In this document: positions 1-64,000 of the stretch, piece after piece | Position numbering within the stretch: position 1 is the first letter of the stretch | How the letters are laid out: each line of letters opens with the position of its first letter | NCBI GenBank assembly: GCA_964371655.1 | Contig: CAYJOD010000001.1 | Coordinates: forward strand, 84,572-148,571 | DNA: 64,000 nucleotides | Origin: an uncultured Candidatus Binatia bacterium | GTDB taxonomy: Bacteria > Desulfobacterota > Binatia > HRBIN30 | Direction: 5' to 3' | The notes under the pieces: model-generated | Told to the model about the DNA's origin: nothing | The model's input: the letters and a program-made list of their open reading frames with translations, nothing else | Databases searched by the model: none | Made by a program: the position numbers and the translations under genes

Positions 1-545
1 CTGAGCCGTCAGGATCATCCTTGGCGGCTCGTTTCCGTTGGTAGCCAGGAAAGGCGGTGGTGACGATGATTCATGACGAGGCTGATGCATTAGAAACCTG
101 CACAACGACGAGAACACATCATGTCGCCGAGTATTGGTCCATCTGGGATTTCCATTGGGACATCGGCGTGTTGCCGTCTGCACTATTAGACGCAGATATT
201 TCCGCGTAATCTCGCTTCCTGAGCGACCCTGAGCCGGAATATTGAGGGCGTGAAGCGCTTCCCGTTTCCCGCAGGGTTCAGGGGACGGACACCGTGGCGG
301 ATGGCTATCCCGCCAAGCTATAGCCGGCGGCCGAGTTGACACCGCGGGCAATGATGGCCAGCGCGTCGAACGTGGCGTACAATCGCCCACCGCCGATACC
401 GCAGGAGGCGGTCAACTCGCGCACAGGAAACTCTCGTTTAGAAAAACTGCGTTTATGTTTGCCAAGGTCGGCGTTGATGTGCTAGTGCGCTCCAAATAGA
501 CTGCAATTTTCTCAAAGCGGCGAATGGGGCCGCGGAAAGAAGGCG

Positions 546-1175
546 GTGATGCGGCGACTTGTATGCGTAACAACTCTTCTCACAATGATCAACGGCTGCG
601 CATCTACAGCTGATGTTGCGACAAAGCGGCTAAAATTGGTTCAAGGAACGAGTGGGGCCGTAGCGGTAAGCAAAGATATCCATGGACTAGCAAAGATCAC
701 CGGGCAACCCCCGCCCGATGAGTGTTGCGAAGAAATGAACAAGTGTGAAAAATTGATGCAGGACCAGTGCGTCAGAGCGTTTGAAGAAACGACCGCCGAT
801 TACACAACAGCCCAGATCACAACTGTTGTAGTCACCGTTGTGGGAACAGCTGCCGGTGCGGTGGGCGTGCCCGCCTTAACCTCCGCCTCTGCCGCCGGGA
901 ACGCGGTGTGGATATCAGCCCTAGGCGGAATCTCCGGAGCCGCCAATGCATTGAATCTATCTCAGCGACAAGTTGGACTTTCAGCTGATAAGATTTACAA
1001 GAACCGCACTGATTTTCTTGCCGACTATAGGCCACTGATAGATGAGTACAATGATAAGCGTGCCTCGGGCGATGTTGTGAAGGCGTGTTCGGCTCTTCGG
1101 AAGGTGAGGTCTCGCTGCGTAGATTATCTATATACACTTACCCCTAGCGAGGCAGCTAGCGATATTACCAAATAG
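546..1175 (+). CDS. Putative lipoprotein with Gly/Ala-rich (glycine-zipper-like) hydrophobic segment
   Basis: N-terminus MMRRLVCVTTLLTMINGCAS has a signal peptide plus lipobox Cys. Central segment VVGTAAGAVGVPALTSASAAGNAVWISALGGISGAANAL. No family recognised. Confidence 0.55.
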   Translation: MMRRLVCVTTLLTMINGCASTADVATKRLKLVQGTSGAVAVSKDIHGLAKITGQPPPDECCEEMNKCEKLMQDQCVRAFEETTADYTTAQITTVVVTVVGTAAGAVGVPALTSASAAGNAVWISALGGISGAANALNLSQRQVGLSADKIYKNRTDFLADYRPLIDEYNDKRASGDVVKACSALRKVRSRCVDYLYTLTPSEAASDITK

Positions 1176-1219
1176 GTGCGTTATACAGAACGGTAGAGTA
1201 CTACGAGAGACAGCTGCTC

Positions 1220-1954
1220 ATGAAGAAGCTTCTTGTAATGTTAGGAACCGCAGGCTTGGGTATTGTTCCTTTCGTGTTGCACGCGCAGCCCAGCCCTGTC
1301 AATACGCCTGCCGCCGACGACCAACAGCCACGCTCGTTAATTCACGCGAAGCGCCTCTCGATTAGAGAGCTCGCCGAGGCGGCTGACCGAATCTTTATCG
1401 GCCGGGTCGAGCGAGTCGAAACAGGGCCAGCTATCCTGGAGCGCGATGGTAAACAAGCAACCGTCGAGACGCGTAACGTTACATTTAGGCTTGAGAAGGT
1501 GTTTAAGGGGAACCTGCAGCCTGGCGAAATGCTCACCGTTCGGCAGTACGTTCCAATCAGCGCCCCGGTTAAGGAGGGGGAGATCCTCCTCTGGTATCTG
1601 TCGAAGGACAGCACCACGGGTTTGACCCAGCCATTAGGTATTTTCAGCGGTCACTTCCGCGTGGTGCCCGATGTAACCGATCCCAAGGGGACCAGCCAGG
1701 TAGCTGTCAACCTCGTCAATAATGAAGGCCTCTGGGGCAGCAAGCGGCAACTGTGGGTCGAGGGCACCGCGCTTGATCGTAAGGCGATTGTGGGGACAGC
1801 TCTCGCGGAAGGAGTCCCGCCCGACCGTGTAGCAAAACTGAAAGCTGTCGGCAGCGCTCCTAATCGTCCGGGGCCGGTACCGCTTGAGCTGATCGTTTCG
1901 GCAACCAAGAACATTGTCGGCGCATCGGACAGCGGAGCGAGCAAGCCAGAATAG
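1220..1954 (+). CDS. Secreted hypothetical protein
   Basis: Signal-peptide-like N-terminus MKKLLVMLGTAGLGIVPFVLHAQP. Lies 9 nt upstream of the metalloprotease gene on the same strand. Confidence 0.55.
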   Translation: MKKLLVMLGTAGLGIVPFVLHAQPSPVNTPAADDQQPRSLIHAKRLSIRELAEAADRIFIGRVERVETGPAILERDGKQATVETRNVTFRLEKVFKGNLQPGEMLTVRQYVPISAPVKEGEILLWYLSKDSTTGLTQPLGIFSGHFRVVPDVTDPKGTSQVAVNLVNNEGLWGSKRQLWVEGTALDRKAIVGTALAEGVPPDRVAKLKAVGSAPNRPGPVPLELIVSATKNIVGASDSGASKPE

Positions 1955-1963
1955 GAACTTCCG

Positions 1964-3007
1964 ATGCGCCCCGTCACAATCGTCGCAACGTTAATCCTGT
2001 CGTCAACATGTTGGGTTCATCCGGCTAACGCCGGGGGACCCCTTTTCATTAGGAACGGAGCCCCGATCAAGTGGGACACTAACACTCCTATCCCATACAA
2101 GGTCGATCAGGGGTCGTTGGGACCGCTGGCAGATCCAAAGCCGACTTCAATGGTTCAAGAGGCGTTCAAAACGTGGAGCGATGTGCCGACGAGTCACATC
2201 GAATTTTCCTTCGCCGGCCATCTCGATCTCGATGTGAAGACTGATGTGGAGTACGTTTTATTCGAAGATGGAGCCGCCGAAAATGCGGTCATCTTCGACA
2301 CCGACGGGGCCATCATTGCGGGACTCGCCGGCGAAGGAAACCGTAATCGAATTCTCGGGTGGGCGAACGCGGTGGTCAAAGACGACCGCTTGATCCATTT
2401 CTATAGTCTCATGAACGGTTCACTCGTCGAAAGCGCAGCGACGTTCCAGAGCACACTCGTCCATGAGTTTGGACACGCCATTGGTCTCGACCACAGTCAG
2501 ATCAATGCTTCTTTCGTCGGAGATGGGGACACACAAAACGACGCCGACGTACCCACAATGTATCCCACTTCAACGGACGATGATACATTCTTGGCGTCCC
2601 TTAATCCCGACGATGAGGCCTCGGTATCCCGGCTCTATCCATCCGCGTCATTCTCGACCCGCTACGGCACTATTACCGGGCGACTCGTTCGCCCTAATAG
2701 TACGCCGGTACTCGGCGCCAATGTCATCGCCGGTAGCATCGCCAGCTTTCATGACCGCTTCTCGTGTGTCTCGGATTACCTCATGAGAGGCAATGGTGAG
2801 TTTGAGTTGGCGGTTTTACCGGGCAAATACCAGCTTCAGATAGAGCCAATTCGCAAAGAATTTACGGATGGATCGAGCGTCGGACCGTACGCTACAACCC
2901 CCAGCAGCAAGTCATTTGTAAATCCGGTCCACTCGAAGCTCTTTTCGAAGATTTACCAGATCAAAGCGGGAAGAGTGATGAACGTAGGAACTCTGGTCGC
3001 CGATTAG
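1964..3007 (+). CDS. Secreted zinc metalloprotease, matrixin/M10-like, with C-terminal carboxypeptidase-regulatory-like beta-sandwich
   Basis: HEFGHAIGLDHS (HExxHxxGxxH) followed by Met-turn PTMYP. Signal peptide present. C-terminal motif GTITGRLVRPNSTPVLGANV is typical of CarboxypepD_reg-like domains. Confidence 0.85.
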   Translation: MRPVTIVATLILSSTCWVHPANAGGPLFIRNGAPIKWDTNTPIPYKVDQGSLGPLADPKPTSMVQEAFKTWSDVPTSHIEFSFAGHLDLDVKTDVEYVLFEDGAAENAVIFDTDGAIIAGLAGEGNRNRILGWANAVVKDDRLIHFYSLMNGSLVESAATFQSTLVHEFGHAIGLDHSQINASFVGDGDTQNDADVPTMYPTSTDDDTFLASLNPDDEASVSRLYPSASFSTRYGTITGRLVRPNSTPVLGANVIAGSIASFHDRFSCVSDYLMRGNGEFELAVLPGKYQLQIEPIRKEFTDGSSVGPYATTPSSKSFVNPVHSKLFSKIYQIKAGRVMNVGTLVAD

Positions 3008-3283
3008 GCTATGAGAAGCTCAGAGTTACGAATGCTCAATTGCGAATAAGCATTGAGCCGAGGGCAAGCCATAGTTCAAACATGGGTCCGTGACCGCTGA
3101 ACTCCACAACCCTTCGCGTCTTTCACTAATCCCAATCGGGTGCGGTCATCTCGTCTGCCTTCGCGTTAACTTTGACGCGGAGATGCATTCGGGATGTGCC
3201 ATGAATCGTCCTTTTTACCCCAAGGGCCGGATCAAACCCAATCATCGTATTATTCACGATAAAACCCGTTATCTTGTCCTAGA

Positions 3284-4465
3284 TTGGGGTTTCGTGGTAC
3301 GCTTTCCGCATCGGGTTGGGATGTGCGGATGGACATGGACGAGACGCTTGAAGGAACCGTGGACCGCCCCGACCCACACCAATTCACTTTCGATATGTCC
3401 CCACGTAACGCCAATCCCCCACCACCAGACCGTCTGCCCGTTCCCGCCGGCCGCGACCGGCGATCGCTTCCGCCGATGCTCTCCGGCCGAGCGACGCCGG
3501 CGGTCAGTGCCAAGGTGCAGCAGTTCTATCTCTCGGTGGCCGAGCTCTTCGAGCTCTGGGTGCAGCGGCGTGATTCGCCGCACACGCAGCGCGCTTACCG
3601 CGGCGACGTGATGGCGTTCGTCACGTTCTTGGGGATCAAATGGCCGGACGAGTCCTGGCGGATGTTTCAGGTTTCGGTCGCCGACACGCAGCGCTTCCGC
3701 GACTCGATGACCGCGGCGAACATGGCACCGAAGACGATCAACCGACGCATCTCGTCGCTGTCGTCATTCTATAAATACCTCGCCGGCTGCGCGGCCGAGT
3801 TTCGGTTGCCGATCGTCGTGCCCAACCCGGCGCACGCGCAGTTCATTTCGCGGGCGAAGAGTGATCCGGTCGAAGAGACACGCGCGCTGTCCGCGACCCG
3901 GGCCCGGCAGCTCATGGGGATGCCGACCGGGGACTCGGTGATCGACTTCCGCGATCGCGCGTTGCTGAAGTTTTTTCTGTACTCCGGAGCTCGGATCTCA
4001 ACCGGATGCCGGTTGAAGGTCTCGGACTTCCACCAGGATGGTGAGGAGTCGACCATTCGCTTGCACGAGAAGGGTGACCACCGACGCACGATCGGGCTTC
4101 ACTACGCCGCCGCGCAGGCCATTCGCGAGTACCTAGAAAATGCCGGCATCGATAAGGGGCCCCTCTTCCGGGCCCGACGTGGATCACGCAGCGAGTTGTT
4201 ATCCGAACGTTCAATGGACCCGGCGACGATGTATCTGACCGTCCTGGCGTACCTTGAGAAGCTTCCGGGATCCACGAAGGACGGGCGGTGCATCTACACA
4301 CCACACTCGCTCCGCGCGACCACCGCCACGCTGCTCCTCGACGCCGGCGTAGACATCACCAAGGTCCAGGAACTCCTCGGCCACCGGCACATCACCACCA
4401 CACAAATCTATGACAAGCGCCGGCGCACCACCTCCGAAAGCGCCTCACACGACGTTCCGATATGA
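3284..4465 (+). CDS. Tyrosine recombinase / phage-type integrase (true start probably downstream, e.g. ATG 3476)
   Basis: C-terminal catalytic region HSLRATTATLLLDAGVDITKVQELLGHRHITTTQIYD (R..HxxR..Y pattern). N-terminal SAM-like core-binding segment QRAYRGDVMAFVTFL. Confidence 0.9.
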   Translation: MGFRGTLSASGWDVRMDMDETLEGTVDRPDPHQFTFDMSPRNANPPPPDRLPVPAGRDRRSLPPMLSGRATPAVSAKVQQFYLSVAELFELWVQRRDSPHTQRAYRGDVMAFVTFLGIKWPDESWRMFQVSVADTQRFRDSMTAANMAPKTINRRISSLSSFYKYLAGCAAEFRLPIVVPNPAHAQFISRAKSDPVEETRALSATRARQLMGMPTGDSVIDFRDRALLKFFLYSGARISTGCRLKVSDFHQDGEESTIRLHEKGDHRRTIGLHYAAAQAIREYLENAGIDKGPLFRARRGSRSELLSERSMDPATMYLTVLAYLEKLPGSTKDGRCIYTPHSLRATTATLLLDAGVDITKVQELLGHRHITTTQIYDKRRRTTSESASHDVPI

Positions 4466-4741
4466 TTCAGCTCGTGTTTCGATCGGGGCATGAACGATAA
4501 CAAACGACTGGATCAAATTTCCCAATGTTGATAGATCACCACTTATTGCCGGGTTAGAATGCAGAGAAACCCGGCAAAAGAGCAAACAACTCGCGAGCCT
4601 TGACGAACGCCTCGAAAATCCCATAGGAGAAGCAGGCCCGGCGTGAGTTGGGAATAACAGAGTTGCGAGTGATCACGATCAGATCGGGTACGCTGCGTAT
4701 GACCGAGAGCAGGGTTTTGCAAACCACATAGCACGAAAATC

Positions 4742-5563
4742 ATGACGACCTCATACTCGCGTGCCGCCTTGAATCTGTCTTCGACAGAACGCACGCAACT
4801 AGAAGCTGCGCTGCTCAACTGGTCGGCGAGCACAGGGATCGGCCGCGTTGTAGTTCCAAACGTTCGCGATTTGGAGCACTTTCTGCCCAAACGATCGATG
4901 CTAGCCCTCCTTCGCGTGGTTCTGACCTATGCGAAGCTCTCGTGGCCTTCGTTAGAGGTTGCTTACCAACAAGAGTGCTTCAAGCATTCCGGTCGCGGGG
5001 GACGGGTTCGATTGCCTGCGTTCGTTAGACTTTTCGGTCGCGCCGTCGAACGCAACTACTTTGAGAACTGGCTATTTCTCCGACACTCGGCTCGTTTTCC
5101 CACACGACGTGACGCCGCGGAGTTCGTGCGCAAGCTCGTGCGAGGCGGCTCTCCTACGCCATCTGAAGCCGACCTATTGATGTCTGATCACTGCTCATGG
5201 GTCACCTTTTCCCTAGACGTCCATGAAGTGAATCCATTCGGGTTCTTCAAGACTGGATTGGCGGAGGAGGTGCGCGGATGCCTTGGGCTCAACCCGCGCC
5301 TTAGAGGACCGTTGCTCCTATTTGTGTACGAGCTCCCGAGCGGTGTCCGACCTCTTCGACCAACAGTGGCTGACGCGGAACTATTCCTCTTTTTTCAACC
5401 ACCGCCATTTGGAATCAAGTCGCACGGCTTGACTGTGCCATGGCGCTCCGAATACCTAAAGGCGAAGCTTCTTCTCCTTTTTCAACTCGCTCCTCGCCCA
5501 GAAGCATTACATCAGCCAATCCGGTTTAAGGAACTTTGTAGCACCGTTAGAGTTCTCGCGTGA
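4742..5563 (+). CDS. Hypothetical protein (no recognisable domain)
   Basis: 273-aa ORF. Its stop overlaps the GTG start of the next ORF (GTGA at 5560-5563). Confidence 0.55.
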   Translation: MTTSYSRAALNLSSTERTQLEAALLNWSASTGIGRVVVPNVRDLEHFLPKRSMLALLRVVLTYAKLSWPSLEVAYQQECFKHSGRGGRVRLPAFVRLFGRAVERNYFENWLFLRHSARFPTRRDAAEFVRKLVRGGSPTPSEADLLMSDHCSWVTFSLDVHEVNPFGFFKTGLAEEVRGCLGLNPRLRGPLLLFVYELPSGVRPLRPTVADAELFLFFQPPPFGIKSHGLTVPWRSEYLKAKLLLLFQLAPRPEALHQPIRFKELCSTVRVLA

Positions 5564-7077
5564 CAAAGAGATTAAAGACTTACGCAAGGAAGGCTTCCCG
5601 CAGTCCATATACCAATCCGGAAGACGTCCTTGCGTTTCTAGATCGCCTAGCACTTCCTCAATGGCTCGACCTCTTGGAAGATCTGGTCAACGACCCTGAT
5701 TCAGTCGCGCGCATAGTTGGTCCCTCGCCCGGCGACGACCTAGTTGCATATTTTGCCTCTTTGATTGACCAGCTTGGTCGGCCAGCGAGCGACATGATTG
5801 CCCGAGCCCTAGAGCAAATTCTTGAACGAAACATCCACCTGGTAATTGCCCAAGCCCCGGACGCATTGCCGGCGTTGGAAACTGCGGCCTACCTCGCGTC
5901 CTTCGCTCATATTGATAGTGCGTTCCTACACGGGGTTGTCGAATCTAAAAACGTTTCCATCAGTATTAGGACTCGTGCGGCTGCCGCGCTCGCGTTTCAT
6001 ACGCAAATGAGCGACGTTCCGTTCTGGCGCACACTAAACTACAACACCCTACCAGACCTGCTCCCTATTGCCGTTTCTGCATTGTCCGAGTTGGCTCCCG
6101 AGGAAGCGCTCAAGCTGGTCGACTCCGCCTCGGACGATCAGTTAAACATCGTAGGATATGCCGTCGATGCTGCCCTGCGTAGCTTACTTCGGAACTCCGG
6201 GGGACGTGAATGGCTGTCGACCTTCCTGCCCGCTGCCCGCGCCACAGTTCGGAATCTAATAGAGGACTGCGAATCTTACAGGACCCTCCGCGAAATTCGG
6301 AGCTCCACCGCGAGCTCCACAGCACCCATTGAGAAGGTGTACCCGGCAGTCTCGGAGCCTTCCGACAAAGCAAGTGTCGAGCTAAGGGATCTCACCCGGG
6401 CCATAGCAGCTGGAAGCGTCCAGCCGGCAAAAGCCCTCCAGACTTTCGCATTATTGTTTCCGACCCATCTCCAGAACGTTGCGCGAGAGCAAAACAGGCC
6501 GATTGCCGACGTGCTTGTAGACGTCGCCCAGCTCAGCAACGTCAACATCTCGGGGATACAGGAACTCGCGAATGAGCAGGTCCACCTGCCCGGCCTTAAG
6601 GAGGTTTGGGTATTCGCTAAACGGCCGGCGGACCTTGCACCAACATTCTACAGTAGCGTTCGGACAAACATTGTTGAACGATTCGTTCAATACTACTACT
6701 TTCAAAGCAATAGAGACTTCTTTAATGAGCTCAACGAACGTCTCTCTAATGACATAGGCAACATAGTTGATATAGCAAAGTATGTGCACTGCATCCTGCT
6801 GCCCGAATTAGCCTTCATGTGGCGCCTAGGGTTCGGCCTCCTGATAACAGAGGACATCAGGCATATGCGGGGTAAAACCGTGACCGCGGCCGCCGACAAT
6901 GGTACGATTATCCAAGCACAAGATATGACGCCATCTCAAGTTAGGGAGGCATATCTCAATCTTCGACCTCTTGTCGAAGCCTTCTATCAGACCATCCATC
7001 CTGCATTGGAGGGCGAATCTGCTCAAAATGCTTCAACCTATTCCGGTATTCTCGCGGACTGCCAAAAGATTCAATAG
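5560..7077 (+). CDS. Hypothetical protein, helical-repeat-like N-terminal half
   Basis: 505-aa ORF translationally coupled to 4742-5563. Followed 4 nt later by the yhhQ-like gene. Confidence 0.6.
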   Translation: MTKRLKTYARKASRSPYTNPEDVLAFLDRLALPQWLDLLEDLVNDPDSVARIVGPSPGDDLVAYFASLIDQLGRPASDMIARALEQILERNIHLVIAQAPDALPALETAAYLASFAHIDSAFLHGVVESKNVSISIRTRAAAALAFHTQMSDVPFWRTLNYNTLPDLLPIAVSALSELAPEEALKLVDSASDDQLNIVGYAVDAALRSLLRNSGGREWLSTFLPAARATVRNLIEDCESYRTLREIRSSTASSTAPIEKVYPAVSEPSDKASVELRDLTRAIAAGSVQPAKALQTFALLFPTHLQNVAREQNRPIADVLVDVAQLSNVNISGIQELANEQVHLPGLKEVWVFAKRPADLAPTFYSSVRTNIVERFVQYYYFQSNRDFFNELNERLSNDIGNIVDIAKYVHCILLPELAFMWRLGFGLLITEDIRHMRGKTVTAAADNGTIIQAQDMTPSQVREAYLNLRPLVEAFYQTIHPALEGESAQNASTYSGILADCQKIQ

Positions 7078-7081
7078 AACT

Positions 7082-7777
7082 ATGCAAAATCAGAAACCCG
7101 AACTTGTTGGATTCAAATACTATGATGCTGTTACAGCAATATTCGTCGCCGTTCTATTGATCTCGCAGACTACGGCGTCGAAGATCGTGGCCTTTGGCCC
7201 CTTCAATTTTAGTGCGGGCATAATACTGTTCCCGATCGGCTACATTTTTGGCGACGTCCTGACGGAAGTCTACGGGTTTTCCCGTTCCCGGCGCGTGATT
7301 TGGCTCGGCTTTGCATGTTCTGCGTTGATGTCAGTCGTGTACTGGATAGTAGGAGTTCTACCCCCAGCCGTGGGGTGGGAAAACCAAGCGGCGTACGAGA
7401 CGGTCTTGGGCGTCGTTCCCAGGATCGCGGTCGCTAGCCTGATCGCTTACTGGGCCGGAGAGTTTGCTAATTCGTTCCTAATGGCGAAGATGAAGGTCTG
7501 GACGCAAGGCAGACACTTGTGGGTAAGAACGATAACGTCGACCATAGTCGGTGAAGGTTTAGATACGGTCCTCGTCATGGGCATCGGCTTCTATGGCGTT
7601 CTACCAACATCCCTTTTATTGTCCGTAATGGTAAATATCTACTGGGCAAAAGTTCTGTATGAAATTCTGGCGACGCCTCTGACCTATGTAGTTGTCGGTT
7701 ATTTGAAGCGCATTGAAGGAGTTGACGTTTACGATTTTGAAACCGACTTCAACCCCTTTCGTTTCGAGTCGAAGTGA
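7082..7777 (+). CDS. yhhQ: Queuosine-precursor (preQ0/preQ1) transporter, YhhQ/Vut_1 (DUF165) family
   Basis: Motif GIILFPIGYIFGDVLTEVYGFSRSRRVIWLGF is characteristic of the family. Several TM segments. ATG at 7082 is in frame within ORF 6971-7777. Confidence 0.75.
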   Translation: MQNQKPELVGFKYYDAVTAIFVAVLLISQTTASKIVAFGPFNFSAGIILFPIGYIFGDVLTEVYGFSRSRRVIWLGFACSALMSVVYWIVGVLPPAVGWENQAAYETVLGVVPRIAVASLIAYWAGEFANSFLMAKMKVWTQGRHLWVRTITSTIVGEGLDTVLVMGIGFYGVLPTSLLLSVMVNIYWAKVLYEILATPLTYVVVGYLKRIEGVDVYDFETDFNPFRFESK

Positions 7778-7904
7778 CGTTCGTGACATCGGATTTCACG
7801 TCTCGTTCCCCTAATATCTCCTCAAAGAAAGCGCGACGTGCGATCAGCCCGCCCGGACATGCACCATGCTATATCTGGCGAGAAGGTGGCGAGGCCGCCA
7901 TGAC

Positions 7905-8990
7905 CTAGTGCCGGAAAAAAGGGAGCACGAGCGCTGCCAAACCGAGAACTACGGCGATGATTGCAAGCCCTTTCAAGAAGAAGGCCGGCTGCTGGACCTT
8001 GAAGGCGACAATAAAGTCCCCCGGAACTTGGCCATAAAGGGCGTGATGGCTACCTGATTTTGAAGAATATAGCTCGATTCCTTCCGCCACAGAATCCCGA
8101 AGTGGAGCAGTCACGTTACCCTGCCACACCATAGATGATAAGGAACGGAAGCGACCTGGAAAAATATGTATACGCCAATCCTTGTGCAGCGTTGACGCCG
8201 ATTGTAAGTCAGCTAGCAACGCCCCTAAAAGAGCCTCGGCGGTCGCCTTCGCGATCCGATCATCAGTCGTTCTAATGAACCCCTCAAGCTTCTGCAGGAG
8301 GATATCCCGCACTGCAATAGGACCACGGATTGTATAATGGGATTCGCGTCGGCCGACCACGAGGTTGAGTGCGTTCGTAAGACGCGTACTATACCCAGCG
8401 TCTGTCACCCTCCGAACCTTTCCTCGAAACCTAAGCCAGCGCGATTCACCGGGAGCAATGGCTGCTTCCAGACAGTATTCGAGGAGGCTGCAGTCGACCC
8501 CATCCGCAGCAAGGACGGCATTCTCTTCTGGTGAGAGATTTTGAGCGACTAGCTGTGAATCCCCACGCAAGGATCCCGAGTATACAATGGTTTGTGGCTT
8601 CACTTTTCCGCTGGCATCGGGCTCCAGAAAACTGAAAGTCAATTCCGTCGTCTGCGTATCTTCACCGTCACGCTGTACATTGTAAACTGGGTCGAAAAAG
8701 CGATTGCTCGGCGACGATCTGTCGCCGAGAGACCCCGTCTCATCAGCAAAACCAGCACGGAGACCTTCGTCAAAAGGAAGGCTCGAAAGATTAAATGATC
8801 GAGGGTAAATCAGATGCAGGCGATCAACTTGATCCGCACCACAATTCTTTACGAGTAAGTCGACGCGCAGTTCATAGGAAGCATTCGCCCGGAGGTAGAT
8901 CGCCTCAGCAGCGAAGCTCACCTCCAGAGCCGTACCCGAAGCCCAAATATAGAAACACACTGGCGGTTCCGACCAAAAGGAAAGCGCCAC
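7905..8990 (-). CDS. Hypothetical protein with single C-terminal transmembrane anchor
   Basis: 361-aa ORF with C-terminal FFLKGLAIIAVVLGLAALVLPFF. No recognisable domain. Confidence 0.55.
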   Translation of the reverse strand: MALSFWSEPPVCFYIWASGTALEVSFAAEAIYLRANASYELRVDLLVKNCGADQVDRLHLIYPRSFNLSSLPFDEGLRAGFADETGSLGDRSSPSNRFFDPVYNVQRDGEDTQTTELTFSFLEPDASGKVKPQTIVYSGSLRGDSQLVAQNLSPEENAVLAADGVDCSLLEYCLEAAIAPGESRWLRFRGKVRRVTDAGYSTRLTNALNLVVGRRESHYTIRGPIAVRDILLQKLEGFIRTTDDRIAKATAEALLGALLADLQSASTLHKDWRIHIFPGRFRSLSSMVWQGNVTAPLRDSVAEGIELYSSKSGSHHALYGQVPGDFIVAFKVQQPAFFLKGLAIIAVVLGLAALVLPFFRH

Positions 8991-9025
8991 ATCCAGAATA
9001 TAAGATGTGGCGCTGCGTCTTTCGG

Positions 9026-9277
9026 CTACTCTGCCTTCCTAGTCGTAAGCCGTCGCACCCATCCAAGGAGCGACGACGACTCGGTCGACACCGGAGGCGC
9101 CGGGAATGGTCCGGTACCAGCTACCCACAGTTGGTACCCCGTACTACGAACGGTGTCCCGGATCGCCTTGGCTAATCTCTCATCTTCGCTTCTGTTTACC
9201 TCGCGCGGAAGCTCCACCATTATCCCTCGGTTTCGATTGACGGCCCTATCCTTGCCCATGCCTGATCTCCTTTTCAT
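9026..9277 (-). CDS. Small hypothetical protein (weakly supported)
   Basis: 83-aa ORF 35 nt upstream of 7905-8990 on the same strand. No homology recognised. Confidence 0.3.
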   Translation of the reverse strand: MKRRSGMGKDRAVNRNRGIMVELPREVNRSEDERLAKAIRDTVRSTGYQLWVAGTGPFPAPPVSTESSSLLGWVRRLTTRKAE

Positions 9278-9553
9278 TGAGAAAACTTTCGGGCGAACAC
9301 CGGGAGTCGGCCCGGTTGTTACCCATATTGGAGATCCGCCATGGACTTCTCGCAGAACACGTTTTTTCTTCTAGCAAGGGTCAACTAGAAGGACAATACG
9401 GATTAGCTACCTTTGGCTAATAATGCTCCTCATCAGTTCATCTTGTCAATCGCTTCCAAAATTCCGGAGACTTCCCGAGCCCTCTCTGTTTGCTCTCAAA
9501 CGCCGATTACGATAAACGAACGACGCAAACTTTCAAGAAGGGGGGCTGGGCAA

Positions 9554-10588
9554 ATGGAGGCAATCTTTTGGAGTTTCCTTACTCATTGGCTGGCACATAA
9601 GTTCATTGATTCCAGCGTCGACTTACTGGCGACTAAGATAGACGAGTCCGCTCCGTCCTTACTGGATCAACCGGGAGATAGCGGCTGGACGGGAGGCGCA
9701 TGGAGCGAGGATCAGCGGCGGGTCATCGAGATCCTCCAGAAGACGCGCACTCTCCAAGGCGGTCGGTGGCGAGCATGGTTACAGCGAGAAGCAAAACGAC
9801 CAATCCTGCTTATAGGGGCGTCGGGCACGGGCAAGTCCGTTCTTGCACTCCGGCTCCTCGGTACTGAACCAAGTGGATCAATCGTAATGAGCCCACGCGA
9901 GGAAAGACTGACTCTGATTCAAGCATCCCGCCGCAGTCAGCTAATCGTTGCCCCGGGCGAGCCGAAGCATGCTCTCATCGGTATCCAACACGTTGTTGAT
10001 ATCATCACCGGGACGAATCCACCGCAGGTCGTATGCATAGTCGTCGCAGGGGGATACCTCGCCACAAGTAGTCCGACATTCATGTCGGATGATGGCGCTG
10101 CCAACTTTCGCCGACCGAGCAGCAATGAGAAGCCCGTGGCAAGAAGCGTAGATGGATTCACCGCCAAGGGTAGAGCCGAGGAGATTGACAATTTGATAAA
10201 TCTTGTAGACATGTGCAAAGACAACGCAAGAAAGGCAAAACGTAGAAGATCGGTGCAAGAGCAGATCCCGTCATTTATCACAGTCATCAACAAGCGCGAC
10301 CTATGGAGTATCCCGGATGATAGGAGTGATGAAATTATCAAGTCCTACACTAACCCACAGTCGCGTTATGGGCGTACTATGAGCCTCCTGCAGGAAGAGT
10401 GGGGACTCAACAATCCATGCAGCCACGATATAATTCCGTTGTTCACGTTCGGCGGCGGCTTTCATCCGGCTCCCGATACGATCGCCAAGGCCTTGCCCCC
10501 GAAGCAAGCCGTTATTGACGCGCTCCTGCTGCGCGCCCTCATATTTTACCGGTACACTAGAGGTAGTGGTCACATTCATGCCGGATAA
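9554..10588 (+). CDS. P-loop GTPase-like protein of unassigned family
   Basis: Walker A/G1 LLIGASGTGKS, G4-like VINKRD, possible G3 variant VAPGE. ATG 9554 is preceded by a purine-rich AAGGGGGG. The track ORF begins at a TTG at 9413. Confidence 0.7.
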   Translation: MEAIFWSFLTHWLAHKFIDSSVDLLATKIDESAPSLLDQPGDSGWTGGAWSEDQRRVIEILQKTRTLQGGRWRAWLQREAKRPILLIGASGTGKSVLALRLLGTEPSGSIVMSPREERLTLIQASRRSQLIVAPGEPKHALIGIQHVVDIITGTNPPQVVCIVVAGGYLATSSPTFMSDDGAANFRRPSSNEKPVARSVDGFTAKGRAEEIDNLINLVDMCKDNARKAKRRRSVQEQIPSFITVINKRDLWSIPDDRSDEIIKSYTNPQSRYGRTMSLLQEEWGLNNPCSHDIIPLFTFGGGFHPAPDTIAKALPPKQAVIDALLLRALIFYRYTRGSGHIHAG

Positions 10589-10979
10589 GCCTAGTAAGAG
10601 ACATTTGAGTGCTCAGGCCCGCTACGAGACCTTTCTCAGCAACCAACTTCGTACATTCTACGTAGCGGTGGCGTTGGCCCTCAGTGGATTGCTGTTCCGA
10701 ACGGAGGCCATCACAGGCCCTCTTAGTCTTGTTCGCGCTACTCTTTTGATCGTGTTCGTTAGCGCGTCCCTTGTGAAGTGCGGCATCGAATTTCTGCGAG
10801 GTCGGCGCATGCTCTGGCTTTCTGCCGACCTAATGCATTTTGCCGGCGAGCCGACTTCCCGCCGAATGTTTGCGATGACTCATATACGTGGCGCTTTCGT
10901 GGCAGTTGGGTTCTTTGACGTGGCGCTCATACTAGACCAGGCCCTCTCGCTATGGGCGGCCTTCCACATCCTTCCCTAA
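10578..10979 (+). CDS. Small multi-pass membrane protein coupled to the GTPase-like gene
   Basis: ATG at 10578 overlaps the upstream stop (10586-10588) by 11 nt. Three hydrophobic helices (FYVAVALALSGLLF, LVRATLLIVFVSASLV, AFVAVGFFDVALIL). Confidence 0.6.
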   Translation: MPDKPSKRHLSAQARYETFLSNQLRTFYVAVALALSGLLFRTEAITGPLSLVRATLLIVFVSASLVKCGIEFLRGRRMLWLSADLMHFAGEPTSRRMFAMTHIRGAFVAVGFFDVALILDQALSLWAAFHILP

Positions 10980-11219
10980 GACTGTCGTGCGCGACTTGTT
11001 CTCGATTTTCCCGCCCCCCCCAATGCCTATCTTCCTTCACGGGCTGAAGGGTCCAATGTCGATGCCCCCGAGAAGCAGGTGCCGGTAGTGGTGCCGGTTG
11101 GGCACCGAAAATGACCCGAAATCGCCGAAAGCAACAGAACGCTTCGATGTCGCTCAAACCCGCTTGGCACAAGGCTTTGCCGTGTTTTAGCTCGCTTTTT
11201 CCGGATCGTCTGGCCCCCG

Positions 11220-11261
11220 CTCATAATCCCTAGGTCCGTGGTTCGAGTCCACGCGCCGCCA
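11220..11261 (+). pseudogene. 3' fragment of a CAU-anticodon tRNA (Met/Ile2-like): putative att-site remnant
   Basis: Reads CTCATAA (anticodon loop), TCCCT, AGGTC, T-arm CGTGG-TTCGAGT-CCACG, acceptor 3' strand CGCCGCC, discriminator A. The upstream sequence cannot form the anticodon-stem 5' strand, D-arm or acceptor 5' strand. Confidence 0.6.
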
Positions 11262-11501
11262 TTCCCCTCTTTTCCGGAAATGATTTCTGCGGCTGCTCGC
11301 GAGTCGGGGCGCGTGGCGCTCGCTGTGTTGGGCGCGGTTTCGCGTCGGGCTTTGGATCTTCACCCTTGGCAGCACTATGCTTGGTGACATGCGTGCAGGG
11401 CGCTGCCGTGACCTATCCGATTGCGGGAAACGACGCTGCCGGCGCCCTGTTACCCCACCGGCTGTAGCGCTGTCCGGGCGGTGCGAACGGTAGGAGATCG
11501 A

Positions 11502-12746
11502 ATGCTTTGGCGCAAACGTGCAGAGCGATGGGTGGTGGGAGTCACCACCGCCCTAGCGCTGGTCGGTTTCGTGGTTGCGACCGCTGACGCGCTGGTCTCA
11601 CTCGGGGACGATACTACCCTGGTCCCGCTGCCGGAAATCGTCGTCGATCCCAACGAGGGCGAGACCTTTGGGGCGATGGCGTCGGTCCTGTTCAGCGACG
11701 AGCACCAGCATCTGCGCCGGATTCTCGCACCCGATGTGCGCTTCAACGACATCACCGGAACCTACCCGACGCTGCGTTACTACGACTACCCGACCCGGCG
11801 CGAGAGATTGTTTCTACAAGCCGGCAAGGCCACCAAGATCGGCGAGTATTTCGAGGCACTGTACCGCGGTGAGGGCCTTTCCGATGGCCGCTTCGATACG
11901 CAGGTTCGGCTCTTTCACGAGAACGACCCCTTCGAACGCTTTTACGGCTTCGGCAACGACACGGCGGCTGCGGCGGAAACGAATTACACCGGCGACACCA
12001 CGATCGCTTCCGGCTACATCGCTGTTCATTTGCCGCACGATCTGCGCCTCGGCATGCAGACGCGTCTGAAGGTCGAGCGCCTGCGTGAGGGTGGCGTGCA
12101 CACTATCGCGCAACTGGTGCGCTCGAACCTGGCCAACACCGTGGGCGCGTCGGGGGCAACAATCGTCGGCCAAGCGTTGACCCTGCGCTACGACACGCGC
12201 GACGACATTGCGATCACGACCACAGGATTCTTGGGTGATGCCACCGTCGAGGTAATCGACCGCGCCCTGGGCAGCTCGGCGTCGTACATTCGCTACAGCA
12301 TCGAGGGTCGCGCCTTTCTTCCGCTTACGCTGGATAAGCGCGTCGTCCTCGCCAGCCAGGCCGTGCTTGCCTACCTCCAGAATGGTGAGCACGCGCCGTT
12401 TTACGACCGCAATTCAATTGGCGGCATGTCAAGCCTGCGCGGTTTTGGCAGCAACCGCTACATCGACAACAATCGCTGCTTCGTCCGCAGCGAACTGCGG
12501 ACGAATGTCTGGGAGCCAGCTTGGTTGGTCGAGGCTTTCCACGTGCACGGTCACTTGGAGGCGGCTCCGTTTGTCGACGTTGGACGCGTCTTCCACAGCT
12601 CGCGGACCTTCCCCTTGGAGGATCCACACGTCGACGGCGGTGTCGGCTTGCGAGCCGTCATTCCGCCGCAGCTGGTCGCCTACGTCGATATCGCCACCAC
12701 TGGGTCTACCGCCACAGTCTTTACCGGCATTGACTACCCATTTTGA
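11502..12746 (+). CDS. Omp85/BamA-family outer-membrane beta-barrel protein
   Basis: Signal/anchor MLWRKRAERWVVGVTTALALVGFVVATADA. C-terminal segments SSLRGFGSNRY and GVGLRAVIPPQLVAYVDIA, with terminal aromatic residue (..GIDYPF). Confidence 0.7.
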   Translation: MLWRKRAERWVVGVTTALALVGFVVATADALVSLGDDTTLVPLPEIVVDPNEGETFGAMASVLFSDEHQHLRRILAPDVRFNDITGTYPTLRYYDYPTRRERLFLQAGKATKIGEYFEALYRGEGLSDGRFDTQVRLFHENDPFERFYGFGNDTAAAAETNYTGDTTIASGYIAVHLPHDLRLGMQTRLKVERLREGGVHTIAQLVRSNLANTVGASGATIVGQALTLRYDTRDDIAITTTGFLGDATVEVIDRALGSSASYIRYSIEGRAFLPLTLDKRVVLASQAVLAYLQNGEHAPFYDRNSIGGMSSLRGFGSNRYIDNNRCFVRSELRTNVWEPAWLVEAFHVHGHLEAAPFVDVGRVFHSSRTFPLEDPHVDGGVGLRAVIPPQLVAYVDIATTGSTATVFTGIDYPF

Positions 12747-13246
12747 GGCACCTTAATCTTGCAGCTTGAGGTAAGCGGCCGCCATAGGTTTGAGCAGCCA
12801 AGGGTGAAAGCATAGGAAGAGTCAAGGTAGCCATGGCAACTCTGCGAGCCGCCGGATGCGTGTTTAGAAACATGATGCCCTCCCGTGTCTTGGGCCGCGG
12901 TCACAAAAGCCGGAGCCGTCCCTTAGCGATCAACCCTTCAACGTAGGCGCGGTGCGAGGATCCCGATTGTTGCCAGACGAAACTTCGCGCAGCCACAATG
13001 CTTCCTTCGTACAAGGGCAACGCCGGCAGCGTAGGCTCGCACTACTACCTGCGTGGTTGCTCGGCTGCGCTCCCGTCCGAATAGGCGCCGGGGTGACTAT
13101 ACGGCGACAGCCGCGGGCCAGAAGTCCGTGGATAGTTTGGATTCCGCCGGCTGAGTCTGTCGATGAACTTGGAATTGTGCCCTTCGACGGGTCCACGACT
13201 TGGTCAACACCCTGCTAACATACCTCGCACCAGGAGGTTCCCCGAC

Positions 13247-14092
13247 ATGACAACGGTTCTCCAGAAGGGTCGGTTTCAGTTTGGCCGGCACGAGCTCGCC
13301 TATGAGATCCACGGCGAGAGCGGCGTGCCCTGCGTTCTGCTGCATGGCCTTCTGCTGGACTCGCTGGTGAACCGCGACCTCGCGGCGCGCTTCGTCACCC
13401 AGGGCTACCGGGTGATCCTGCTCGACCTGCTCGGCCATGGGGAGAGCGACAAGCCCACCGACCCGCGCGAGCTACGCGTCGACTTCTTCGCGGAGCAGAC
13501 GCTGGCGCTGCTCGACCACCTCGGGATCGAGCGGGCGCTCGTCGGTGGAGTGTCCCTCGGAGCGATCACCGCGCTCCAGGTCGCGGCGGTGGCCCCGCAG
13601 CGCTGCCTCGGACTGTTCATCGAGATGCCGGTCATGGAGTGGTCGACGATGTTTGCCGCACTCCTCCTGGTACCGCTGATCACCATCGTGGACTATGGAT
13701 CGTTCATCGCGCGCCCGCTCGCCCGCATCCTCCGGCGCCTACCGCGGCCGAGCATCGATCTGCTCGCGAGCTTCATGAATGCCGCGTCCACGGAGCCGGA
13801 GGTCATCACGGCTGTGCTGCACGGTATCCTGGTGGGTCCAGTTGTGCCGCCCGCGGAACGTCGGCGGCAACTCACGATGCCAACGCTGGTGATCGGCCAT
13901 CGCGGCGATCGGCTGCACGCGCACCGTGACGCGGCGGAGCTTGCGCGGGAGATGCCGAACGCACGATTGTTGGAGGCCCGCTGGATCGGCGAGCTGCGCG
14001 CAACACCGGAACGTCTGTGGCCGAAGATCCGCGCCTTCCTCAACGAGGTGAGCGCGATTGCTCGCGACGCCGACAAGCCGCCGGCTGAGTAG
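13247..14092 (+). CDS. Alpha/beta-fold hydrolase
   Basis: VLLHGLLLDS oxyanion region, nucleophile elbow GVSLG, HGESDKP. RBS CAGGAGG lies 10 nt upstream of ATG 13247. Confidence 0.85.
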   Translation: MTTVLQKGRFQFGRHELAYEIHGESGVPCVLLHGLLLDSLVNRDLAARFVTQGYRVILLDLLGHGESDKPTDPRELRVDFFAEQTLALLDHLGIERALVGGVSLGAITALQVAAVAPQRCLGLFIEMPVMEWSTMFAALLLVPLITIVDYGSFIARPLARILRRLPRPSIDLLASFMNAASTEPEVITAVLHGILVGPVVPPAERRRQLTMPTLVIGHRGDRLHAHRDAAELAREMPNARLLEARWIGELRATPERLWPKIRAFLNEVSAIARDADKPPAE

Positions 14093-14201
14093 CGCGGCGA
14101 CCTTTAGCCCGAAAACATCAGTTGAACCGCTGATGGACGCCGATAAACACGGATGCATACAAGGTCGGTGGCGAATGGACTTTAGATTTTGCGAAGAAAT
14201 T

Positions 14202-14305
14202 CTCGCGCCAAGCCGCCAAGACCGCAAAGTTGGTTTCAGAATAAAGCCCACGAGTGATGCGAATGCTCAGCGCCTTGCCTTTGCGGCTTTGCGTCTTGGC
14301 GCGAG
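14202..14305. repeat. Inverted-repeat element of the CTTGGCG(T/G)CTTGGCGCGAG family
   Basis: Arms 14202-14229 and 14279-14305 are near reverse complements. The same motif occurs at 39312-39381 and 39500-39526. Confidence 0.7.
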
Positions 14306-14613
14306 CATCCATTTCTTACAGCACGGTTCTCCTGCAATTTCTTGTGCGCCTGGTTGCGATCAGTTGCGGTGGTGATCAGCGGTGATCCCCCTTGATCGTG
14401 ATTCCAACTGACGTTTTCCGGTTTAGCGGCGGCAAGCCGAAGTAGGTCGCAAGAAAGCCTGCGCTGCGGCCTCTCCGCGCCTTCTCGTCTCCTGCCACAA
14501 GTGGTGCCGGCGTCGTCCCTCGGCGCCACGATTTCGTTACCCGCACCGCCCTGCATCTCCCTCCCAAACCTTCGCGCGCATCCGCGCTAGCGGCGGGCGC
14601 GTCGACGGCTGCT

Positions 14614-16860
14614 TCACGGCGTCGGCGACGGCGTGGCGGTCGGAGTCGCGGGGACTGTCGGAACAGCGGTCGGCGGCGGGCTGAAGTACGTGAGCGCCTT
14701 GTCGTACGCGTCGGCGCCAATGATCGAGCCCATGCTGCGACCGCCGAAGTCATCGGCCAGAATGTGGATGCCGCCCCAGATCCGCGATTGCCCCGCCTGG
14801 TCTGCGGCGTCGAAGTACGTCGCCCACTGCAGCTGAAGGTCATCGCTCGGGCCGAGCTCGAACTTCAGGAAGGCGTTCTTCTTCGCGACGAATGTTCCAA
14901 GGCCGCCCGGGAAGTAGGGAGAACCGGTGAAGTGCGCGAGCACCTCGGCGCCCGAGCGACTAAAGGTACTGTGCCCCGACGTGAACGCCGCGAAGGCGGG
15001 CGTGACGAATGTATCCTTCTGGTACGTGACCCAGGTCTTCGCGCGTATCCACTGCACGCCACTGTATTGCGTGGTTGGATCGATAGGCGCGCCGGGCCAC
15101 GATAGAATTGCAACCTCACCGACAAAATTGGTCAGGGCTGCGTGCCGCTGGCCGGCGGCGCTCGACTCCGGCGTGATCACTTCGATGAGCCCGGGCACTA
15201 GTGGAAGTCCTTCGGGATCGTACGACGGCCCGGTTGGGTCCGACGACTGCCCGTGCTCGCCCATATATCGGATCATCGAGATGGGTCGCACCGAGTCATA
15301 GACGCGCTTGGTCCCCCAGCATCCTATTGCCGCGTCGTGCTCCGCGCCGTTGATCGCGAGGTAGAGCTTCACGTCCCACTCGAGATCGTTCACGATCGGC
15401 CCCCCGCCGCCGATCCGCTTTTCGGTGTGCGGATTGTCGGAGACGCTATTCGCGAGCACGTTCCAATGTCCCGGAGGCGTTTCGGAGCTCGGCCCATCGG
15501 CCCAGAACTCGGCGATCACGCGCCCGAAGTCGCCGCGCTTGACGATCTCGGGAGCGTACGGCAGCCCCGTCGCCGGGTTCACCGGATAACCACTGCCGTC
15601 GTTCGTCCCGAGCGGGTTGTTCCCGAAAGAGGCCGGTGAGACGTCCATCGTAACGCCGTCGTCCGGCGTCAGGCGACTCGACGCCAGGATTACGTCGACC
15701 GCCGCTTGCTTGAAACCTGCGTCGCTCACCGGATCGTTCAGCTTCGGCGGCGGTCCCGGAAGCAACTCTTCGAGATTCGCGGCGAAGGGGAGAACGCTGC
15801 CCCACTGCGGAGCGACGTAGGTCTGGACGGAACCCGGAATCGGGATACCGTTTTGGGTGACCTGGTGCGACAAGGCAAGCGGCTGCCAGCGGTTCGGGTC
15901 GTTCATCGTGGTGCCAGGCAGAGCGACGATAAGAGGATCGTTCACCGGCGAATAGGTGGGATCTCTGTAATTGTTCGCTTCATTGGAACCATCAGTAAGA
16001 CCGTATGCGATTACGGCCTGCGCGATACGGTTGCCGACCGCAGCCGGGGTGTCGCCGGTGGTCGAGGTGAAGCCCGGGTCGTAGCCGAGCGCCGTCATAC
16101 GCGCGGCAAACGAAGCCAGGGAAGCCGCGGCATTGGCCGAGATCTTGTAGCGCTGCGTCAGGATGCCGAACGCGGCATAGCTGATGGCTTCGGCACGATC
16201 CGTCTGGGGATCCGCGGACACGTGTTTCTCGGTGGTAAGGTAGCCGATGGCCATCGGATCATAGGCTGCCCACGCATCCCAGGCCGCTACCGAGAAGTGG
16301 AAGAGATTGCGCGCATGCACGGGCGGCCGCGGCAGATCGATGCGAATGGCGGCGAGGATTTCTTCGTCCCACTGGCGCGCGACGGACTGCGGATGCAACG
16401 TCGGCGTCAGCGACGGCGTCGGTGACATCGTCGGCGTCGACGTATCGGCCCCGGTCGCCGTGAGCGTCGGCGTGGCGGTCGCGGTGCCGGTCGGCGTGTC
16501 CGTCACCGTGAACGTCGCCGTGGGCTCTACCGGAACTGTCGCGCTCGAAGTTGCGGTGGCGGTGCTAGCCAGCGTAGCGGTCGCGGTGGCAGTACTAGTC
16601 AGCGCCACGGTTGCGCTGGCGGTGTTAGCGGGCGTAGCTGTCGAGGTGACGGTGCTCGTCAACGCAACCGTCGAAGTGGCGGTGCTACCAGGAGGCGTAA
16701 CTGTTGGAGTGGCCGTGGTAGTCAGCGGAACTGTCGCGCTGGGCACATTCGTCGCCGTCGGGTTCGCGACGACCACCGCATCTTTGTCCCCGCAGGAGGT
16801 CAGAACCATGCAACTGAGAATGAATCCGGACACAGCTAAGCTGCCACGCAATTGAACCAT
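14614..16860 (-). CDS. Vanadium-dependent haloperoxidase-like / PAP2-superfamily lipoprotein with long Thr/Pro/Ala-rich linker
   Basis: Lipobox LTSCGD. About 130-aa T/A/P low-complexity linker. PAP2/VHPO motifs KRVYDSVRP, TSGHST, SRIWGGIHILADD. N-terminal catalytic-domain motif ARQWDEEILAAIR..ARNLFHFSVAAWDAW. Confidence 0.8.
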   Translation of the reverse strand: MVQLRGSLAVSGFILSCMVLTSCGDKDAVVVANPTATNVPSATVPLTTTATPTVTPPGSTATSTVALTSTVTSTATPANTASATVALTSTATATATLASTATATSSATVPVEPTATFTVTDTPTGTATATPTLTATGADTSTPTMSPTPSLTPTLHPQSVARQWDEEILAAIRIDLPRPPVHARNLFHFSVAAWDAWAAYDPMAIGYLTTEKHVSADPQTDRAEAISYAAFGILTQRYKISANAAASLASFAARMTALGYDPGFTSTTGDTPAAVGNRIAQAVIAYGLTDGSNEANNYRDPTYSPVNDPLIVALPGTTMNDPNRWQPLALSHQVTQNGIPIPGSVQTYVAPQWGSVLPFAANLEELLPGPPPKLNDPVSDAGFKQAAVDVILASSRLTPDDGVTMDVSPASFGNNPLGTNDGSGYPVNPATGLPYAPEIVKRGDFGRVIAEFWADGPSSETPPGHWNVLANSVSDNPHTEKRIGGGGPIVNDLEWDVKLYLAINGAEHDAAIGCWGTKRVYDSVRPISMIRYMGEHGQSSDPTGPSYDPEGLPLVPGLIEVITPESSAAGQRHAALTNFVGEVAILSWPGAPIDPTTQYSGVQWIRAKTWVTYQKDTFVTPAFAAFTSGHSTFSRSGAEVLAHFTGSPYFPGGLGTFVAKKNAFLKFELGPSDDLQLQWATYFDAADQAGQSRIWGGIHILADDFGGRSMGSIIGADAYDKALTYFSPPPTAVPTVPATPTATPSPTP

Positions 16861-17127
16861 AGTTTTTCCTCGCCTCTCCTCGAACCGCTATCTGAGTCGG
16901 TGACCGACTTCCCAATATCGTAAGGGCCTTTCACTATTCCGAGCCGTGATACTCGCCCAGGTGGAGCGAGCTACCGAATGGCCGCTTCAACATGCCCTCT
17001 GCCTCGAGTCCGAGGCCACTGGAACAGACAGAAGCGCCAGGCGGCTTCCGCACCGCAATTCGGCCGGAGGTGGTGCAGCGGGTTGGAGTTCGGGCTTTGG
17101 CCCAACGCCGGTCCGTTAAGAAGTTCC

Positions 17128-17317
17128 GCCCCGAAGGGGCAGCGATTCGGACGCCCAGGGCAACGCCCTGGGAATACCATCGCGAAGAGATAGAAGCCAT
17201 GAAGGGGCGAGATTCGTTCGGCCACGCTAGGAGTTTCGCCCTTTCAGGGCTTTCGACCGAGACATTCCATTTCCCGGGGCGATGCCCCGGGCTATCGGGT
17301 TGATGCCCCTTCGGGGC
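17128..17317. repeat. Array of five short GC-rich hairpins inside a 928-nt non-coding gap
   Basis: Perfect stems: 17128-17140 GCCCC/GGGGC; 17154-17172 CCCAGGGC/GCCCTGGG; 17238-17250 GCCCT/AGGGC; 17273-17291 CCCGGGGC/GCCCCGGG; 17305-17317 GCCCC/GGGGC. Confidence 0.7.
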
Positions 17318-17659
17318 GGAGTCCATCACCTTAACCGACCGGCATTGGGCTTTAGCCGGCCGCAGGCGTTCAATCAGCGAACGAAGACCGCCTAAAGACG
17401 GAGCTTTAACCACTCGTATCGAATTACCGGGCGAAGCCGCCAAGCTCGTTGAAGGCGCAGCGCCCACGCTTGCCGCGTCCAATGTACCCGCTACCCGTAG
17501 TCCGATCTGCCTCACCCTCATCCTCCCGCGCCAGGTCCAAAGCGAGCAGACTGGTTCGGAAGGCCACGCGCGTCAACTAAGGGAAAATACTGATACGCCC
17601 GACGACGACGCTTGTTCATCCGCATCTCGGAGCGCGCCCGATTGTCACTGTAAAGCAAA

Positions 17660-17687
17660 GAGCCGCCAGGATCGCTCCTGGCGGCTC
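17660..17687 (-). terminator. Candidate intrinsic terminator of the Cys-rich repeat gene
   Basis: 11-bp stem GAGCCGCCAGG/CCTGGCGGCTC with a 6-nt loop. On the minus strand it is followed by TTTGCTTTAC. It lies about 100 nt downstream of the stop at 17789. Confidence 0.45.
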
Positions 17688-17788
17688 TGAATGAAAGCGT
17701 GACCGCAACAATCAACGCTTCTCGCTCAATACTTATCCTCGCTTATCGTCACAGCTCCTTCACCATCGCGTTGATCAGCGGTCGCCAT

Positions 17789-19489
17789 TCACTGCGGTCG
17801 AAGTGGTCGCAATGGTCGGGGTGGGCGTCGCGTGGGTACCTCGATTGTGCCGTTATTGCAGGTACGGCTGACTGAGTTGTAGATGGTGCCGTCGCAGCAG
17901 CCTTGGGTCAGTAGGTTGTAGGTGAGGCCATCGCAGCAGGCCAGGTTGAGATTGTTGTAGGGCGTGCCGTTGCAGCAGCCTTGCGTGGCTGTTTCGACGC
18001 AGCGCGACACGTGCGGAGGGTTCGGCCGGTGCGGCTGCGGCCGTGCGATTGGCGTGGGTGATTCGACTGTGCCGTTATTGCAGGTGCGTGTGAGTGAGTT
18101 GAAGATGCTGCCGTCGCAGCAGCCCTGGGTCTGCAGGTTGTAGGTCAGTCCGTTGCAGCAGGCCAGGTTGAGCTTATTGAAGGGCGTGCCATCGCAGCAG
18201 CCTTGCGAGTCCGTTTCGACGCATCGCGGCGGGGCGGGACACAGTCCAATCAGACCGTCGGTGCAACAACGTGTAAGCGAGTTGAAGATCTCGCCGTCGC
18301 AGCAGCCTTGCGTCTGCAGGTTGTAGGTCAGGCCATTGCAGCAGGCCAGGTTGAGCTTGTTGTAGGGCGTACCATCGCAGCAGCCTTGCGATTCCGTTTC
18401 GACGCAGCGTGGGCCGGCCGGACACAGGCCAATCGCCCCGTTGATGCAGCAACGTGTGAGCGAGTTGAAGATCGAGCCGTCGCAGCAGGCTTGGGTCTGC
18501 AGGTTGTACGTCAGGCCGTTGCAGCAGGCCAGGTTGAGCTTGTTGTAGGGCGTACCGTCGCAGCAGCCTTGCGAGTCCGATTCGACGCACTGCGGCCCCG
18601 GTGTCGGCGGGACGATCACTCCGTCGCTGCAGGTGCGGGTCAGTGAGTTGTAGATGCTACCGTCGCAGCAGGCTTGGGTGAGCAGGTTGTAGGTCAGGCC
18701 GTTACAGCAGGCCTGATTGAGCTTTCTGTAGGGCGTACCGGCGCAGCACCCCTGGGTGTCGGTCTCGATGCAGTCTGGCTCCGCGGGACACAGGTCGATT
18801 GCACCGTCGCTGCAGCAACGTGTGAGCGAGTTGAAGATGCTGCCGTCGCAACAACCTTGGGTCAGCAAGTTGTAGGTCAGGCCATTACAGCAGGCCAGAT
18901 TGCGCCGATTGTACGGCGTCCCGTCGCAGCAGCCCTGCGCGTCAGTTTCGACGCAGTCGGGCGCCGCGGGACAAGGCCCTACGGCTCCGTCGCTGCAACA
19001 ATCTCTGATTGAGCTGTAGATGCTTCCCGCACAGCAGCCTTGCGTCAGCAGGTTGTAGGTCCGGCCGTTGCAGCAGGCCAGATTACGCTTGTTGTAAGGC
19101 GTCCCGTCGCAGCACCCCTGCGTGTCAGTTTCGACGCACTGCGGGAGCTGCGGCTGATTCGGCCGATGCGGCTGGTGCGGTTGAGGCCGTGCTATGGGCG
19201 TGGGTGATTCAATCGTGCCGTTGTTGCAGGTGCGCGCGAGGGTATTGTAGATGGTGCCGTCGCAGCAGCCTTGGGTCAGCAGGTTGTAGGTGAGGCCGTT
19301 GCAGCAGGCCAGGTTGAGCTTGTTGTAAGGCGTCCCGTCGCAGCAGCCCTGCGTACCACTTTCGACGCACGGCGCCGCGGCGGCCACCGCTACAGCGGGC
19401 CACTTGATCACGCCCCACCCGACGGCAAAAAAGAAAATGGCACTAACGGCCAATGCCCCTCGAAACGATCGCGGAAGTTTCATGGTCAT
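17789..19489 (-). CDS. Secreted cysteine-rich tandem-repeat protein (8 repeats, vicinal CC pairs); no known family recognised
   Basis: Signal peptide (residues 1-40), then 8 units of consensus CVETDxQGCCDGTPYNKLNLACCNGLTYNLxTQGCCDGSI(F/Y)NSLTR(C/T)C. Unit boundaries at residues 41, 118, 179, 240, 301, 362, 423, 497. Confidence 0.85.
   Translation of the reverse strand: MTMKLPRSFRGALAVSAIFFFAVGWGVIKWPAVAVAAAAPCVESGTQGCCDGTPYNKLNLACCNGLTYNLLTQGCCDGTIYNTLARTCNNGTIESPTPIARPQPHQPHRPNQPQLPQCVETDTQGCCDGTPYNKRNLACCNGRTYNLLTQGCCAGSIYSSIRDCCSDGAVGPCPAAPDCVETDAQGCCDGTPYNRRNLACCNGLTYNLLTQGCCDGSIFNSLTRCCSDGAIDLCPAEPDCIETDTQGCCAGTPYRKLNQACCNGLTYNLLTQACCDGSIYNSLTRTCSDGVIVPPTPGPQCVESDSQGCCDGTPYNKLNLACCNGLTYNLQTQACCDGSIFNSLTRCCINGAIGLCPAGPRCVETESQGCCDGTPYNKLNLACCNGLTYNLQTQGCCDGEIFNSLTRCCTDGLIGLCPAPPRCVETDSQGCCDGTPFNKLNLACCNGLTYNLQTQGCCDGSIFNSLTRTCNNGTVESPTPIARPQPHRPNPPHVSRCVETATQGCCNGTPYNNLNLACCDGLTYNLLTQGCCDGTIYNSVSRTCNNGTIEVPTRRPPRPLRPLRPQ
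17792..19369 (-). repeat. Eight in-frame tandem coding repeats (183 nt core unit, longer where Pro-rich linkers are present)
   Basis: Repeats 2-6 are exactly 61 codons each. Repeats 1, 7 and 8 carry ESPTPIARPQPH or PTRRPPRP linkers (77, 74 and 70 codons). Confidence 0.85.
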
Positions 19490-19793
19490 CCCTCCATGTG
19501 GATCCGCCCCACCGGATCAACCCTGCCCTGGTTCTTACGTGCAGGGATGGTCGCACGGGATTGTGGGCGCGGTCAAGGGGGTATTAGCGGGCGTAGAGAC
19601 TATTTGGACGATCTCGCGGAGGATCCACCGCACCGCAAGCATGCGGCGATCGAACCGCCAATCCGATGCACTTGAACTCCGACGCTTCGCTCCGGTGGGA
19701 ATAGCTATTGATCTTTGATACTGCTCTTCGAACCGAGCGGTGTGGCCACGAACATGCTGCACGGCACGCGTACCCGCGGGGCAAGGAGGACGT

Positions 19794-21152
19794 ATGGCAA
19801 CGGATACAATCAAGCGGCAGGCGGACGTGGTGGTCGTTGGTTCCGGGCCTGGCGGCGCGTCGGTTGCGCGCCAACTGGCGCGTGCCGGTAAGAAGGTCAC
19901 CCTGCTCGAGCGCGGACCGGACTATCGCCGCAAGTCCTACTACGGAACCTATCTCGGCGCACTCACCTATGCCGACAAGCATAGCCTGCTGTTCACCAAG
20001 GAAGGGCTGAACATCATCCGACCGCTGATGCTTGGCGGCGCCACCAGCATGTTTTGCGGCTGCGCCGCGCGCCCACCGGTGTGGCTCAAGGAGAAGTACG
20101 GCGTCGACATCGATACCTACGTCGAGGAAGCCATCAACGAGATCGGCATCGCCGCCCTACCTCCGGCACAGCGCGGCGTAGCTTCGACGCGCATCGCCGA
20201 GGCGGCGTGCGCGCTTGGCTATGAGTGGGAGCCGATGCTGAAGTTCATGCGGCCTGCCCGCAGCAAGAGCTTCGACTGCGGCGCCAAGTGCATGCTCGGC
20301 TGCCGCTGCGGCGCCAAATGGAACGCGGCGGAATGGGTCGACGAAGCGGTGGGCGCGGGCGCTGAGCTCCTCACCGAGATCCGCGTCGACGATGTGATCA
20401 TTGAAAATGGCCAGGCCGGCGGCGTCCGCGGCAAGTGGCGCGGCCTCGCGCTCGAGGTTCAGGCCCCGGTCGTCGTAGTCGCCGCCGGCGGCATCGGCAC
20501 GCCGCTGATTCTGCAGCGGTCCGGGCTTTTCGAAGCCGGGCACGGCATGACCATGGACACCACAGCGATGGTCTGTGGCCTGTCGAAGGATAAGGGCACC
20601 GGCGAGGAGCCGCCGATGACCTGGGGTTACGCCAACGACGAAGTCGGCTACATGCTCAGCACCCTGATCGATCCGTGGCTGCTGTTCCCGATGATGGCCG
20701 CGCTGAAGAGTCCGCGCCATCTACTCAAGTGGCCAGCGTGGGGCCGCGCTCTCGGTGTCATGATCAAGATCAAGGACGACATCTCCGGCGGTATCACCCT
20801 CGACGGCGAGATCTCCAAGCCTATGAGCGAGCGCGATGCATTCCGGATGAACCACGGAGCCATTGTCGCCGACCAGATCCTGCGCCGCGCCGGAGCCGAT
20901 CCCGATTCCATTTTCATCACGCCGCTACGCGGCACGCATCCGAGCGGAACTGTGCGCCTCGGACAGATGCTGGACCAGAACCTGCAGACCGAGGTGAAGA
21001 ACCTCTACGTCTGCGACGCCAGCACCTTCCCCGAAGCACTCGATCGTCCCACGGTCTTGACGATCCTCGGTCTTGGCAAGCGGCTGGCGGCGCATTTGTC
21101 GGCGTCGAACGTTCAGGAAGTCGCATCGGCTCCGAAACAGGCCGCGGCCTGA
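19794..21152 (+). CDS. GMC-family FAD-dependent oxidoreductase
   Basis: Rossmann motif DVVVVGSGPGGASVARQLARAGKKVTLLERG. C-terminal GMC signature HPSGTVRLG. RBS AAGGAGGA upstream of ATG 19794. Confidence 0.85.
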   Translation: MATDTIKRQADVVVVGSGPGGASVARQLARAGKKVTLLERGPDYRRKSYYGTYLGALTYADKHSLLFTKEGLNIIRPLMLGGATSMFCGCAARPPVWLKEKYGVDIDTYVEEAINEIGIAALPPAQRGVASTRIAEAACALGYEWEPMLKFMRPARSKSFDCGAKCMLGCRCGAKWNAAEWVDEAVGAGAELLTEIRVDDVIIENGQAGGVRGKWRGLALEVQAPVVVVAAGGIGTPLILQRSGLFEAGHGMTMDTTAMVCGLSKDKGTGEEPPMTWGYANDEVGYMLSTLIDPWLLFPMMAALKSPRHLLKWPAWGRALGVMIKIKDDISGGITLDGEISKPMSERDAFRMNHGAIVADQILRRAGADPDSIFITPLRGTHPSGTVRLGQMLDQNLQTEVKNLYVCDASTFPEALDRPTVLTILGLGKRLAAHLSASNVQEVASAPKQAAA

Positions 21153-21240
21153 CGAGGTTGTTTCAACCTCAAGAAGGCGCGCGTGGGCGCGCCCTACGTG
21201 TTTGGGTTTTCTTCGAGGGGCGCGGGGCATCCGCTTCGGC

Positions 21241-22128
21241 TCAGAGCGGCAGCGAGATGCGGAACAAGATGAAGCGGCCCAAGAACTCGCCGACGAGCAC
21301 GGATAGGATGGCGATGTAGAGCAGGCCGGTGGCCGCCATCGTCTGCGGGATCTGCAAGGTCTTCCAGATCATCCACGCCAATGCCGCAGTCGCTAGAGGG
21401 CTGACGAGGAGACGCGCGAACAGCAGGCCAGAATGGTGGATCCACAGCCCAGACAGGGCGGCCGTGCTCTCGGGGTCACCGAGGACAAGCAGCAGCAACA
21501 CGCCCATCAGCAAGAGCATGGCTTGGAACGCCAGAGTGCGGGCGAAAAACCGAAAGACGCGGTGAAACGGCTCCATCGAGAGGCCGGTCTCGATTAGATA
21601 CCAGTGTCCGAGGAACATTCCCGTGCACACCGCTCCCAGCACCAACGCGCCGGCAAGTAGCAGGAGCGGAAACAGCACTGCTTCCAACGAGAAGCCGTAG
21701 TCGAGACGATAGGACTGCGCCGCAGCAGCGAGCGAGCCGACACCGGCCATCCATGCGGTCACATAAGCACGCGCACGCACGCGGAAATCACTTCCCCACA
21801 GGCTCCAAAGGTAGACACCGCCGGCGCCCAGGGAAATAAGCAATAGGAGGAGCTCCAGGGCCTGGGTGCCGTCGACCGCGCGCGCACCCTGCGGCGGCGA
21901 CAGCGCCAAGGTCATACGTCCGGCAAACGCCAGCAACCCGCTGCCGAGAAACACGCCAGCCGAAGACTTGTAGAAGCCGCGCTCGATGTCCTGGAATGGC
22001 GGTACGCTCAACGCCAGCATGCCGCCGACGTAGAGCTGACTGAAGACCAACAGAAAACAGCGCGCGAAGAGATCCATTGCCTCTTTCAACCGCAAGGCGA
22101 ACGAAGTCGGCTTGCTGCGGGGAGACAC
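21241..22128 (-). CDS. Polytopic integral membrane protein, unknown function (start uncertain; alternative ATG at 22077)
   Basis: 295-aa ORF with about 7-8 hydrophobic helices. Confidence 0.55.
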   Translation of the reverse strand: MSPRSKPTSFALRLKEAMDLFARCFLLVFSQLYVGGMLALSVPPFQDIERGFYKSSAGVFLGSGLLAFAGRMTLALSPPQGARAVDGTQALELLLLLISLGAGGVYLWSLWGSDFRVRARAYVTAWMAGVGSLAAAAQSYRLDYGFSLEAVLFPLLLLAGALVLGAVCTGMFLGHWYLIETGLSMEPFHRVFRFFARTLAFQAMLLLMGVLLLLVLGDPESTAALSGLWIHHSGLLFARLLVSPLATAALAWMIWKTLQIPQTMAATGLLYIAILSVLVGEFLGRFILFRISLPL

Positions 22129-22281
22129 CGGGAATTAGACAAGATGCTCGATGGAAATACCGCCGGATGCAGCCGAGCCCGCCGACATGCGTCTACGACC
22201 TGGATCGCAATCGCGTTGCTCCGCGCCTCGGCGCCTCGACGGTGGGTGTTGTTGTCGCGTCGCATGGGGCCGATCGCCGGC

Positions 22282-22734
22282 TTACGCTACTTCGCTCGCG
22301 CCTCGACGCCGATACGCCATATGGATCGCGGCGACGGCGGCGACGAAGAGGCCGACGAGCATCATCAGCTCGCCGCCGCTACGCACCAAGCTGTAGAAAT
22401 CGAGCTTGCCAGTTACCTTTGAGAACCCGTCACCAGAGCGTTGCAGCGGCCGCAGAAGGGTTGCGTTCATGTGTGCCGTGAGCGCCGGAAACTCTTCGAC
22501 GCCAGCACTCAACGGGACCTCCACATGCGCTTTCAGCAGACCCTCGTACTCGCGAGTCTTGTCGAGGCCGGTGTACCAATTGCCAAACCCGAGCACGGCG
22601 AGAGTCAGCCCGACCCCAAACCACGGCGTTCGAAACAAATGGACCACGGCGCTTGCGGCTAGCATGGGTCGCTGTGAGCGGCAAGCAGTCGCACACGGGG
22701 TAGTGGCATTTCGATTGTCATTTCGAGCCATCAA
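22282..22734 (-). CDS. Small two-TM membrane protein, unknown function
   Basis: Hydrophobic segments WFGVGLTLAVLGFGNW and LMMLVGLFVAAVAAI. Same strand as 21241-22128 and upstream of it. Confidence 0.45.
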   Translation of the reverse strand: MMARNDNRNATTPCATACRSQRPMLAASAVVHLFRTPWFGVGLTLAVLGFGNWYTGLDKTREYEGLLKAHVEVPLSAGVEEFPALTAHMNATLLRPLQRSGDGFSKVTGKLDFYSLVRSGGELMMLVGLFVAAVAAIHMAYRRRGASEVA

Positions 22735-22968
22735 TCCCCCGTCTTTTCAGGATCTCTGTAGGGTGCGCCGCGCGCACCAGGTTCTGGCGAACGGAGCCAT
22801 TGGATCTATTCACAAACTCTTAGCTTCACGCCGCGCCGGGGTTGTCTGAGTCTGCACCTGTGACGTAGGCTGTGTCGAATGGCGCACCGGCCGCGAATCT
22901 CGACGAGGGGGGGAGCGCCGCCCGGAGTCTGAATCCAACCGGGCCTGACGCGACCTTCACGGGGCAAC

Positions 22969-24651
22969 GTGATCGACACCGACTTGCTCATCATTGGTTC
23001 CGGATTCGCCGGTCTATGGGCTGCGATTGCGGCGCGTGATGCCGGCGTCGAGCGTGTGCTGCTAGTCGACAAAGCGGCGATTGCTCTGTCGAGCCAGTCG
23101 AAGATGTCGGCGGGGGCTACGATCTACTGTCTGCCGCAGGACGACGCGGATCTGTGGCTGGACGATGTCGTCACGGCGCAAGGGTACCTCTGCCACCAGG
23201 ATATGGTGGTCGACATGCTGTCAACGTCACACCGTCGGCTGCGGCAGCTGCAGTCATGGGGGGTGGAGTACCAGCGCCTTCCGATCATCGGCCGCTACCT
23301 GCGTTTGCCGTCGCGTGGTTTCCACCACATTCGCATGCTGGTGCGGCCGGTGCACGAGCAACGCGTCGGCGGCGCCGCCGTCGTCGCGGCGCTGCGGCGC
23401 CAGGTCGTACGCAGGCGAGTGCAGCGCCGCTCGCGCCTACTGATCACCCGCCTGCTCCGGCAGGATGATCGTATTGCCGGCGCCATCGGAATTGACCGTA
23501 GCTCGGGCGCGGTTGAAGTGATCGGCGCTCGCGCCGTCGTGCTTGCCGCCGGCGATTGCAGCTTTCGCGGCAACTACATCGGCACCGATCACGCCACCGG
23601 CGACGCGTTCCACCTCGCCTACGACGCCGGGGTCCGGCTTAGCAACATGGAGTTTCTTGCCGTCAACACCGGCTCGCCCGCCTACGGCTTCGAGGGTACG
23701 GGCATCATCCTGCGTAAAGGTGGCAGACTGGTAAACGCCGCACGTCAGCCGTTCATGGCAAGCTATCATCCCGATGCCGACGCGGCGGAGATTGGGGTGC
23801 TCGCACAAGCCATGGCGCGCGAGGTCCGGGACGGACGCGGCCCGCCCCTCTTCCTCGATCTGCAACAGGCGCAGCGCCTTTGGATCAAGCGCGGCCTGGG
23901 TCAAGCCGCCAGCATCCCAGGCCTGACGCTGCAAAAGCTTCGCAGTGCCGGCGTCGACATCTTCAGCACGCCGCAGGAATGGGTCCCGGTCGTGCAGAGT
24001 CTACGTGGCGGCGTGCGCACGGACATCGACGCGCACTCCGACCTTCCCGGGCTGTTCGCCGCCGGGATGGCGCAAGCCTTCGACCCCGGCCTTTTCAATG
24101 GCTGGTCGAGCATGCGCGCCATGTGGGCCGGGGAGCGTGCCGGGCGTGCGGCCGCCTGCTTCCTTGCGCATGCCGATCGCGTCGCGGCGCCTCCGTCATT
24201 GGTAGCGGACGGCGTGCAAGCCGCCACCGCGCCGCTGCATCGAAGCGCCGGTCCCAGCGCGGACGATATCGTAGAGAGCTTGCAACGCACCCTCTTCCCC
24301 TATGAAATCTCCATCTTGAAGACGCGGCAACGCCTCGCCGCCGCTCTCGATGTGGTCACCAGTCTTGCGCAAGCGCTCACGCACGCGCGCGCCGGCGATC
24401 CACATGAGCTCGCCAAGGTGCACGAAGCCGCCAGCATGGTGCGCGTGGCCGAGATGTTTCTGCGCGCCTCGTTGGCGCGAACCGAATCGCGCGGCGACCA
24501 CTACCGCGAGGACTATCCGCAACGCGACGACCGCAACTGGCTGCGCTGGGTCACGTTGCACAAGGGCGCCGACGGGAACATGTCGGTCGATACAGAAGCG
24601 GTGCCCTTTGCTCGGTACTCGCTGCACCCGCGACGCGAGCTCCAGCCATGA
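22969..24651 (+). CDS. FAD-binding flavoprotein of the succinate dehydrogenase/fumarate reductase/L-aspartate oxidase superfamily
   Basis: DLLIIGSGFAGLWAAIAARDAG dinucleotide fold. C-terminal ESRGDHYREDYPQRDDRNWL motif. GTG start. Confidence 0.8.
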   Translation: MIDTDLLIIGSGFAGLWAAIAARDAGVERVLLVDKAAIALSSQSKMSAGATIYCLPQDDADLWLDDVVTAQGYLCHQDMVVDMLSTSHRRLRQLQSWGVEYQRLPIIGRYLRLPSRGFHHIRMLVRPVHEQRVGGAAVVAALRRQVVRRRVQRRSRLLITRLLRQDDRIAGAIGIDRSSGAVEVIGARAVVLAAGDCSFRGNYIGTDHATGDAFHLAYDAGVRLSNMEFLAVNTGSPAYGFEGTGIILRKGGRLVNAARQPFMASYHPDADAAEIGVLAQAMAREVRDGRGPPLFLDLQQAQRLWIKRGLGQAASIPGLTLQKLRSAGVDIFSTPQEWVPVVQSLRGGVRTDIDAHSDLPGLFAAGMAQAFDPGLFNGWSSMRAMWAGERAGRAAACFLAHADRVAAPPSLVADGVQAATAPLHRSAGPSADDIVESLQRTLFPYEISILKTRQRLAAALDVVTSLAQALTHARAGDPHELAKVHEAASMVRVAEMFLRASLARTESRGDHYREDYPQRDDRNWLRWVTLHKGADGNMSVDTEAVPFARYSLHPRRELQP

Positions 24652-24860
24652 TCGACCACATCGACAAGGAGAAGTGCGATCAATGCGGCTTTTGTCTCGA
24701 GGTATGTCCGAGCGACGTCTTTCGTTGCGACCCGGTCAGCGGAAGCTACGTCATCGCCTATCCAGGCGACTGCCAAACTTGCTTTAATTGTGAGATCGAG
24801 TGCCCGCGGCACGCGATCGTCGTCAGCATTTGGCGCCAGCCGCGAACGCAGGCCTGGTGA
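24648..24860 (+). CDS. 2x[4Fe-4S] ferredoxin
   Basis: CDQCGFCLEVCP and CQTCFNCEIECP. ATGA overlap with the flavoprotein gene at 24648-24651. Confidence 0.85.
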   Translation: MIDHIDKEKCDQCGFCLEVCPSDVFRCDPVSGSYVIAYPGDCQTCFNCEIECPRHAIVVSIWRQPRTQAW

Positions 24861-25180
24861 CGCCAGCATCCCCCGAAGCTCAGGTTGATTTCTAAAACCG
24901 CAGCGATGCGCACCGCGGTTCGCGTGGCAATGGAGAATAGACTCGAACCTACGACGCGCCGACGCGCTAGGCGCGTGCGACTTATGCGGAGGCGCCGTCG
25001 CTTCGGCAAGGACCCGAATTCATCAGCGAGAGCTGGTCTCGCCTCGCGACAACGAGACGAGACCGAGCCCTGCATTCGTAGCCGCCGGTTGCGAACCGCT
25101 GAGGATGACCACTCGCCGCCGCGCGCGGCTCAACCCACGACGGCGAGGAAGCGGTGCCGGGTTCTACAACTGGCTTTCGG

Positions 25181-25501
25181 TCACTTGCCGGCAGCGAGTT
25201 TCTTGACCTGACCCACCGCCGCGGCGAGATCGTCGTCGGCGAGCGACTTCAGTGCTGCGTGCTTCTTGTTTTCCTTGACCTTGGCGATGATGTCGGCGTC
25301 CGACAGCGCGGCAATCTTGGCGTTGCCCGCGAGCACCGCGGCCTTCATGCTCTTGCCAGCCGGGGTGTCAGCGAGCCCAGCCTCGCCGTGACACGTCGCG
25401 CACTTCGCCTTGAAAACGGCCGCCCCGTCGGCCCCAAACACGGAGCCGGCAGTCGCGAGGCCAAGAACCGCGGTACCTACAACCAGGTTTCGAAGTTTCA
25501 T
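25181..25501 (-). CDS. Monoheme class-I c-type cytochrome
   Basis: Signal peptide plus a single CATCH heme-binding site. 106 aa. Confidence 0.85.
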   Translation of the reverse strand: MKLRNLVVGTAVLGLATAGSVFGADGAAVFKAKCATCHGEAGLADTPAGKSMKAAVLAGNAKIAALSDADIIAKVKENKKHAALKSLADDDLAAAVGQVKKLAAGK

Positions 25502-25611
25502 GAGATCTCCTTTGCGTTAGCTGCAATCCTACACCCACGAACGACTACAGAATTCACATTTGTTGGCAGCCTGACCTCTGAGCGGTGCTAGGACACGAAA
25601 CCGCTGTGGCC

Positions 25612-26832
25612 TCAGCTCCCCAAACCCGCCACCGTCGGAGGCTCGGTCGGCGAGTCCCACGGAGGCAACAGCTTGATCAAGCCAGTCAGGACGATGAATG
25701 GCAAGACCAGCAGGCAGACGGCGGTCAGCAGGCCCTCAATTCCCAGCAGCTCAATCTTGTACTCAGTCAGCCCGCGGAAGCTCTTGGAAAACAGCTGGCC
25801 GCCGATCACGACGTTCCAGCGCGTGCTGAAGATTCCTACCTGGATCAGGATCGCGGCAACGAAGTAGAGCAGCTTGCGCAGCTCATCGGCCAGGTTGAAG
25901 AGCTTGATGATCACGAACAGCAGGAACGGAACCGCCATCCCCAGCAGCAGCTGCATCACCACCAGACTGACGACCAGCTTGTCCAACACCAGCCTGCTGA
26001 GGATGTTGATCGACTCCTCGCTCTCGTACAGGCGGTGAATGAAGTCGAGAAACTCGAGCGAAAAATCCACGATGACCGCGTAGAACAGGTACGAACACAT
26101 CGTATCGAGACATTTCATGTCGATCGACTGGCCGCGCAGGGGCGTGGCGATCATGTAGATCAGGATGACCAGCGCGATTCCTGAGACGATTGCGGAGAAC
26201 AGGAAGACGATGGGCATCAGCACGCTGCTCCACCACGGGTTCGCCTTGATCGAGCCGAAGATGAAGCCGACGTAGCCATGCAGCAGGAACGCCGATGGGA
26301 TGCCGATGATGGTGATGACTTTGACCGCCTTGCGGTCGAATTCCAACGCCTTCGGGCTGATGTCGCGCGAGAAGAGCGACAGCACCTTGTACACCCACTT
26401 CAACGGCCAGCGCGTTTGCCGCGCGTACAGGACGAGGTCGCGCCGATAAACAAACCACACCTCGAGGAGGAGCACCGCCATCAGGTACCAGGCATAGACG
26501 AATCCGAACATTGCCATGGCCGAGGTCGGGTTGGGCGCCAGGAAGATCCAGAAGGCTCGTTCCGGATGCCCGAGGTGCATTTGCAGGGGCACGGGTGCGA
26601 TGAGCAGGAAGGCGAGCGCCGTGAGCAGCGCCAGGCGATAGGTCGGTGCAACCTCCTTCACGTTGAACACTTTAACCAAGGAGGCGAGAATGAAGGCCCC
26701 GGCGACCAGACCCGTGAGGTACGGGTAGAGCACGATTAGAATTGACCACTGTACGTCGAGCTCATTGGGGTAGAGATATCCGGTGGCCGCGTCGGCCACT
26801 TCGGTCAGTCGGTGTAGAGCCTCCGGAATCAT
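25612..26832 (-). CDS. NrfD/PsrC-family quinol-interacting membrane subunit
   Basis: 406 aa, about 10 TM helices. ATGA overlap with the upstream FeS subunit gene at 26829-26832. Confidence 0.8.
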   Translation of the reverse strand: MIPEALHRLTEVADAATGYLYPNELDVQWSILIVLYPYLTGLVAGAFILASLVKVFNVKEVAPTYRLALLTALAFLLIAPVPLQMHLGHPERAFWIFLAPNPTSAMAMFGFVYAWYLMAVLLLEVWFVYRRDLVLYARQTRWPLKWVYKVLSLFSRDISPKALEFDRKAVKVITIIGIPSAFLLHGYVGFIFGSIKANPWWSSVLMPIVFLFSAIVSGIALVILIYMIATPLRGQSIDMKCLDTMCSYLFYAVIVDFSLEFLDFIHRLYESEESINILSRLVLDKLVVSLVVMQLLLGMAVPFLLFVIIKLFNLADELRKLLYFVAAILIQVGIFSTRWNVVIGGQLFSKSFRGLTEYKIELLGIEGLLTAVCLLVLPFIVLTGLIKLLPPWDSPTEPPTVAGLGS

Positions 26833-27572
26833 CGTACGCCCCCATCGAGATTGGTGTAGAATACCTTCGGCTCGGTATTCAGATGGTCCTTGAGCACGTG
26901 CACCTTGCTCATCCGTTTCAGGCGATTGAGCGGGCTCGCCATGCTGTTTATGTCACCGAACACGCGCGCCTGGGTCGGACACACCTCAACGCAAGCGGGC
27001 AGCAGACCGCGGGTGGTGCGGTGATAGCAGAACGTACACTTGTCGGCGGCGTGCGTGACCGGGTGGAGGTAGCGCGCGCCGTAGGGGCACGCCTGAATGC
27101 AATAGCGACAGCCGATGCAGCGAGTGCTGTCGACGAGGATCACGCCCTCAGGGGTCTTGAAGGTCGCGCGCACGGGACACACCTGGACGCATGGTGGATT
27201 TTCGCACTGGTTGCAAAGTTTCGGAACGAAGTAACTGCGCAGGACATCTTTCTCGGACACATCCTCGGGGGTTCCGATGCGATAGGTGCCAATCGAGTTT
27301 ACTGCGACTTCGCCGTTTCTCTTGACCACGTACTGCTCGACCCAGGTGCGGAAGAAGAATGGCTCCGGCGGGACGTCGTTCTCACTCTTGCACGCTTGCA
27401 TGCAGAGGCCACAACCGATGCACTTGTCGACCTGGATACCCATTCCGAAGAGTTTGCCGTTCTCCTCGTGTGCAACGCTGGCCACCGCGCGCTTGGCACC
27501 CAGCAGCCAGCGCGCACCCGCGAGTGACAGGAGATAGGACCAGAAATTGTGGAGAAACCCGCGTCTGTTCAT
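26829..27572 (-). CDS. NrfC/DmsB-type 4-cluster iron-sulfur subunit with Tat-like leader
   Basis: MNRRGFLHNF leader. Four Cys clusters: CIGCGLCMQAC, CNQCENPPCVQVCP, CIGCRYCIQACP, CTFC..CVEVCP. ATGA overlap with the octaheme gene at 27569-27572. Confidence 0.85.
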   Translation of the reverse strand: MNRRGFLHNFWSYLLSLAGARWLLGAKRAVASVAHEENGKLFGMGIQVDKCIGCGLCMQACKSENDVPPEPFFFRTWVEQYVVKRNGEVAVNSIGTYRIGTPEDVSEKDVLRSYFVPKLCNQCENPPCVQVCPVRATFKTPEGVILVDSTRCIGCRYCIQACPYGARYLHPVTHAADKCTFCYHRTTRGLLPACVEVCPTQARVFGDINSMASPLNRLKRMSKVHVLKDHLNTEPKVFYTNLDGGVR

Positions 27573-28318
27573 GATCCCACCTCCGGCATGTGCGGATAGT
27601 GACACTGCCAGCACACGTACTTCTCCTCATGGCTATCGATATCCACCTTAGGAGCCTCGGCGACCTTGGAGCCGATTGCGTGGCACTTGCCGCAGAAGGC
27701 ACGGTTCGTCGGCTTCTCCGCACGCGCCAGGTGCGGCGTGATCTTGTGCTGCTCGGGCGTCGCGTGACAGTTGGTGCAAGCCAGGCGCGCGTGTGGCGAC
27801 AGTGCTTTCGTGCGTTCTATCCCGCCGTGACAAGCGCCGCATTCTGTCGGCACGACCTTGGGCTTGGGATCGTGAGGGTTATGGCACGATACGCACGGAT
27901 CGATCGGATTGTGCGAGGCGGGATTGATCTGCGGGAAGCCCAGTGGCCGCGACACTTTGTAGGCGTGGCACTGCGGGCAGAAGTCGCGGCCGCGCGGGAT
28001 CCTCGGCTTCACAGCGGTCGGATCGTCCGCATGCGCCTGCGCCGCTCCATGACAGGTCTCGCAGGACATGGTGCGATGATAACCCTGCTCCTTGAGATCG
28101 TGCTGCTCAGGATGACACGGCGAGCACGCTCCGGCGCCGGCGAAATGCGGCTCTCTCGCGGTCTCCCGTGCAATCACCGAACGGATCTGAAACGCAGGAT
28201 CCTTCAGCGATTCAGGAATAAGGTAGCGGTGCCCGTAAAAGGCGGCACCGACAAGCGCTCCGGCGAGTATACCGAGCCGTAGCAACGGGTCTGGAATCTT
28301 TCCTAGGAATCTCAGCAT
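27569..28318 (-). CDS. Membrane-anchored octaheme c-type cytochrome
   Basis: Eight CxxCH motifs (CSPCH, CETCH, CPQCH, CVSCH, CGACH, CTNCH, CGKCH, CWQCH). N-terminal hydrophobic anchor. Confidence 0.85.
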   Translation of the reverse strand: MLRFLGKIPDPLLRLGILAGALVGAAFYGHRYLIPESLKDPAFQIRSVIARETAREPHFAGAGACSPCHPEQHDLKEQGYHRTMSCETCHGAAQAHADDPTAVKPRIPRGRDFCPQCHAYKVSRPLGFPQINPASHNPIDPCVSCHNPHDPKPKVVPTECGACHGGIERTKALSPHARLACTNCHATPEQHKITPHLARAEKPTNRAFCGKCHAIGSKVAEAPKVDIDSHEEKYVCWQCHYPHMPEVGS

Positions 28319-28470
28319 GCCCCCTTCCCCTTTCGCTACAACTCAGCGCCAAAGTCGCCTCATCGAGCCGTGCATCGACCACAACACCGCGCAACCGCAC
28401 GCGCGCAGCGATGGATCGACTGTAAAGTCCCGGCACAAGACGCGCTCAGGCGCGCTTGGGCAGATGGCAT

Positions 28471-28488
28471 AAGCACAGACCGTGCCCC
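28471..28488 (-). promoter_or_regulatory. Sigma-54-like -24/-12 element upstream of the octaheme operon (weak call)
   Basis: Minus strand reads GGCACGGTCTGTGCTT with GG-N10-GC spacing, about 155 nt upstream of the start at 28318. The -12 element is GTGC rather than TTGC. Confidence 0.3.
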
Positions 28489-28923
28489 ATACGTTTCGAT
28501 TGCCCAAGGGCCGCGTCGGGCTGCGCTGGTCACCTGGAATTCCCATTCCAGGGATCTTGTCCACCCATTTTTTTGCACGGTCGAAACGTCAGCAGGCTCA
28601 ACGGCCATCGTACCCACAGTTTTCGGGAACGTTGACGCGAGGTCCGCCGCTCCTGACCATCTATCGCCCCAACAAGTGAGAGGCATAGCAGGCACTGACT
28701 GCGAGTTTGGGAAACATCTTCAGCGCAAACATGGTGCTTCCGAAGAAGGCGTCGAGACCTTCTAGGGAGAGAACATCGGTAATCGGCCGAGGGGGCGCAA
28801 CAGAATGGAGATCCGAGAGCCGAGAAGAAAGAACAAGAAGCGGCGAGCGCCCCGAATATCGAGAGCCCGGAGAGAGCGGCGCTCCCGGACCGACCAAGAT
28901 TGCGGCGGACAAGGGTGTCCGTT

Positions 28924-29913
28924 ATGCACCCGTTGCCCATGGCTACCGGCGACTTGGTGAAGCGACTCCTGAGCGGGGACCGCGTGGCGCTCGCCAAGCT
29001 GATCACGCTGGTCGAGAATCGTCACCCGGACACGACCGTCGTCATGAGCGCGATCCACTCGCGCTGCGGGCGTGCCTACAAGATCGGTATCACCGGGCCA
29101 CCCGGCGCCGGCAAGTCGACTCTGGTCAATCGACTCATCGGCTTGCTGCGTGCGAGAGACCACAGCGTTGGCGTGATCGCCGTCGACCCGTCAAGTCCGT
29201 TCTCCGGTGGCGCCGTGCTCGGCGATCGCATCCGTATGCAGGCGCATGCGTTGGATAATCAAGTTTTCATTCGCAGTCTGAGCACGCGCGGAAGCCATGG
29301 GGGATTGGCCCGCGCGACTCACAACGTCGTGCAGTTGTTCGATGCGTTCGGCAAGGACTTCATCTTGATCGAGACCGTCGGCGTCGGTCAGACCGAACTC
29401 GACGTGATGGGCCTGGCGGATACGACCGTAGTCGTCCTAGTACCGGAGGCGGGCGATACGATTCAAACCATGAAGGCCGGTCTACTCGAAATCGCCAACA
29501 TCTTCGTCGTCAACAAAGCCGACCGCGACGGAGCTTCCCGGATCAAGACGGAACTCGAGACGATGCTGCAGCTACGCGCCGCCGGAGAATGGACGGTGCC
29601 GGTTCTTCTCACGGAAGCGGCATCGACAGGGCAAGGCGTCGCCGAGTTATTGGAAACTATCCTTCGCCACCGCGCCCTCTGGCTGCGCACCGGTAGAGGC
29701 GAAGCCCACGAAGCGGCGGCAAGACGCGATGAGTTCTTTGCCGTCCTGCGCGACGAACTTACCCGCCGCATCGAGAGCGGTGCGCACGCGGGACGTCTGC
29801 ACGACCTCCTCCAGAGAGTCGAGACCGGAAGCGTCGATCCCTATCGAGCTGCCCTCGACGTCGTCGCTGACGTGGATTGCCTGCGCTCTTTGCTCGAGAC
29901 GCCGTCGCGATAG
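28924..29913 (+). CDS. meaB: MeaB/ArgK-type G3E GTPase (methylmalonyl-CoA mutase chaperone family)
   Basis: ITGPPGAGKSTLVN P-loop, ETVGVGQ, VVNKADRDGA. Start could be 28900, 28924 or 28939. Confidence 0.85.
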   Translation: MHPLPMATGDLVKRLLSGDRVALAKLITLVENRHPDTTVVMSAIHSRCGRAYKIGITGPPGAGKSTLVNRLIGLLRARDHSVGVIAVDPSSPFSGGAVLGDRIRMQAHALDNQVFIRSLSTRGSHGGLARATHNVVQLFDAFGKDFILIETVGVGQTELDVMGLADTTVVVLVPEAGDTIQTMKAGLLEIANIFVVNKADRDGASRIKTELETMLQLRAAGEWTVPVLLTEAASTGQGVAELLETILRHRALWLRTGRGEAHEAAARRDEFFAVLRDELTRRIESGAHAGRLHDLLQRVETGSVDPYRAALDVVADVDCLRSLLETPSR

Positions 29914-30183
29914 GTGCACGCGATCGAGTTACCAATACAGAGCCGCGTGACCCAAAGCCGGAGGCGTCAGTCGGCGCGGGGATCTCTAGGCCAACTCCAT
30001 CGACACCGGTGAATCGGTCAGACTGCCGCCAAGCCACTTCAAACTGATCCAGCCTTTGCGCCCGACTTCTGTCACTTGCATCGGTCGCAACTGGGAGCGC
30101 GGGGGGCGCGTCCGCCGTGCACAGACGCGCATTGCCATCGAGAACGGACCGGTTCCCACCATGGCCGCGCTCCCAGCGTCTCG

Positions 30184-30654
30184 CTAACCGTCGAAATTGA
30201 CGGCCGCGGCGACTCGAAACGGCTCGATATCGTCGGCCGTTTCGTCTTCGCCAGCCGCCGCGGTTGCGGCGCTGGCACCAAGGGCTCCGTTGCACACGAC
30301 GTGGAGGCGGCTCGGGTGGCGCAGGCGAGCCCAGCTTTCTTCCGTCTTGGCGGCGTAGCGACGACCGTTCATCGGAAGCCGCGGGGCGCTACGCTTCGTC
30401 ACGCAACGGCGCACGTACTCGGCCTCGATACCGAGCGCGTTGCAAATCGAAACGAAAGCGAACGGCCGGAGGTGGTCATCTGACTCCAGCCATTGTCGTT
30501 CTTCTACCCATGAACGACCGCAGGCAATGCGGGCGGCGCCCGCCTGGCGCAGGATGCGAACCGCGTCCATCAACACAGCCAACATGAGGCGCCGCTCACC
30601 ATCCTCCGGGAGGGCGTCGAGGAATCGAATGCCGCTACCCTGGTTCGTGCTCAT
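30184..30654 (-). CDS. Hypothetical protein
   Basis: ORF with ATG at 30654 (MSTNQGSG...). No domain recognised. Confidence 0.45.
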   Translation of the reverse strand: MSTNQGSGIRFLDALPEDGERRLMLAVLMDAVRILRQAGAARIACGRSWVEERQWLESDDHLRPFAFVSICNALGIEAEYVRRCVTKRSAPRLPMNGRRYAAKTEESWARLRHPSRLHVVCNGALGASAATAAAGEDETADDIEPFRVAAAVNFDG

Positions 30655-30857
30655 GTCCACAGGATACGCCCGCTCGATGGGTCTGAACAATCGCGTCAAT
30701 CGGGCATTCGCTTGGGAGTGAATAGGGAGCGCACCGCCCGGAACTGGGGAGGTGGGCGAAAACCCTACTGTCTCGCTTCATAAATTCAGCAACGCGTCTG
30801 CGGCCGGCTGTGCCGGCCGAGTCGGGGATTTGTCGCCCAATCGGTGCGGGCCGGTCC

Positions 30858-31481
30858 TTAGCCGGCAGGCGTGATGCCGTTGCGAATTGCGTAACGCACC
30901 AGCTCCGCCGTCGAATGCAGATCGAGCTTATCAATGATGTGCTTGCGGTGCGACTCGACCGTGTTCACGGAGATCTCCAGTTGCTCCGCAACTTCACGGT
31001 TGGAGGCGCCACCCGAGATCAGTGCCAGCACCGAGCGTTCGCGCGCGCTGAGAACGTCCGGCGCGGCGCCCTTGCCGGTGCCCATGCCGCTCATGTGGCT
31101 GAACACCAGCTGTCCCGCGGCAACGCCGATTACCGCGGCGACCACTTCCTCATAATCTGCGTCCTTGAGGAGGTAGCCGTGCGCGCCCGCGGCTCGGCTC
31201 TGCTCGACGTACTGCGCGTCGCCGTACATGGAAAGCATCAGTACGCGCACCGTCGGGGTCTTCTGCAGGATCTGCCTGGTCGCGTCGATGCCGTTCATTC
31301 CAGGCAGGGCAACGTCCATGACGATCACGTCGGGCGTCAAAGCAATCGCGCCAGAGATCGCCCCCTCACCGTCGTGGGCCTCGCCGACCACGGCGATGTC
31401 GGAGCGCGAATCGAAGATCCGACGCAGACCTCGCCGCACCACGGTGTGGTCGTCAACCAAGAGCACTCGTACTGGAACCAT
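30858..31481 (-). CDS. NarL/FixJ-family response regulator (REC + LuxR HTH)
   Basis: VRVLLVDDHTVVRRGL receiver. LSARERSVLALISGGASNREVAEQLEISVNTVESHRKHI HTH. Confidence 0.9.
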   Translation of the reverse strand: MVPVRVLLVDDHTVVRRGLRRIFDSRSDIAVVGEAHDGEGAISGAIALTPDVIVMDVALPGMNGIDATRQILQKTPTVRVLMLSMYGDAQYVEQSRAAGAHGYLLKDADYEEVVAAVIGVAAGQLVFSHMSGMGTGKGAAPDVLSARERSVLALISGGASNREVAEQLEISVNTVESHRKHIIDKLDLHSTAELVRYAIRNGITPAG

Positions 31482-31994
31482 CCTGAGCCACTACACCCCA
31501 ATCGGCATCACTATACGGGCACCTGATCACAGGCGTAAATCCCCTCAACCCGGGAGAACTGCCATCCGAAATCGGTGAGAACCTAGTCGAAACACCGCCA
31601 GACAAGGCGGCACCGTCCCTAGAGCGAACGTCGATGAAGGTGTTTCCAGGAATGCGACTGCTTAGTCTGAAAGCCTCAATTTGAACCGCGGATGAACGTG
31701 GATGGACACGGATTCGGAAGGGAAGCACTTCCTTTCGGAGCGTATCGATTTTGTCCAGGCTAATTCATCGCCTGAATCTCTGCATGTCCGGTTTCTGGCT
31801 GGTCTTATCCGCGTTCATCAGTGTCCATCCGTGGTTCCAACTGAGTGATTCGGGCGCAGGCGCTTCAGATGCTGTGAAGAAGATGCTGCTCAAGTGGTGC
31901 AGGCGTCCCTGCCTGCGCCACCTGCAGGCAGGGAGGGCCCCACGACCGCGTGATACGTGAGCGGGAGCCACCCGGCGGAAGCTGGCGCCGCTGA

Positions 31995-32639
31995 CTATTG
32001 AATCAGCCCCTTGCGCACCGCAAACCGTACCAGCGCCGCGGTGTTGTGTAAGTCGAGCTTTTCCATGATGTGCTTGCGGTGGCTCTCGACCGTGCTCAGC
32101 GACAGGTTCAACATTTGGGCGACTTCCTTGCTGCTACGCCCTTCGGCAATGAGGGGGAGAACCTCGCGCTCGCGATCCGACAAAGACGATAGCTCATCGG
32201 CAGGTCCGGCATCCTCGCTGAGGTATCCTTGCAAGATCACCCGCGACACTCCCGGGCTAAAGTAGGAGCCGCCCCGGTGCAGCGCAACGACCGCCTTCAG
32301 CAAGTCCTGGTCATCGGCATCCTTGAGCAAATACCCTTGGGCACCGGCCTTAAGCGCCTGGCGGATGTAAGCATCCTCGGCATGCATGGAGAGAATCAAA
32401 ATGCGTGTCGCCGGCGACACCTTGGCCGCTTGCCGAGTCACTTCGATGCCGTTCATGCTCGGCAGACTGATGTCGACGATCGCGACGCCGGGCTGCAGCT
32501 TCTCGATCGCCTCGAGGGCGGCGCGCCCATCACCGACTTCGGCAACGATCTCGATCTGATCGTCCGTCTGCAAGATGCGGCGCAGTCCCTGGCGGACTAC
32601 CGTGTGATCCTCCGCCAACAGCACTCGAATCGTCCCCAT
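31995..32639 (-). CDS. NarL/FixJ-family response regulator
   Basis: MGTIRVLLAEDHTVVRQGL receiver. LSDREREVLPLIAEGRSSKEVAQMLNLSLSTVESHRKHI HTH. Lies 10 nt downstream of the kinase gene. Confidence 0.9.
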   Translation of the reverse strand: MGTIRVLLAEDHTVVRQGLRRILQTDDQIEIVAEVGDGRAALEAIEKLQPGVAIVDISLPSMNGIEVTRQAAKVSPATRILILSMHAEDAYIRQALKAGAQGYLLKDADDQDLLKAVVALHRGGSYFSPGVSRVILQGYLSEDAGPADELSSLSDREREVLPLIAEGRSSKEVAQMLNLSLSTVESHRKHIMEKLDLHNTAALVRFAVRKGLIQ

Positions 32640-32649
32640 GCTCGTCCTT

Positions 32650-33963
32650 TCAACCAGTCGCTTCCACAATCGGAATGGTGAGCCTGACCACGGTGCCCTT
32701 CTCCGGCGCCGATTCGATGTGGAAGTCACCGCCATAAGTCGCCACCCGTTCGCGCATACCGACGACGCCGATGCCACGATCGGCTGGCGGTCGGTCGTGC
32801 AAGACCTGGGCGTCAAATCCGCGCCCGTCATCCCTGATGTCGAGCGCGATTGTGGCGCCGTCGCTTTGCAACGCTACGCCGACGTGACTGGCATCCGCGT
32901 GCCGCGCGACGTTGGTCAGCGCTTCCTGGAATACACGATAGAGCGCCACTTCGATCGCCTGCGGAAAACGCTCGCTGGCGCCGCTCACGTCCAGGGTTAG
33001 GTCGATGCCGGTGCGCTCGCGGAAGCGCTCGGCGTACCATTGCATCGCCGGCACCAGTCCGAGGTCGTCGAGCACGGGCGGACGTAGCAGCTGCGACAGA
33101 CTGCGCATCGACTGCAAAACCGCGCTGATCTGCTCGCGCGCCTCTTTCACGAGCGCGCGTAACGGCCCGTCGGCGGGCAGTTGGCGATCAATCATCCCCA
33201 GATCCATGCGCACCGCCGTCAGCGCCTGTCCGAGATCGTCGTGCAGCTCGCGTACCAGGTGTCGCATCATCGCTTCGCTCGATTGCATCATGTTGCGCGA
33301 TAGCTCGCGCAGATTCTGCTGGTGGCGCAGCGACTCCTGATAGAGACGGTCTTTGTCGCGGACGAGCTCTTCGAGACGCGCATCGCGCTGTTCGAGGATC
33401 GAGAAGAACCGCAAGCTTCCCCCGATCAAGATTCCGAAGGTCAAGACCTGGAAGGCCAGGGCCACACGCATGCGGGCTAGCATCGATACCGCTTCGACGC
33501 TCGGCGACGGCAGCCATCCGAGAAAGTCGACCACAGTCAGCCCCAGCGCCAAGATCACCGTGGTGATCAGACTGAGAAAGCCCACGTCGGCGCTGTAGAT
33601 GAGACCATAGCTGGCGATCTTCACCACAAAGATGGGCAGCAGCGGGCTGTGCACCCCGTCCGACCAATACGCCGCCGTCACCATCGGTATCAGATTTGCG
33701 ATGATGTCGAGCCACACGAGTCCGACGGTCATACGCTCGCGGCGCTGTGGCAGGTACAGAGCGAGATTGACCAGACCGTACCCGATAAAGTTAATATGCA
33801 ACGGCAGAGCGGCCACCGTGTGCGGACTGTAGTTGATGTAGAGAACCCCCCACGCGGCCACTCCTTCGAGCCACCGCACCAGAAGGATCAGCAGAGCAGA
33901 CGCACGAATGCGCTCGCCCTGAAGCGCCGGTCGGGTGAGAACATGGAACGGAGTCGATGGCAT
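32650..33963 (-). CDS. Membrane sensor histidine kinase, HisKA_3 (NarX/DesK-like) type
   Basis: Multi-TM N-terminus. H-box ELHDDLGQALTAV. HATPase segments NVARHA, DDGRGF, GIGVVGMRERV. Confidence 0.85.
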   Translation of the reverse strand: MPSTPFHVLTRPALQGERIRASALLILLVRWLEGVAAWGVLYINYSPHTVAALPLHINFIGYGLVNLALYLPQRRERMTVGLVWLDIIANLIPMVTAAYWSDGVHSPLLPIFVVKIASYGLIYSADVGFLSLITTVILALGLTVVDFLGWLPSPSVEAVSMLARMRVALAFQVLTFGILIGGSLRFFSILEQRDARLEELVRDKDRLYQESLRHQQNLRELSRNMMQSSEAMMRHLVRELHDDLGQALTAVRMDLGMIDRQLPADGPLRALVKEAREQISAVLQSMRSLSQLLRPPVLDDLGLVPAMQWYAERFRERTGIDLTLDVSGASERFPQAIEVALYRVFQEALTNVARHADASHVGVALQSDGATIALDIRDDGRGFDAQVLHDRPPADRGIGVVGMRERVATYGGDFHIESAPEKGTVVRLTIPIVEATG

Positions 33964-34225
33964 GTTGTGCTTTCCATGGGCGTATAGTCCAAATGAGGGG
34001 CGCAAGGGAAATGCGCGCTCGCTCCCCCCTGCCCTGCGAGTTGGCACTCTCCAACTCGCCCCCCTCGGGCTCGTCTGCGGCCTACATCTGGCAACGCCAC
34101 CACCTGCGATCGTTGCTCCACTCGCACCGCGCCCGCGACCGCCCACGACCTTGCGAGCCTATAGATCCTATGGTACCCAAGCGGGCCATTGCGCGGCCGA
34201 CCCGTCAGGGCGACCGCGGCACTGA

Positions 34226-34298
34226 TCCCCGGTAGCTCAGTCGGTAGAGCGTTCGGCTGTTAACCGAAATGTCGCTGGTTCGAGCCCGGCCCGGGGAG
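34226..34298 (+). tRNA. tRNA-Asn (anticodon GUU)
   Basis: Full cloverleaf read by hand: acceptor TCCCCGG/CCGGGGA, D-arm GCTC-AGTCGGTA-GAGC, anticodon arm TTCGG-CTGTTAA-CCGAA, variable ATGTC, T-arm GCTGG-TTCGAGC-CCGGC, discriminator G. CCA is not encoded. Confidence 0.95.
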
Positions 34299-34304
34299 TT
34301 GGAA
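34262..34304 (+). repeat. Direct repeat copy 1 (attL-like; tRNA-Asn 3' half plus 6 nt)
   Basis: AACCGAAATGTCGCTGGTTCGAGCCCGGCCCGGGGAGTTGGAA is identical to 36823-36865. Confidence 0.95.
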
Positions 34305-34466
34305 AATCAAGGGGTTGGAGCCGCAAGGTTCCAGCCCCTCTGTGTTTGGTCCGAATCTAGGCCGAATGTTCCGGGTAGATTCGCATTACACAGCTCGCAA
34401 CTGCACCAGTTTGCGCGCGGCGTTCATCGTTGCGCCGGTCCCGGTCTTGTTCTACAGGGCGACGCC

Positions 34467-34694
34467 ATGCCGCTACCGTTGACGCCGAGCCCGGTCGCTG
34501 AACGCAAAACGATCGCCGAAATGCTTGGCGAATATCTGCGAGAAGCCGCCGTGCTTGTGGGCGTGTTCGCGATTCTAGACAAGCTCGTGCAGGGTGACGC
34601 AATGTCGTCGGGATGGATCATCGCGGCAGCGATCACGAGCCTGTGCCTCTTGGCCGTCGGCATCGCAATTGAGCGCGCCCGCAAAGGCGATTGA
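34467..34694 (+). CDS. Small two-TM membrane protein
   Basis: ATG 34467 (MPLPLTPSPV...). Hydrophobic helices AAVLVGVFAILDKLV and WIIAAAITSLCLLAVGIAI. Confidence 0.4.
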   Translation: MPLPLTPSPVAERKTIAEMLGEYLREAAVLVGVFAILDKLVQGDAMSSGWIIAAAITSLCLLAVGIAIERARKGD

Positions 34695-34741
34695 CCCGCC
34701 GCCCGGGTAGGACCTATGGTAGTCGGCAGGAAGGGAAGGCC

Positions 34742-34852
34742 ATGCAAGAATACTTCTCGTTGATCATATTTGCCGCCGCTATGGCCGTCGTCGCCGCCTT
34801 CGGTTTCTACTTCGCCGCCAAGGAACGCAGAGAGAGCCAGCAGCGTCGCTAG
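34742..34852 (+). CDS. 36-aa single-TM peptide (below the ORF-track cut-off)
   Basis: MQEYFSLIIFAAAMAVVAAFGFYFAAKERRESQQRR read directly from the sequence. Speculative. Confidence 0.25.
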   Translation: MQEYFSLIIFAAAMAVVAAFGFYFAAKERRESQQRR

Positions 34853-34860
34853 TTTCGGTT

Positions 34861-35076
34861 TCATCGCTGCCCCTCGACAATCACGCCTCGCACCGCTTGC
34901 ATCCGACACCACAGGATGAAGCTCCACGCGCACACGTCGAGCAGCTCTTCCTCCACCTCGCCGACAAGCGCCTCCGGCTCCCTCCTGAAGCTCCGGTCAG
35001 CGTAGAGCTTCTCCCCTTCTTCTAGTCGTGCAGCAACCGCCGCTGAGAACGCGCGAAAGGCCTCGGCGTGGTTCAT
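34861..35076 (-). CDS. Small hypothetical protein (71 aa)
   Basis: MNHAEAFRAFSAAVAARLEEGEKLYADRSF... Its ATG overlaps the stop of an upstream reading frame (ATGA at 35073-35076). Confidence 0.4.
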   Translation of the reverse strand: MNHAEAFRAFSAAVAARLEEGEKLYADRSFRREPEALVGEVEEELLDVCAWSFILWCRMQAVRGVIVEGQR

Positions 35077-35375
35077 TGCAGCACCCGACTTGTGGGGAAC
35101 GCAGCCTTGACCTGTCCAATGGTGCGCAGCTCTTCGAGTGCTTTGCCGCGGAGTTGCTCGACTTCGTCGAAGAAAAGACTGGGTAACCGCTGCGCTCGAC
35201 GTCGGGATGGCCCGCCAAGCCTTCGCGGTCCCCCACGAGCCCCACCAAGGTCCCGTCGCGTAGGGTTGACCGGATGAGAACAGCCACAATATCGCCCTCG
35301 GTCGGGTTGCTGGTGACCGGCTTCGCCCCGTCGGGCCTTCACGATAGGTGCCCGCGCCTTCCACGTGTTCACTGT

Positions 35376-36260
35376 TCATCGCCCTAAGAGGGGTGAACAC
35401 CTGAACACCGGCAGCGACACGCTGCGAGCACTGCGGCGAGCGTTCGAGATGTCCGGCGCCCGTCGGCAAAGATCCGCGCTGAAAGTGCGAAAGAAACCGG
35501 CTGCTGCGTAGATTTCTACCAACCCTTGGGTCGCGACGACCGTTCCGTCGGGTTGCTCAATGAAGATTGGGCCACCTGACATCCCCGCGTCGAATTGACA
35601 ATCGATCTCGACGGAAGGTGCCTTCACGAGGTGGTGTCCAGTCAAGTCGTGGCGCCCGGTAATCGTTCCTTCCACGGCATTGATAGGGATTGTCAATGAG
35701 GCCCTTCCGGTAATCTCAGTGTCGTCCGCCGTTTGGTTTGCAACAGTCAGGGCAGGACAGCCGATACCTGTCACTCTCGTCCCAGGCTCCGGGCCATTGG
35801 AGTCAATGGTGAGGTGGTGCGTGAAAGTCGCATCGAACTGTTCGCGAATGCGCAGCAGTAGAACCGCTACGTCGTGTTCTCCATCGTCGGACCAAGCCTC
35901 GGTGATGTCACAGGGAGCCATACTTTCATCGGCGTACCAGTAAGCGGCAAGCATCTGTAGGTTCTTGAGCCGGTATCTTCGGTGGGCAGGTTTTGTCCGA
36001 CAATCTTCGGGCGTGCTAGGCGTATGCCTGTCTCGTCCGCCGTCAACACGCCTGATGTACTCGACGTTGTGCTTTGCCGTGAGAGCAAGGGCCTCTCGCT
36101 CAATCGCACTGACGATGAAGCAAGTCCCTACGGGGGTAATAGCCCCATCCTTTTCGATCACTAGAACTGGAAGGACCGCGCGCCGTAGCATCCTCGCGTT
36201 ATCGCTGTCCGGAGCCACGACTTTGAGATCGTCGAAGAGGAGGAGTATCCGTTCTTGCAT
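35376..36260 (-). CDS. Trypsin-like (S1/Trypsin_2) serine peptidase
   Basis: Catalytic-triad context LTAKHNV (His), HDVAVLLL (Asp), DAGMSGGPIF (Ser). Start taken at ATG 36260; the ORF extends to 36320. Confidence 0.7.
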   Translation of the reverse strand: MQERILLLFDDLKVVAPDSDNARMLRRAVLPVLVIEKDGAITPVGTCFIVSAIEREALALTAKHNVEYIRRVDGGRDRHTPSTPEDCRTKPAHRRYRLKNLQMLAAYWYADESMAPCDITEAWSDDGEHDVAVLLLRIREQFDATFTHHLTIDSNGPEPGTRVTGIGCPALTVANQTADDTEITGRASLTIPINAVEGTITGRHDLTGHHLVKAPSVEIDCQFDAGMSGGPIFIEQPDGTVVATQGLVEIYAAAGFFRTFSADLCRRAPDISNARRSARSVSLPVFRCSPLLGR

Positions 36261-36822
36261 ACGCGCGACGGGAAAATATGGAGCTTTCTCTCTACAACCG
36301 TTTGGTTCGGACGACGGCAACTACGGCATGGTGTAAGTTTCTGGATAGAGCGATTCGTGAATCAACGTGTCGATACGGTCTGCAGAGGTGGCCGGTCGGT
36401 CGACCGCGCGAACGCGCACGCCTGGCATCCCTCGAATTGCACGCCCACTTTCAGGAAGACCCGACGCACCGACATCAGCTTCGGTTACGGCGATGGAGCG
36501 ATCAGTACGCCAACCGCTCAGGTTGGGCCGAAAAGCCTCGGTAGCCCACAGCGAGCTAAGTGCGATGCAAACGGCGTTGAGACCTTCGCGCAGTTGGTCT
36601 TGCTCGTGTCCTTCCATGTGCGTCGCTGTGCCATATCACATGTGCGTGTATTCGCTGCGTGCTTGGCAGGAATGGGACAACGGCACTGTTTGTCCGCCTT
36701 TTGTCCGTGAACTCTTCCCAACACGGTTTCGGTTTGCGTTGCATTCCAAGCACGCTAGGGCACTGCGCTTATGGGTTTTTATGGGATGAGTAGGGATGCG
36801 TCGCGATCGGAAAACCGCTGTC

Positions 36823-36865
36823 AACCGAAATGTCGCTGGTTCGAGCCCGGCCCGGGGAGTTGGAA
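36823..36865 (+). repeat. Direct repeat copy 2 (attR-like tRNA-Asn 3' fragment)
   Basis: Identical 43 nt. Similarity extends 6 nt upstream (36817-36822) with one mismatch that falls on anticodon position 3 (GTC instead of GTT). Confidence 0.95.
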
Positions 36866-36959
36866 CGAGGGGTTAGCGATCACGCCGCTAGCCCCTCTTC
36901 ACATTCTAGATGGAATCTCCCAGCGACACTCCTGCAGACAACTTCACGGTGTCCGTGGC

Positions 36960-39035
36960 TTAGAGCCGGAACCGGAATCCGGCGTGCGCCATGAATGGCG
37001 TGCCGACTTTCAAGACACCGCCGCCGCGGTCGACGTCGTAGGTGCGGTCGGCGAGGTTTTGCGCAGCTACATAGATCTGGCTGTTGAACCAAGGCAGGTC
37101 GCGCGTCGCCGACGCCAGCACCAGAAAGTAGCTGCGAAGTCGGTCCTGGTTCTCGGCGTCTTCGTACTGTGCATCGACGAAGCGGCCTTCGACGAGAAAG
37201 CTGATGATAGCGGGGTTGGAATAGCGGCCGGAGAGCGTGAAAGAATGCGGCGGCACTTGGGTCACGTGGTCGCCGACAATCTCCGCATGCGTCGGGGCGC
37301 GCACGACTTCCGAATCCGAGTAGAGGTAGCTGCCCGACAGCGTGACGTCGCGCCACACCTGGTACAGAATCTCCAGCTCGGCGCCGACCGTGCGGGTGAG
37401 CCCGGTGTTGTTGCGGGTTCGCACCTGCGAGCCATTCTCAACCGTCGTGAAGTCGGTGATCCCTCCATCGATATCGGCCCAAAAGCCGGTGGTGCGAACA
37501 TCCAGCGTGTCGAGCAGCGGCATGTCCAGTCCGAGCTCGGCTCCATAGAGGTCTTCGGGCCCGAGCTTCGCGTTCGGGCGGAACTGCAGGCCTTCCACCT
37601 CGCCTTCGCGGTAGAGCTCCGACAGCGTCGGCGCCCGGAAGGCGCGATAGGCGGCGCCACGCACATGCAGCCAGTCCAGGGCGCGATAGAGAACCGCGAG
37701 CTTCGGATTGAAGGTGGCCTCCGTATGGCTCCGAAAGTGTTGGCTGTCGCTGCCGAGCTGGTCGCTTTCCGACACCGAGCCATCGTAATTGCTCCAGACA
37801 TCGACGCGTCCGCCGAGCGCGATCTCCCAGCGCTCGGTCGGCGTGTAGATGCCTTGCATAAACAGCCCGGCGAAGAGCTGCTTGCCGTCGGCGCGGCGGA
37901 ACCCGTCCTTCTCGCCGCTCGCCAGGTAGTGCTGCTCGCGGCTCTGGCCGTCGATCCAGTGCAGATCGAGGCCGGCGGTAAGCAGCAGCGGATCGGTCAT
38001 GCGCCGCGACCATACCAGCGAACCGCCGACGTCGGTCACCGGAATGATTTGCTTGAAATCCAGCGATTCACCGGCGCGACGAACACCGTTCACCGACAGG
38101 GCGTTGATGAAGTTGATCGAGAAGCGCTGCAGGTTCGAAAACGCGCTGAGTTGCCACTCGCTGCCGTCATCGCTGTGTGCCGTGCCGACCATGTCGACCA
38201 GACCGGAGGTTGAATCCGCAACCCGCAGGCGCGTGCCGTTGTTGTTGTCTTGATCGAAGATCTGGCCATGCACCGCAACCGACGCGGTATCGCTGAGCCG
38301 ATAGGCGGCGCGCGCATTCAGCAGCTGACTGCGCGAGCTCGAGCGGCCGTCGATGGGTCCGCGCTGCGCCGCATCGACGACCTTGAAGCCGATCGTATCG
38401 AAGTAATTGCCATCGACGCCGAGCTGCAGCTTGCCGACCTCGCCGGTCGCAAAGAAGCCGCTGTCGACGAGGTCGTGCGTTCCATAAGTGAAGTGCGCGC
38501 CACCATGATTACCGCGCGGTTTGCGCGTGATGATATTGATGACGCCCGCCATCGCATAGTTGCCCCACAGATGCGCGCTGGCGCCGCGCACGACTTCGAT
38601 GCGCTCGATCTGCTCCTTCGCAACCTTGCCCCAGAACACCTGCGCATCAAATGGATTGATGATCGGAATGCCGTCCACCATGACCAGCGCCCGGCTGGTT
38701 CCGCTGGGGCCGATGCCACGCAACGTCACACCCTGCGCTTCGTTGTCGAGATCCGGACTGGTGACGATGCTGCTCGAGCGCCGAAAGGTGCTGAACCCCG
38801 GCACGGTGCGCAGAATGTCGTCGAGCGAGATGTTCGGCGACTCCTGCACCTGCTCCTCATCGAGCTCCGCCACGCTGGCCGGCGCCGAGTCCAGTGCCAG
38901 GCTCGATCGCGTTGCCGTCACCACCACTGGCTCGAGTCGATATTCCTTGCGCGGTTCGGTCTGCGCCGTAGATGCGCTCGCTGCAATTGTCCCGAGCGCA
39001 ATCGCGCCCATCGCCCACAACAATCGCTGCTTCAT
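36960..39035 (-). CDS. TonB-dependent outer-membrane receptor
   Basis: Signal peptide MKQRLLWAMGAIALGTIAASASTAQT. Plug motifs VVVTATR and GVTLRGIG. Long beta-barrel region. Confidence 0.9.
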   Translation of the reverse strand: MKQRLLWAMGAIALGTIAASASTAQTEPRKEYRLEPVVVTATRSSLALDSAPASVAELDEEQVQESPNISLDDILRTVPGFSTFRRSSSIVTSPDLDNEAQGVTLRGIGPSGTSRALVMVDGIPIINPFDAQVFWGKVAKEQIERIEVVRGASAHLWGNYAMAGVINIITRKPRGNHGGAHFTYGTHDLVDSGFFATGEVGKLQLGVDGNYFDTIGFKVVDAAQRGPIDGRSSSRSQLLNARAAYRLSDTASVAVHGQIFDQDNNNGTRLRVADSTSGLVDMVGTAHSDDGSEWQLSAFSNLQRFSINFINALSVNGVRRAGESLDFKQIIPVTDVGGSLVWSRRMTDPLLLTAGLDLHWIDGQSREQHYLASGEKDGFRRADGKQLFAGLFMQGIYTPTERWEIALGGRVDVWSNYDGSVSESDQLGSDSQHFRSHTEATFNPKLAVLYRALDWLHVRGAAYRAFRAPTLSELYREGEVEGLQFRPNAKLGPEDLYGAELGLDMPLLDTLDVRTTGFWADIDGGITDFTTVENGSQVRTRNNTGLTRTVGAELEILYQVWRDVTLSGSYLYSDSEVVRAPTHAEIVGDHVTQVPPHSFTLSGRYSNPAIISFLVEGRFVDAQYEDAENQDRLRSYFLVLASATRDLPWFNSQIYVAAQNLADRTYDVDRGGGVLKVGTPFMAHAGFRFRL

Positions 39036-39311
39036 AGCGGCCTCCACGACCGGCGCCGTGTACAGATTTCGATTGGGATTTGCAAACTATCCGATGCCCG
39101 CGGCCGGTTCCAGAACCCGCCGCGCCCGATCTGGCGAGGTTGTCTACATTTACTCCACCTCAATGGAGCTGTTGGGTTCCCCTCCACCTCGGCCATGTTC
39201 AGCAAGGGCTCCCGGCGCTGGTGTCGGTCGATTGCAAACCAGGCGATGGACAAAGTGCGAGCCGTCGGAACAGGCGCGGCGGTGAGGCGTCGCCTGATGG
39301 AGCTCCTACCC

Positions 39312-39381
39312 CTTGGCGTCTTGGCATCTTTGCGCGAGGCCACCTCAGATGTGTCTCGCGCCAAGGCGCCAAGACGCCAAG
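39312..39381. repeat. Hairpin element of the CTTGGCGTCTTGGCGCGAG family
   Basis: Arms 39312-39338 and 39355-39381 are near-perfect reverse complements. A half copy at 39500-39526 shares the upstream GCTCCTACCCC leader. Confidence 0.75.
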
Positions 39382-39756
39382 TCCTCGACCAACACCACGA
39401 GTATCGTTTCCAGTGAGCGAAGGTTCACCGGCAAGGTGACAGACACTTTGTCCGGGTCGCCGGTAGAGCACCGCGGACTGAGAGCTCGGGCTCCTACCCC
39501 TTGGCGGCCTTGCGTCTTGGCGCGAGACAACCTCAAAAGATGCGAAGATCCTGTAGCTCTGGTGGCGCAGGCCGCCCTGCCTGCGCAGCCGAGCAGGCAC
39601 GGCGGCCTGCCCCACCATCGTCCGATGCTTCAGGGCTAGCTCGCTGCTCCGGCGCAGCGCATTTCTCACAGCCCCGCAAATGAGATTCCGGATCCGAACC
39701 CGAAGCCTGAGGTCCGAGGCCTATGATCGAGCTTTGCGCAGATCTGTCGCTCCCCC

Positions 39757-41196
39757 TCACGCGTGCACGCGCGGCAGCCGCTGGGCCCACGCGCATTCGG
39801 CTTCGACTTGCGCGGCGATGCGGATCAGCAGGTCTTCGCGCCCGTACGCGGCCACCAGCTGCACGCCGACGGGTAATCCTTCCGGGCTCTCGTGCACCGG
39901 CAGAGAGATCGCCGGCTGCCCGCTGGCGTTGAAGGTCGATGTGAACGTGCTGAACATCGCTGCTCGCGCCAAGGTTTCGAACGGATCGTCTGGGCTATCG
40001 AAGTAGCCGAGCAGCGGCGCCGGCGCCGACGTGGTCGGCGTCAACAGCAGGTCGAAGCCCGAGCTCCACCAGGCTGCCAGGTCGCGAGTCTTGCGCTGCG
40101 CATACTCGATCGCCGTGACATAGTCCGACGCATGTAGTCCGCGCGATATCTCCGTGAACGCCCACGTCGCCGGCTCGACGTCGTCGGCTGTGATCGTTCG
40201 TCCGGTCTTTTCCGCCCAGGCGTCCAGTGCACGCGCTGCGCTGCAGGCGATGACCACCGCCGTCGATCGGCCCATGGCCGGGTCGATCAACGCCTCCGGA
40301 TACGCCTCTTCGACGTGATGGCCAAGAGACGACAACAGCTTGGCCGCGCGTTCCACCGCCGCCATACATTCGGGATGCACCACCGCTCCCGATGGACTTT
40401 GAACCAGGCAGCCGATGCGCAGCCGCCCGGGCGCGGCATCGAGCTCCGCCGCATACGGGCGTAGCGCTGCCGGTGCGCAATAGGGATCACCCGGCATGAC
40501 GCCGGCGATGGCATCGAGAATGGCGGCGGTATCACGCACCGAATGCGTGACGCAGTTTTGGGCCGAGAAGCCGCCCCACCCTTCCGACATGAACGGGCCC
40601 ATCGACACGCGTCCGCGCGACGGTTTCAAACCAACGAGACCGCAATGCGCCGCGGGAATTCGAATCGAGCCACCGCCGTCGGTGGCATGTGCAGCCGGCA
40701 CCATGCGCGCCGCGACCGCGGCGGCGGCGCCACCGCTCGATCCACCCGCCGTACGGGTCGGATCCCAGGGATTCCGCGTCGGCCCGTACGCCATAGGTTC
40801 GGTGGTTGGGAGCAGGCCCAGCTCGGGAGTATTCGTCTTCCCGAGGATCACAAAGCCCGCCGCTTTGAAGCGCTGGGCGACATACGTGTCGTGTGCTTCG
40901 GTCCAGTTCAGCCGCTTCAAGAAACTCATTCCGAGGTGGAACGGGTCGCCAGCGGAATGGGCGCCGAGATCCTTCAGGAGGAATGGAACACCGCGGAACG
41001 GCCCGTCCGGTAGCGTGCTCGAACGCGCCTGTTCGTGCGCTCGCTCGAAGCTCGTGGTAATGACCGCGTTGAGCTTAGGATTGACGAGCCCGATGCGTTC
41101 GATGGCGGCCTCGACGAGCTCGATCGGCTCTACCTCGCGCCGCCGTACCAGCATGGCTTGAGCGGTCGCGTCCATGCCTTCCAATTGCTTCTTCAC
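39757..41196 (-). CDS. Amidase-signature family amidase
   Basis: GGSSGGAAAAVAA...DGGGSIRIPAAHCGLVGLKPSRGRVS signature. Confidence 0.9.
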   Translation of the reverse strand: MKKQLEGMDATAQAMLVRRREVEPIELVEAAIERIGLVNPKLNAVITTSFERAHEQARSSTLPDGPFRGVPFLLKDLGAHSAGDPFHLGMSFLKRLNWTEAHDTYVAQRFKAAGFVILGKTNTPELGLLPTTEPMAYGPTRNPWDPTRTAGGSSGGAAAAVAARMVPAAHATDGGGSIRIPAAHCGLVGLKPSRGRVSMGPFMSEGWGGFSAQNCVTHSVRDTAAILDAIAGVMPGDPYCAPAALRPYAAELDAAPGRLRIGCLVQSPSGAVVHPECMAAVERAAKLLSSLGHHVEEAYPEALIDPAMGRSTAVVIACSAARALDAWAEKTGRTITADDVEPATWAFTEISRGLHASDYVTAIEYAQRKTRDLAAWWSSGFDLLLTPTTSAPAPLLGYFDSPDDPFETLARAAMFSTFTSTFNASGQPAISLPVHESPEGLPVGVQLVAAYGREDLLIRIAAQVEAECAWAQRLPRVHA

Positions 41197-41354
41197 TTGA
41201 CCTCCCGCGGAGCCAGAACGTCCCCGTACAACGCGAGTGTCACCTCACCCCTGCGCCGTACCCGCATCCTTTATCGACGAAGCGGCGCCGACGGAAGCAC
41301 CCGGCCACGACCCACAGTGGTTCTGGTAGGAAGAATGGCCCTACTCGCACCGAC

Positions 41355-41462
41355 CCGGAAGAAATGGAAAACAGGAAACCGAGAACCCTAAATGCAAAAC
41401 CGGAAATGTGCCTAATTTCCAGTTTCCGGTCTCCTGTTTCCGGTTGTCCATTTTCTTTCCGC
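41355..41462. repeat. GGAAAC-rich palindromic element, copy A
   Basis: Arms GGAAGAAATGGAAAACAGGAAACCG... and ...CGGTCTCCTGTTTCCGGTTGTCCATTTTCTTTCC. Related to copies at 51938-52043 and 53749-53857. Confidence 0.8.
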
Positions 41463-41524
41463 GCCGCTCAAGGCCTTCCCGACCAGCCACCAACACCCTG
41501 CCCGTAGTGGCTGCGTCACAGCCA

Positions 41525-43351
41525 CTACGCCGACGATGCGACGGCGCCCTGCCCCACCGGCTTCGTCTTGATCGCCAGTGGCACACTCAGGCGATAGCTG
41601 GTACCGCCGGCGGGCGCGGCGTAGACCTCGATCTCACCCCCGAGACTCTCGGCGGCGGTACGCGCGACACCCAGGCCGATGCGTGCCGCTCCTTGGTCAT
41701 CGAGGATGTGCGGTTCGAATAGCTGCCACGACTGCGGTGGAAGCGTGCTCGCCGCCGTGCAGCGCACAGTGATCAACAGCTGCGCGGCGGTTCGGTGGAC
41801 GTCGGCGCCGACCGCGGTGCCGTCGGGCATCCAATCGACAATGTGCAACACGATATTCAGGATTGCGTCCCGCAGAGGTCTGTAGACAGGTCCGAGAATC
41901 ACCGGCCCCGACAGAGACGGTGGCTCGACGGATATGTGTTTTCTCTCGGCGGTGGCCCCGACGAGAGAGACGACGTCGGCAAACACGTCGCGCAAGTCAA
42001 AGGCCACTCGCGCAGGCTGGCGCTGGTTGAGTTGCACCAGCACCGACCTGCACAGCGAATCCAGACTCGCCGCCGTATCCTCGATCGTATCGATATACTC
42101 GGTCTGCTGCTCACGACGATCCGTTATGCCATCGTTCTCGTCGCGATCGAGCGCGGCCCGCAGCGCCTGCACGTTAGCGTCGATGGTCTGCGACAAGGTC
42201 TGCACGGTGGCGGCCGCTCCCCAGCACGACGCCTCGATGGCCTCGAGCTGCAACGACGCCGAGAGATCCGCGTCGATCGCGCTGCTGAGCGTCTTGTCGA
42301 CGACGAGCACGGCAAACCCTGAGGCGCCGTCGTCGCCGAGCTCGATTGCGTGCAGCTGCAGCGAGCGCGGTGGCTTGGTGTCGACCAGCTCAATGTCCAG
42401 GCGGACGACATTGGTATCGCTCGCCGCCGTCTCCCAGGCGTCCTCAATCAACGCCTGAATTTCGTTCCACTGCCTCTCCAGCTCGTCGGGCTCGGGACAA
42501 CCGATCACATCGCGAGCGCGCTGATTGGCGAAGCTGAGGGTCTTGTCGGCGTTCAAGAGGAGAAGCGCCGCGCTGTTGATCGCGTGCGCCGCTTCAAAGC
42601 GCTGGCCCGCTGCCGACTCACGCTGTAGCGCCGCCGCCAGCTGCGCGCCCAAACGCAGGCAACCCTCCTGTACCGGAGCAAACTCGTCGGCGGGACTCAA
42701 GTCGACGCTGACGCGATTCGCCTCCGCCCCTTCGAGCGTCTCGAGCAGACGCTCCGTGCGCCGGCGTAGCGCGGATCGCAGCAGCACCAGGACCACGACG
42801 ATACCGACCAGACCCGAGATGGCAACCACCGCGAAGTCACGACGGGCGCGGCTGTAGACCACCGCGAACGGCTCGCTGTTGAGGGCCAGGCGCAAGTAGC
42901 CGACGATCTTTTGCTGATCGAGAAGGGGAACGAAGAGGTAGTAGGCGTCGCCCTGCCGGATCAGTCCAGGCTCCCCGAAGTTCGAGTCACCCAGGGCTGG
43001 AAAGATCAGATCGGGATCGGCGACCTGCCGTCCTACCTCCATCTCGTCACTAGCGACGACCTTACCGGTTGCGTCGATGACGCTCACCGACGATACGACC
43101 TCCGATCGCGAGGTAATGTCTTCGATGGTCTGTTCCAGACGCTGGCGCGAATCCGGATCCGCCAGGCGCAACCCCTCGATCGCCGACTTCGAGATGACCG
43201 CCGCAATGTCATTGCCGATCAGCCGCGCCGTGTTCTTGAGAACCGAGCGCGACACCAAACGCACCGAGCGCTCCATCCAGTACGCCATCCCGCCGACGAA
43301 GCCGACGTAGAGCACCAACAAGACGATGGCAGCTTTGGTTACAAATCGCAT
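41525..43351 (-). CDS. Membrane sensor protein with PAS-like and HATPase-like regions, no recognisable H-box
   Basis: Two TM segments flank a region of about 150 aa. C-terminal ARIGLGVARTAAESLGGEIEV resembles the G2 box. No HExxN/HisKA histidine motif found by eye. Confidence 0.65.
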   Translation of the reverse strand: MRFVTKAAIVLLVLYVGFVGGMAYWMERSVRLVSRSVLKNTARLIGNDIAAVISKSAIEGLRLADPDSRQRLEQTIEDITSRSEVVSSVSVIDATGKVVASDEMEVGRQVADPDLIFPALGDSNFGEPGLIRQGDAYYLFVPLLDQQKIVGYLRLALNSEPFAVVYSRARRDFAVVAISGLVGIVVVLVLLRSALRRRTERLLETLEGAEANRVSVDLSPADEFAPVQEGCLRLGAQLAAALQRESAAGQRFEAAHAINSAALLLLNADKTLSFANQRARDVIGCPEPDELERQWNEIQALIEDAWETAASDTNVVRLDIELVDTKPPRSLQLHAIELGDDGASGFAVLVVDKTLSSAIDADLSASLQLEAIEASCWGAAATVQTLSQTIDANVQALRAALDRDENDGITDRREQQTEYIDTIEDTAASLDSLCRSVLVQLNQRQPARVAFDLRDVFADVVSLVGATAERKHISVEPPSLSGPVILGPVYRPLRDAILNIVLHIVDWMPDGTAVGADVHRTAAQLLITVRCTAASTLPPQSWQLFEPHILDDQGAARIGLGVARTAAESLGGEIEVYAAPAGGTSYRLSVPLAIKTKPVGQGAVASSA

Positions 43352-43470
43352 AAACGCCTACGGCGCACCGGCCAAGTTCCTACATCTTACCGGCGCGGGC
43401 GTCGATAACGATTCGCCGTTCGCGATTTACGTGGCAGCTCTCGCCGCAGCGCGACGGAGCGCGTCTTCCT

Positions 43471-43598
43471 GAGGTTGTCTCACAACTCCTTGGTGGTACA
43501 GGCTGGAAGCCTATACCACCAAGGCTTTCTGTCCCGAGATTAGGTTCTTGGTGGTATAGGCCTCTGGCCTGTACCACCTTGCCGAGGTTGTGAGACAA
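43471..43598. repeat. Nested palindromic element (two 14-16-bp hairpins flanked by an outer inverted repeat)
   Basis: Hairpin 1 at 43488-43524 (TTGGTGGTACAGGC/GCCTATACCACCAA). Hairpin 2 at 43547-43580 (TTGGTGGTATAGGC/GCCTGTACCACC). Outer GTTGTCTCACAAC / GTTGTGAGACAA. Confidence 0.8.
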
Positions 43599-43699
43599 TC
43601 TCGCCAGAGCGTGGCTGATAGCCCGCACCGCAGGCACGGCACGGATTTCTTAACGCCCGGGTGATGGCTCACTGTAGTCCTCCCGGCTACTCTGTCGTG

Positions 43700-44638
43700 A
43701 TGTCCTACTGCGGACGTTTCGCGCCCTCGCCTACTGGAGACTTACACGTCGGCTCCGCGGCGACAGCCTTGGTGGCATGGCTGCGAGCTCGGCGCGCCGT
43801 GGGTGAGCTCGTGCTGCGCGTTGAAGACATCGACACACCGCGCGTCGTGGTCGCAAGTGAAGGCAGGCAGCTCGAAGACCTGCGTTGGCTCGGACTCGAC
43901 TGGGACGAAGGACCCGACATCGGTGGCAACCGCGGCCCCTACCGCCAGTCGGAGCGTGCGCTGTTGTACGAGAACGCGCTGGAGCGACTCGCCACCACGG
44001 GTTGGACCTACCTCTGCGACTGCTCGCGCAGCGACATCGCGAGCAGTGCCAGCGCCCCCCACAGCGGTGACGAGGGTCCTCGTTATCCCGGCACCTGCCG
44101 CCGCTTCGGCATGCAGCCGCGAGATTGGAAGCGCCCGCCGGCGCTGCGTCTGGCGGTCCCGGATCGCGAGATCGTCGTGCACGACGTTTTCCAGGGGGAG
44201 CTGCGACAGAACCTCTTCGCCACCGTCGGCGACTTCGTGCTCAAGCGTGGTGACGGTATCTACGCCTACCAGCTTGCCGTCGTCGTCGACGATCTGGCGA
44301 TGGCGATCAGCGAGGTCGTCCGCGGCGCGGATCTGCTCGCCTCCGCTCCGCGCCAGGTGCTGCTTGCCGAGCTGTTGGGCGAGCGCCCGCCCCGGTTCGC
44401 GCACGTCCCCCTCGTGGTCGACGGCGAAGGCAGGCGCTTGGAGAAGCGCAACCCGCGCCACACTCTGCGCGGTCTGCGCGCCCTCGGTGTCGGGCCGGGA
44501 GTCGTCATCGCCCAATTGGCTCGCGCCCTTGGGCTGACTGGCGCGCACGAGCGCGCCGCCATCACCGTACGCACACTCCTTGCCGACGCTGAGCTTGCAA
44601 GTTTGAGCGGTCGCCGCGAGATCCGATTGCCCGACTGA
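43700..44638 (+). CDS. gluQ: Glutamyl-Q tRNA(Asp) synthetase (GluQRS/YadB)
   Basis: [16 protein letters not shown] (HIGH region), [36 protein letters not shown]. About 312 aa, lacking an anticodon-binding domain. Confidence 0.85.
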
Positions 44639-44702
44639 GCACGGTGCATCCCCAATCGTGATCGTCTATCTTCCGCCGCGTCCTGCGGAAGGGAGCAACT
44701 CG

Positions 44703-45017
44703 ATGCAGCAGATCGAAAACGTCACCGTAGTCTGCAAGGCCAACGTCTACTTCGACGGCAAGGTCGTCAGCCACACTGTGCTCGACGGCGATCGCAAGCG
44801 AACCATCGGCTTGATCTATCCGGGCAGCTTCACGTTCAACACCGACGCACCGGAGCGCATGGACATCGTCGCCGGCTCCTGCCGCGTGCGTCTCAGCGGC
44901 GCCTCCGACTGGAAGACCTACGATGCCGGAACCTTTTTTCGTGTTCCCGGAAAATCGGGGTTCGACATCGCCGTCGACGCGGGGATTGCCGAATACGTCT
45001 GCACCTTCGAGTCGTAG
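44703..45017 (+). CDS. ppnP: Pyrimidine/purine nucleoside phosphorylase PpnP (DUF1255)
   Basis: [55 protein letters not shown] closely parallels E. coli PpnP. Confidence 0.8.
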
Positions 45018-45024
45018 GTGACGG

Positions 45025-46134
45025 ATGCCAACCGCCGACGTCGTCATCATCGGGGCCGGCTTCGCGGGCGCCTCCACCGCGTATCACCTGGCGCGCCGAG
45101 GCGTACGCAACGTCCTCATCCTCGAGCGTGAGGCGGTCCCAGGGGTGCACGCATCGGGGCGCAACGCCGCCCTCGCCTTCACCATTCTCTCGGACCCGTT
45201 CGAGACCGGGCTCGCCATCGAGGGCACGAAGTTCCTGGCGCAACCTCCCGATGGCTTTTGCCAGCATCCCCTTCTCGATCGAATCGGCTCTCTGCAGGTC
45301 GCATCGGACGCGGGCCTGCCGCCGTTGCAGGATTCACAGCGACGCGCGGTGGCGGCCGGCTGGCAATGCGACATCCTTACTGCCGCAGAGGCGACGCAGC
45401 GCGTGCCGGTGCTGGCGGATGCAAGCTTCAACGTCGCCTTGTGGAATCCCTACGACGGTGTCGTCGACATTCACGCGTTGCTGCAGGGCTATCTGGCCGG
45501 TGCCCGCGACGGAGGTGCACGCATCCAGTATCGCCGCGAAGTGCGCGCCATTCGCACCAGCGGCGGGCGCGTGCTTGGGGTGGAAACCGACGACGGCCTC
45601 GTGACCACATCGTGCGTCGTCAACGCGGCGGGCGGCTGGGCCGGTCGGATCGGTGAGTTGGCGGGTGTCGGCACACGCTCGCTCGCACCACGCCGGCGTC
45701 ATCTGTTGCAGATGCTGATCGACATTCCCATCGACCGGCGCTGGCCGTTCGTTTGGCACAACGACCTCGACCTGTACTTCCGTCCCGAGCGCGACGGCCT
45801 GCTCATGAGCCCGTGTGATGCCACCCCACACCCCCCACAAGAGCCGATCGCCGATCGCGGCGCGCAAGAGCTGCTCGCGGAGAAGCTGCCCAAGGCCTTT
45901 CCGCGATTGGCCGCGGCGCGGGTCGCTTCCATGTGGGCCTGCTTGCGAACCTTCGCTCGCGACGAACGTTTCGTCATCGGCCGCGATCCGCAGCTCGGAG
46001 GTCTGGTGTGGGTGGCGGCGCTGGGCGGACACGGGATGACGACCAGCGCCGCGGTCGGCCGTCTCGGCGCTGCGGCCGTGGTTGCCGAGAGCAACGACGA
46101 GCTCGCCTATTTCTCGCCGGCGCGCCTGCTCTGA
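45025..46134 (+). CDS. FAD-dependent oxidoreductase (DAO/glycine-oxidase family)
   Basis: DVVIIGAGFAGASTAYHLARRG. 369 aa. Confidence 0.8.
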   Translation: MPTADVVIIGAGFAGASTAYHLARRGVRNVLILEREAVPGVHASGRNAALAFTILSDPFETGLAIEGTKFLAQPPDGFCQHPLLDRIGSLQVASDAGLPPLQDSQRRAVAAGWQCDILTAAEATQRVPVLADASFNVALWNPYDGVVDIHALLQGYLAGARDGGARIQYRREVRAIRTSGGRVLGVETDDGLVTTSCVVNAAGGWAGRIGELAGVGTRSLAPRRRHLLQMLIDIPIDRRWPFVWHNDLDLYFRPERDGLLMSPCDATPHPPQEPIADRGAQELLAEKLPKAFPRLAAARVASMWACLRTFARDERFVIGRDPQLGGLVWVAALGGHGMTTSAAVGRLGAAAVVAESNDELAYFSPARLL

Positions 46135-46407
46135 AATTCGCCGCTTGGGGCTTGCCCGCATTTCTTGCCAAGACTTCACCGCAGAGACGCAGAGGCGCGG
46201 AGAAGAGCATGTTCTGGGAACGCTTGCACATCTGCCGCGAAAGCAGCGTGCACAGAATTGATCCAGCCCAAATCATGATTTCTTCCAACCATCCAAGGCG
46301 TTCCCTGCGTCTCGGCGTCTCTGCGGTGAGAACTCTACGCTAAAGGCTTGGGGCTTGGGAAGATGAGTGTATGCCTCGTCGTGTTCCGGCCGGCACCCGT
46401 AGCGCGT

Positions 46408-47436
46408 CTACCCCGCGAGATGGCCGACGATCGCATCGGCAAACTGCTCCGTGCTCAGAGTCCCACCGAGGTCGCGCGTTTTCTGTCCCGCGGCGAGGGC
46501 CGCGTCGTAGGCCGTCTTGATGCGATCGGCGACCTGACGCCACTCTTCCGTGCGCTCGCTCTCGGAGAGGTAGTTGAGCATCATCACCGCCGACATCAGC
46601 AGCGCCAGCGGATTCGCGATCCCCTTCCCGGCAATGTCCGGGGCGGAGCCGTGCACCGCTTCGAAGACGGCGCAGCGGTCACCGATGTTGGCGCCGGGAA
46701 CGACACCCAGGCCTCCCACCAGCCCGGCCGCGAGGTCGCTGATGACGTCACCGTAAAGATTCTCCAGCAGCAAGACGTCGAAGCGCCCCGGGTTCTGCAC
46801 CATGTGCATGCAGCCGGCATCGATGATCAGCTCTTCGTACTGCACCTCCGGAAACTCCTCGGCGTGCACCTTGCGGGCGCAATCCAAGAGCATGCCGTCG
46901 GTGAGCTTCATGATGTTCGCCTTGTGCAAGACGGTGACCTTCTTGCGGCCGCGCGTCGCCGCGTAGCGGAAGGCCCAACGCGCGATGCGCGTACACGCAG
47001 GCTGCGTCGCCACCTTCATGCTGGTGACCACACCGGGAGTGATCTCGTTTTCAACGCCGCTGTACAACCCCTCCGTGTTCTCGCGAATGATCACCATGTC
47101 GACGTTGTCGAAACGCGTCTTCACGCCGGGAAGGTTGCGCACCGGACGCACCGCGGCGTAGAGGTCGAGCTTCTTGCGCAGCTGAACGTTGACCGACGTG
47201 AACCCCTTGCCGACCGGTGTCGTGCATGGGCCTTTCAAGGCGATGCCGTAGGCGGCGATCGCATCGAGGGTTTCCTTCGGTAGGACATCCTGCTTTCGTT
47301 CGAGCGCCGCGAGACCGGCATAGTGTTGGACCCAGCGGATACGCGCTCCGGCGGCGGCAAGGATGCGCATCACCGCGGCAGTCGTTTCCGGCCCGATTCC
47401 GTCCCCGGCAAGCAGAACAATCGCTTTCTCGTTCAT
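46408..47436 (-). CDS. Isocitrate/homoisocitrate (beta-decarboxylating) dehydrogenase family protein
   Basis: [37 protein letters not shown]. Confidence 0.85.
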
Positions 47437-47663
47437 GCCGCGTTGCTAGCAGGCCGGAGGCAAAGGTGCAGGGGATGCGGCGGTTCCAGCTCGCTCAAAT
47501 GGTGCGCGCAGCGCACCCTACTGGTTGCACTTCCAAGAGCGTAGGTAGGCGTACGGGAGATCCCACGGATCACCGCTCCCTCACGGTCGCGGCTCAGCTC
47601 GAGATCCGAGGTGTTTCCCATCTCAGAACCGCTCGCGTAAGCAAGCGGTTAGAGGGTGAATGC

Positions 47664-47733
47664 TTCCATAGCGCGGGCTGACGCCGATATTTGAAAGCAC
47701 TCCCCTCTCCCGCAAGTAATGCGGGACAGGGGA
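47664..47733 (-). repeat. Inverted, internally deleted copy of the 80-nt CCCTCTCCCGC...CAGCCCGCGCTGT element
   Basis: AGCGCGGGCTGACGCC ... GAAAGCACTCCCCTCTCCCGCAAGTAATGCGGGACAGGGG matches the reverse complement of 54334-54413. Confidence 0.65.
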
Positions 47734-47836
47734 GCTGGCCTTACCCCCGGAACTCCGAACTCTTCGCGCGCCGACACGATTGGGAACGTTTGTTACATAG
47801 ATCAGACGGGATCCCGCCCCGAATCCGACCCTGGCT

Positions 47837-49117
47837 CTACGCGTCGTCTAGCGGATGGAACACGAGGCCGCTGAGCAGCTTCGGGAAAAAGTACGTCGAC
47901 TTCTCCGGCATGGTCGCGCCGGCTTCGGAAACCGCCAGGACGTCGGTGATCTTCGGTGCGTTGAGCAGAAATGCGGCAGCGGCACCGTTGGCGACGGCAG
48001 CGAACGCCTCGGACTCCTCGTGGGTGTACAGCAAGCCGCCGGCTTGCGCCGTGGCGGTTGGATCGATCCCCAGCAAGCCGCGCAGCAGGACGCGGTCGAG
48101 GATCGCCACGTCGAGCTTACGGACCGGCTCGGCAAGATCCGCTGCGAAGGCTGTTGTCGCGCCATCGCCGGCGAGGGTCGCCACCCACGCGTCATCGCTT
48201 CCGGCAAGGACGATACCGATCGCGCCCGGCGTCGCGTGTAAGGCGCGCGCGAATTCCTTGCGCTCGCGCAGGGCGAAGGCGGTCAACTGGAAATGCTCCT
48301 GAATCCGCCGCAGCGCCTGGTCGGCACCAAGCGTCAGCTCGCGCACGATGCGATGCGTCGGCAGCACCACCAAACCAGGATCGCTCATGCTGCACAGGTA
48401 CATGAGCACGAAGTTGTGCGGCGCACTGGGATCCGTGAGCCCCTGTGCCCGCAAATGGTCGCGATACGCCAACGCGGTTTCATAGCGATGGTGACCGTCG
48501 GCAATGAGCACCTCCGCCTCCTCGAAGCGACGCGCGAGCGCACTGGTAACTTCGCGGTCGGTAATGAACCACACCCGGTGGCGCTCGCCGCTGTCGTCGT
48601 AGAGGTCGATGTCGGCGACGCGGCGCGACGCGAGGTCGCGTGCCGGCTGCAGGGCATCGTTGGTATCGGGGAACATGCCGAAGATCGCGCTGAGGTTGGT
48701 GTGACACGCCTGCAGCAGACTCATACGGTCGGCCTTCGCACGCGCAAAGGTCTTCTCGTGCGGGCGGATGCGTCCGCTCGCCGGCTCCTCGAGCCGCACC
48801 GTGGCCAGCAGCCCGGCGCGCTCGTGAGCGCTGCCGTCGGCCAAGGCAAAGTTCTCGACGTAGTAACAGAACCCCGGCTCGGCATCGCGCACGAGGACAC
48901 CCTTGCGGCGCCATTCGTGCAGCTGCGCAGCCGCCGACGCGTACGGATCCTGGTCGCGATTCAAGAGCAGACGAATCACGTTGTAGTCGCTGCGCTCGTA
49001 CAGCTTGTCGCGATAGTTGAGGGGAACCACGTCATAGGGCGGCGCCACCACCAGAGCCAAGTCGCCAACGGCGGCGGCTTTGTAACGCAAGGGCCGGAAC
49101 GGCCGCAGCATCACCAT
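47837..49117 (-). CDS. DUF1015 family protein
   Basis: N-terminal LRPFRPLRY...VAPPYDV signature of DUF1015. Confidence 0.75.
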   Translation of the reverse strand: MVMLRPFRPLRYKAAAVGDLALVVAPPYDVVPLNYRDKLYERSDYNVIRLLLNRDQDPYASAAAQLHEWRRKGVLVRDAEPGFCYYVENFALADGSAHERAGLLATVRLEEPASGRIRPHEKTFARAKADRMSLLQACHTNLSAIFGMFPDTNDALQPARDLASRRVADIDLYDDSGERHRVWFITDREVTSALARRFEEAEVLIADGHHRYETALAYRDHLRAQGLTDPSAPHNFVLMYLCSMSDPGLVVLPTHRIVRELTLGADQALRRIQEHFQLTAFALRERKEFARALHATPGAIGIVLAGSDDAWVATLAGDGATTAFAADLAEPVRKLDVAILDRVLLRGLLGIDPTATAQAGGLLYTHEESEAFAAVANGAAAAFLLNAPKITDVLAVSEAGATMPEKSTYFFPKLLSGLVFHPLDDA

Positions 49118-49207
49118 CGCAGCTCCAACCTCGCAGATTGAACACTCACCGTTCCGACTCCTCTCTCGGGTGGTGCGTTTGTTTTAATTTTTCGCTCGAT
49201 GGCAGCC

Positions 49208-49316
49208 GGCGCTAAGGGAGGGATCTGCAGTGGAGTGTCGTACCCACTGTGGCCCCCGGAAGATTCCTCGCCGCGAAAATTGCGACGGCTCGGAATGACA
49301 ATCAAGCTGACCCCCT
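49208..49316 (-). repeat. GTCATTCCGAG...GAGGAATCT element, copy 1 (reverse orientation)
   Basis: Its reverse complement aligns over about 105 nt with 51786-51902, with few mismatches. Confidence 0.8.
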
Positions 49317-49922
49317 ACCCTCTCTCACCACCGCTGCGATCGCGGCAGCGGCGATGGCACCGTGGCGCACGATCCTTACGCGGCCGCGTACATCCACAAT
49401 CGTCGACGCCGGCTCGCCCGGCAGGATCTCATCATCCAGGTAGTAGTCGACGTTGTCGCCGAAATACCTCCGCGCCGCGTCGATGCTGCGCGGCGGCGGC
49501 TGGCCGGCAGGATTGGCGCTCGGCGCCGTCAACGGCTTGTCCAGGGCACGCACCAGCGCGGCGGCGCGCGGATGACTCGACACGCGCACGCCGATGCTAC
49601 CGCTTCCACCGGTCAGCAGTTCCGACAGGTGTGCGCGCGCGGCGAATACGATCGTCAGCGGCCCCGGCCAGAAGCGTTGCGCCAAGAGCTCCGCGGTCTT
49701 CGGAATTTCTGCCGCCACCTGATCGAGCATGTCTAAATCGCGCACCAGCACGGCGATGGGCTTGCCTGCTTCGCGTCCTTTGATCCGCACCAGCCGCTCC
49801 AAGGCCTTGCGATTGAAAGCATCCGCGCCGAGACCATACAGCGTCTCGGTCGGATACACGACGAGGCCGCCGCGACGTAGAATCGCGGCGGCCGCCGCGA
49901 CCGCCGGGTCATGATCCTGCAT
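49302..49922 (-). CDS. tsaC: L-threonylcarbamoyladenylate synthase (TsaC/YrdC type)
   Basis: [47 protein letters not shown] at 49922. Confidence 0.85.
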
Positions 49923-50430
49923 GCTCGCGCTGTCGCTGCAAGCGGGCATCCTTCTCCTCGACCTGGCGTGCGAGCTCGACTTTGAAGACACCGAGCTTGC
50001 GCGCCAGCTCGACATCGCCGAGCGCCAGAATCTGTACGGCAAGAATCGCCGCATTGTCGGCGCCGGCCTTGCCGAGGGCCACGGTGGCGACGGGCACACC
50101 GGCCGGCATCTGCACCGTCGCCAGCAGAGCATCAATACCGCGCAGGCTGCCCACGTCGAGCGGCACACCGATGACCGGCAACGTCGTATGCGCCGCAACC
50201 ACACCCGCCAAATGCGCCGCGACTCCGGCGGCGCAGATGATCACCTGCACGCCGCGCGTCTGCGCCGACGCCGCGTACTTCGCCGTCTTTTCGGGAGAGC
50301 GGTGCGCGGACGCGACGTGGGCTTCGTAGGCGACACCGAACCCGTCGAGGCGCTTGGCAGCCACCGCCATCACCTCCCAGTCGCTGTCGCTTCCCATCAA
50401 GATCGCAACCCGTGGGCTCATCGCGGTCAT
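49909..50430 (-). CDS. purE: N5-carboxyaminoimidazole ribonucleotide mutase
   Basis: [14 protein letters not shown]..., [31 protein letters not shown]. Confidence 0.9.
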
Positions 50431-51704
50431 GCGTGCGCCTCCAAGGCCCGGTGGCCGATGTCTCGCCGATACTGCATTCCGTCCCAGCTGATCTGTTCCA
50501 CCGCCCAGTACGCTTCCCGAACCGCATCGTGCACGCTAACGCCCAATGCCGTCACTCCCAGGACCCGACCGCCGTTGGTAACGATGTCGCCATCACGCTG
50601 CGCGGTGCCGGCGTGGAACACCACTCCACTCTGCCAACCGTGCAGATGCTCGAGGCCGAGGATCAACTTCCCTTTTTCGTAGCCACCGGGGTAGCCACCG
50701 GCAGCGAGAACCACGCAGACGGCGGCGCGCTCGTCCCACTCGACCGTGCACTGGTCGAGGGTGCCGTCGATGCAGGCTTCCATCAATTCGACGATGTCGC
50801 TCTTGAGCCGAATCAGTAGCGCCTGACATTCCGGATCACCGAAGCGCGCATTGAACTCGAGCACCTTCGGACCGGTAGCGGTCATCATCAACCCCGCATA
50901 GAGAACGCCGCGATAATCGATCTTGGCCTCGGCCAGCGCCGCGACCACGGGCTCCATGATCTCGCGCATGACGCGCTCGTGGACAGCCGGGGTCAAGACT
51001 GGTGCCGGGGAATACGCTCCCATGCCGCCGGTATTCGGTCCCTTATCGCCGTCGAAGGCGCGCTTGTGATCCTGCGACGAAGCCAGCGGCAACGCCGTAC
51101 GGCCATCGGTGAGCGCCATGAAGGAGACCTCTTCGCCTTCGAGAAACTCTTCGACGACGATGCGAGCGCCGGCGTCGCCGAAAATGCGCGAGCGCAAAAT
51201 CTCGTCGACGGCCTCCTCGGCTTCCTTCATGGTCTGACAGATGAACACGCCCTTGCCCGCCGCCAAGCCGTCGGCCTTCACAACCAACGGCGGACCAACC
51301 TCGTTGACGTAGCGCTTGGCGTCGTCGGCCTCGGTAAAGGCGCTGAAGTATCCGGTTGGAATCTCCTGCCGCCGCAGCAGCTCCTTGGTGAAGACCTTGC
51401 TGCCTTCGAGCTGCGCTCCGTCACGATTGGGCCCGAACACGCGCAGGCCGTGGCGCTGGAACTCGTCGACGATCCCCAAGGTAAGCGGCAGCTCCGGCCC
51501 GACCACGGTGAGATCGATGCGCTCGTCGCGCGCGAAGCGCGCCAGCGCCGCCACATCGTCGGCCGAGATTGAAACCAGCTCGGCGACCGCGGCGATGCCA
51601 CCGTTGCCCGGCGCACAGAAGACGCGGCTGACACGCGGCGACTGCCGAATCTTCCAAGCCAGCGCGTGTTCGCGCCCGCCGCTGCCGATCACCAGTACCT
51701 TCAT
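50427..51704 (-). CDS. purD: Phosphoribosylamine--glycine ligase
   Basis: MKVLVIGSGGREHALAWK. ATP-grasp region. ATGA overlap with purE at 50427-50430. Confidence 0.95.
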   Translation of the reverse strand: MKVLVIGSGGREHALAWKIRQSPRVSRVFCAPGNGGIAAVAELVSISADDVAALARFARDERIDLTVVGPELPLTLGIVDEFQRHGLRVFGPNRDGAQLEGSKVFTKELLRRQEIPTGYFSAFTEADDAKRYVNEVGPPLVVKADGLAAGKGVFICQTMKEAEEAVDEILRSRIFGDAGARIVVEEFLEGEEVSFMALTDGRTALPLASSQDHKRAFDGDKGPNTGGMGAYSPAPVLTPAVHERVMREIMEPVVAALAEAKIDYRGVLYAGLMMTATGPKVLEFNARFGDPECQALLIRLKSDIVELMEACIDGTLDQCTVEWDERAAVCVVLAAGGYPGGYEKGKLILGLEHLHGWQSGVVFHAGTAQRDGDIVTNGGRVLGVTALGVSVHDAVREAYWAVEQISWDGMQYRRDIGHRALEAHA

Positions 51705-51785
51705 GCCCGCCGTCCTAAACTCTCGGCCGCGCCAGTCATCCTACCTCTACCCGTGACTCCACAGAGCCCGAACCGAACCGGGGGT

Positions 51786-51902
51786 AAGGGGGTCAGTCTG
51801 ATTGTCATTCCGAGCCGTCGCATTTTCCGCGGCGAGGAATCTTCCGGGGCCACAGTTGGCACTACAATCCATTGCAGATCCCTCGCTCCGCTCGGGATGA
51901 CA
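51786..51902 (+). repeat. GTCATTCCGAG...GAGGAATCT element, copy 2
   Basis: GTCATTCCGAGCCGTCGCATTTTCCGCGGCGAGGAATCTTCCGGGGCCACAG...AGATCCCTCGCTCCGCTCGGGATGAC, with internal inverted termini. Confidence 0.8.
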
Positions 51903-51937
51903 CCGGGCGAAAACATCAAACCGACCCACCACCGATC

Positions 51938-52043
51938 CGAAAGAAATGGAAAATAAGAAACCGGAAACCGGAGATGGGAAACCGGTGAATTGACCAGTTT
52001 CCGGTCTTCGGTCTCCTGTTTCCGGTTTTCCATTTCCTTTCCG
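51938..52043. repeat. GGAAAC-rich palindromic element, copy B
   Basis: CGAAAGAAATGGAAAATAAGAAACCGGAAACCGGAG ... CGGTCTCCTGTTTCCGGTTTTCCATTTCCTTTCCG, between purD and purH. Confidence 0.8.
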
Positions 52044-52085
52044 TGCTGCTCAAGTCATCTCCAGTATGGGACTAGAGGTACACTC

Positions 52086-53648
52086 TCAATGCCGGAAATG
52101 CCTGACACCGGTAAACACCATGGCCACGCCGAGCGCGTCGGCTGCCTTGATCACCTCTTCGTCACGCACGCTGCCGCCGGGTTGAACCACCGCCGTGGCT
52201 CCGGCCTTGGCGGCCTCCTCCACTCCGTCGGGGAATGGAAAGAAGGCGTCGCTCGCCAGCACCGAGCCCTGCAACGAGATGCCGACACGGCCCGCCTTCG
52301 CGCGCGCCGCATGAATCGGATCGACGCGCGAGGTCGCACCGCCGCCGAGAGCGAGCGTACCGTGCGCATTCACGAAGGCGATGGCATTCGACTTCACGTG
52401 CTTGACAACCTTGAGGCCGAAGCCGAGCCCAGCCAACTCCTGCGGGCTCGGCGCGCGCTTGGTGACAAGCTTCGCCTTGCTTACATCTTCCATCGCCGCG
52501 TCGCTCTCCTGTACGAGAACGCCGCCGAAGACGCCGCGTACTTCGAGACGCGCCGCGCGCATGACCTGAGGATGCCAACACATGAGGCGGCGGTTCTTCT
52601 TCTTTTGCAGGAACTCGAGTGCATCGGGTGCGAACTCGGGGGCGATGAGCACCTCTGTGAAGATCTCGTCCACCTCGCGGGCCAGGTCCAACGTCCACGG
52701 TCGATTGCTGATCAGTATACCGCCGAACGGAGAATCCGGATCGGTGGCGAAGGCGCGTCGATACGCTTCCAAGCCGCCCGTCCCGGTGCCGACACCGCAC
52801 GGCGTATTGTGCTTGAGGATGGCCACGACGGCGGCGGCGTCATCGACGAACTCCATCATCAGGTGGAGCGCGGCGTTGATGTCGAGGATGTTGTTGTAGG
52901 AGAGCTCCTTGCCGTGCAGTTGCTCGACGGCGCGAAAGAAGTTGCCGTACAGCGCCGCGCCCTGATGCGGATTCTCGCCGTAGCGCAGATCCTGTGCCTT
53001 CTTCAGACCGACGTGTAGGGTTTCACCGAAGCGGATGCGCTTGCCCTCGGCGTCGAAGCCACCGAGGTAGTCGGCAATCGCACCATCGTAGACCGCCGTC
53101 GTCTGGAACGCCTTGCGTGCCAGCCGCGTGTTCGTGGCGGCCGACACACGACCGTCGCCGGCGCGCATCTCCGCGAGCACCGTGCCGTAGTCGGCGGGAT
53201 CAACGACGACGGTGACGTCGTGGTGATTCTTGGCCGCCGAGCGCACCATCGAGGGGCCGCCGATATCGATGTTCTCGATGGCATCCTCGAAGCTGCAATC
53301 CGGCTTCGCCACCGTGGCCTCGAACGGATAGAGGTTCACCACCACCAGATCGATTGGGCGAATGTTGTTGGCCTCCATCTGTTGGCGGTGATTGGCGTCG
53401 TCTCGTCGTCCGAGCAAGCCACCGTGGATCTTCGGATGCAGCGTCTTGACGCGCCCGTCGAGAATTTCGGGCGAGCCGGTGAAGTCACTGACAGCAATCA
53501 CCGCAACGCCGTTGTCGGCGAGCAGCTTCGCGGTACCGCCGGTGGAAAGGATTTCGACACCGAGCTCACGCAGTCCTGTGGCGAACTCGACCAACCCGGC
53601 TTTGTCACTAACACTGATCAGGGCTCGCGTGATCCTACCCATGCGCAC
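52086..53648 (-). CDS. purH: Bifunctional AICAR transformylase / IMP cyclohydrolase
   Basis: RALISVSDKAGLVEFA (MGS-like domain), KTLHPKIHGG, C-terminal AICARFT region. Confidence 0.95.
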   Translation of the reverse strand: MRMGRITRALISVSDKAGLVEFATGLRELGVEILSTGGTAKLLADNGVAVIAVSDFTGSPEILDGRVKTLHPKIHGGLLGRRDDANHRQQMEANNIRPIDLVVVNLYPFEATVAKPDCSFEDAIENIDIGGPSMVRSAAKNHHDVTVVVDPADYGTVLAEMRAGDGRVSAATNTRLARKAFQTTAVYDGAIADYLGGFDAEGKRIRFGETLHVGLKKAQDLRYGENPHQGAALYGNFFRAVEQLHGKELSYNNILDINAALHLMMEFVDDAAAVVAILKHNTPCGVGTGTGGLEAYRRAFATDPDSPFGGILISNRPWTLDLAREVDEIFTEVLIAPEFAPDALEFLQKKKNRRLMCWHPQVMRAARLEVRGVFGGVLVQESDAAMEDVSKAKLVTKRAPSPQELAGLGFGLKVVKHVKSNAIAFVNAHGTLALGGGATSRVDPIHAARAKAGRVGISLQGSVLASDAFFPFPDGVEEAAKAGATAVVQPGGSVRDEEVIKAADALGVAMVFTGVRHFRH

Positions 53649-53748
53649 ACTCCTCTATGCCACCGAAACACCCGCAACGCCTCGAACCGAAGAACTCTAA
53701 CCCTTTCCCAAGGGAGACTGTCGATTATCTCCGCGACCGGCCGTCGCT

Positions 53749-53857
53749 CGGAGAATGACAAACAGGAAACCGGAAACCGAAAATGGAAAACCGGCCTTTT
53801 TCCATAAGCATTGCCCAGTTTTCGCTTCCCGGTTTTCCGTTTCCTGTTCTCCATTCG
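53749..53857. repeat. GGAAAC-rich palindromic element, copy C
   Basis: CGGAGAATGACAAACAGGAAACCGGAAACCGAAAATGGAAAACCGG ... CCCGGTTTTCCGTTTCCTGTTCTCCATTCG. Confidence 0.8.
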
Positions 53858-54333
53858 CATTTATCGACAGTCTCAACGGGAGAGAGGAGCTTGCGTTCCG
53901 TCCTCTCCTCCTGAGAATCGTAATCCCTCGATCTCCTCGACGACCCCACCAGCCGCCACCTGTTTGCGCGGCGGCAAGCGAGCCCGCGCCTGCAGCTTCA
54001 CCGTCGCCACTGGCCTCGACGGCAGCGATCTCCGCTACACATTGGCCACGCGCAGCGGCAAGATCAATTACCGCGCGGATGCTGCATCCAGCTGCTGGTG
54101 GTGCCATCGCAAGTGAAGGTCGCCGAGTTACCAAAGGCATCCCGTGATGTAAAGACAGCGACCGCCGCAGGCAGTCACTCTCAAAGCTTAAAAGTGGACC
54201 TCGGAGCGCGGCGGCGACAGGCCGCTTGGCATTGCGCAATGTCAGCCTCGACTTCTCATCCAGGTCACCACAGAGACACAGAGGACCTAGCGCGAGCTGA
54301 CACCCGCAACCCACGCAGGTGTTTAGCAGCACC

Positions 54334-54413
54334 CCCTCTCCCGCATCACTGCGGGAGAGGGAGTGCTTCCAAACACCGGTGTTGCTTGGGTTGCGGGCGT
54401 CAGCCCGCGCTGT
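54334..54413 (+). repeat. 80-nt hairpin-containing element, copy upstream of the cytochrome cluster
   Basis: CCCTCTCCCGCATCACTGCGGGAGAGGGAGTGCTTCCAAACACCGGTGTTGCTTGGGTTGCGGGCGTCAGCCCGCGCTGT. Near-identical to 63885-63965. Confidence 0.85.
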
Positions 54414-54606
54414 ACCTCTGTGGTGAGAAATCCGGGTTCGGGATCCTATCCGCTTGTGCCAGCACGTCCAACTCTTGACCTCCCACGATACACCTGCCCT
54501 CAAATTCAGACACTCGGGCTCGGCGCGGCACCGTAATCGAAACGAACGGTTTCGGGGCATGCGCCTTGCTCTCGCCCGTGATCCAACAAGCGAGCCGATT
54601 TCTACA

Positions 54607-55572
54607 ATGATTGCCAACCTTGAACTCTCGCTCCTCGACGAGGAGCCGAACCGCAGCAGTCGCGCCCTCGACCAATCGTCGCCAGCGCCCGAGACGATCC
54701 TGCGCTTTGCCCTCGCGGAGCGACTGCTGCACTGGGCGATCGCGATCCCGTTTCTCGGTTGCCTCCTCAGCGCCGTGGTATTGATCGTCGTCTACAATCC
54801 CGATCCCACGCGTGCCTACCGCTCGCTCTTTGCCTGGGTGCACCGCGGCTGCGCCGTGGGTTTGCTGGTGTGCCCGAGCCTGGTCCTGCTCGCGAGCGTG
54901 CGCCACGCGCGGCTGTTCTTCTACAATTTCCGCCAGGGATGGGTGTGGAGGTTCGACGACATCAAGTGGCTCGTCTTGATGGGGCCGGCTACGCTGTTCA
55001 AGCGCATCACTTTGCCTGACCAGGGCAAGTTCAACGCTGCCGAGAAGCTCAACTTCATGATGGTGACGGTCTTTCCGTTTCTCTTTGCCGCAACCGGTCT
55101 CTTGATCTGGTTTCCCGACGCCAGCCAGCTCGGCGCTTTCACCCCATGGATCATCCACTGCGCCCTCGCCGCGCTCGCCATGCCCCTAGTCCTTGGTCAC
55201 ATGTTCATGGCCACGGTTAACCCCGACACTCGCGTCGGGTTGACGGGGATGATCAGCGGCTTCGTCAGCCGCGAATGGGCTGCACACCACTATGCTCGCT
55301 GGTTTCGCGAGCAGTTTCCCCATCTGGTTCATGAATGTGCCGACGAGAACCCCGAGCTGGCGCCGCAGCCGCTTGCACGCGCCACGGTCGACGCCGCAGT
55401 TGAGATTTACGGACCGCGCTTTATCGCTGACGAGACCGAGGATGACACATTCCCGGAGTACAACGACGACGAGAGAGAGATCATCACTGCCGCGTGCGCA
55501 GAAGATTCAGCAGATGCCCTGAGTTGTGAGGCCTCGTCGCCAGCTGGTGATGACGCGGCCCACAACTATTGA
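54607..55572 (+). CDS. Membrane b-type cytochrome, FdnI/cytochrome-b561 (PF01292-like) family, with acidic C-terminal tail
   Basis: ERLLHWAIAIPFL, FNAAEKLNFMMV, and His in later helices (IIHCALAALAMPLVLGHMF). 4-5 TM helices. ATG 54607. Confidence 0.7.
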   Translation: MIANLELSLLDEEPNRSSRALDQSSPAPETILRFALAERLLHWAIAIPFLGCLLSAVVLIVVYNPDPTRAYRSLFAWVHRGCAVGLLVCPSLVLLASVRHARLFFYNFRQGWVWRFDDIKWLVLMGPATLFKRITLPDQGKFNAAEKLNFMMVTVFPFLFAATGLLIWFPDASQLGAFTPWIIHCALAALAMPLVLGHMFMATVNPDTRVGLTGMISGFVSREWAAHHYARWFREQFPHLVHECADENPELAPQPLARATVDAAVEIYGPRFIADETEDDTFPEYNDDEREIITAACAEDSADALSCEASSPAGDDAAHNY

Positions 55573-55883
55573 TGAACCGCCGTCCCATCCTGAAGCTCGA
55601 CTTCAGACTCCAGGCCTCAGGCTTCTAAATTTTCATCGCACCCGCCCTGAAGCCGGAAGCCCGCGAGCTCTGATCGCGAAGGATCAGGCATCCGCTCGAC
55701 GCCCGACTCGCCAGAAACGCAACTAGACGACGCGATCTATGGCATTTCCAACCGTCCGCGTTGGAACTGTCAGTGATACGCGAGCGCGCCACACTGCAGG
55801 TTGTGGCGTGGGATCACCAGAACACTGTCATCGTTAAGTGACTCCCGGTCATCTGCGCACTCGCGAACAGATCCTCCTACTCG

Positions 55884-55900
55884 GGGCACACGCCTTGCTC
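55884..55900 (+). promoter_or_regulatory. Sigma-54-like -24/-12 element upstream of the multiheme operon (weak call)
   Basis: GGGCACACGCCTTGCTC. The GG (55885-55886) and GC (55897-55898) are separated by 10 nt. It lies about 105 nt upstream of the start at 56004/56007. Confidence 0.35.
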
Positions 55901-56003
55901 AACGGGCAAACGAACATGGGTCGCCGGTCATTATGAGTGCAGCGGGAGCGGAGGTGGCCGGGAGGTCTGTGGCGGTTGGAATTCTCTATGCTGAGCACAA
56001 GTA

Positions 56004-57392
56004 GTGATGGCGGGCCGAAGCTTGTCCGCGGCACGAGCCATCTCCTATCTCGTCATGCTTGCGACCGCGCCAAGCCTGTGGGCAGCGCCGGCCGCCGTCG
56101 CCGCGTGGCCCGAGTCGCTGGTCATGCCTGGTGAGGTCGTGGAGAAGCACGCGCGCGTCGAGGCGGAGTGCATGAAGTGTCACGCTCCACTCAACAAGGC
56201 GGCACAGGATCCGCTCTGCCTCGACTGTCACAAAGACGTGGCCGCGGATCTGGCTCAGAAGCGCGGGTTCCATGGGCAGGAGCCTACCGTCGGTGGCCGG
56301 CGTTGCGGGACCTGTCACGCAGAGCATAAGGGCAGAAGCGCCAACATCCTGCCACTGAACCGAGAAACGTTTGATCATCGCCATACCGTCATGCCCCTGC
56401 GTGGCGAGCACACGAAAGTGCGCTGTGAAAACTGCCACCTCGCCGGCAAGCGCTATCGCGAGGCGTCACCACAGTGCAACGATTGCCACGCGCGCAAGGA
56501 CCCGCACCAGACCACCCTGGGAACGAGCTGCGATAGCTGCCATGCGCCGTCCGCTTGGAAGACGGTGCGTTTCGATCACGACACCGCGCCGTTCCGGCTG
56601 GAAGGGCGGCATCGTGAGACGCATTGCGACAGCTGCCACAAGACCAAGCTCTTCAAAGCTACGGCAACCGACTGCTGGTCGTGCCACGGACCGAAAGACA
56701 AGCATCGCGGCAGCTTTGGAAGTAACTGCCAGTCGTGCCACACACCGACGCGGAAGTGGTCGGCGACGGAGTTCGACCACGCGCACAAGACACAGTTCGT
56801 CTTGGTGAGCCGCCACGCCAGCACGGGTTGCGAGAAGTGTCACCGCGATGGCCTCGCCGCGAAGCTTACACCTACGGCATGCTTCGGCTGCCATGAGCGC
56901 AACGACGGCCACCACGGGCAGTACGGGCGCGCCTGCGAGACGTGCCACGTTCCGACCGACTGGAAGCGTCCGACGTTCGTGCACGACCGCGACACGCATT
57001 TCTCGCTGCGCGGGCGGCATAAAGAGAACCGCTGCGCCGACTGTCACCGTGGCAACCCGCGCGAGGAGCACCTCGATAAGAGCTGCATCACCTGTCATCG
57101 CAACGACGACGTTCATCACGGCCGGCAGGGGGCGCGTTGCGACAAGTGCCATGACGAGCGCGGCTGGAGTCGCGACGTGCTCGTCGATCATGACGCAACC
57201 AAGTTCCCATTGACGGGCGCGCACACGCGCGTCACCTGCATCGGCTGCCATCCATCCCCCGTCTTCAAGGGCGTCGCGCGCGAATGCGTGTCGTGTCACG
57301 AGCGCGACGGTGTCCAACGCTGCCGGCGCGGCCCCGAGTGCGAGCGCTGCCATGAGACATCCACCTTCCGTCTGGTGCGAGCCCCGCAATGA
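56004..57392 (+). CDS. 18-heme c-type cytochrome built from tandem cytochrome-c7-like triheme modules
   Basis: 18 CxxCH motifs counted. Recurrent module FDH..H...C.xCH....C.DCH...D.H.G..G..C..CH. Signal peptide AISYLVMLATAPSLWAAPA. Confidence 0.9.
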   Translation: MMAGRSLSAARAISYLVMLATAPSLWAAPAAVAAWPESLVMPGEVVEKHARVEAECMKCHAPLNKAAQDPLCLDCHKDVAADLAQKRGFHGQEPTVGGRRCGTCHAEHKGRSANILPLNRETFDHRHTVMPLRGEHTKVRCENCHLAGKRYREASPQCNDCHARKDPHQTTLGTSCDSCHAPSAWKTVRFDHDTAPFRLEGRHRETHCDSCHKTKLFKATATDCWSCHGPKDKHRGSFGSNCQSCHTPTRKWSATEFDHAHKTQFVLVSRHASTGCEKCHRDGLAAKLTPTACFGCHERNDGHHGQYGRACETCHVPTDWKRPTFVHDRDTHFSLRGRHKENRCADCHRGNPREEHLDKSCITCHRNDDVHHGRQGARCDKCHDERGWSRDVLVDHDATKFPLTGAHTRVTCIGCHPSPVFKGVARECVSCHERDGVQRCRRGPECERCHETSTFRLVRAPQ

Positions 57393-60142
57393 TGAACCAC
57401 GGGACAGAGGCGCGCGTCGCAGCCCACCACAGCGCGGTTCACACTGGGCGACGCCGGGTACCGCGCCCGCATGGGCACGTTCCGATTGCGCTGCTGTGCT
57501 TCGTCATCGCCCTTCCCGCTGCCGCCCTTGCCGTTTGCGGAGGAGGCGGGACATCGCGTCTTCCGCTTCCCGCGGTCACGCATTTGCGCAGCTACCGCGC
57601 CCCATTCAGCGTTCCGACACGAATGGCGGTCGATGCATCCGGGAACGTGTACGTCACCGACCCGGGACTCGGCCAGGTCATCGTGCGCGCCCCGAACGGG
57701 CGCATCATCTCGCGGGTCGGTGGTCTCGGACATCCAGTCAGCGTTGCGGTGGGCAGCGCCGGTCGCATCTACGTCGGCGATACGGCATCCGGCAGCGTCA
57801 CCGCGTTCAACGCAGAATGGCAGAAGCTCCTAGAGTTGGGGCGCGGCGCCGGCGAGTTTCTGCAGCCCAGCGACGTGGCCGTCGATGCGGCAACCGGCAA
57901 CCTTTACGTCGCCGACAGCGCGGCGCAGCTCGTCAAAGTTTACACGGCTGCCGGCACCTTCGTACGCAGCTTTGGCGGTCATGGGAGTGGCGACGGCCAG
58001 TTCGACTTCCCCGTCGGAGTCTTCGTCGACGCGGCGGCGCACCAGGTCTTGGTCGCAGATCAACTGAACTATCGCATTCAGATCTTCGACGTCGCGGGCA
58101 ACTTCCTGTCCTGCTTCGGGGCGCAGGGAAGCGGACCGGGCAATTTCAACCTGCCGCAAAGCGTGTCGAGCGACCGCGCCGGTCGCATCTACGTCGCCGA
58201 CTCCGTTGAAGGGCACATTCAGGTGCTCGACCGCAGCGGCGGATTCGCCGGCTACATTGGCGATTTCGGCGACGCTGCCGGGCAGCTGCGCATTCCCATC
58301 GGAATGGTCATCGATCCGTCCAACCGGTTATTCGTCGCCGCCGCGAACAACGCGCGCCTGGAGGTGTTTGGGTTGGACGCGTTCGCCGACCCCGAGACCA
58401 TCCTGCCCGCCGTGGTCCACCTGGAACCCGAGCTCATCGACAAGGCGGCCCCGGCGACCAACGTCGCGAGTTATATCGAAGTGCCCGGATATTCACTCGA
58501 CTCGGTTGTCTCCGGCAGCATTTCGGCCAACGGCATCTCGACCGCCACGGTTCCGATCTCGGTGGGCGATCACGACGGCAATGGCGACCCCGACCTGCGC
58601 GTCGAGTTTCCGCGTGCAGCGTTGCTGGCGACGCTACCACCCGACGGTGCCGCTACGGTGACTGTGACCGGCCGCCTCGGAACCAAGCAGTTCGAAGCCG
58701 CGGCCGTGCTCCACATCACCACTTGCGCAGCTGGAACCATCTGTTCGCTTGGCGTTGCGGAGCCACAGTGCAACGAGGCCGTCTGCATCGCTGCCGTCGG
58801 CTGCACCATACAGCGCAAACCCGACGGTACTCGATGCGAAGACGGAAACGCCTGCACGATCGACGACGTTTGCGGCGCCGGCGTCTGCGCCGGAGCAGGA
58901 TTGCCCTGCGACGACGGCAATGCGTGCACCGACGACAGCTGCGACCCCACCGGCGGCTGTGTGCACACGAACAATTCCGAGCCGTGCGATGATGCGAACG
59001 CCTGCACGTCCTTAGACAAGTGTGCGGGAGGAACCTGCGGTGGTACGTCGCTTGGCTGCGACGACGCTAACGTATGCACGGACGACACCTGCGACCCGGT
59101 GCATGGTTGTGCTCACACGAACAATGCCGAGCCTTGTGACGATGGCAACGCCTGCACCAGTGCGGACAGGTGTGCGGCAGGCGTCTGTGCCGGCGTAGCG
59201 ATTCGCTGCGATGGCGGGGATGTGTGCAGCAAGGGCAGCTGCGATCCGGCGCGTGGCTGTATCCACGCCTATACCAGCGCGTCCTGCAATGACGCCGATC
59301 CCGGCACCGTAGGCGACGCGTGCGACGGCGCCGGCAGCTGCGTCGGCACCGCGGTTACCGGGCGCTATGCGCTTCTGCGTTGGCCCCTGGACGCTTCCCG
59401 CCACGGCGCGCCGACCCGCATGCGCAAGGGCCTCATCCATGGCGACGTCTGCGCCGAGAGCCTCCGAGTAGGACCGCTCAGCCAGATTCAGGGAGACATG
59501 GTGGCCTGGGCTCGCGACGGCTGGGCTATTGAGTTCAGTGGTCAGAGTCAGATCGCCGGCAACGTGGTCACAGGCGGCGGGACAATCGTGGGGATCAACC
59601 CGGTGGCCGTCCGCGGCCGTGTCGACGTCTTTGGCCGCGGCACCGAGCTGGCGCAATGCTTCGCGGCTCGTTATCGCGCCACACAGCGCCGAGGCGACTT
59701 CGGCGCCCTTCCCCCGACGCCCGGTTTCGCGCTGGGACTAATTCAGCTGAATCCGGGAGGCAATCAGCGCCTTCCGTCCACCGGAGAATTCGCGAGTGGA
59801 CAGACGGTGATCGAGATCACCGAGCTGCGTCTGGATTCATCGAGCACGCTGACGCTGGCGGGGACGCCGGCCACGGGAGCGGTGATCGTCCACATCCGCA
59901 ACCGGATGTTGGTCGGACGTGGCGCGCGCATCGCTCTCGATGGGTTGGCGCCCGAGCGGCTGCTTTTCGTAATCGACGGATCGGTCATCCTGAGGCCACA
60001 AGCGAGCGTCGTCGGCTCGGTGTTCGCGGCGAAGCGCGTGCACATGGGCAGCGCCAGCGCCATCACCGGGGCACTGCTCGGCAGTGTCATCCATCTGTCC
60101 CCATCCGCCACCATAGACCTTCACCCGTTCGTGGGATGGTAA
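57389..60142 (+). CDS. NHL-repeat beta-propeller protein fused to Ig-like, tandem Cys-rich (CxDGNxCTxDxC) and C-terminal beta-solenoid-like regions; possible lipoprotein
   Basis: Six NHL-like blades (e.g. GQFDFPVGVFVD, GNFNLPQSVSSDRAGRIYVADS, GQLRIPIGMVID) at residues about 75-328. Cys-rich repeats at residues about 446-651. C-terminal 260 aa resembles DUF3494/choice-of-anchor solenoids. AALAVCGG near the N-terminus. ATGA overlap with the 18-heme gene. Confidence 0.85.
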   Translation: MMNHGTEARVAAHHSAVHTGRRRVPRPHGHVPIALLCFVIALPAAALAVCGGGGTSRLPLPAVTHLRSYRAPFSVPTRMAVDASGNVYVTDPGLGQVIVRAPNGRIISRVGGLGHPVSVAVGSAGRIYVGDTASGSVTAFNAEWQKLLELGRGAGEFLQPSDVAVDAATGNLYVADSAAQLVKVYTAAGTFVRSFGGHGSGDGQFDFPVGVFVDAAAHQVLVADQLNYRIQIFDVAGNFLSCFGAQGSGPGNFNLPQSVSSDRAGRIYVADSVEGHIQVLDRSGGFAGYIGDFGDAAGQLRIPIGMVIDPSNRLFVAAANNARLEVFGLDAFADPETILPAVVHLEPELIDKAAPATNVASYIEVPGYSLDSVVSGSISANGISTATVPISVGDHDGNGDPDLRVEFPRAALLATLPPDGAATVTVTGRLGTKQFEAAAVLHITTCAAGTICSLGVAEPQCNEAVCIAAVGCTIQRKPDGTRCEDGNACTIDDVCGAGVCAGAGLPCDDGNACTDDSCDPTGGCVHTNNSEPCDDANACTSLDKCAGGTCGGTSLGCDDANVCTDDTCDPVHGCAHTNNAEPCDDGNACTSADRCAAGVCAGVAIRCDGGDVCSKGSCDPARGCIHAYTSASCNDADPGTVGDACDGAGSCVGTAVTGRYALLRWPLDASRHGAPTRMRKGLIHGDVCAESLRVGPLSQIQGDMVAWARDGWAIEFSGQSQIAGNVVTGGGTIVGINPVAVRGRVDVFGRGTELAQCFAARYRATQRRGDFGALPPTPGFALGLIQLNPGGNQRLPSTGEFASGQTVIEITELRLDSSSTLTLAGTPATGAVIVHIRNRMLVGRGARIALDGLAPERLLFVIDGSVILRPQASVVGSVFAAKRVHMGSASAITGALLGSVIHLSPSATIDLHPFVGW

Positions 60143-60150
60143 GGCCGCCA

Positions 60151-61536
60151 ATGAAGCGAAGGCGAATACCCGATTGGTGGCTGTGTCTGGCGTTGGCGTG
60201 CATCGCCAGCGCTGCAGCCCAGGCACTCGACCCGCCCCACGACGCGAGCAAGTCGATCGATTGCGCCAACTGCCACATCACGCACCACGCCCCCGGTGGC
60301 GCAATCACCACGGTTGGCGGGAATCCGAACCTGTGCATCAGCTGCCATACCGCGGGCGGGCTGGCGTCCGCCAAACCATTTGCCAACAGCGACGAAGCGA
60401 TCCCAGGAACCAGCGGCACCTCGCATCGGTGGGACTCCGGCGTGGCGGGTTGGGTCAAGACGAATTCCGCGAACACCTCGCCAGGCACCGTGCAGTCGGG
60501 AGGCAGTTTCACCGGGCGTTACCGCAAGGCGTACACGATCACCATCAGCAGCGCCGGTGATGCAGGCACGGCGCTGTTCAATTGGACCACGTCCAATCTC
60601 GTCGGCCTGACGTACGTGGATGCGTTTGCGGCCATCGCCTACAACGGCAGCAGCGGGACGCAGGCGTGGACCGCGAGCCCCTGGCAGGAGATCGTCGAGG
60701 CCGACGGGCCGGCCGCGGGCTTCGTCCAAGTGGTGGCCAACGTCGCCTGTGCCAGCGGCGATTGCCTGCGGATCGGCGGCGGAACGATCGATACGCGCGG
60801 GTTGCAACGCCCGGCGAACGTAAGCGGCGCCACGGCGGCCACGCTGACCTTCAGCTACCGCCGGCAGCTGGCCACATGTCCGAACACCAGCACCGCCAAC
60901 GTCGCTCTCCAAGTCAGCAGTAACGGAACGACCTGGGCTACACTCGCTACCTACAATTTGAACAATTGCGATGCCGTCCCGGTCGCGCAGGTCTTCGACC
61001 TCACCCCTTACATCGCCGCCGCCACGCGGATCCGCTTTGTCGGCGTCGGCACCACCGCTGCCACCGATTTCAGCTACATCGACAATGTCCAGATTCAATA
61101 CGTGGTCTCCGGTCGTGGGGCCACGAACGTCACCTCCGGCGCCAGCGTGGGCCTGGATGAAGGTATCACCGTCACCTTCAACAGTGGGACGCCGTCGCCG
61201 TCGTTCAGGCTGAACGATCAATGGACCGTTTTCGCTAGCGCCGATATCAACCAGCCGACCACGCCCGCCTTGGCGGCGCGCATGACTGGCGGCGTCGCGA
61301 CGTGCTCGACGTGTCACAACGAACACAGCCAAGTGGGTGAGCCCTTCGATCTTGCCGCCCCCGCGTATCCGGTGCCGGGACCCGGCGGGGTCGGACGCCA
61401 TTACCAGCGCACCGACGACGACATCAATCAGATGTGCGCCGATTGCCACAGCACCCGTAAGGTGACGGCGTCTTCACAGGGATCCCACCCGGTCGGCGTC
61501 GTGATCCCCAGCATTGGTCCGTTCAAGAATCCCTAG
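60151..61536 (+). CDS. Secreted tetraheme cytochrome c with large non-heme insert domain
   Basis: Signal peptide [45 protein letters not shown] (CxxCHxxH style). Insert at residues about 155-317 is shared with the next protein. Confidence 0.85.
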
Positions 61537-61543
61537 GTTCACA

Positions 61544-63691
61544 ATGAAACGGATCATCCTGCTCCTTGGTTTCTGTTGTACGGCGGTGGCACCGCAGATG
61601 GTCGGTGTCGCGGCGGCGCAGAGCACCTACCGCGACAACTTCAACTCGGCCGTCTACAGCGGCTCGAACGGTACAGCGAGCTGGACGAGCTCGCCCTGGG
61701 TCGAAAGCGACGACGCGGGCGGAGGTGCGACGGGTGGAAACATCTTCGTCGTTACCGCGAGCGGCTGCCCGCAAGGGACCTGCCTGAACGTCAGCGCGGT
61801 CGATGTTCCTGACCAGATCTACCGACAGGCCGATCTCAGCGCCGCCACGGCGGCTACGCTTACCTACACGTACTGCCACGACAGCGCACCCGGTTCTGTC
61901 GTCGCGGAGATTTCCTACAACGGCGGCAGCAACTGGACGACGGTTGCCACCTACTCGAGCCAGAGCACGTGCCCGAGCACGCAGAGCTTCACACTCACCC
62001 AGTTCACCAGCAACACGCGGCTGCGCTTCCGCGTCACGGCGACCGGTGGCGCGATCCTCTACGTCGATCAGGTACAGTTCGCCTTTTCCACGGGAGCGGT
62101 CGTGTCGCCGACCGCGACTCTGACCAGAACGCCCTCGGCGACGACTACGCCCACTCTCACGGCGACGCGAACGCCAACCACTCCGTCGACGCCGACGCCG
62201 ACGAATACTCCCACGAGAACCGCAACCAACACCCCGACAGGGCCGACCGGCACGCCGACGCGCACGCCAACGATTACCCAGACAGCGACAATTACCCAGA
62301 CGTTCACGATCACGCGGACGCCTACGGTGACCAACACGCCGACCCGAACGCCGACGGGACCCACGGCGACGATCACCGCGACAGCAACGATCACTCCGAT
62401 TCCGAACGCGTTCCCCCTGCCGCTCGACAAGAAGACGGCCGCGGTCCGGTGCATGACGTGCCACAACGTGCACTACCAGGGAGCCGGCGCCGGCATGCTG
62501 CTGCGCAGCGGGAACACGAACGCCCTGTGCACCGACTGCCACACCCTGGCCGACACCACGACACCGGCAGCGCATCTCAACGCCTCGACAGGCGCGTTGT
62601 GGCCCGGCCCGAAATACGGAACGCTTTTCCCGGCTATCACCGACACGACCCAGCGTGGCGCGTGCTCCAACTGTCACCGCTCACATGGGTGGCCGGATGA
62701 GGGCAATCCCGGCCAGGACTATCCAACCCTGCTGGTCAATCGCGAGGAGAACCTCTGCTACACGTGCCACGACGGTACCGTGACGCCGAAGAACCTGCTG
62801 GTTCAATTCACGAAGAGCTACCGCCATCCGGTACCGGACTACAGCGGCCGTCACAGCACGAGCGAAGATGGAGCTCCGTCCGCCTACGGCACCGCGAATC
62901 GTCACTCCGAGTGTGCCGACTGTCACAACCCTCATCTAGTCAATGCCGATGCGACCGCTCCGAGCGCCCCCACGGCCTCGAACCGGATCCGTGGCGTCAG
63001 CCGGATTGCCGTGGCCAATGGCGCGGCGGGGACGGTCCCGACGTACACCTACCGTGGACCCAACGACGCCACCGCCCCGATCACCGAATACCAGCTGTGC
63101 TTCAAGTGCCACTCGTCGTGGACGACGCAGCCCGCGGGCCAGTCGAACACCGCCGTGCAGTTCAACAGCAACAACCGCTCCTACCATCCCGTCGAAGCAC
63201 AGGGGAAGAACACCAACATCAACGTCAACTCATTTGCGAACGGGTGGACGGGGACCAGCGCCATGTACTGTAGCGACTGTCACAGCGGAGATGACGCAAC
63301 TGTCCGCGGCGCGCATGGGTCGCAATACCGGTACATCCTCAAGCAGGCGTCGATTGCCAGCAGCAGCAGCCGGACCACAGCCTCCACCGAGCTGTGCTTC
63401 AATTGCCACTCGTACAACACCTACGCCAACACCGGCGCCACCACGACCCAGGAAAACTACAGTCGCTGGTCTTCGGCCGGCAGCCAAGACAACGGACACA
63501 CGGCGCACGTGGTCAACCATCGAGCCCCCTGTTACGCGTGCCACGCCTCGCACGGTGTGGCCACGCAGCCGCACTTGATCGTCACCGGCCGCAGCCCGGG
63601 CATCAACACCTACACGGAAACAACCAACGGTGGGACCTGCTCCCCCACCTGCCACGGCACAGAGAGTTACACGATCACCTATGCGCGTTGA
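61544..63691 (+). CDS. Secreted multiheme cytochrome c (9 CxxCH + 1 CxxxCH) with N-terminal non-heme domain and Thr/Pro linker
   Basis: Signal peptide [27 protein letters not shown]. Shared domain at residues 29-181. T/P-rich linker at about 186-283. Heme motifs CMTCH, CTDCH, CSNCH, CYTCH, CADCH, CFKCH, CSDCH, CFNCH, CYACH, CSPTCH. Confidence 0.85.
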
Positions 63692-63884
63692 ACCATCCAT
63701 CGCGGCAAACATCCCTTTTCGTGCGCCGCGCGTATCATCGGCAAGCACCAGGGGTGCCCTCTGTCGGGAAGACACTGGGCGCCAAGGCCAGCTCCCCTCG
63801 CCCGCGCCACTTCCGGCGCGGGAGAGGGTTAGGGTGAGGGCCATCGTGAGGAAGCATTGTGAACAATCGGATCCCTCACCCCCA

Positions 63885-63965
63885 CCCTCTCCCGCGGGTA
63901 TTGCGGGAGAGGGAGTGCTTCCAAACACCGGTGCTGCTTGGGTCGCGGGCGTCAGCCCGCGCTGT
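63885..63965 (+). repeat. 80-nt hairpin-containing element, copy downstream of the cytochrome cluster
   Basis: CCCTCTCCCGCGGGTATTGCGGGAGAGGGAGTGCTTCCAAACACCGGTGCTGCTTGGGTCGCGGGCGTCAGCCCGCGCTGT. Same orientation as 54334-54413. Confidence 0.85.
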
Positions 63966-64000
63966 GAAGACGGGGGCTACCCGGGGCGAACGGGGTTCGA

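Follow-up and report, generated by a model that had tools for sequence, protein, structure and literature searches.

What kind of protein carries 72 cysteines (12.7% of its residues) and 28 CC pairs, and what use could a bacterium, most likely of Candidatus Binatia, have for it? The question is raised by a 566-aa open reading frame (ORF) on the minus strand at 17789..19489 of the window, the 64,000-nucleotide stretch of DNA analyzed here. The first-pass annotation could name no family for its product, a statement that does not stand. Pfam profile PF24748 (Galaxin_repeat) matches the protein over 7 stretches with E = 8.2e-39 and 133 bits, compared to a cut-off of 28. A sequence search of 1.84e9 representative proteins gave 161 matches at E <= 1e-3, and 92 of the 93 best matches scanned carry PF24748; the orthologue L009 scores 160.6 bits against this profile. 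When the protein was tested for galaxin-like spacing, both the di-Cys every 10 to 15 residues and the flanking single Cys described for the family (PMC12419799) were found. An NCBIfam search of the protein returned noise only, and a weak CBM_14 match in one relative, P0014, was judged to be an effect of Cys composition. By its sequence, the window protein belongs, as a bacterial representative, to the galaxin-like di-cysteine repeat family PF24748/PTHR34490. It has largely found its place in a described Cys-rich repeat family, although the biochemical function of that family is itself unsettled.

The repeat architecture proposed from the letters alone was largely confirmed. Eight units, each opening with C[VI]E[ST], start at aa 41, 118, 179, 240, 301, 362, 423, and 497, and units 2 to 6 are exactly 61 aa apiece (Table 1). 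Cys autocorrelation has its maxima at lags 61 and 13, and TRF reports a period of 183 nt with 5.7 copies and 81% matches. CC-to-CC spacings of 13, 13, and 12 within a unit agree with the nested sub-repeats of 12 to 15 aa expected earlier, as does the count of 8 or 10 Cys with the predicted 8 to 10 per ~61-aa unit. Closed units (2, 3, 5, and 6) contain 10 Cys and terminate with CCxxGxxxxCP, while open units (1, 4, 7, and 8) contain 8 Cys and are followed by Pro-rich linkers; ESPTPIARPQPH is present twice. The two types are as first described, but they do not strictly alternate, the order being O-C-C-O-C-C-O-O. Every module has a single Cys 8 residues ahead of its first CC, and its terminal Cys, counted from the last canonical pair, lies at +13, where a canonical first Cys would sit. 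When the mature sequence was shuffled 10,000 times, the number of CC pairs was 9.7 +/- 2.7 and never exceeded 21, compared to 28 in the protein. The mature protein has an acidic pI of 4.96 and a net charge of about -10.6; all module cores are negative, and the linkers and C-terminal tail are basic and Pro/Arg-rich.

Table 1. Features of the galaxin-like gene and its product, with positions in the window
Feature	Positions	Strand	Details
Galaxin-like repeat CDS	17789..19483	minus	ORF list; 564 aa counted from second ATG
Shine-Dalgarno-like GGAGGG	19490..19495	minus	6 nt 5' of ATG 19483; sequence read
Intrinsic-terminator-like hairpin	17649..17688	minus	13 pairs (9 G-C) and T-rich tail
Signal peptide/anchor	19370..19483	minus	MKLPRSFRG-ALAVSAIFFFAVGWGVI-KWPAVAVAAAAP; hydropathy, heuristic
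Unit 1	19139..19369	minus	aa 41-117; open; 8 Cys
Long linker after unit 1	19139..19213	minus	IESPTPIARPQPHQPHRPNQPQLPQ
Unit 2	18956..19138	minus	aa 118-178; closed; 10 Cys
Unit 3	18773..18955	minus	aa 179-239; closed; 10 Cys; AlphaFold2 core pLDDT 93-95
Unit 3, four modelled hairpins			QGCC-DG-TPYN, LACC-NG-LTYN, QGCC-DG-SIFN, RCCS-DG-AIDL
Unit 4	18590..18772	minus	aa 240-300; open; 8 Cys; short linker VPPTPGPQ
Unit 5	18407..18589	minus	aa 301-361; closed; 10 Cys
Unit 6	18224..18406	minus	aa 362-422; closed; 10 Cys
Unit 7	18002..18223	minus	aa 423-496; open; 8 Cys
Linker after unit 7	18002..18067	minus	VESPTPIARPQPHRPNPPHVSR; predicted disordered, pLDDT 46-65
Unit 8	17792..18001	minus	aa 497-566; open; 8 Cys
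Basic Pro/Arg tail after unit 8	17792..17845	minus	IEVPTRRPPRPLRPLRPQ; net charge about +3.8

An in-frame upstream ATG at 19489 would add Met-Thr to the N terminus, but the second ATG (19483) appears to be the better start, because GGAGGG lies 6 nt upstream of it and the 564-aa product is the recorded form: in an exact product look-up, the 564-aa form was matched and the 566-aa form was not. A search for a sigma-70-like promoter of the gene found none, and Rfam gave no match within the gene or adjoining it. The terminator-like hairpin lies 100 nt downstream of the stop codon, and the gene looks monocistronic. Inspection by eye and hydropathy revealed an N terminus with a basic n-region, a 17-aa hydrophobic core (heuristic hydropathy peak of 2.19 at residues 12 to 26), and Ala-x-Ala motifs; by eye, no lipobox was seen there. 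The protein is probably exported via this Sec-type signal, in line with the secretion proposed at first, and the signal could be an uncleaved anchor. No recognizable sorting signal or partner domain is present in the window protein.

Is the repeat array real? Tandem 183-nt repeats are prone to collapse or expansion in short-read assemblies, and several overlapping ORFs lie in other frames, as would suit an assembly artefact or a noncoding repeat with a chance open frame. However, 8 contigs from independent assemblies encode the identical product, and 0 mismatches were seen between the three gene copies that were retrieved, one of which is from a strain with differences outside the gene. Exact DNA repeats inside the gene reach 38 nt at most, and an orthologue was found in a separately assembled metagenome-assembled genome (MAG). 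A dN/dS of 0.20 between units, the strong Pfam match, and the presence of a ribosome-binding site and terminator also speak against an artefact, whose probability we regard as negligible; that reading is effectively refuted. The gene is real, and its array is no artefact. Another early suggestion was that the units, being very similar as DNA, had expanded recently or undergone gene conversion. The similarity was confirmed (76 to 90% identity from unit to unit), but the many synonymous differences between units (mean dS of 0.65, minimum of 0.23), together with the low dN/dS, do not support recent expansion or gene conversion. Judged by this divergence, the units are old.

The signal peptide, the capped modules, and the Pro-rich linkers recur in six or seven relatives, full-length or partial, some of which may be near-duplicates. 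The comparison of repeat number among related genomes suggested in the first-pass annotation gave 4 to 10 modules across relatives of the same design (L009, L012, L013, L014, P0014, P0015, and P0016); module number and type vary between them, and the C-terminal tail is not conserved. More distant prokaryotic members are of other designs. In P0001, which matches the window protein with E = 1.8e-32, the array follows a protease domain of the reprolysin type and precedes a C-terminal T9SS sorting domain. P0007/P0026 combine a lipoprotein, the repeats, and a Fib_succ_major domain, which occurs together with the repeats in six matches, and P0018 is an archaeal protein with galaxin-type repeats. All of these share the 13-residue CC hairpin repeat with the window protein, are predicted to be exported, and have a stalk- or spacer-like array. 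They carry long unbroken arrays on a catalytic, binding, or sorting domain, whereas the window protein is built from repeats alone, arranged in modules with linkers, and lacks a sorting domain. The minimal 13-residue di-Cys hairpin module is seen in Binatia, in T9SS-bearing and Fibrobacter-type lineages, and in archaea.

How close is this protein to the galaxins of animals, whose repeats are best known from the skeletons of corals and the symbiotic organs of squid? Coral galaxin, sponge calcarins, squid EsGal1-10, and mollusc cysrichin are secreted, as the window protein probably is, and their Cys content of about 12 to 13% is like its own. They share with it regular di-Cys, one single Cys on either side, the consensus CC-x-G-x2-[YF]-[ND]-x3-[TQ]-x-CC, and a predicted hairpin chain with 4-residue strands and 2-residue turns, and coral galaxins are likewise acidic. 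In coral galaxin, each tandem repeat is ~30 aa long and contains two di-Cys, the propeptide site is dibasic, and the protein has a skeletal matrix role (PMC2726143). The window protein differs in its bacterial host and in its uniform, minimal period of 13 residues, compared to a variable 10 to 15 or ~30-aa units in animals. It also has eight short capped four-hairpin modules, with Pro-rich linkers or a proposed extra noncanonical staple between them, where animal galaxins form one continuous ladder, and it lacks the dibasic processing site and animal-type partner domains. Orthology to scleractinian galaxin was rejected on account of the 61-aa units with three canonical di-Cys and caps, the missing dibasic site, and the bacterial host.

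Two AlphaFold2 models (mean pLDDT of 88.8 and 84.8) predict four 13-residue beta-hairpins per unit, again with 4-residue strands and 2-residue turns, at unit positions 7-10/13-16, 20-23/26-29, 33-36/39-42, and 46-49/52-55 (strand pLDDT of 90 to 95). Confidence is 90 to 95 in module cores versus 46 to 65 in linkers. In all three canonical hairpins the CC is placed at the end of strand 1, with its two Cys on adjacent strand positions and hence on opposite faces. This predicted architecture matches that published for galaxins and calcarins, flanking single Cys included (PMC12419799), in a comparison of prediction with prediction. Foldseek found no solved structure in the PDB at E <= 0.001 and nothing below E = 0.2; its best matches are viral fibre repeats (TM <= 0.21), and no antifreeze protein is among the 26 matches listed. 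The latter point bears on the earlier proposal of a disulfide-laddered beta-solenoid surface fibre or adhesin. The Tenebrio-type antifreeze beta-helix has 12-residue TCT repeats with a disulfide ladder, and it resembles the window protein in its short Cys period (12 to 13 aa), its disulfide-stabilized repetitive fold, and its abundant Thr, Asn, and Gly. However, it is a solenoid, whereas AlphaFold2 gives the window protein a linear chain of separate two-stranded hairpins, and a PDB sequence search yielded a sole match, by chance, at E = 0.89. The antifreeze-type solenoid was therefore rejected, while a fibre or adhesin is still plausible.

How might so many cysteines be paired? In the published galaxin models, the first Cys of each pair is joined to the second Cys of the pair before it, forming a continuous chain (PMC12419799), and by analogy the second Cys of one pair would bond the first Cys of the next in the window protein. 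Each of the eight modules would be self-contained and capped, with three canonical di-Cys between two single Cys, and the disulfides C1-C9, C10-C22, C23-C35, and C36-C48 would join its four hairpins as a short, rigid rod. Such a continuous inter-hairpin chain, which we infer for this protein, fits the even number of Cys in each module, the canonical spacing, and the co-occurrence of the extra Cys. In modules of the window gene and of seven relatives, the extra Cys, at +12 and +21 from the last canonical pair, are both present in 10 cases and both absent in 27, with no mixed case. A closed unit is an open unit with two added, always co-occurring Cys, which may form an extra disulfide. This fifth, noncanonical staple, C47-C56, would clamp a C-terminal extension that abuts the next module directly, and open modules would run into flexible Pro-rich linkers. 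The C36-C48/C47-C56 pairing is suggested by register and co-occurrence; as an alternative, the terminal Cys may be paired C36-C47/C48-C56.

What, then, is the protein for? The adjacent genes encode a DUF6851/VCPO-like protein, a GMC oxidoreductase, an alpha/beta hydrolase, an Omp85 protein, and a cytochrome c7/Fe-S/NrfD cluster. Among the relative loci whose flanking DNA was compared (L009, L010, L011, L012, L013, and L014), no neighbour gene is shared, and the context therefore gives no functional clue; we claim no functional link to the adjacent genes. The role that seems most likely is that of an extracytoplasmic structural or adhesive scaffold. We think it reasonably probable that a native gene of a diderm bacterium, probably of Binatia, encodes an exported galaxin-family protein of capped hairpin modules with such a role. 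The protein would leave via its Sec-type signal and undergo oxidative folding outside the cytoplasm, its likely location. The product would be acidic rods on a string, two double and several single, with basic extended spacers and a basic Pro/Arg tail at the end, serving at the surface or in a matrix as a fibre or spacer that resists proteases. Scaffold or stalk use of the repeats in other prokaryotes, namely, P0001, the Fib_succ_major combinations, and the archaeal member, is counted in support.

Two other roles are proposed in animals: a skeletal matrix framework in corals (PMC2726143) and antimicrobial peptide fragments in squid (PMC12773714). Repeat peptides of EsGal1 and EsGal2 inhibit bacteria (PMC12773714), and an antimicrobial or competitive effector, in which the protein or peptides released from it inhibit microbes, would fit the basic, Pro/Arg-rich linkers and tail, which would act like proline-rich antimicrobial peptides. 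The gene stands alone in a variable context, as is often the case for accessory or competition genes. Nevertheless, the mature protein carries a charge of about -10.6 where squid galaxins have +5 to +21.5 (PMC12773714), the tail varies among relatives, and no immunity, toxin, or secretion-system gene adjoins the repeat gene, making an effector unlikely. An acidic framework that templates or binds carbonate or metal-oxide minerals, as considered for coral galaxin, sponge calcarins, and mollusc cysrichin, is slightly less probable still. The family is the same, the pI is similar to that of coral galaxins at 4.5 (PMC2726143), a link to calcification is described for the galaxin-like proteins of corals, calcareous sponges, and molluscs (PMC12419799), and the many multihaem cytochromes encoded in the window make surface metal redox chemistry conceivable. 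But Galaxea galaxin does not bind Ca2+ (PMC2726143), galaxin-like proteins are common in non-calcifying animals (PMC12419799), runs rich in Asp/Glu are absent from the protein, and no locus shows a link to mineralization genes. The first-pass annotation had also considered an extracytoplasmic thiol, metal, or redox buffer based on the vicinal cysteines, for which the 72 Cys, mostly in CC pairs, and the redox-protein-rich neighbourhood could be cited. We consider this very unlikely: the paired Cys face opposite sides of a strand in the AlphaFold2 models and are bonded to different hairpins in the disulfide chain of the family models (PMC12419799), the even Cys number and the co-occurring extra Cys fit full disulfide pairing, and the redox neighbours are not conserved beside relatives.

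Another intriguing question is where a bacterial galaxin comes from. In the literature, the family is regarded as an essentially animal one (PMC2726143, PMC12773714, PMC12419799), and Binatota are reported in sponge microbiomes, both of which would suit a eukaryote-like protein that the bacterium took over from an animal host in recent times and uses to mimic or bind the matrix of that host. Such an acquisition is highly improbable. The GC and GC3 of the gene (62.2 and 77.3%) match those of neighbour genes, and its units are old. The nearest outgroups are prokaryotic (the T9SS protein, the archaeal protein, and lipoproteins), with the first animal match lower at E = 2.8e-12, and the CC period is mostly the minimal 13 in prokaryote-like proteins versus 14 to 16 in most others. 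The single GTDB relative is MAG MFD01476.bin.1.163, whose prefix we take to denote the Danish Microflora Danica environmental survey. For the host of the window gene, an uncultured bacterium of soil or sediment, Candidatus Binatia is the most likely assignment; its PurD neighbours that carry a name are from Candidatus Binatia or "Deltaproteobacteria" (71 to 79% identity). A more speculative idea, which we hold only tentatively and think doubtful, is that the galaxin fold is perhaps not an animal invention: the 13-residue module could be a prokaryotic extracellular building block, made by Binatia into capped modules that assemble, with disulfide staples, into a fibre of the surface or matrix. 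In that case, the skeletal and immune galaxins of animals would go back, by descent or by seeding, to an extracellular module of ancient prokaryotes, and the window protein would offer a minimal and tractable model of the unsolved galaxin structure. It has been argued that pre-existing secreted di-Cys proteins were recruited (PMC12419799), and bacterial and archaeal members bear on the source of the animal "biomineralization toolkit" proteins.

Overall, this is no new kind of system; a known family gains a bacterial member. The chief value lies in a precise assignment and a testable disulfide model in place of an "unknown family." Galaxins have been discussed almost only as animal biomineralization or symbiont-control proteins, and a clean, short bacterial form of high regularity, its 52-residue modules modelled with a pLDDT above 90, would be convenient for a first galaxin-fold structure and disulfide map. 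For the uncultured phylum Binatota, the protein may represent a lineage-specific, strongly selected component of the envelope or matrix.

The Cys-rich repeat protein is no orphan but belongs to the galaxin-like repeats, which are a named family. A Pfam search gave one strong match, PF24748 (Galaxin_repeat), over 7 stretches (E = 8.2e-39; 133 bits, the curated cut-off being 28). When 1.84 billion representatives were scanned exhaustively with HMMER, 161 matched at E <= 1e-3; of these, 20 reached E <= 1e-10 and 3 reached E <= 1e-30. Of 93 taken among the best of the 161 for a Pfam scan, 92 carry Galaxin_repeat. The statement in the first-pass annotation that no family could be named thus falls. 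In a word-indexed search, 5.8 billion protein clusters yielded only 8 matches, consisting of prokaryote-type and animal galaxin-like proteins, the latter from Antedon, Mytilus, and Sycon. No domain besides galaxin repeats was found in the protein, and NCBIfam and PDB sequence searches gave nothing meaningful.

Galaxins are secreted proteins with tandem repeats containing di-cysteines and ~12-13% Cys (PMC2726143). In galaxins and sponge calcarins, di-Cys pairs follow each other at intervals of 10-15 residues and are flanked by one single Cys on either side; in AlphaFold models, each di-Cys makes up the N-terminal portion of a four-residue hairpin whose turn has two residues, and a chain of disulfides ties each hairpin to the one before it, from the first Cys of its pair to the second Cys of the previous pair (PMC12419799). 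The carriers named are animals, other eukaryotes, and archaea (PMC12419799), and no paper on galaxin-like proteins of bacteria turned up in our literature searches. New here are the uncultured Binatia host, a very regular minimal 13-residue hairpin, and capped four-hairpin modules with a putative optional extra staple.

The earlier description of the open reading frame (ORF), Cys content, nested units, and two unit types is accurate. The protein has 72 Cys (12.7%) and 28 CC pairs, versus 9.7 ± 2.7 in the shuffled mature sequence (maximum of 21 in 10,000). Each of the eight units begins with C[VI]E[ST], and units 2 to 6 are exactly 61 aa long. CC-to-CC spacing within units is 13, 13, and 12, with Cys autocorrelation maxima at lags of 61 and 13, and TRF reports a 183-nt period (5.7 copies, 81% matches). 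Closed units (2, 3, 5, and 6) have 10 Cys and a terminal CCxxGxxxxCP; open units (1, 4, 7, and 8) have 8 Cys and continue into Pro-rich linkers, with ESPTPIARPQPH present twice. The two types do not strictly alternate, as had been proposed, the order being O-C-C-O-C-C-O-O. The ORF exists as first annotated (see the table), and its start codon is likelier the second ATG, at 19483, than the first, at 19489, because exact look-up in public assemblies found the 564-aa product as the sole version on record and no 566-aa product. A GGAGGG motif abuts the first ATG and lies 6 nt ahead of the second.

Features of the window and of contigs carrying relatives
Feature	Source	Position	Strand	Remarks
Repeat ORF	window	17789..19489	minus	566 aa from first ATG
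Strong hairpin + T-rich tail	window	17688..17659	minus	100 nt past stop codon of repeat gene
ORF over palindrome	window	16934..17521	minus	193-195 aa; gene callers; no Pfam match
Imperfect palindrome	window	17090-17360		~270 nt; one hairpin; between repeat-gene terminator and DUF6851 gene
DUF6851 / vanadium-haloperoxidase-like protein	window	14614-16860	minus	748 aa; neighbour of repeat gene
Cytochrome c7-like / 4Fe-4S / NrfD gene cluster	window	25612-28318	minus	
NHL beta-propeller repeats + Dicty_CTDC Cys repeats	window	57389-60142	plus	917 aa; Dicty_CTDC E = 2e-14
Multihaem cytochrome	window	61514-63691	plus	725 aa; paired CXXCH motifs
Tandem cassettes	L001 (GCA_024449895.1, JAANSX010761108.1)	9374-17018		three, after PMT_2 glycosyltransferase gene
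Galaxin-repeat protein	L017 (GCA_038824715.1, JAWBPP010000041.1)	1977-4670		897 aa; pilin-like (class III-type) N-terminus
In-frame stop	L014	310-312		in linker after closed module

Several other features of the window were observed. The palindrome is very stable as RNA (minimum free energy of -154.5 kcal/mol, z = -8.9, 0/200 shuffles as stable) and matches no Rfam family (best, Acido-Lenti-1, 19.9 bits versus 37); the ORF called over it is probably spurious, and an independent contig, L004, terminates within it at window position 17203. The DUF6851 protein has a lipoprotein-like N terminus (LTSC) followed by ~170 aa of Thr/Pro/Ala-rich low-complexity linker, and its gene is not kept beside relatives of the repeat gene at the loci compared. 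The 917-aa protein, weakly Ice_binding-like at its C terminus, is a second "eukaryote-flavoured" Cys-repeat protein in the window. The cytochrome c7-like/NrfD cluster presumably resembles an alternative-complex-III-like module, and the host seems to have many periplasmic redox proteins.

The repeat array is not an assembly artefact. The identical 564-aa product occurs on 8 metagenome contigs, which were assembled independently and are 38 to >200 kb long. Three of the 8 were retrieved for DNA comparison with the window: two are 100% identical across 21.7 kb, and the third has 10 differing positions and 2 gaps elsewhere, with zero mismatches inside the repeat gene. Since the longest exact DNA repeat inside the gene is only 38 nt, the array assembles unambiguously. 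Nor is the gene foreign, its composition (GC, 62.2%; GC3, 77.3%) being the same as that of surrounding genes. Units share 76-90% DNA identity, with 319 synonymous and 324 nonsynonymous codon differences; Nei-Gojobori comparison between units gave mean dN of 0.13, mean dS of 0.65 (minimum, 0.23), and a ratio of 0.20. Therefore, the duplications are old, contrary to the recent expansion suggested earlier, and purifying selection acts on the protein sequence.

Two AlphaFold2 runs with repeat-aware alignments gave mean pLDDT of 88.8 (units 3-4) and 84.8 (units 5-8). The predicted strands, QGCC|TPYN, LACC|LTYN, QGCC|SIFN, and RCCS|AIDL, make four hairpins per unit with a 13-residue period, and the models reproduce the published galaxin/calcarin hairpin architecture. 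pLDDT is 90-95 in module cores, 74-82 at junctions after closed units, 46-65 in the long 7-to-8 linker, and 66-71 in the C-terminal tail; the low pTM (0.44 and 0.31) fits a predicted elongated, jointed molecule. Foldseek found no match in the PDB (best E = 0.21, TM <= 0.21), meaning that the fold has no experimental representative there, and with models that are hairpin chains, the proposed analogy to antifreeze beta-solenoids finds no support.

The two unit types can be interpreted through their cysteines. When terminal hairpins were aligned, the Cys at +13 from the last canonical pair was kept in all 37 modules, which were drawn from the window gene and from seven relatives (some, such as L014 and P0016, may be near-duplicates); this is the canonical position of the first Cys of the next pair, which makes this Cys the downstream cap described for the galaxin family. 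Closed modules have an extra Cys one residue earlier, at +12, and another at +21; of the same 37 modules, 10 have both, 27 neither, and 0 only one. Because the +13 Cys is canonical and the +12 and +21 Cys always co-occur, we infer four chained disulfides in the open module (C1-C9, C10-C22, C23-C35, and C36-C48), to which the closed module would add a noncanonical staple, C47-C56. Closed modules may alternatively pair C36-C47 and C48-C56. The C47-C56 staple would clamp the C-terminal extension onto the last hairpin and abut the next module.

As the first-pass annotation proposed, repeat number was compared among relatives, and module number and type differ. One relative was found among 185,579 species-representative genomes: an orthologue (L009) in a MAG labelled "uncultured delta proteobacterium", with ten modules, all open, a 65-aa period, and VVPPVTPVPLPQ linkers. 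Further relatives came from metagenome and representative searches: L012 (415 aa) has 4 open and 2 closed modules, the partial genes L013 and L014 have closed modules and then linkers, and P0014 has four modules that are shorter and contain two di-Cys each; the others are P0015 and a fragment, P0016. The in-frame stop of L014, where P0016 has Lys, reflects either a pseudogenised copy or a sequencing error. Capped modules and Pro-rich linkers occur in nearly all relatives (the P0016 fragment has a short Pro-rich spacer only), and a signal peptide starts those with the N terminus present (L009, L012, L013, P0014, and P0015). GC is 62-65% where DNA was retrieved (L009 to L014), and the flanks of these six loci share no neighbour genes with the window or each other. 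Unit identity is slightly higher within the protein (78%) than between orthologues (72%), and identity of up to 88% is seen between window units 1 and 8 and units 2 and 8 of L009; identity within barely above that between points to old modules with modest lineage-specific turnover.

The nearest named PurD proteins to that of the window are from "Candidatus Binatia bacterium" (79, 78, and 71% identity) and "Deltaproteobacteria bacterium" (77 and 71%), with one 76% match labelled Terriglobales on a 3.4-kb contig. Binatia is a class in the candidate phylum Binatota, an uncultured lineage from soils, sediments, and sponges (PMC8262859). Genes for Omp85 and TonB-dependent receptor proteins in the window show that the host is diderm. 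The nearest outgroups are prokaryotic. They include the low-GC P0001, which combines ~25 CC repeats with two domains, a reprolysin-type protease and a T9SS sorting domain; P0017, adjoining an NPCBM/melibiase gene; P0018, set in a typical archaeal row (rpoA''-L7Ae-NusA-S12-S7-EF2); several lipoprotein-like proteins; and six proteins with a Fib_succ_major domain. The L017 gene sits in an archaeal ribosomal/RNA-polymerase gene row, so galaxin repeats occur in archaea too. Animal proteins rank lower in the HMMER scan, the first at E = 2.8e-12, and their CC period is typically 14-16, not 13. Each L001 cassette encodes a secreted galaxin-repeat protein, whose C-terminal Cys-rich domain has a conserved C-x-[SA]-H-D-[TI]-A-[YW], and a secreted ~425-aa paralogue with no Pfam match; these cassettes may represent a different functional use of the repeats. 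We take the motif to be reminiscent of small phospholipase-A2-like HD motifs.

The protein looks exported: its N terminus combines a basic n-region with a hydrophobic core of 17 aa and AxA motifs, and it lacks a lipobox. The mature protein is acidic (pI 4.96; net charge, about -10.6), with negative charge on each of the module cores and positive charge on the linkers and C-terminal IEVPTRRPPRPLRPLRPQ tail. After export, modules would fold oxidatively into short rigid rods, closed modules would merge with the one after them to give longer rods (2-3-4 and 5-6-7), and extended Pro-rich linkers would act as spacers between open modules. The end product would be protease-resistant "beads on a string", and we infer that it serves as a scaffold or adhesin of the envelope or matrix. 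In other prokaryotes the same array is a stalk that carries enzymes or binding domains, which supports a role in structure or spacing. Four rival readings are disfavoured, each on one or another of charge, Cys pairing logic, composition, and prokaryotic outgroups: antimicrobial activity, as in squid; a function in a mineral matrix, as in corals; a thiol or metal buffer; and a gene recently transferred from an animal. The repeat protein would serve well as a minimal model of the unsolved galaxin fold and bears on the question of whether this fold is older than animals.

What the first reader, a model, noticed from the sequence alone, without database searches (positions are those of the whole stretch)
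54607..63691. b-cytochrome + 31 c-heme sites + NHL propeller in one compact cluster: candidate non-canonical extracellular electron-transfer system
Seen in sequence: five co-directional genes. The first is an FdnI/b561-like membrane cytochrome (54607-55572). After a 431-nt gap comes a four-gene block with essentially no intergenic space: an ATGA overlap at 57389-57392, an 8-nt gap at 60143-60150 and a 7-nt gap at 61537-61543. The block encodes an 18x CxxCH cytochrome, a 917-aa NHL/Cys-rich/solenoid protein, a 4x CxxCH protein and a 9x CxxCH (+1 CxxxCH) protein. All four have signal-like N-termini. Established knowledge: a quinol-oxidising inner-membrane cytochrome, then a periplasmic heme wire, then large outer cytochromes is the logic of Geobacter (CbcL/ImcH, c7 polymers, Omc proteins) and Shewanella (CymA, Mtr) pathways, and NHL proteins are often neighbours of Geobacter cytochromes. 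Inference: this is an extracellular electron-transfer conduit. Its composition does not match a described one: no MtrB/OmbB-like porin gene is visible in the window, the outer cytochromes carry an unassigned non-heme domain, and the NHL protein has an unusual fusion architecture.
Basis: partly seen in the sequence, partly recalled or inferred. Interest (0 to 1): 0.8.

Follow-up and report, generated by a model that had tools for sequence, protein, structure and literature searches.

The report
Front end of cytochrome-nanowire electron-export cluster
The five genes are real and form the first part of a 12-gene cluster, cut off by the window edge, that most likely moves electrons between the cell membrane and solids outside the cell; the cluster is a decorated variant of the known OmcE/Uet cytochrome-nanowire type, in a probable Binatia bacterium.

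Summary
Genes A to E lie at the stated coordinates, with 18 + 4 + 9 CxxCH motifs plus one CxxxCH, and the ATGA overlap and the 8-nt and 7-nt gaps are correct.

The cluster does look like an extracellular electron-transfer system, but "no porin, non-canonical composition" is an artefact of the window edge. The same contig continues with seven more genes:
- an NHL lipoprotein;
- a tetraheme homologous to the OmcE nanowire subunit (PDB 7TFS, 9YUQ);
- a triheme c7 and a nonaheme c7;
- a 670-aa protein modelled with confidence as a roughly 30-strand outer-membrane barrel;
- a second NHL protein;
- an undecaheme whose N-terminus is a complete OmcE domain.

This is the parts list of the published OmcE and Uet clusters, and like the Desulfuromonadia OmcE clusters it sits beside purHDE.

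Gene A plus gene B is a Cbc-like module. The pair is fused in one Verrucomicrobia genome and adjacent in three of three other contigs checked.

D and E are two halves of a widespread 14-heme cytochrome. Here it is split and carries lineage-specific beta-sandwich domains and a Thr/Pro linker.

All 12 genes keep their order in a related genome, and C to L do in a Candidatus Binatia MAG. Verdict: a new variant of a known kind, of moderate interest.

The parts
49909..53648 (-). purE (49909-50430), purD (50427-51704) and purH (52086-53648): the genomic context immediately upstream of the cluster.
   Evidence: Pfam GARS and AICARFT/IMPCHase families are recorded for the called genes. purE was identified from its sequence (my reading, no family search was run on it). 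Desulfuromonadia OmcE clusters are reported to sit next to purHDE.
54556..54570 (+). Sigma-54-type -24/-12 promoter-like motif (GGCATGCGCCTTGCT), ending 36 nt before the ATG of gene A.
   Evidence: It is one of only two matches to GGCAY-N5-TTGCW in the 64-kb window; the chance mean is 0.57 and 11 of 100 shuffles give at least two. A consensus TGGCAC-N5-TTGC lies upstream of the A homologue in L007. A sigma-54 activator gene lies next to the A homologue in L088. Function is inferred.
54607..55572 (+). Gene A: a four-helix, probably diheme cytochrome b of the FdnI/HydC (Ni_hydr_CYTB) superfamily with an acidic C-terminal tail. Proposed quinol/quinone-coupled inner-membrane subunit.
   Evidence: PF01292 E 4e-14. 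TIGR01583 scores 83.6 bits, below its 115.85 cut-off. Four TM segments. Invariant H42, H79, H184 and H198 in 20 homologues. Homologues are directly followed by a c7-polymer cytochrome in three of three contigs and are fused to one in L035.
55885..55899 (+). Second sigma-54-type -24/-12 promoter-like motif (GGCACACGCCTTGCT), ending 104 nt before the start of gene B.
   Evidence: It lies within a 20-nt direct repeat shared with the motif upstream of gene A (18 of 20 identical).
56004..57392 (+). Gene B: an exported 18-heme cytochrome made of six tandem c7-type triheme repeats. Proposed periplasmic wire and partner of A.
   Evidence: 18 CxxCH. Six repeats with three motifs each. PF14522 E 1.6e-20. 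Signal peptide by inspection. 61% identical orthologue in the same position in L007.
57389..60142 (+). Gene C: an NHL beta-propeller, probably a lipoprotein (Cys50). Its domains in order are an Ig-like region, five Cys-rich Dicty_CTDC repeats and an ice-binding-like C-terminal region.
   Evidence: the Ig-like Big_1 and Ice_binding hits are below threshold. The lipoprotein Cys is conserved in orthologues P0197, P0226 and P0237. NHL + 14-heme gene pairs occur in eleven GTDB loci; the pair is flanked by unrelated ORFs in the three gammaproteobacterial loci examined. The full architecture is seen in only a few 50%-identity clusters.
60151..61536 (+). Gene D: an exported tetraheme that is the N-terminal part of a split 14-heme cytochrome. 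A small beta-sandwich interrupts it, and a ~170-aa CBM/discoidin-like domain is inserted into that sandwich.
   Evidence: 4 CxxCH. Most homologues carry the D segments and the E heme domain in one ~710-aa protein, with 13 CxxCH counted by the script. D residues 154-317 are 36% identical to E residues 28-181. Weak Reelin_subrepeat-B and F5/8-type-C hits. The AF2 model is confident only for the small sandwich.
61544..63691 (+). Gene E: an exported protein. In order it has a second copy of the CBM-like domain, a ~100-aa Thr/Pro-rich linker, and a 10-heme domain paralogous to hemes 3-12 of the downstream undecaheme L.
   Evidence: 9 CxxCH + 1 CxxxCH. The linker is 65% T+P+S. E residues 292-713 align with L residues 173-568 (30% identity, E 3e-36). 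Profile-profile probability 100%, E 8e-78. Weak CBM_6 and Reelin-B hits.
63692..64000 (.). Start of the 388-nt spacer between gene E and the next cluster gene F. The cluster continues beyond the window end.
   Evidence: L001 is identical to the window over their overlap and continues with genes F to L. The spacer contains a G-rich palindromic element of a kind seen elsewhere in the window.

Best explanation
**What it is.** The five genes are the 5' part of a 12-gene cluster of about 19 kb (A to L) in a Gram-negative bacterium, probably a member of Binatia. The cluster encodes an envelope-spanning extracellular electron-transfer system with three modules.

1. **A + B: a Cbc-type inner-membrane module.** A is a diheme cytochrome b that exchanges electrons with the quinone pool. 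B is an exported 18-heme c7 polymer that carries them into and across the periplasm.
2. **C + D + E: an NHL-propeller lipoprotein and a 14-heme cytochrome.** In this lineage the cytochrome is split in two and carries two CBM-like beta-sandwich domains and a Thr/Pro linker. This is proposed to be a surface-exposed terminal or substrate-contacting unit.
3. **F to L, beyond the window: an OmcE/Uet-type outer-membrane module.**
   - F and K are NHL propeller lipoproteins.
   - G is an OmcE-homologous tetraheme.
   - H and I are c7-type periplasmic cytochromes.
   - J is a roughly 30-strand outer-membrane barrel.
   - L is an undecaheme made of a full OmcE domain plus an eight-heme extension.

**Shown.** Gene content, domain identities, the barrel fold of J, the homology of G and L to OmcE, and the conservation of gene order and of the A-B pairing.

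**Inferred.** The quinol coupling, the location of D and E outside the cell, filament formation by G, sigma-54 control, and the direction of electron flow (reduction of external acceptors or uptake from donors), which cannot be decided.
For: **The cluster continues beyond the window.**
- Genes F to L lie on the same contig.
- All 12 genes are in the same order, at 49-70% identity, in GTDB genome CAITLU010000013 (L007).
- C to L are in the same order in Candidatus Binatia MAG GCA_044450645.1, and the cluster ends after L there.

**The outer-membrane module matches known systems.**
- G matches the D. soudanensis OmcE bundle 9YUQ (E 2.7e-21) and the G. sulfurreducens OmcE filament 7TFS (E 1.2e-18).
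- A profile of the L family matches full-length OmcE at E 1.2e-40.
- The AF2 model of J has pLDDT 88 and pTM 0.75 and is almost entirely long antiparallel strands. Its Foldseek hits are all large outer-membrane barrels.
- A J-family ORF lies within 10 kb of the cytochrome in 44 of 80 loci from many phyla.
- Literature: the minimal OmcE cluster is two multiheme cytochromes, two propeller lipoproteins, OmcE and a large barrel, next to purHDE. The Uet cluster has the same kinds of parts.

**A and B work together.**
- They are fused in one ORF in L035.
- A homologues are directly followed by a c7 polymer, with NHL and cytochrome genes alongside, in three of three long contigs.
- Four histidines in the TM helices are invariant.
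- Geobacter Cbc clusters provide a precedent.

**D and E.**
- They are halves of a widespread 14-heme protein.
- That protein family is homologous to the L family.

**Export.**
- Export signals are present.
- The Cys-rich repeats and the Thr/Pro linker are typical of extracytoplasmic proteins; this last point rests on my own knowledge.
Against: - There are no expression, heme-staining or localisation data.
- A is separated from B by 431 nt and may be transcribed separately. Both have their own promoter-like motif.
- In several Gammaproteobacteria the NHL + 14-heme pair occurs without any J-type barrel within 10 kb. The C-D-E module therefore does not strictly need this barrel, and its location is open.
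- The inserted domain of D could not be modelled with confidence (pLDDT 58).
- No sequence from Ca. Tenderia, D. ferrophilus, or Geobacter Cbc or Osc proteins was available for direct comparison. Those relationships rest on parts lists.
- The Binatia assignment rests only on the names of the closest homologues (65-71% identity).
Confidence: 0.75

Rival explanations
1. The system works in reverse. It takes up electrons from Fe(II), reduced minerals, a cathode or a syntrophic partner and delivers them to the quinone pool. It would not be a metal-reducing conduit.
For: - The Uet cluster, which has the same parts list, was defined in the cathode-oxidising electroautotroph Ca. Tenderia and is found in iron-oxidising Gallionella.
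- NHL-plus-cytochrome clusters of D. ferrophilus are induced during electron uptake.
- CbcBA-type modules are proposed to run in reverse in Seep-SRB2.
Against: - OmcE clusters are equally present in the Fe(III)-reducing Desulfuromonadia.
- Nothing in the sequence fixes the direction.
- The metabolism of this organism was not reconstructed.
Confidence: 0.35
2. Only F to L form the envelope-spanning conduit. C, D and E are a separate NHL + 14-heme pair with another role, for example a periplasmic or surface redox enzyme or a sensor.
For: - The NHL + 14-heme pair occurs in eleven GTDB loci. In three of them (Gammaproteobacteria L019, L032, L076) it is flanked by unrelated ORFs, and no J-type barrel lies within 10 kb.
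- NHL/SGL propellers include enzymes (Pfam SGL and Arylesterase hits).
Against: - In the lineage of this window, C to E are always sandwiched between A-B and F-L in the same orientation, and B-C-D-E are tightly packed.
- E's heme domain is a paralogue of the barrel-associated undecaheme L.
- No catalytic motif or cofactor site was identified.
Confidence: 0.15
3. Gene A is an ordinary formate dehydrogenase (or hydrogenase or thiosulfate reductase) gamma subunit that merely happens to lie next to the cytochrome cluster.
For: - The best NCBIfam hit is TIGR01583, formate dehydrogenase gamma.
- Public annotations of its homologues say 'formate dehydrogenase subunit gamma'.
- A 431-nt gap separates A from B.
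Against: - The score of 83.6 bits is below the curated cut-off of 115.85.
- No formate dehydrogenase alpha or beta gene was found among the window ORFs scanned, and the genes directly upstream of A are purE, purD and purH.
- Homologues at 53-58% identity are directly followed by a c7 polymer in three of three contigs.
- The two are fused in L035.
- The A-B order is conserved in L007.
Confidence: 0.05

Closest known systems
OmcE cytochrome-nanowire gene cluster of Desulfuromonadia (Geobacter sulfurreducens OmcE, PDB 7TFS; Desulfuromonas soudanensis WTL OmcE bundle, PDB 9YUQ; bioRxiv 10.1101/2025.10.22.684050)
   Same: - It has an OmcE-homologous tetraheme (G).
- It has two beta-propeller lipoproteins (F and K).
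- It has a large outer-membrane beta-barrel (J).
- It has additional multiheme cytochromes.
- It sits directly next to purH, purD and purE.
   Different: - The OmcE-like parts lie outside the window.
- This cluster adds a cytochrome b + 18-heme module (A, B), a third and much larger NHL lipoprotein (C), and a split 14-heme cytochrome with CBM-like domains (D, E).
- Its undecaheme L contains a whole OmcE domain. The preprint says no OmcE-like protein with extra hemes is encoded in the OmcE operons it studied.
- Filament formation is untested here.
Uet (undecaheme electron transfer) cluster of Ca. Tenderia electrophaga and Gallionella (bioRxiv 10.1101/2022.05.06.490989; PMC10734462)
   Same: - Tetraheme (UetA / G).
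- Large barrel with more strands than MtrB (UetC predicted at 28 strands; J about 30).
- c7 trihemes (UetD, E, G / H, and I as three fused domains).
- Two NHL proteins (UetH, I / F, K).
- An undecaheme directly after an NHL gene (UetJ / L).
   Different: - There is no PPIase (UetB) and no cupredoxin (UetF) here.
- No ccsAB, nrfG or bat genes follow L in the related contigs.
- The gene order differs.
- Uet has no reported cytochrome b + c7-polymer module and no 14-heme + NHL pair.
- Sequence-level homology to Tenderia proteins could not be tested.
Geobacter Cbc-type quinol:cytochrome c oxidoreductases (CbcL, a b-c fusion; CbcBA and other Cbc clusters; bioRxiv 10.1101/2021.04.15.440034)
   Same: [quoted passage not shown]
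- A relative (L035) has the two fused, as in CbcL.
- The promoter-like motifs resemble sigma-54 sites, and the cbcBA operon is sigma-54 dependent.
   Different: - The c-type partner here is an 18-heme c7 polymer with its own signal peptide. CbcL has a 9-heme domain and CbcA is a 7-heme protein.
- Homology of A to CbcL or CbcB was not tested.
- No functional data exist.
Desulfovibrio ferrophilus IS5 outer-membrane cytochrome clusters DFE_448-451 and DFE_461-465 (PMC5815863)
   Same: Large multiheme cytochromes, including ones with 12 and 14 heme sites, are encoded next to NHL-repeat beta-propeller proteins. They are proposed to act as an outer-membrane electron-transfer complex.
   Different: - Sequence relationship was not testable here.
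- No CBM-like domains, gene split or cytochrome b module are described for IS5.
MtrCAB and Geobacter OmaB/OmbB/OmcB porin-cytochrome complexes
   Same: The logic is the same: a periplasmic cytochrome, an outer-membrane barrel and an outer cytochrome.
   Different: - J matches no Pfam or NCBIfam model.
- The DmsE/MtrA-family model TIGR03508 scores 22-74 bits against a cut-off of 192.
- There is therefore no family membership.

Membership tests
OmcE-type cytochrome nanowire cluster | A tetraheme subunit homologous to OmcE. | tested here: met
   G (L001 13740-14390, beyond the window) matches 9YUQ at E 2.7e-21 and 7TFS at E 1.2e-18 over its full length, with all four CxxCH motifs aligned.
OmcE-type cytochrome nanowire cluster | A large outer-membrane beta-barrel gene in the cluster. 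| tested here: met
   The AF2 model of J has pLDDT 88 and pTM 0.75 with about 30 long strands. The top 50 Foldseek PDB hits are almost all outer-membrane barrels. J has a signal peptide and ends in -HFF.
OmcE-type cytochrome nanowire cluster | Two beta-propeller lipoproteins. | tested here: met
   F and K match NHL at E 7e-30 and 1.5e-29. F has an LGGC lipobox and K an LLAAC one (read by eye).
OmcE-type cytochrome nanowire cluster | Position next to purHDE, as in Desulfuromonadia. | tested here: met
   purE, purD and purH lie at 49909-53648, immediately upstream of gene A. This is not conserved in L007.
OmcE-type cytochrome nanowire cluster | The subunit polymerises into an extracellular filament. 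| not testable with these tools
   This needs cryo-EM of sheared appendages or multimer modelling with hemes.
Uet cluster (Tenderiales) | An undecaheme (UetJ) preceded by NHL genes, together with a tetraheme, c7 trihemes and a barrel of about 28 strands. | tested here: met
   L has 11 CxxCH + 1 CxxxCH and lies directly after K. G has 4 hemes, H has 3, and I has 3 x 3 (TIGR04257, E 4e-44). J is the barrel.
Uet cluster (Tenderiales) | PPIase UetB, cupredoxin UetF and the downstream ccsAB, nrfG and bat genes. | tested here: not met
   No such domains occur among F to L. The genes after L in L091 and L092 are unrelated. A PPIase is present in the more distant locus L088.
Uet cluster (Tenderiales) | Sequence orthology to the Ca. 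Tenderia Uet proteins. | not testable with these tools
   No Tenderia sequence was retrievable, and the single genome scan returned other taxa.
Cbc-type quinol:cytochrome c oxidoreductase | A diheme b-type membrane subunit with conserved His ligands. | tested here: met
   PF01292 E 4e-14. Four TM helices. H42, H79, H184 and H198 are invariant, and the last two are 14 residues apart in one helix. Heme binding itself is inferred.
Cbc-type quinol:cytochrome c oxidoreductase | An adjacent or fused periplasmic multiheme c-type cytochrome. | tested here: met
   B lies 431 nt downstream. The pair is directly adjacent in L087, L088 and L089 and fused in L035.
Cbc-type quinol:cytochrome c oxidoreductase | Homology to Geobacter CbcL or CbcB, and quinol oxidase activity. 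| not tested
   No Geobacter Cbc sequences were at hand, and activity needs biochemistry.
Formate dehydrogenase gamma subunit (FdnI, TIGR01583) | A score above the curated cut-off and adjacent formate dehydrogenase alpha and beta genes. | tested here: not met
   The score is 83.6 bits against a cut-off of 115.85. The neighbours are pur genes and cytochromes.
MtrAB / DmsE-family porin-cytochrome | A DmsE/MtrA-family decaheme and an MtrB-family porin. | tested here: not met
   TIGR03508 scores 22-74 bits against a cut-off of 192 for B, D, G and L. J has no family hit at E <= 1.

The most novel reading that the evidence does not exclude
In this cluster, and in the widespread J-K-L module found across at least ten phyla, the undecaheme L is a complete OmcE domain fused to an eight-heme extension. 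L could therefore be the missing base or cap that couples an OmcE-type filament (G) to the large barrel J. It would dock onto a filament end through the same subunit interface while its extension threads the barrel. The split 14-heme pair D and E is a paralogue of L. With its two CBM-like domains and Thr/Pro linker it would be a lineage-specific, substrate-binding terminal unit. Binatia would then be a previously unrecognised electroactive lineage.
Probability: 0.2. Interest if true: 0.75.

Novelty: new variant of a known kind. Interest (0 to 1): 0.45.

Why it matters
**Binatia.** If the cluster is functional, it places an OmcE/Uet-type cytochrome-nanowire and porin system in Binatia. The paper search found no description of extracellular electron transfer in that lineage.

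**A complete route in one place.** The cluster encodes a full candidate route from the quinone pool (A, B) to the cell exterior.

**A testable candidate for filament attachment.** How OmcE-type filaments are attached to, or started at, the outer membrane is an open question. This cluster offers a candidate: an undecaheme that contains a whole OmcE domain, encoded directly after an NHL lipoprotein gene that follows the barrel gene.

**How outer cytochromes evolve.** The split 14-heme cytochrome shows how they can acquire substrate-binding domains.

**A caveat about method.** 'No porin' claims made from truncated windows are unsafe.

Tried and rejected
1. **Structure of D.** The AF2 model was poor (pLDDT 58). 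Only the small beta-sandwich was confident, and the inserted domain was not. The Foldseek matches (birnavirus VP2, TM about 0.15) are meaningless. The extra domain therefore remains only weakly assigned (Reelin subrepeat B, CBM_6 and F5/8-type-C, all below threshold).
2. **Sequence search of B, D and E against PDB.** There was nothing significant for B and only marginal hits for D and E. A profile of the D/E family gave only a marginal match to the last two heme motifs of OmcE (E 6e-4).
3. **Representative-library search with C.** It was swamped by the Cys-rich repeat and by NHL repeats in giant proteins. Only about five clusters share the architecture.
4. **Taxonomy by cluster look-up.** No names were attached to the window's own proteins. 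The Binatia assignment comes only from named homologues.
5. **Extending the contig beyond L via protein P0140.** Only a 6.4-kb contig was returned. The end of the cluster was inferred from relatives.
6. **Papers on the OmcE structure, archaeal nanowires and the Osc machinery** (PMC9357133, PMC10330847, PMC11845295). They are not held, so no comparison with the OmcS-companion (osc) cluster was possible.
7. **Simple sigma-70 promoter and terminator scan.** It found nothing above chance in 53600-64000.
8. **Rfam search.** It found only one tRNA in the window, far from the cluster.
9. **The formate dehydrogenase gamma reading of A.** It was considered and rejected; see the rival explanations.

Full report
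**1. The observation**

All five ORFs are present at the reported coordinates.
- The junctions are as stated: an ATGA overlap at 57389-57392, an 8-nt gap and a 7-nt gap.
- Heme-motif counts are exact: B has 18 CxxCH, D has 4, and E has 9 plus one CxxxCH. Residue shuffles of the same proteins give means below 0.3.
- A matches the prokaryotic cytochrome b561 / Ni_hydr_CYTB family (E 4e-14). It falls below the curated cut-off of the formate dehydrogenase gamma model (83.6 against 115.85 bits).
- A has four hydrophobic helices. Four histidines in them are invariant in 20 homologues: H42, H79, H184 and H198. The last two are 14 residues apart in one helix.
- B is six tandem repeats, each with three CxxCH; five are 65-68 aa and the first is 85 aa. 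It matches Pfam Cytochrome_C7.
- C has NHL repeats, five Cys-rich Dicty_CTDC repeats and a sub-threshold ice-binding-like C-terminus.
- B, D and E have Sec-type signal peptides on inspection.
- C and its orthologues have a signal sequence ending in a conserved Cys followed by GGGG, which is lipoprotein-like.

**2. The window cuts the cluster**

Looking up gene E by exact sequence found the same contig in several assemblies. L001 is identical to the window over their overlap. Seven more co-directional genes follow E.

| Gene | Size | What it is | Evidence |
|---|---|---|---|
| F | 361 aa | NHL protein with an LGGC lipobox | |
| G | 217 aa | tetraheme | |
| H | 106 aa | triheme c7 | |
| I | 399 aa | three c7 triheme domains (TIGR04257, E 4e-44) | |
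| J | 670 aa | no family hit at all | |
| K | called as 512 aa here, about 350 aa in relatives | NHL protein | |
| L | 589 aa | 11 CxxCH + 1 CxxxCH | |

J has a signal peptide and ends in -HFF. With a 37-sequence alignment, AlphaFold2 gives pLDDT 88 and pTM 0.75 and about 30 long antiparallel strands. The top 50 Foldseek PDB matches are almost all large outer-membrane barrels, such as TonB-dependent receptors, LptD and ushers. TM-scores are only about 0.3-0.35, so it is a barrel without a close solved relative.

**3. Relation to OmcE and Uet**

- G matches PDB 9YUQ (E 2.7e-21) and 7TFS (E 1.2e-18) over its full length.
- 7TFS is the G. sulfurreducens OmcE filament. 9YUQ is the D. soudanensis OmcE bundle.
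- The first ~200 residues of L also match OmcE (E 1.3e-24). A profile of 12 L orthologues matches OmcE residues 15-231 at E 1.2e-40. L is therefore a whole OmcE domain plus an eight-heme extension.
- The D. soudanensis preprint describes the minimal OmcE cluster as two multiheme cytochromes, two propeller lipoproteins, OmcE and a large barrel, located next to purHDE. Here purE, purD and purH lie immediately upstream of gene A.
- The Uet cluster of Ca. Tenderia has the same kinds of parts: a tetraheme, a barrel predicted at 28 strands, three c7 trihemes, two NHL proteins and an undecaheme. It is also reported in Gallionella.
- Its PPIase and cupredoxin are absent here.

**4. Conservation**

A scan of one genome per GTDB species found at least 546 relatives of the E/L cytochrome family, and 80 loci were kept.
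- L007 (uncultured bacterium LJ-5-9m_bin-0318) has all 12 genes A to L in the same order at 49-70% identity.
- Most other loci carry an orthologue of L (about 40-46% identity) directly preceded by a K-like NHL gene.
- An HMM of the J family finds a ~650-700-aa ORF within 10 kb in 44 of the 80 loci, 43 of them on the same strand. The phyla include Verrucomicrobiota, Planctomycetota, Nitrospirota, Calditrichota, Bacteroidota, Desulfobacterota and Gammaproteobacteria.
- A Candidatus Binatia MAG (GCA_044450645.1) has C to L in the same order, and the cluster ends after L there. A 1.19-Mb contig shows the same ending.
- The closest named homologues of J and A are from Candidatus Binatia (65-71% identity). 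The source organism is therefore probably a Binatia bacterium. This is an inference.

**5. The A-B module**

- Homologues of A are annotated 'formate dehydrogenase gamma'.
- In three of three long contigs examined, the A homologue is followed directly by a ~600-aa c7-type cytochrome. NHL and cytochrome genes lie nearby, and in L088 a tetraheme, a PPIase and a large protein with no Pfam hit also follow.
- In a Verrucomicrobia locus (L035) the cytochrome b, an extra TM helix and a 20-heme c7 polymer form a single ORF.
- This is the architecture described for Geobacter CbcL and other Cbc clusters.
- Only two matches to the sigma-54 pattern GGCAY-N5-TTGCW occur in the 64-kb window. One lies upstream of A and one upstream of B, both on the right strand. 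In shuffles of the window the mean is 0.57 and 11 of 100 give at least two matches, so the count alone is weak; the argument rests on where the two matches lie.
- L007 has a consensus site upstream of its A homologue. L088 has a sigma-54 activator gene next to its A homologue. Sigma-54 control is an inference.

**6. The C-D-E module**

*D and E are two halves of one cytochrome.*
- Most homologues carry D's N- and C-terminal heme segments and E's heme domain in one protein of about 710 aa. The script counts 13 CxxCH in them, which with the conserved CxxxCH site makes 14 hemes.
- Closer relatives, including the MAG protein P0009 ('Deltaproteobacteria bacterium'), are ~885-aa single proteins with the extra ~170-aa domain inserted.
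- In this organism and its nearest relatives the protein is split into D and E. E has gained a second copy of that domain (36% identical to D's) and a ~100-aa linker that is 65% Thr, Pro and Ser.
- In L007 the split is present but E lacks the extra domain.

*What the parts resemble.*
- The extra domain gives only weak hits to Reelin subrepeat B, CBM_6 and F5/8-type-C. It could not be modelled with confidence.
- E's heme domain is a paralogue of L residues 173-568. The profile-profile comparison gives probability 100% and E 8e-78.

*Where the module occurs.*
- NHL + 14-heme gene pairs occur in eleven GTDB loci.
- In three gammaproteobacterial loci examined the pair is flanked by unrelated ORFs, and no J-type barrel lies within 10 kb.
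- C's Cys-rich and solenoid-like extension is shared by only a few 50%-identity clusters.

**7. Mechanism**

*Shown.* Gene content, domain identities, the barrel model, the OmcE homology, and the conserved synteny and fusion.

*Inferred.*
- A exchanges electrons with quinol or quinone.
- B, H and I carry electrons through the periplasm.
- J, with L and the propeller lipoproteins F and K, forms the outer-membrane passage.
- G may polymerise like OmcE.
- C, D and E form a surface-exposed, substrate-binding terminal unit.

*Undecided.* The direction of flow is open, because the related systems include both reducers (Desulfuromonadia) and electron-uptake organisms (Tenderia, Gallionella, D. ferrophilus).

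**8. Verdict**

The finding is real and is an extracellular electron-transfer cluster. It is not outside the known kinds: it is an OmcE/Uet-type cluster joined to a Cbc-like module and an NHL + 14-heme module. Three features are new:
- the lineage (probably Binatia);
- the split and decorated 14-heme cytochrome;
- the extended NHL lipoprotein.

The most interesting lead lies outside the window. It is the undecaheme L, an OmcE-domain fusion encoded directly after the NHL gene K that follows the barrel gene J.

Noticed in passing
window 54556-54570 and 55885-55899: These are the only two matches in 64 kb to the sigma-54 -24/-12 pattern GGCAY-N5-TTGCW. They are embedded in a shared 20-nt repeat, and they lie upstream of gene A and gene B on the coding strand. 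A consensus site also lies upstream of the A homologue in L007 (position 4203).
   Followed up: partly
window 51940-52039, 53753-53856 and 54289-54411: Palindromic elements of about 100-120 nt flank purH and lie upstream of gene A. The purH-flanking ones are rich in GGAAACCGG. The one upstream of A is a nested hairpin containing CCCCCTCTCCCGCA/TGCGGGAGAGGG. They look like a REP- or MITE-like repeat family, and similar sequence appears in the E-F spacer and inside the over-long K ORF.
   Followed up: partly
window 1-10000 (integrase at 3284-4465): GC content is 52-57% here against 61-66% in the rest of the window. A phage-type tyrosine integrase and a matrixin-like peptidase (1964-3007) lie in this stretch. 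It may be an integrated mobile element.
   Followed up: no
window 25612-27614 (minus strand): An NrfD-type membrane subunit and a 4Fe-4S dicluster protein lie side by side, as in polysulfide reductase, Qrc or ACIII-like quinone-interacting modules. This is another candidate respiratory module in the same genome region.
   Followed up: no
L001 20145-21911 (gene L, beyond the window) and orthologues in L007, L028-L086: The widespread undecaheme family has a complete OmcE fold at its N-terminus (profile against 7TFS, E 1.2e-40). Its gene almost always lies directly after an NHL gene and near a J-family barrel gene.
   Followed up: partly
L035 13340-16534: In a Verrucomicrobia subdivision 3 MAG, a single ORF fuses the cytochrome b domain, a fifth TM helix and a 20-heme c7 polymer. 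The two ORFs after it (604 and 256 codons stop-to-stop) have sizes compatible with ResB/CcsB-type maturation proteins; this was not checked.
   Followed up: partly
window 60118-60139 (C-terminus of gene C) and orthologues P0197, P0214, P0226: Orthologues of C share a conserved C-terminal motif, LHPF(V/A)xW. It may be a sorting or anchoring signal of unknown type.
   Followed up: no
L001 18610-20148 (gene K): The called 512-aa product is probably over-extended at its 5' end across a repeat element. Relatives have 352-366 aa, and the lipobox LLAAC lies at residues about 182-186 of the long ORF.
   Followed up: partly
window 14614-16860 and 17789-19489 (minus strand): Two large proteins lie here. 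One has DUF6851 and a vanadium-chloroperoxidase-like helical domain. The other has galaxin-like repeats. Neither is related to the cluster, and neither was explored.
   Followed up: no

Follow-up and report, generated by a model that had tools for sequence, protein, structure and literature searches.

The adjacent genes pA and pB, encoding cytochromes with four and nine haems, respectively, are the two halves of a widespread 13-haem cytochrome, which is normally the product of one gene without a jelly-roll domain. Both halves bear a copy of the same additional module, and the reading that we favor, with a probability of roughly 0.6, is that an autonomous jelly-roll has been grafted onto both halves of the split cytochrome and most likely serves for non-catalytic binding or anchoring of the haem chain. 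Table 1 lists the features discussed below with their positions in the window, namely the whole stretch of 64,000 nucleotides that was analyzed.

Table 1. Positions in the window of pA and pB, their domains and motifs, and neighboring genes.
Feature	Position	Strand	Evidence
Membrane cytochrome b (Ni_hydr_CYTB family)	54607..55572	+	Pfam PF01292 E=5.8e-14; gene call in L006
461-aa cytochrome, 18 CXXCH motifs (c7/c3-type repeats)	56007..57392	+	
NHL-repeat β-propeller protein, 917 aa, Cys-rich Dicty_CTDC repeats, ice-binding-like C-terminus	57389..60142	+	Pfam
pA, secreted tetrahaem cytochrome, 461 aa	60151..61536	+	ORF, four CXXCH motifs
Jelly-roll (Reelin-subrepeat-B-like) domain of pA, residues 153-317	60607..61101	+	HMM envelope, E=6.6e-56
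C-x4-C pair (CASGDC) of pA domain	60748..60765	+	Same columns in 90/300 family copies
Degenerate Asp-box (S-S-N-G-T-T-W) of pA domain	60916..60936	+	Alignment to family consensus and reelin
pB, secreted cytochrome, 715 aa	61544..63691	+	ORF and motifs
Jelly-roll domain of pB, residues 27-181, N-terminal	61622..62086	+	HMM E=9.8e-48
Thr/Pro-rich linker of pB, residues 185-290	62096..62413	+	Composition
Nine-haem module of pB	62417..63688	+	CXXCH motifs, Pfam Paired_CXXCH_1 E=1.8e-20, colinear with 13-haem family

Two halves of a 13-haem cytochrome

Residues 18-156 and 320-461 of pA align contiguously with residues 18-156 and 149-289 of the unsplit 13-haem protein P0173, and residues 292-715 of pB match residues 292-714 of the same protein with 66% identity (E=0). 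The haem parts of pA and this segment of pB are colinear with unsplit 13-haem proteins in general, at 65-70% identity. The latter constitute a 'cytochrome c3 family' of ~640-800 aa (typically about 715 aa), which is present at no fewer than 577 loci in species genomes and has invariant CXXCH columns in the family alignment. The CXXCH motifs lie at residues 38, 62, 385 and 429 in pA and at residues 303, 329, 374, 405, 457, 519, 576, 618 and 663 in pB, the latter protein consisting of signal peptide, jelly-roll, Thr/Pro linker and nine-haem module with an additional CX3CH site (CSPTCH at 699). In Binatia-like genomes, two neighboring 'cytochrome c3 family' genes can now be recognized as halves of one ancestral 13-haem protein. 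A PDB sequence search with full-length pA and pB returned no solved relatives of their haem parts, and no RNA-seq runs containing the locus were found.

The single polypeptide of the 13-haem family is replaced here by a 4 + 9 arrangement, in which a stop codon ends pA and the start codon of pB follows after 7 nt, with a signal peptide of its own. The possibility that pA and pB represent a frameshifted pseudogene of the 13-haem gene is ruled out by the clean stop, the 7-nt spacer, the new signal peptide and the conservation across assemblies and orthologues. The 4 + 9 split is kept in loci L001, L006-L008 and L013, and the separate start and signal peptide of pB in L001 and L006-L008. Full-length orthologues of pA (n=19, 57-100% identity) all possess the additional domain.

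The coordinates and reading frames given for both cytochromes in the earlier note on this DNA are correct, as is its placement of the pA domain between haem pairs, for domain-less homologues align contiguously over the insertion point. The Thr/Pro linker that it described after the pB domain is equally real, with 47 Thr (44%) and 18 Pro (17%) among its 106 residues; a check for repeats led us to reject the idea that this linker is an artefact of tandem repeats in the DNA.

The shared module, its fold and its family

The additional segment of pA (residues 153-317) is homologous to that of pB (residues 27-181), the two showing 36% identity and 53% positives (60613-61101 vs 61628-62086, E=9e-16) in a composition-adjusted BLASTP alignment that spans the full length of both. 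The pairwise alignment made by eye in the earlier note thus holds under formal statistics, its single module shared by the two cytochromes is borne out as homologous and autonomous, and the motifs that it quoted are the conserved positions of the family, namely D3, F5, G15, W19, W24, E26, R66, the Asp-box, R141 and D157. Ala, Thr, Ser and Gly abound in both segments, in a genome of about 65% G+C, and their similarity might have been a compositional or chance effect rather than the sign of a genuine common domain; but this explanation has a negligible probability and is already refuted by the BLASTP result, by HMM E-values of 1e-48 to 1e-56, by an exhaustive profile search giving thousands of homologues with sharp domain borders and by a confident AF2 fold. 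In pA, the alignment locates the module between haems 2 and 3, where it interrupts a loop belonging to a small non-haem subdomain, and the pB module is 79% identical to the copy in the nine-haem orthologue P0067. The family HMM detects no copies in the 64-kb window beyond those of pA and pB.

The Asp-box hairpin of reelin-type jelly-rolls, S-x-D-x-G-x-x-W (PMC2716378), is present in the family with the consensus S-x-D/N-G-G-x-x-W (S102 89%, G105 86%), which aligns with the Asp-box of reelin subrepeats. The version in pA is one residue short, and that of pB, S-Y-N-G-G-S-N-W, has Asn for Asp. The C-x4-C pair of the pA domain is a probable disulphide hairpin, and the module would probably combine the Asp-box hairpin with one or two disulphides. 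The acidic residues D3, E26 and D157, conserved at 97-99% in the family, may form a structural Ca2+ site.

The AF2 model of the pA domain, computed from an alignment of 51 sequences (an earlier alignment of 5 sequences gave a pLDDT of 61 and was discarded), contains 10 β-strands and has a pLDDT of 96.4 and a pTM of 0.91. Foldseek places reelin at ranks 1-3, 8 and 9 (probability 1.00, TMq 0.62-0.70), the top structures being 5B4X, 2E26 and 2DDU (TMq 0.64-0.70, about 21% identity), followed by CBM16, CBM61, CBM4 and CBM22 (E about 1e-6 to 1e-5, TM about 0.5-0.6). The 51-sequence profile matches the reelin PDB chains 3A7Q/2E26 with E=6.4e-12 and four subrepeat matches, a result that supersedes the value of E=0.011 to reelin obtained with a shallow alignment. 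Homology to reelin subrepeats at the profile level is accompanied by a superposable jelly-roll fold and, as judged from profiles and model, the module is an autonomous β-jelly-roll of about 160 residues in the galactose-binding-domain-like / Reelin-subrepeat-B lineage (PF21471). The AF2 and Foldseek results also support the initial guess of a β-sandwich of the jelly-roll/CBM-like kind.

Direct matches to PF21471 remain below its cutoff of 27 bits for pA (15.8 bits, E=0.012) and pB (17.5 bits, E=0.0036), and the module copies of locus L004 score 23.1 bits; 41 of 59 relatives match this Pfam family (best E=5.4e-19; 45.5 bits for P0005). No NCBIfam model covers the domain. Its earlier description as unassigned is therefore accurate insofar as both copies lie under the curated Pfam cutoff, but does not extend to the large family, which is clearly related to Reelin subrepeat B. 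The likeness to the latter (2E26, 3A7Q, 5B4X, 2DDU) consists of a β-jelly-roll of similar size with an Asp-box hairpin. Differences from reelin lie in the bacterial hosts, in the lack of EGF and of the order subrepeat A - EGF - subrepeat B (single copies are present here and plain tandem arrays in relatives) and in an N-terminal segment, 'DxF...DG..W...W.E', that is specific to the module family. The functions of reelin, namely receptor binding and rod formation, cannot be transferred to the module of pA and pB.

With CBM16, CBM61, CBM4 and CBM22 the module shares the fold class, and pB and L004 also present the sequence of module, Thr/Pro linker and functional domain; however, the similarity is at fold level only (12-18% identity) and the partner is a haem wire instead of a glycoside hydrolase. 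Neither pA nor pB matches a CBM family of Pfam.

At least 3,877 representative proteins contain the module at E<=1e-3, 2,274 at 1e-10 and 463 at 1e-30 in the exhaustive profile search, and many of them have 2-11 copies. A word-indexed homologue search with each excised domain gave two matches each, which reflects the limit of that method and not rarity. Only one of the best 150 module-bearing proteins is a cytochrome, and the idea that the module is special to multihaem cytochromes is refuted by these numbers. Most carriers are secreted or surface proteins of large size in which the module is repeated in tandem, for example subtilases; the Pfam partners in the 59 relatives are Reelin_subrepeat-B (41), Peptidase_S8 (20) and InhA-like_MAM (18), more rarely CBM96 (7), disaggregatase repeat (7), DUF6701 (6), Laminin_G_3 (3) and cytochrome (1). 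(Of note, CBM96 is a separate domain located elsewhere in those seven proteins). The module thus belongs to a very large family of bacterial accessory modules, the usual hosts of which include InhA-like proteases and adhesin-like proteins. The accessory domains of InhA-like proteins (PF20773, matched by 18 of the 59 relatives) and of subtilases (20 of the 59) are the same kind of non-catalytic extracellular addition, even if pA and pB themselves do not match PF20773 and little is known of what such domains themselves do. In thousands of large bacterial surface proteins, a domain that goes unlabelled in standard annotation can now be assigned a fold and a family.

Recruitment and possible role of the module

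Of the 80 best genome loci, 77 have an unsplit 13-haem gene devoid of the module. Unsplit 13-haem proteins with the module in the pA-type loop are found in L012 and L036. Among split forms, L013 has the module in pA only, its nine-haem half being without it; L004 has a C-terminal module on a linker together with two N-terminal copies on the nine-haem half; and L009 has a different N-terminal module with linker, and a four-haem half without module. The pA copy is closest to non-cytochrome copies (45-49% identity), with the pB copy in 201st place, and the L036 copy is 26% identical to that of pA vs 53% to a non-cytochrome copy. In an NJ tree of copies from the top 150 matches, which carries no support values, the cytochrome-borne modules form three separate clades, indicating at least three independent recruitments to this cytochrome family. 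The distribution implies, as far as sequence comparison goes, that two of these recruitments used the same loop; a single ancient insertion giving rise to all cytochrome-borne copies is rejected on the basis of BLAST ranks and the NJ tree.

We infer an extracellular location for pA and pB and, for the module, a binding function, a ligand and a Ca2+ site. The module has been added, in this sediment bacterium (Candidatus Binatia-like), to both products of the split 13-haem gene, with the pA copy nested between haems 2 and 3 in a loop at the protein surface and the pB copy hanging from the long Thr/Pro linker. In these positions, a non-catalytic binding or anchoring module would keep the outward-facing haems in place or in a given orientation relative to something insoluble, for which polysaccharides of the cell surface or matrix, mineral surfaces and other surface proteins are candidates. 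A carbohydrate-binding module that targets a cellulase through its linker offers an analogy. The substrate- or mineral-binding role proposed in the earlier note can reasonably be inferred, and is strengthened by the repeated independent recruitment of the module to this cytochrome family.

More tentatively, and as a possibility rather than an expectation, the analogy may be carried further: the jelly-roll could be a substrate-targeting module for extracellular electron transfer, selection having driven its three or more independent captures, two of which took place in one and the same loop, a 'hot spot'. If this were true, a module binding mineral, humic or matrix polymer would set what the haem wire touches. 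Little is understood of how outer-surface cytochromes recognize insoluble electron acceptors or donors and keep in contact with them, and here one cytochrome family offers a natural series without module, with one nested copy or with one to three linker-tethered copies, a different module replacing the jelly-roll in some lineages. The series lends itself readily to comparisons and experiments on whether extracellular electron transfer is tuned by accessory binding domains.

The principal task of the Asp-box jelly-rolls in reelin is contact between modules and not the binding of small ligands, and reelin repeats build rods via such contacts (PMC2716378); a structural or assembly role is thus equally compatible with the fold. 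The module and the Thr/Pro linker might merely extend or stiffen the cytochrome past the outer membrane or matrix, with no specific ligand, as the rods of reelin, the giant surface proteins with tandem arrays of up to 11 copies and the long linker of pB would suggest. We consider this quite unlikely: a lone copy nested in a loop (pA, L012, L036) adds no length along the haem chain, the repeated acquisition of the same module type, twice at one loop, argues for a specific benefit, and the invariant surface-type residues W19, W24, E26 and R66 resemble a conserved site and not a mere scaffold.

Gene neighborhood and related electron-transfer systems

The genes of pA and pB lie in a putative gene cluster for extracellular electron transfer, in which the membrane cytochrome b is the likely link to the quinone pool. 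The corresponding cluster in L006 (same genome) contains 4-, 3-, 9- and 18-haem cytochromes with three NHL proteins and, downstream, a 670-aa protein with a signal peptide, a C-terminal ...RHFF and no Pfam match, which is a predicted outer-membrane barrel. Wherever the upstream gene is present (L001, L002, L003, L004, L009 and L013), an NHL gene directly precedes the 13-haem gene or its halves.

This invariant neighbor, the presence of the module on both split halves here and in L004, and the module-to-module contacts of reelin jelly-rolls would all fit a docking function, by which the modules join the split halves to each other, or attach them to the NHL propeller or the porin, restoring one 4 + 9-haem wire. 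Such a function is nevertheless unlikely, since unsplit 13-haem proteins (L012, L036) also bear the inserted module, the nine-haem half of the split L013 and the four-haem half of the split L009 are without it, the copies of pA and pB belong to separate clades, and haem chains would be poorly aligned by a flexible linker some 100 residues long.

In gene content, the cluster resembles the Uet cluster of 'Ca. Tenderia electrophaga' and porin-cytochrome clusters (bioRxiv 10.1101/2022.05.06.490989; PMC10734462): a tetrahaem cytochrome and a large multihaem one occur together with trihaem c7 cytochromes and at least two NHL-repeat proteins, and the predicted outer-membrane barrel would be a further common element. 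The likeness is one of gene content, the cytochrome b and the 18-haem protein are additional here, and no jelly-roll module has been reported for Uet. Searching the literature, we found no relevant report of a jelly-roll, CBM or reelin-like domain in a multihaem cytochrome.

MtrC and OmcA are outer-surface decahaem cytochromes with interleaved non-haem β-barrel domains, of which domains I and III have been proposed to bind redox mediators. The present proteins share with them a non-haem β domain between haem-binding parts and a presumed outer-surface position within an electron-transfer cluster, but have a jelly-roll in place of the split β-barrel, and their module is an optional recent graft that is absent from most members of the 13-haem family. 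Homology of the haem parts is not demonstrable, the Pfam matches to PF22113 (domains II/IV) being below threshold. By comparison with these systems, the module might bind a soluble mediator (flavin, quinone or humic) beside the haems: the pA copy lies directly between two haem pairs, its C-x4-C pair, like a second and rare pair of cysteines, recalls the redox-sensitive disulphide of MtrC domain III, and the haem parts are weakly similar to domains II/IV of MtrC/MtrF. This we regard as very improbable in view of the different fold, of the pB-type copies held far from the haems on long flexible linkers, of the prevalence of non-redox proteins in the family, and of the L036 copy, which has no cysteines at all.

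Fold and sequence lineage of the shared module

The genes of pA, a secreted tetrahaem cytochrome, and pB, the next cytochrome with its nine-haem module, are co-directional, and each N-terminus reads by eye as signal-peptide-like, ending in AQA/AAQ. An earlier note had aligned a segment of each protein by eye; composition-adjusted BLASTP upholds the alignment over the full length of both segments (36% identity, E=9e-16). The family HMM sets the borders of the domain at residues 153-317 of pA and 27-181 of pB, and a search of the 64-kb window with this HMM found no third copy. The Thr/Pro linker described behind the N-terminal domain of pB is likewise present, comprising 106 residues (44% Thr, 17% Pro). 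A tandem-repeat check of the DNA ruled out a DNA tandem repeat as the source of this linker. Long ORFs lie antisense to both genes; they are Arg/Gly-rich, a composition common among spurious ORFs in high-G+C DNA, and have no homology support.

Structure prediction with AlphaFold2 from a shallow alignment was unusable (pLDDT 61); with A3, an alignment of 51 sequences of the jelly-roll family, it returned an all-beta structure of ten strands (pLDDT 96.4, pTM 0.91). Foldseek against the PDB placed reelin repeats on top (5B4X, 2E26, 2DDU and 3A7Q; TMq 0.62-0.70, ~21% identity), followed by the jelly-roll carbohydrate-binding modules CBM16, CBM61, CBM4 and CBM22, in agreement with the initial guess of a jelly-roll or CBM-like beta-sandwich. 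The A3 profile also matched reelin chains 3A7Q/2E26 with E=6.4e-12, and each of the four subrepeats in the crystallised fragment was matched. [quoted passage not shown] Near-invariant positions among 300 copies are D3, F5, G15, W19, W24, E26, G36, R66, A76, L78, S102, G105, R141 and D157, of which D3, E26 and D157 are candidates for a structural Ca2+ site. A C-x4-C pair is found in 30% of the 300 copies, including those of pA and pB.

Few family members, fewer than 10 of 300 copies, contain a second cysteine pair. In the Binatia-like lineage it occurs in both pA-type (pA, L012, L013) and pB-type copies (pB and P0067, its nine-haem orthologue), though their clades differ, which could reflect convergence or partial gene conversion; the copies of loci L004 and L036 lack it.

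The domain had been called unassigned, and this still holds for the pA and pB copies, which singly miss the curated Pfam thresholds (Reelin_subrepeat-B, 15.8 and 17.5 bits vs a cutoff of 27; also sub-threshold F5/8-type-C matches), NCBIfam having no model for the region. However, 41 of 59 scanned relatives match Reelin_subrepeat-B (best E=5e-19). What pA and pB share is an autonomous, reelin-like jelly-roll that adds a member to an established lineage of fold and sequence (Reelin subrepeat B/galactose-binding-domain-like). Unlike reelin, it has no A-EGF-B higher-order organisation; its likeness to CBMs is at the fold level, and it is not a demonstrated CBM.

Occurrence outside cytochromes

Word-indexed homologue searches with the domain returned only a few fragments. 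An exhaustive search of 1.84 billion representative proteins with a five-sequence profile retrieved at least 3,877 carriers at E<=1e-3, 2,274 at <=1e-10 and 463 at <=1e-30. The best 150 proteins and four found earlier contain 372 copies by local HMM search, ~300 of which are complete and sharply bounded. They mostly stand in tandem, 2-11 to a protein, and the longest protein has 4,231 aa. P0067 is the single member of this set with more than one CXXCH motif. When 59 of these proteins were scanned against Pfam, the matches besides the reelin subrepeat were Peptidase_S8 (20 proteins), InhA-like_MAM (18), CBM96 and Disaggregatase repeat (7 each), DUF6701 (6), Laminin_G_3 (3), assorted Ig-like domains and, in one protein, the haem motif Paired_CXXCH_1. 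Because these partners are mostly non-haem and multiple CXXCH motifs appear, within this set, only in P0067, a restriction to multihaem cytochromes does not stand: the module is a common accessory domain of secreted and surface proteins.

A split 13-haem cytochrome and its modules

Searching with full-length pA recovered 19 orthologues of 459-467 aa, some labelled Candidatus Binatia, each a tetrahaem protein with the domain in the position it has in pA, together with ~100 proteins of 640-800 aa that have 13 CXXCH motifs and no jelly-roll. In the latter, the two blocks that align with pA directly adjoin each other (pA 18-156 and 320-461 correspond to 18-156 and 149-289 of the unsplit P0173, with 65-70% identity), as expected from the proposed insertion of the domain between haem pairs. 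Residues 292-715 of pB match the remainder (P0173 292-714, 66% identity, E=0). Since the pA blocks and pB 292-715 jointly cover the unsplit proteins, pA and pB correspond to a 13-haem cytochrome divided in two (4 + 9 haems). This division is real: the pA stop codon is followed by a 7-nt spacer, after which pB has a start and a signal peptide of its own, and the arrangement is kept in other assemblies and one related MAG.

The 13-haem family comprises at least 577 loci in species-representative genomes of Verrucomicrobiota, Eisenbacteria, Acidobacteriota, Gammaproteobacteria, Myxococcota, Nitrospirota, Calditrichota, Planctomycetota and others. One member, with 32% identity to the haem part of pB, belongs to the cultured Aromatoleum tolulyticum ATCC 51758 (L091, NZ_FTMD01000026.1), a possible experimental entry point.

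Architectures of the 13-haem family
Type	Arrangement	Loci
i	unsplit, module absent	77 of the 80 best genome loci
ii	unsplit, module within the haem 2-haem 3 loop	L012 (Deltaproteobacteria/Binatia-like MAG), L036 (Gammaproteobacteria MAG)
iii	split, module in pA only; 9-haem half begins right behind signal peptide	L013
iv	split, nested module in pA and N-terminal module on Thr/Pro linker in pB	window, L001, L006-L008
v	split; 4-haem half with C-terminal module on Thr/Pro linker; 9-haem half with two N-terminal modules and linker	L004, L005
vi	split; 4-haem half without module; next gene with different module and linker	L009, L010

The module is thus optional in this family and attached either by loop insertion or by long Thr/Pro linkers. 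In type vi another module, ~190 aa long, beta-rich and without a Pfam match, seems to have been swapped in where pB has its jelly-roll. Docking, by which the module would re-join the split halves, is weakened as an explanation, for unsplit proteins also carry the insert and some split pairs have no module on one half.

In pA, L012, L013 and L036 the alignment shows the module interrupting exactly the same short loop, which reads F-x-W-T-x-T-(P)-G-G-(G)-S-G in insert-free homologues. The jelly-roll of the unsplit L036 protein belongs to a different clade from that of pA, with 26% identity to the pA copy vs 53% to the non-cytochrome copy P0117. The best matches of the pA copy are themselves non-cytochrome copies (45-49% identity), the pB copy ranking 201st, while the copies of pB and P0067 and the three of L004 match one another best. 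A neighbour-joining tree of 300 copies, taken from top hits only and without support values, distributes the domains found in cytochromes over three separate clades. Given these clades and the closer similarity of inserted domains to non-cytochrome copies, the module has been acquired repeatedly; on our reading, this cytochrome family captured it independently no fewer than three times, twice in the same loop, which looks like an insertion hot spot.

Genomic neighbourhood and possible role

Coordinates of features (window positions unless a locus is named)
Feature	Position	Strand	Description
Membrane cytochrome b	54607-55572		upstream of pA
18-haem cytochrome	56007-57392		upstream of pA; 461 aa, 18 CXXCH, very dense
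NHL-propeller protein	57389-60142		upstream of pA; 917 aa, Cys-rich repeats
pA	60151-61536	+	461 aa; CXXCH at residues 38, 62, 385, 429
pA second cysteine pair	60877-60879, 60967-60969		residues 243 and 273
pB	61544-63691	+	715 aa; nine CXXCH and CSPTCH
pB second cysteine pair	61874-61876, 61970-61972		residues 111 and 143
ORF opposite pA	60121-61449	-	442 aa
ORF opposite pB	61523-62677	-	384 aa
Lower G+C segment	1-12000 (approx.)		G+C 0.52-0.58 vs 0.60-0.67 in 12001-64000
670-aa protein	L006 17967-19979		~4.4 kb downstream of window end; signal peptide, C-terminal RHFF
Gene after 4-haem half	L009 4438-5253 (likewise L010)		signal peptide, ~190-aa beta-rich module, Thr/Pro/Ser linker
Unsplit 13-haem protein with nested module	L036, CAMYNX010000220.1, from 2808		Gammaproteobacteria MAG

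A homologue of the NHL protein lies directly 5' of the 13-haem gene or 4-haem half wherever the upstream gene is present (L001, L002, L003, L004, L009, L013), and the neighbours of P0173 follow the same gene order as the window cluster. A search for RNA sequencing runs covering the locus came up empty. L006, a longer contig of the same organism, which derives from sediment metagenomes, continues with an NHL protein, 4-haem, trihaem c7 and 9-haem cytochromes, then a 670-aa signal-peptide protein and another NHL protein. The 670-aa protein, which has no Pfam match, is a probable new outer-membrane barrel belonging to this cluster; L002 and L003 encode 649-aa homologues. The gene content is similar to that of Uet, a putative electron-uptake cluster of Ca. 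Tenderia, and of porin-cytochrome clusters in general (bioRxiv 10.1101/2022.05.06.490989, PMC10734462).

Cluster content, the Thr/Pro linkers and the module's partners elsewhere suggest that the 13-haem protein faces outward. The most probable role of the module would be to bind something insoluble, be it a glycan of the matrix or cell surface, a mineral, humic matter or a partner protein, and such binding would position the haem chain much as in CBM-linker-enzyme designs. Single nested copies and the conservation of Trp, Glu and Arg residues of surface type weaken a pure spacer role. MtrC and OmcA are known multihaem cytochromes with interleaved non-haem beta domains; binding of a shuttle or cofactor, as proposed for those of MtrC, is a weakened analogy here, considering the long linkers and the cysteine-free L036 copy. 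The literature searched contains no description of a fusion of this module with multihaem cytochromes, its nesting between haem pairs, the 13-haem gene split or the repeated captures. The domain itself is ordinary; its recurrent grafting onto one cytochrome family, with a shared hot spot, is unexpected and offers a lead, open to testing, on the way outer cytochromes make contact with insoluble partners.

Horizontal acquisition or an assembly join could account for the low-G+C beginning of the window. In the 917-aa NHL protein, Pfam identifies Cys-rich repeats of Dictyostelium type and, weakly, an ice-binding-like (beta-solenoid) C-terminus. The start of the NHL gene overlaps the stop of the 18-haem gene by 4 nt, pointing to translational coupling.
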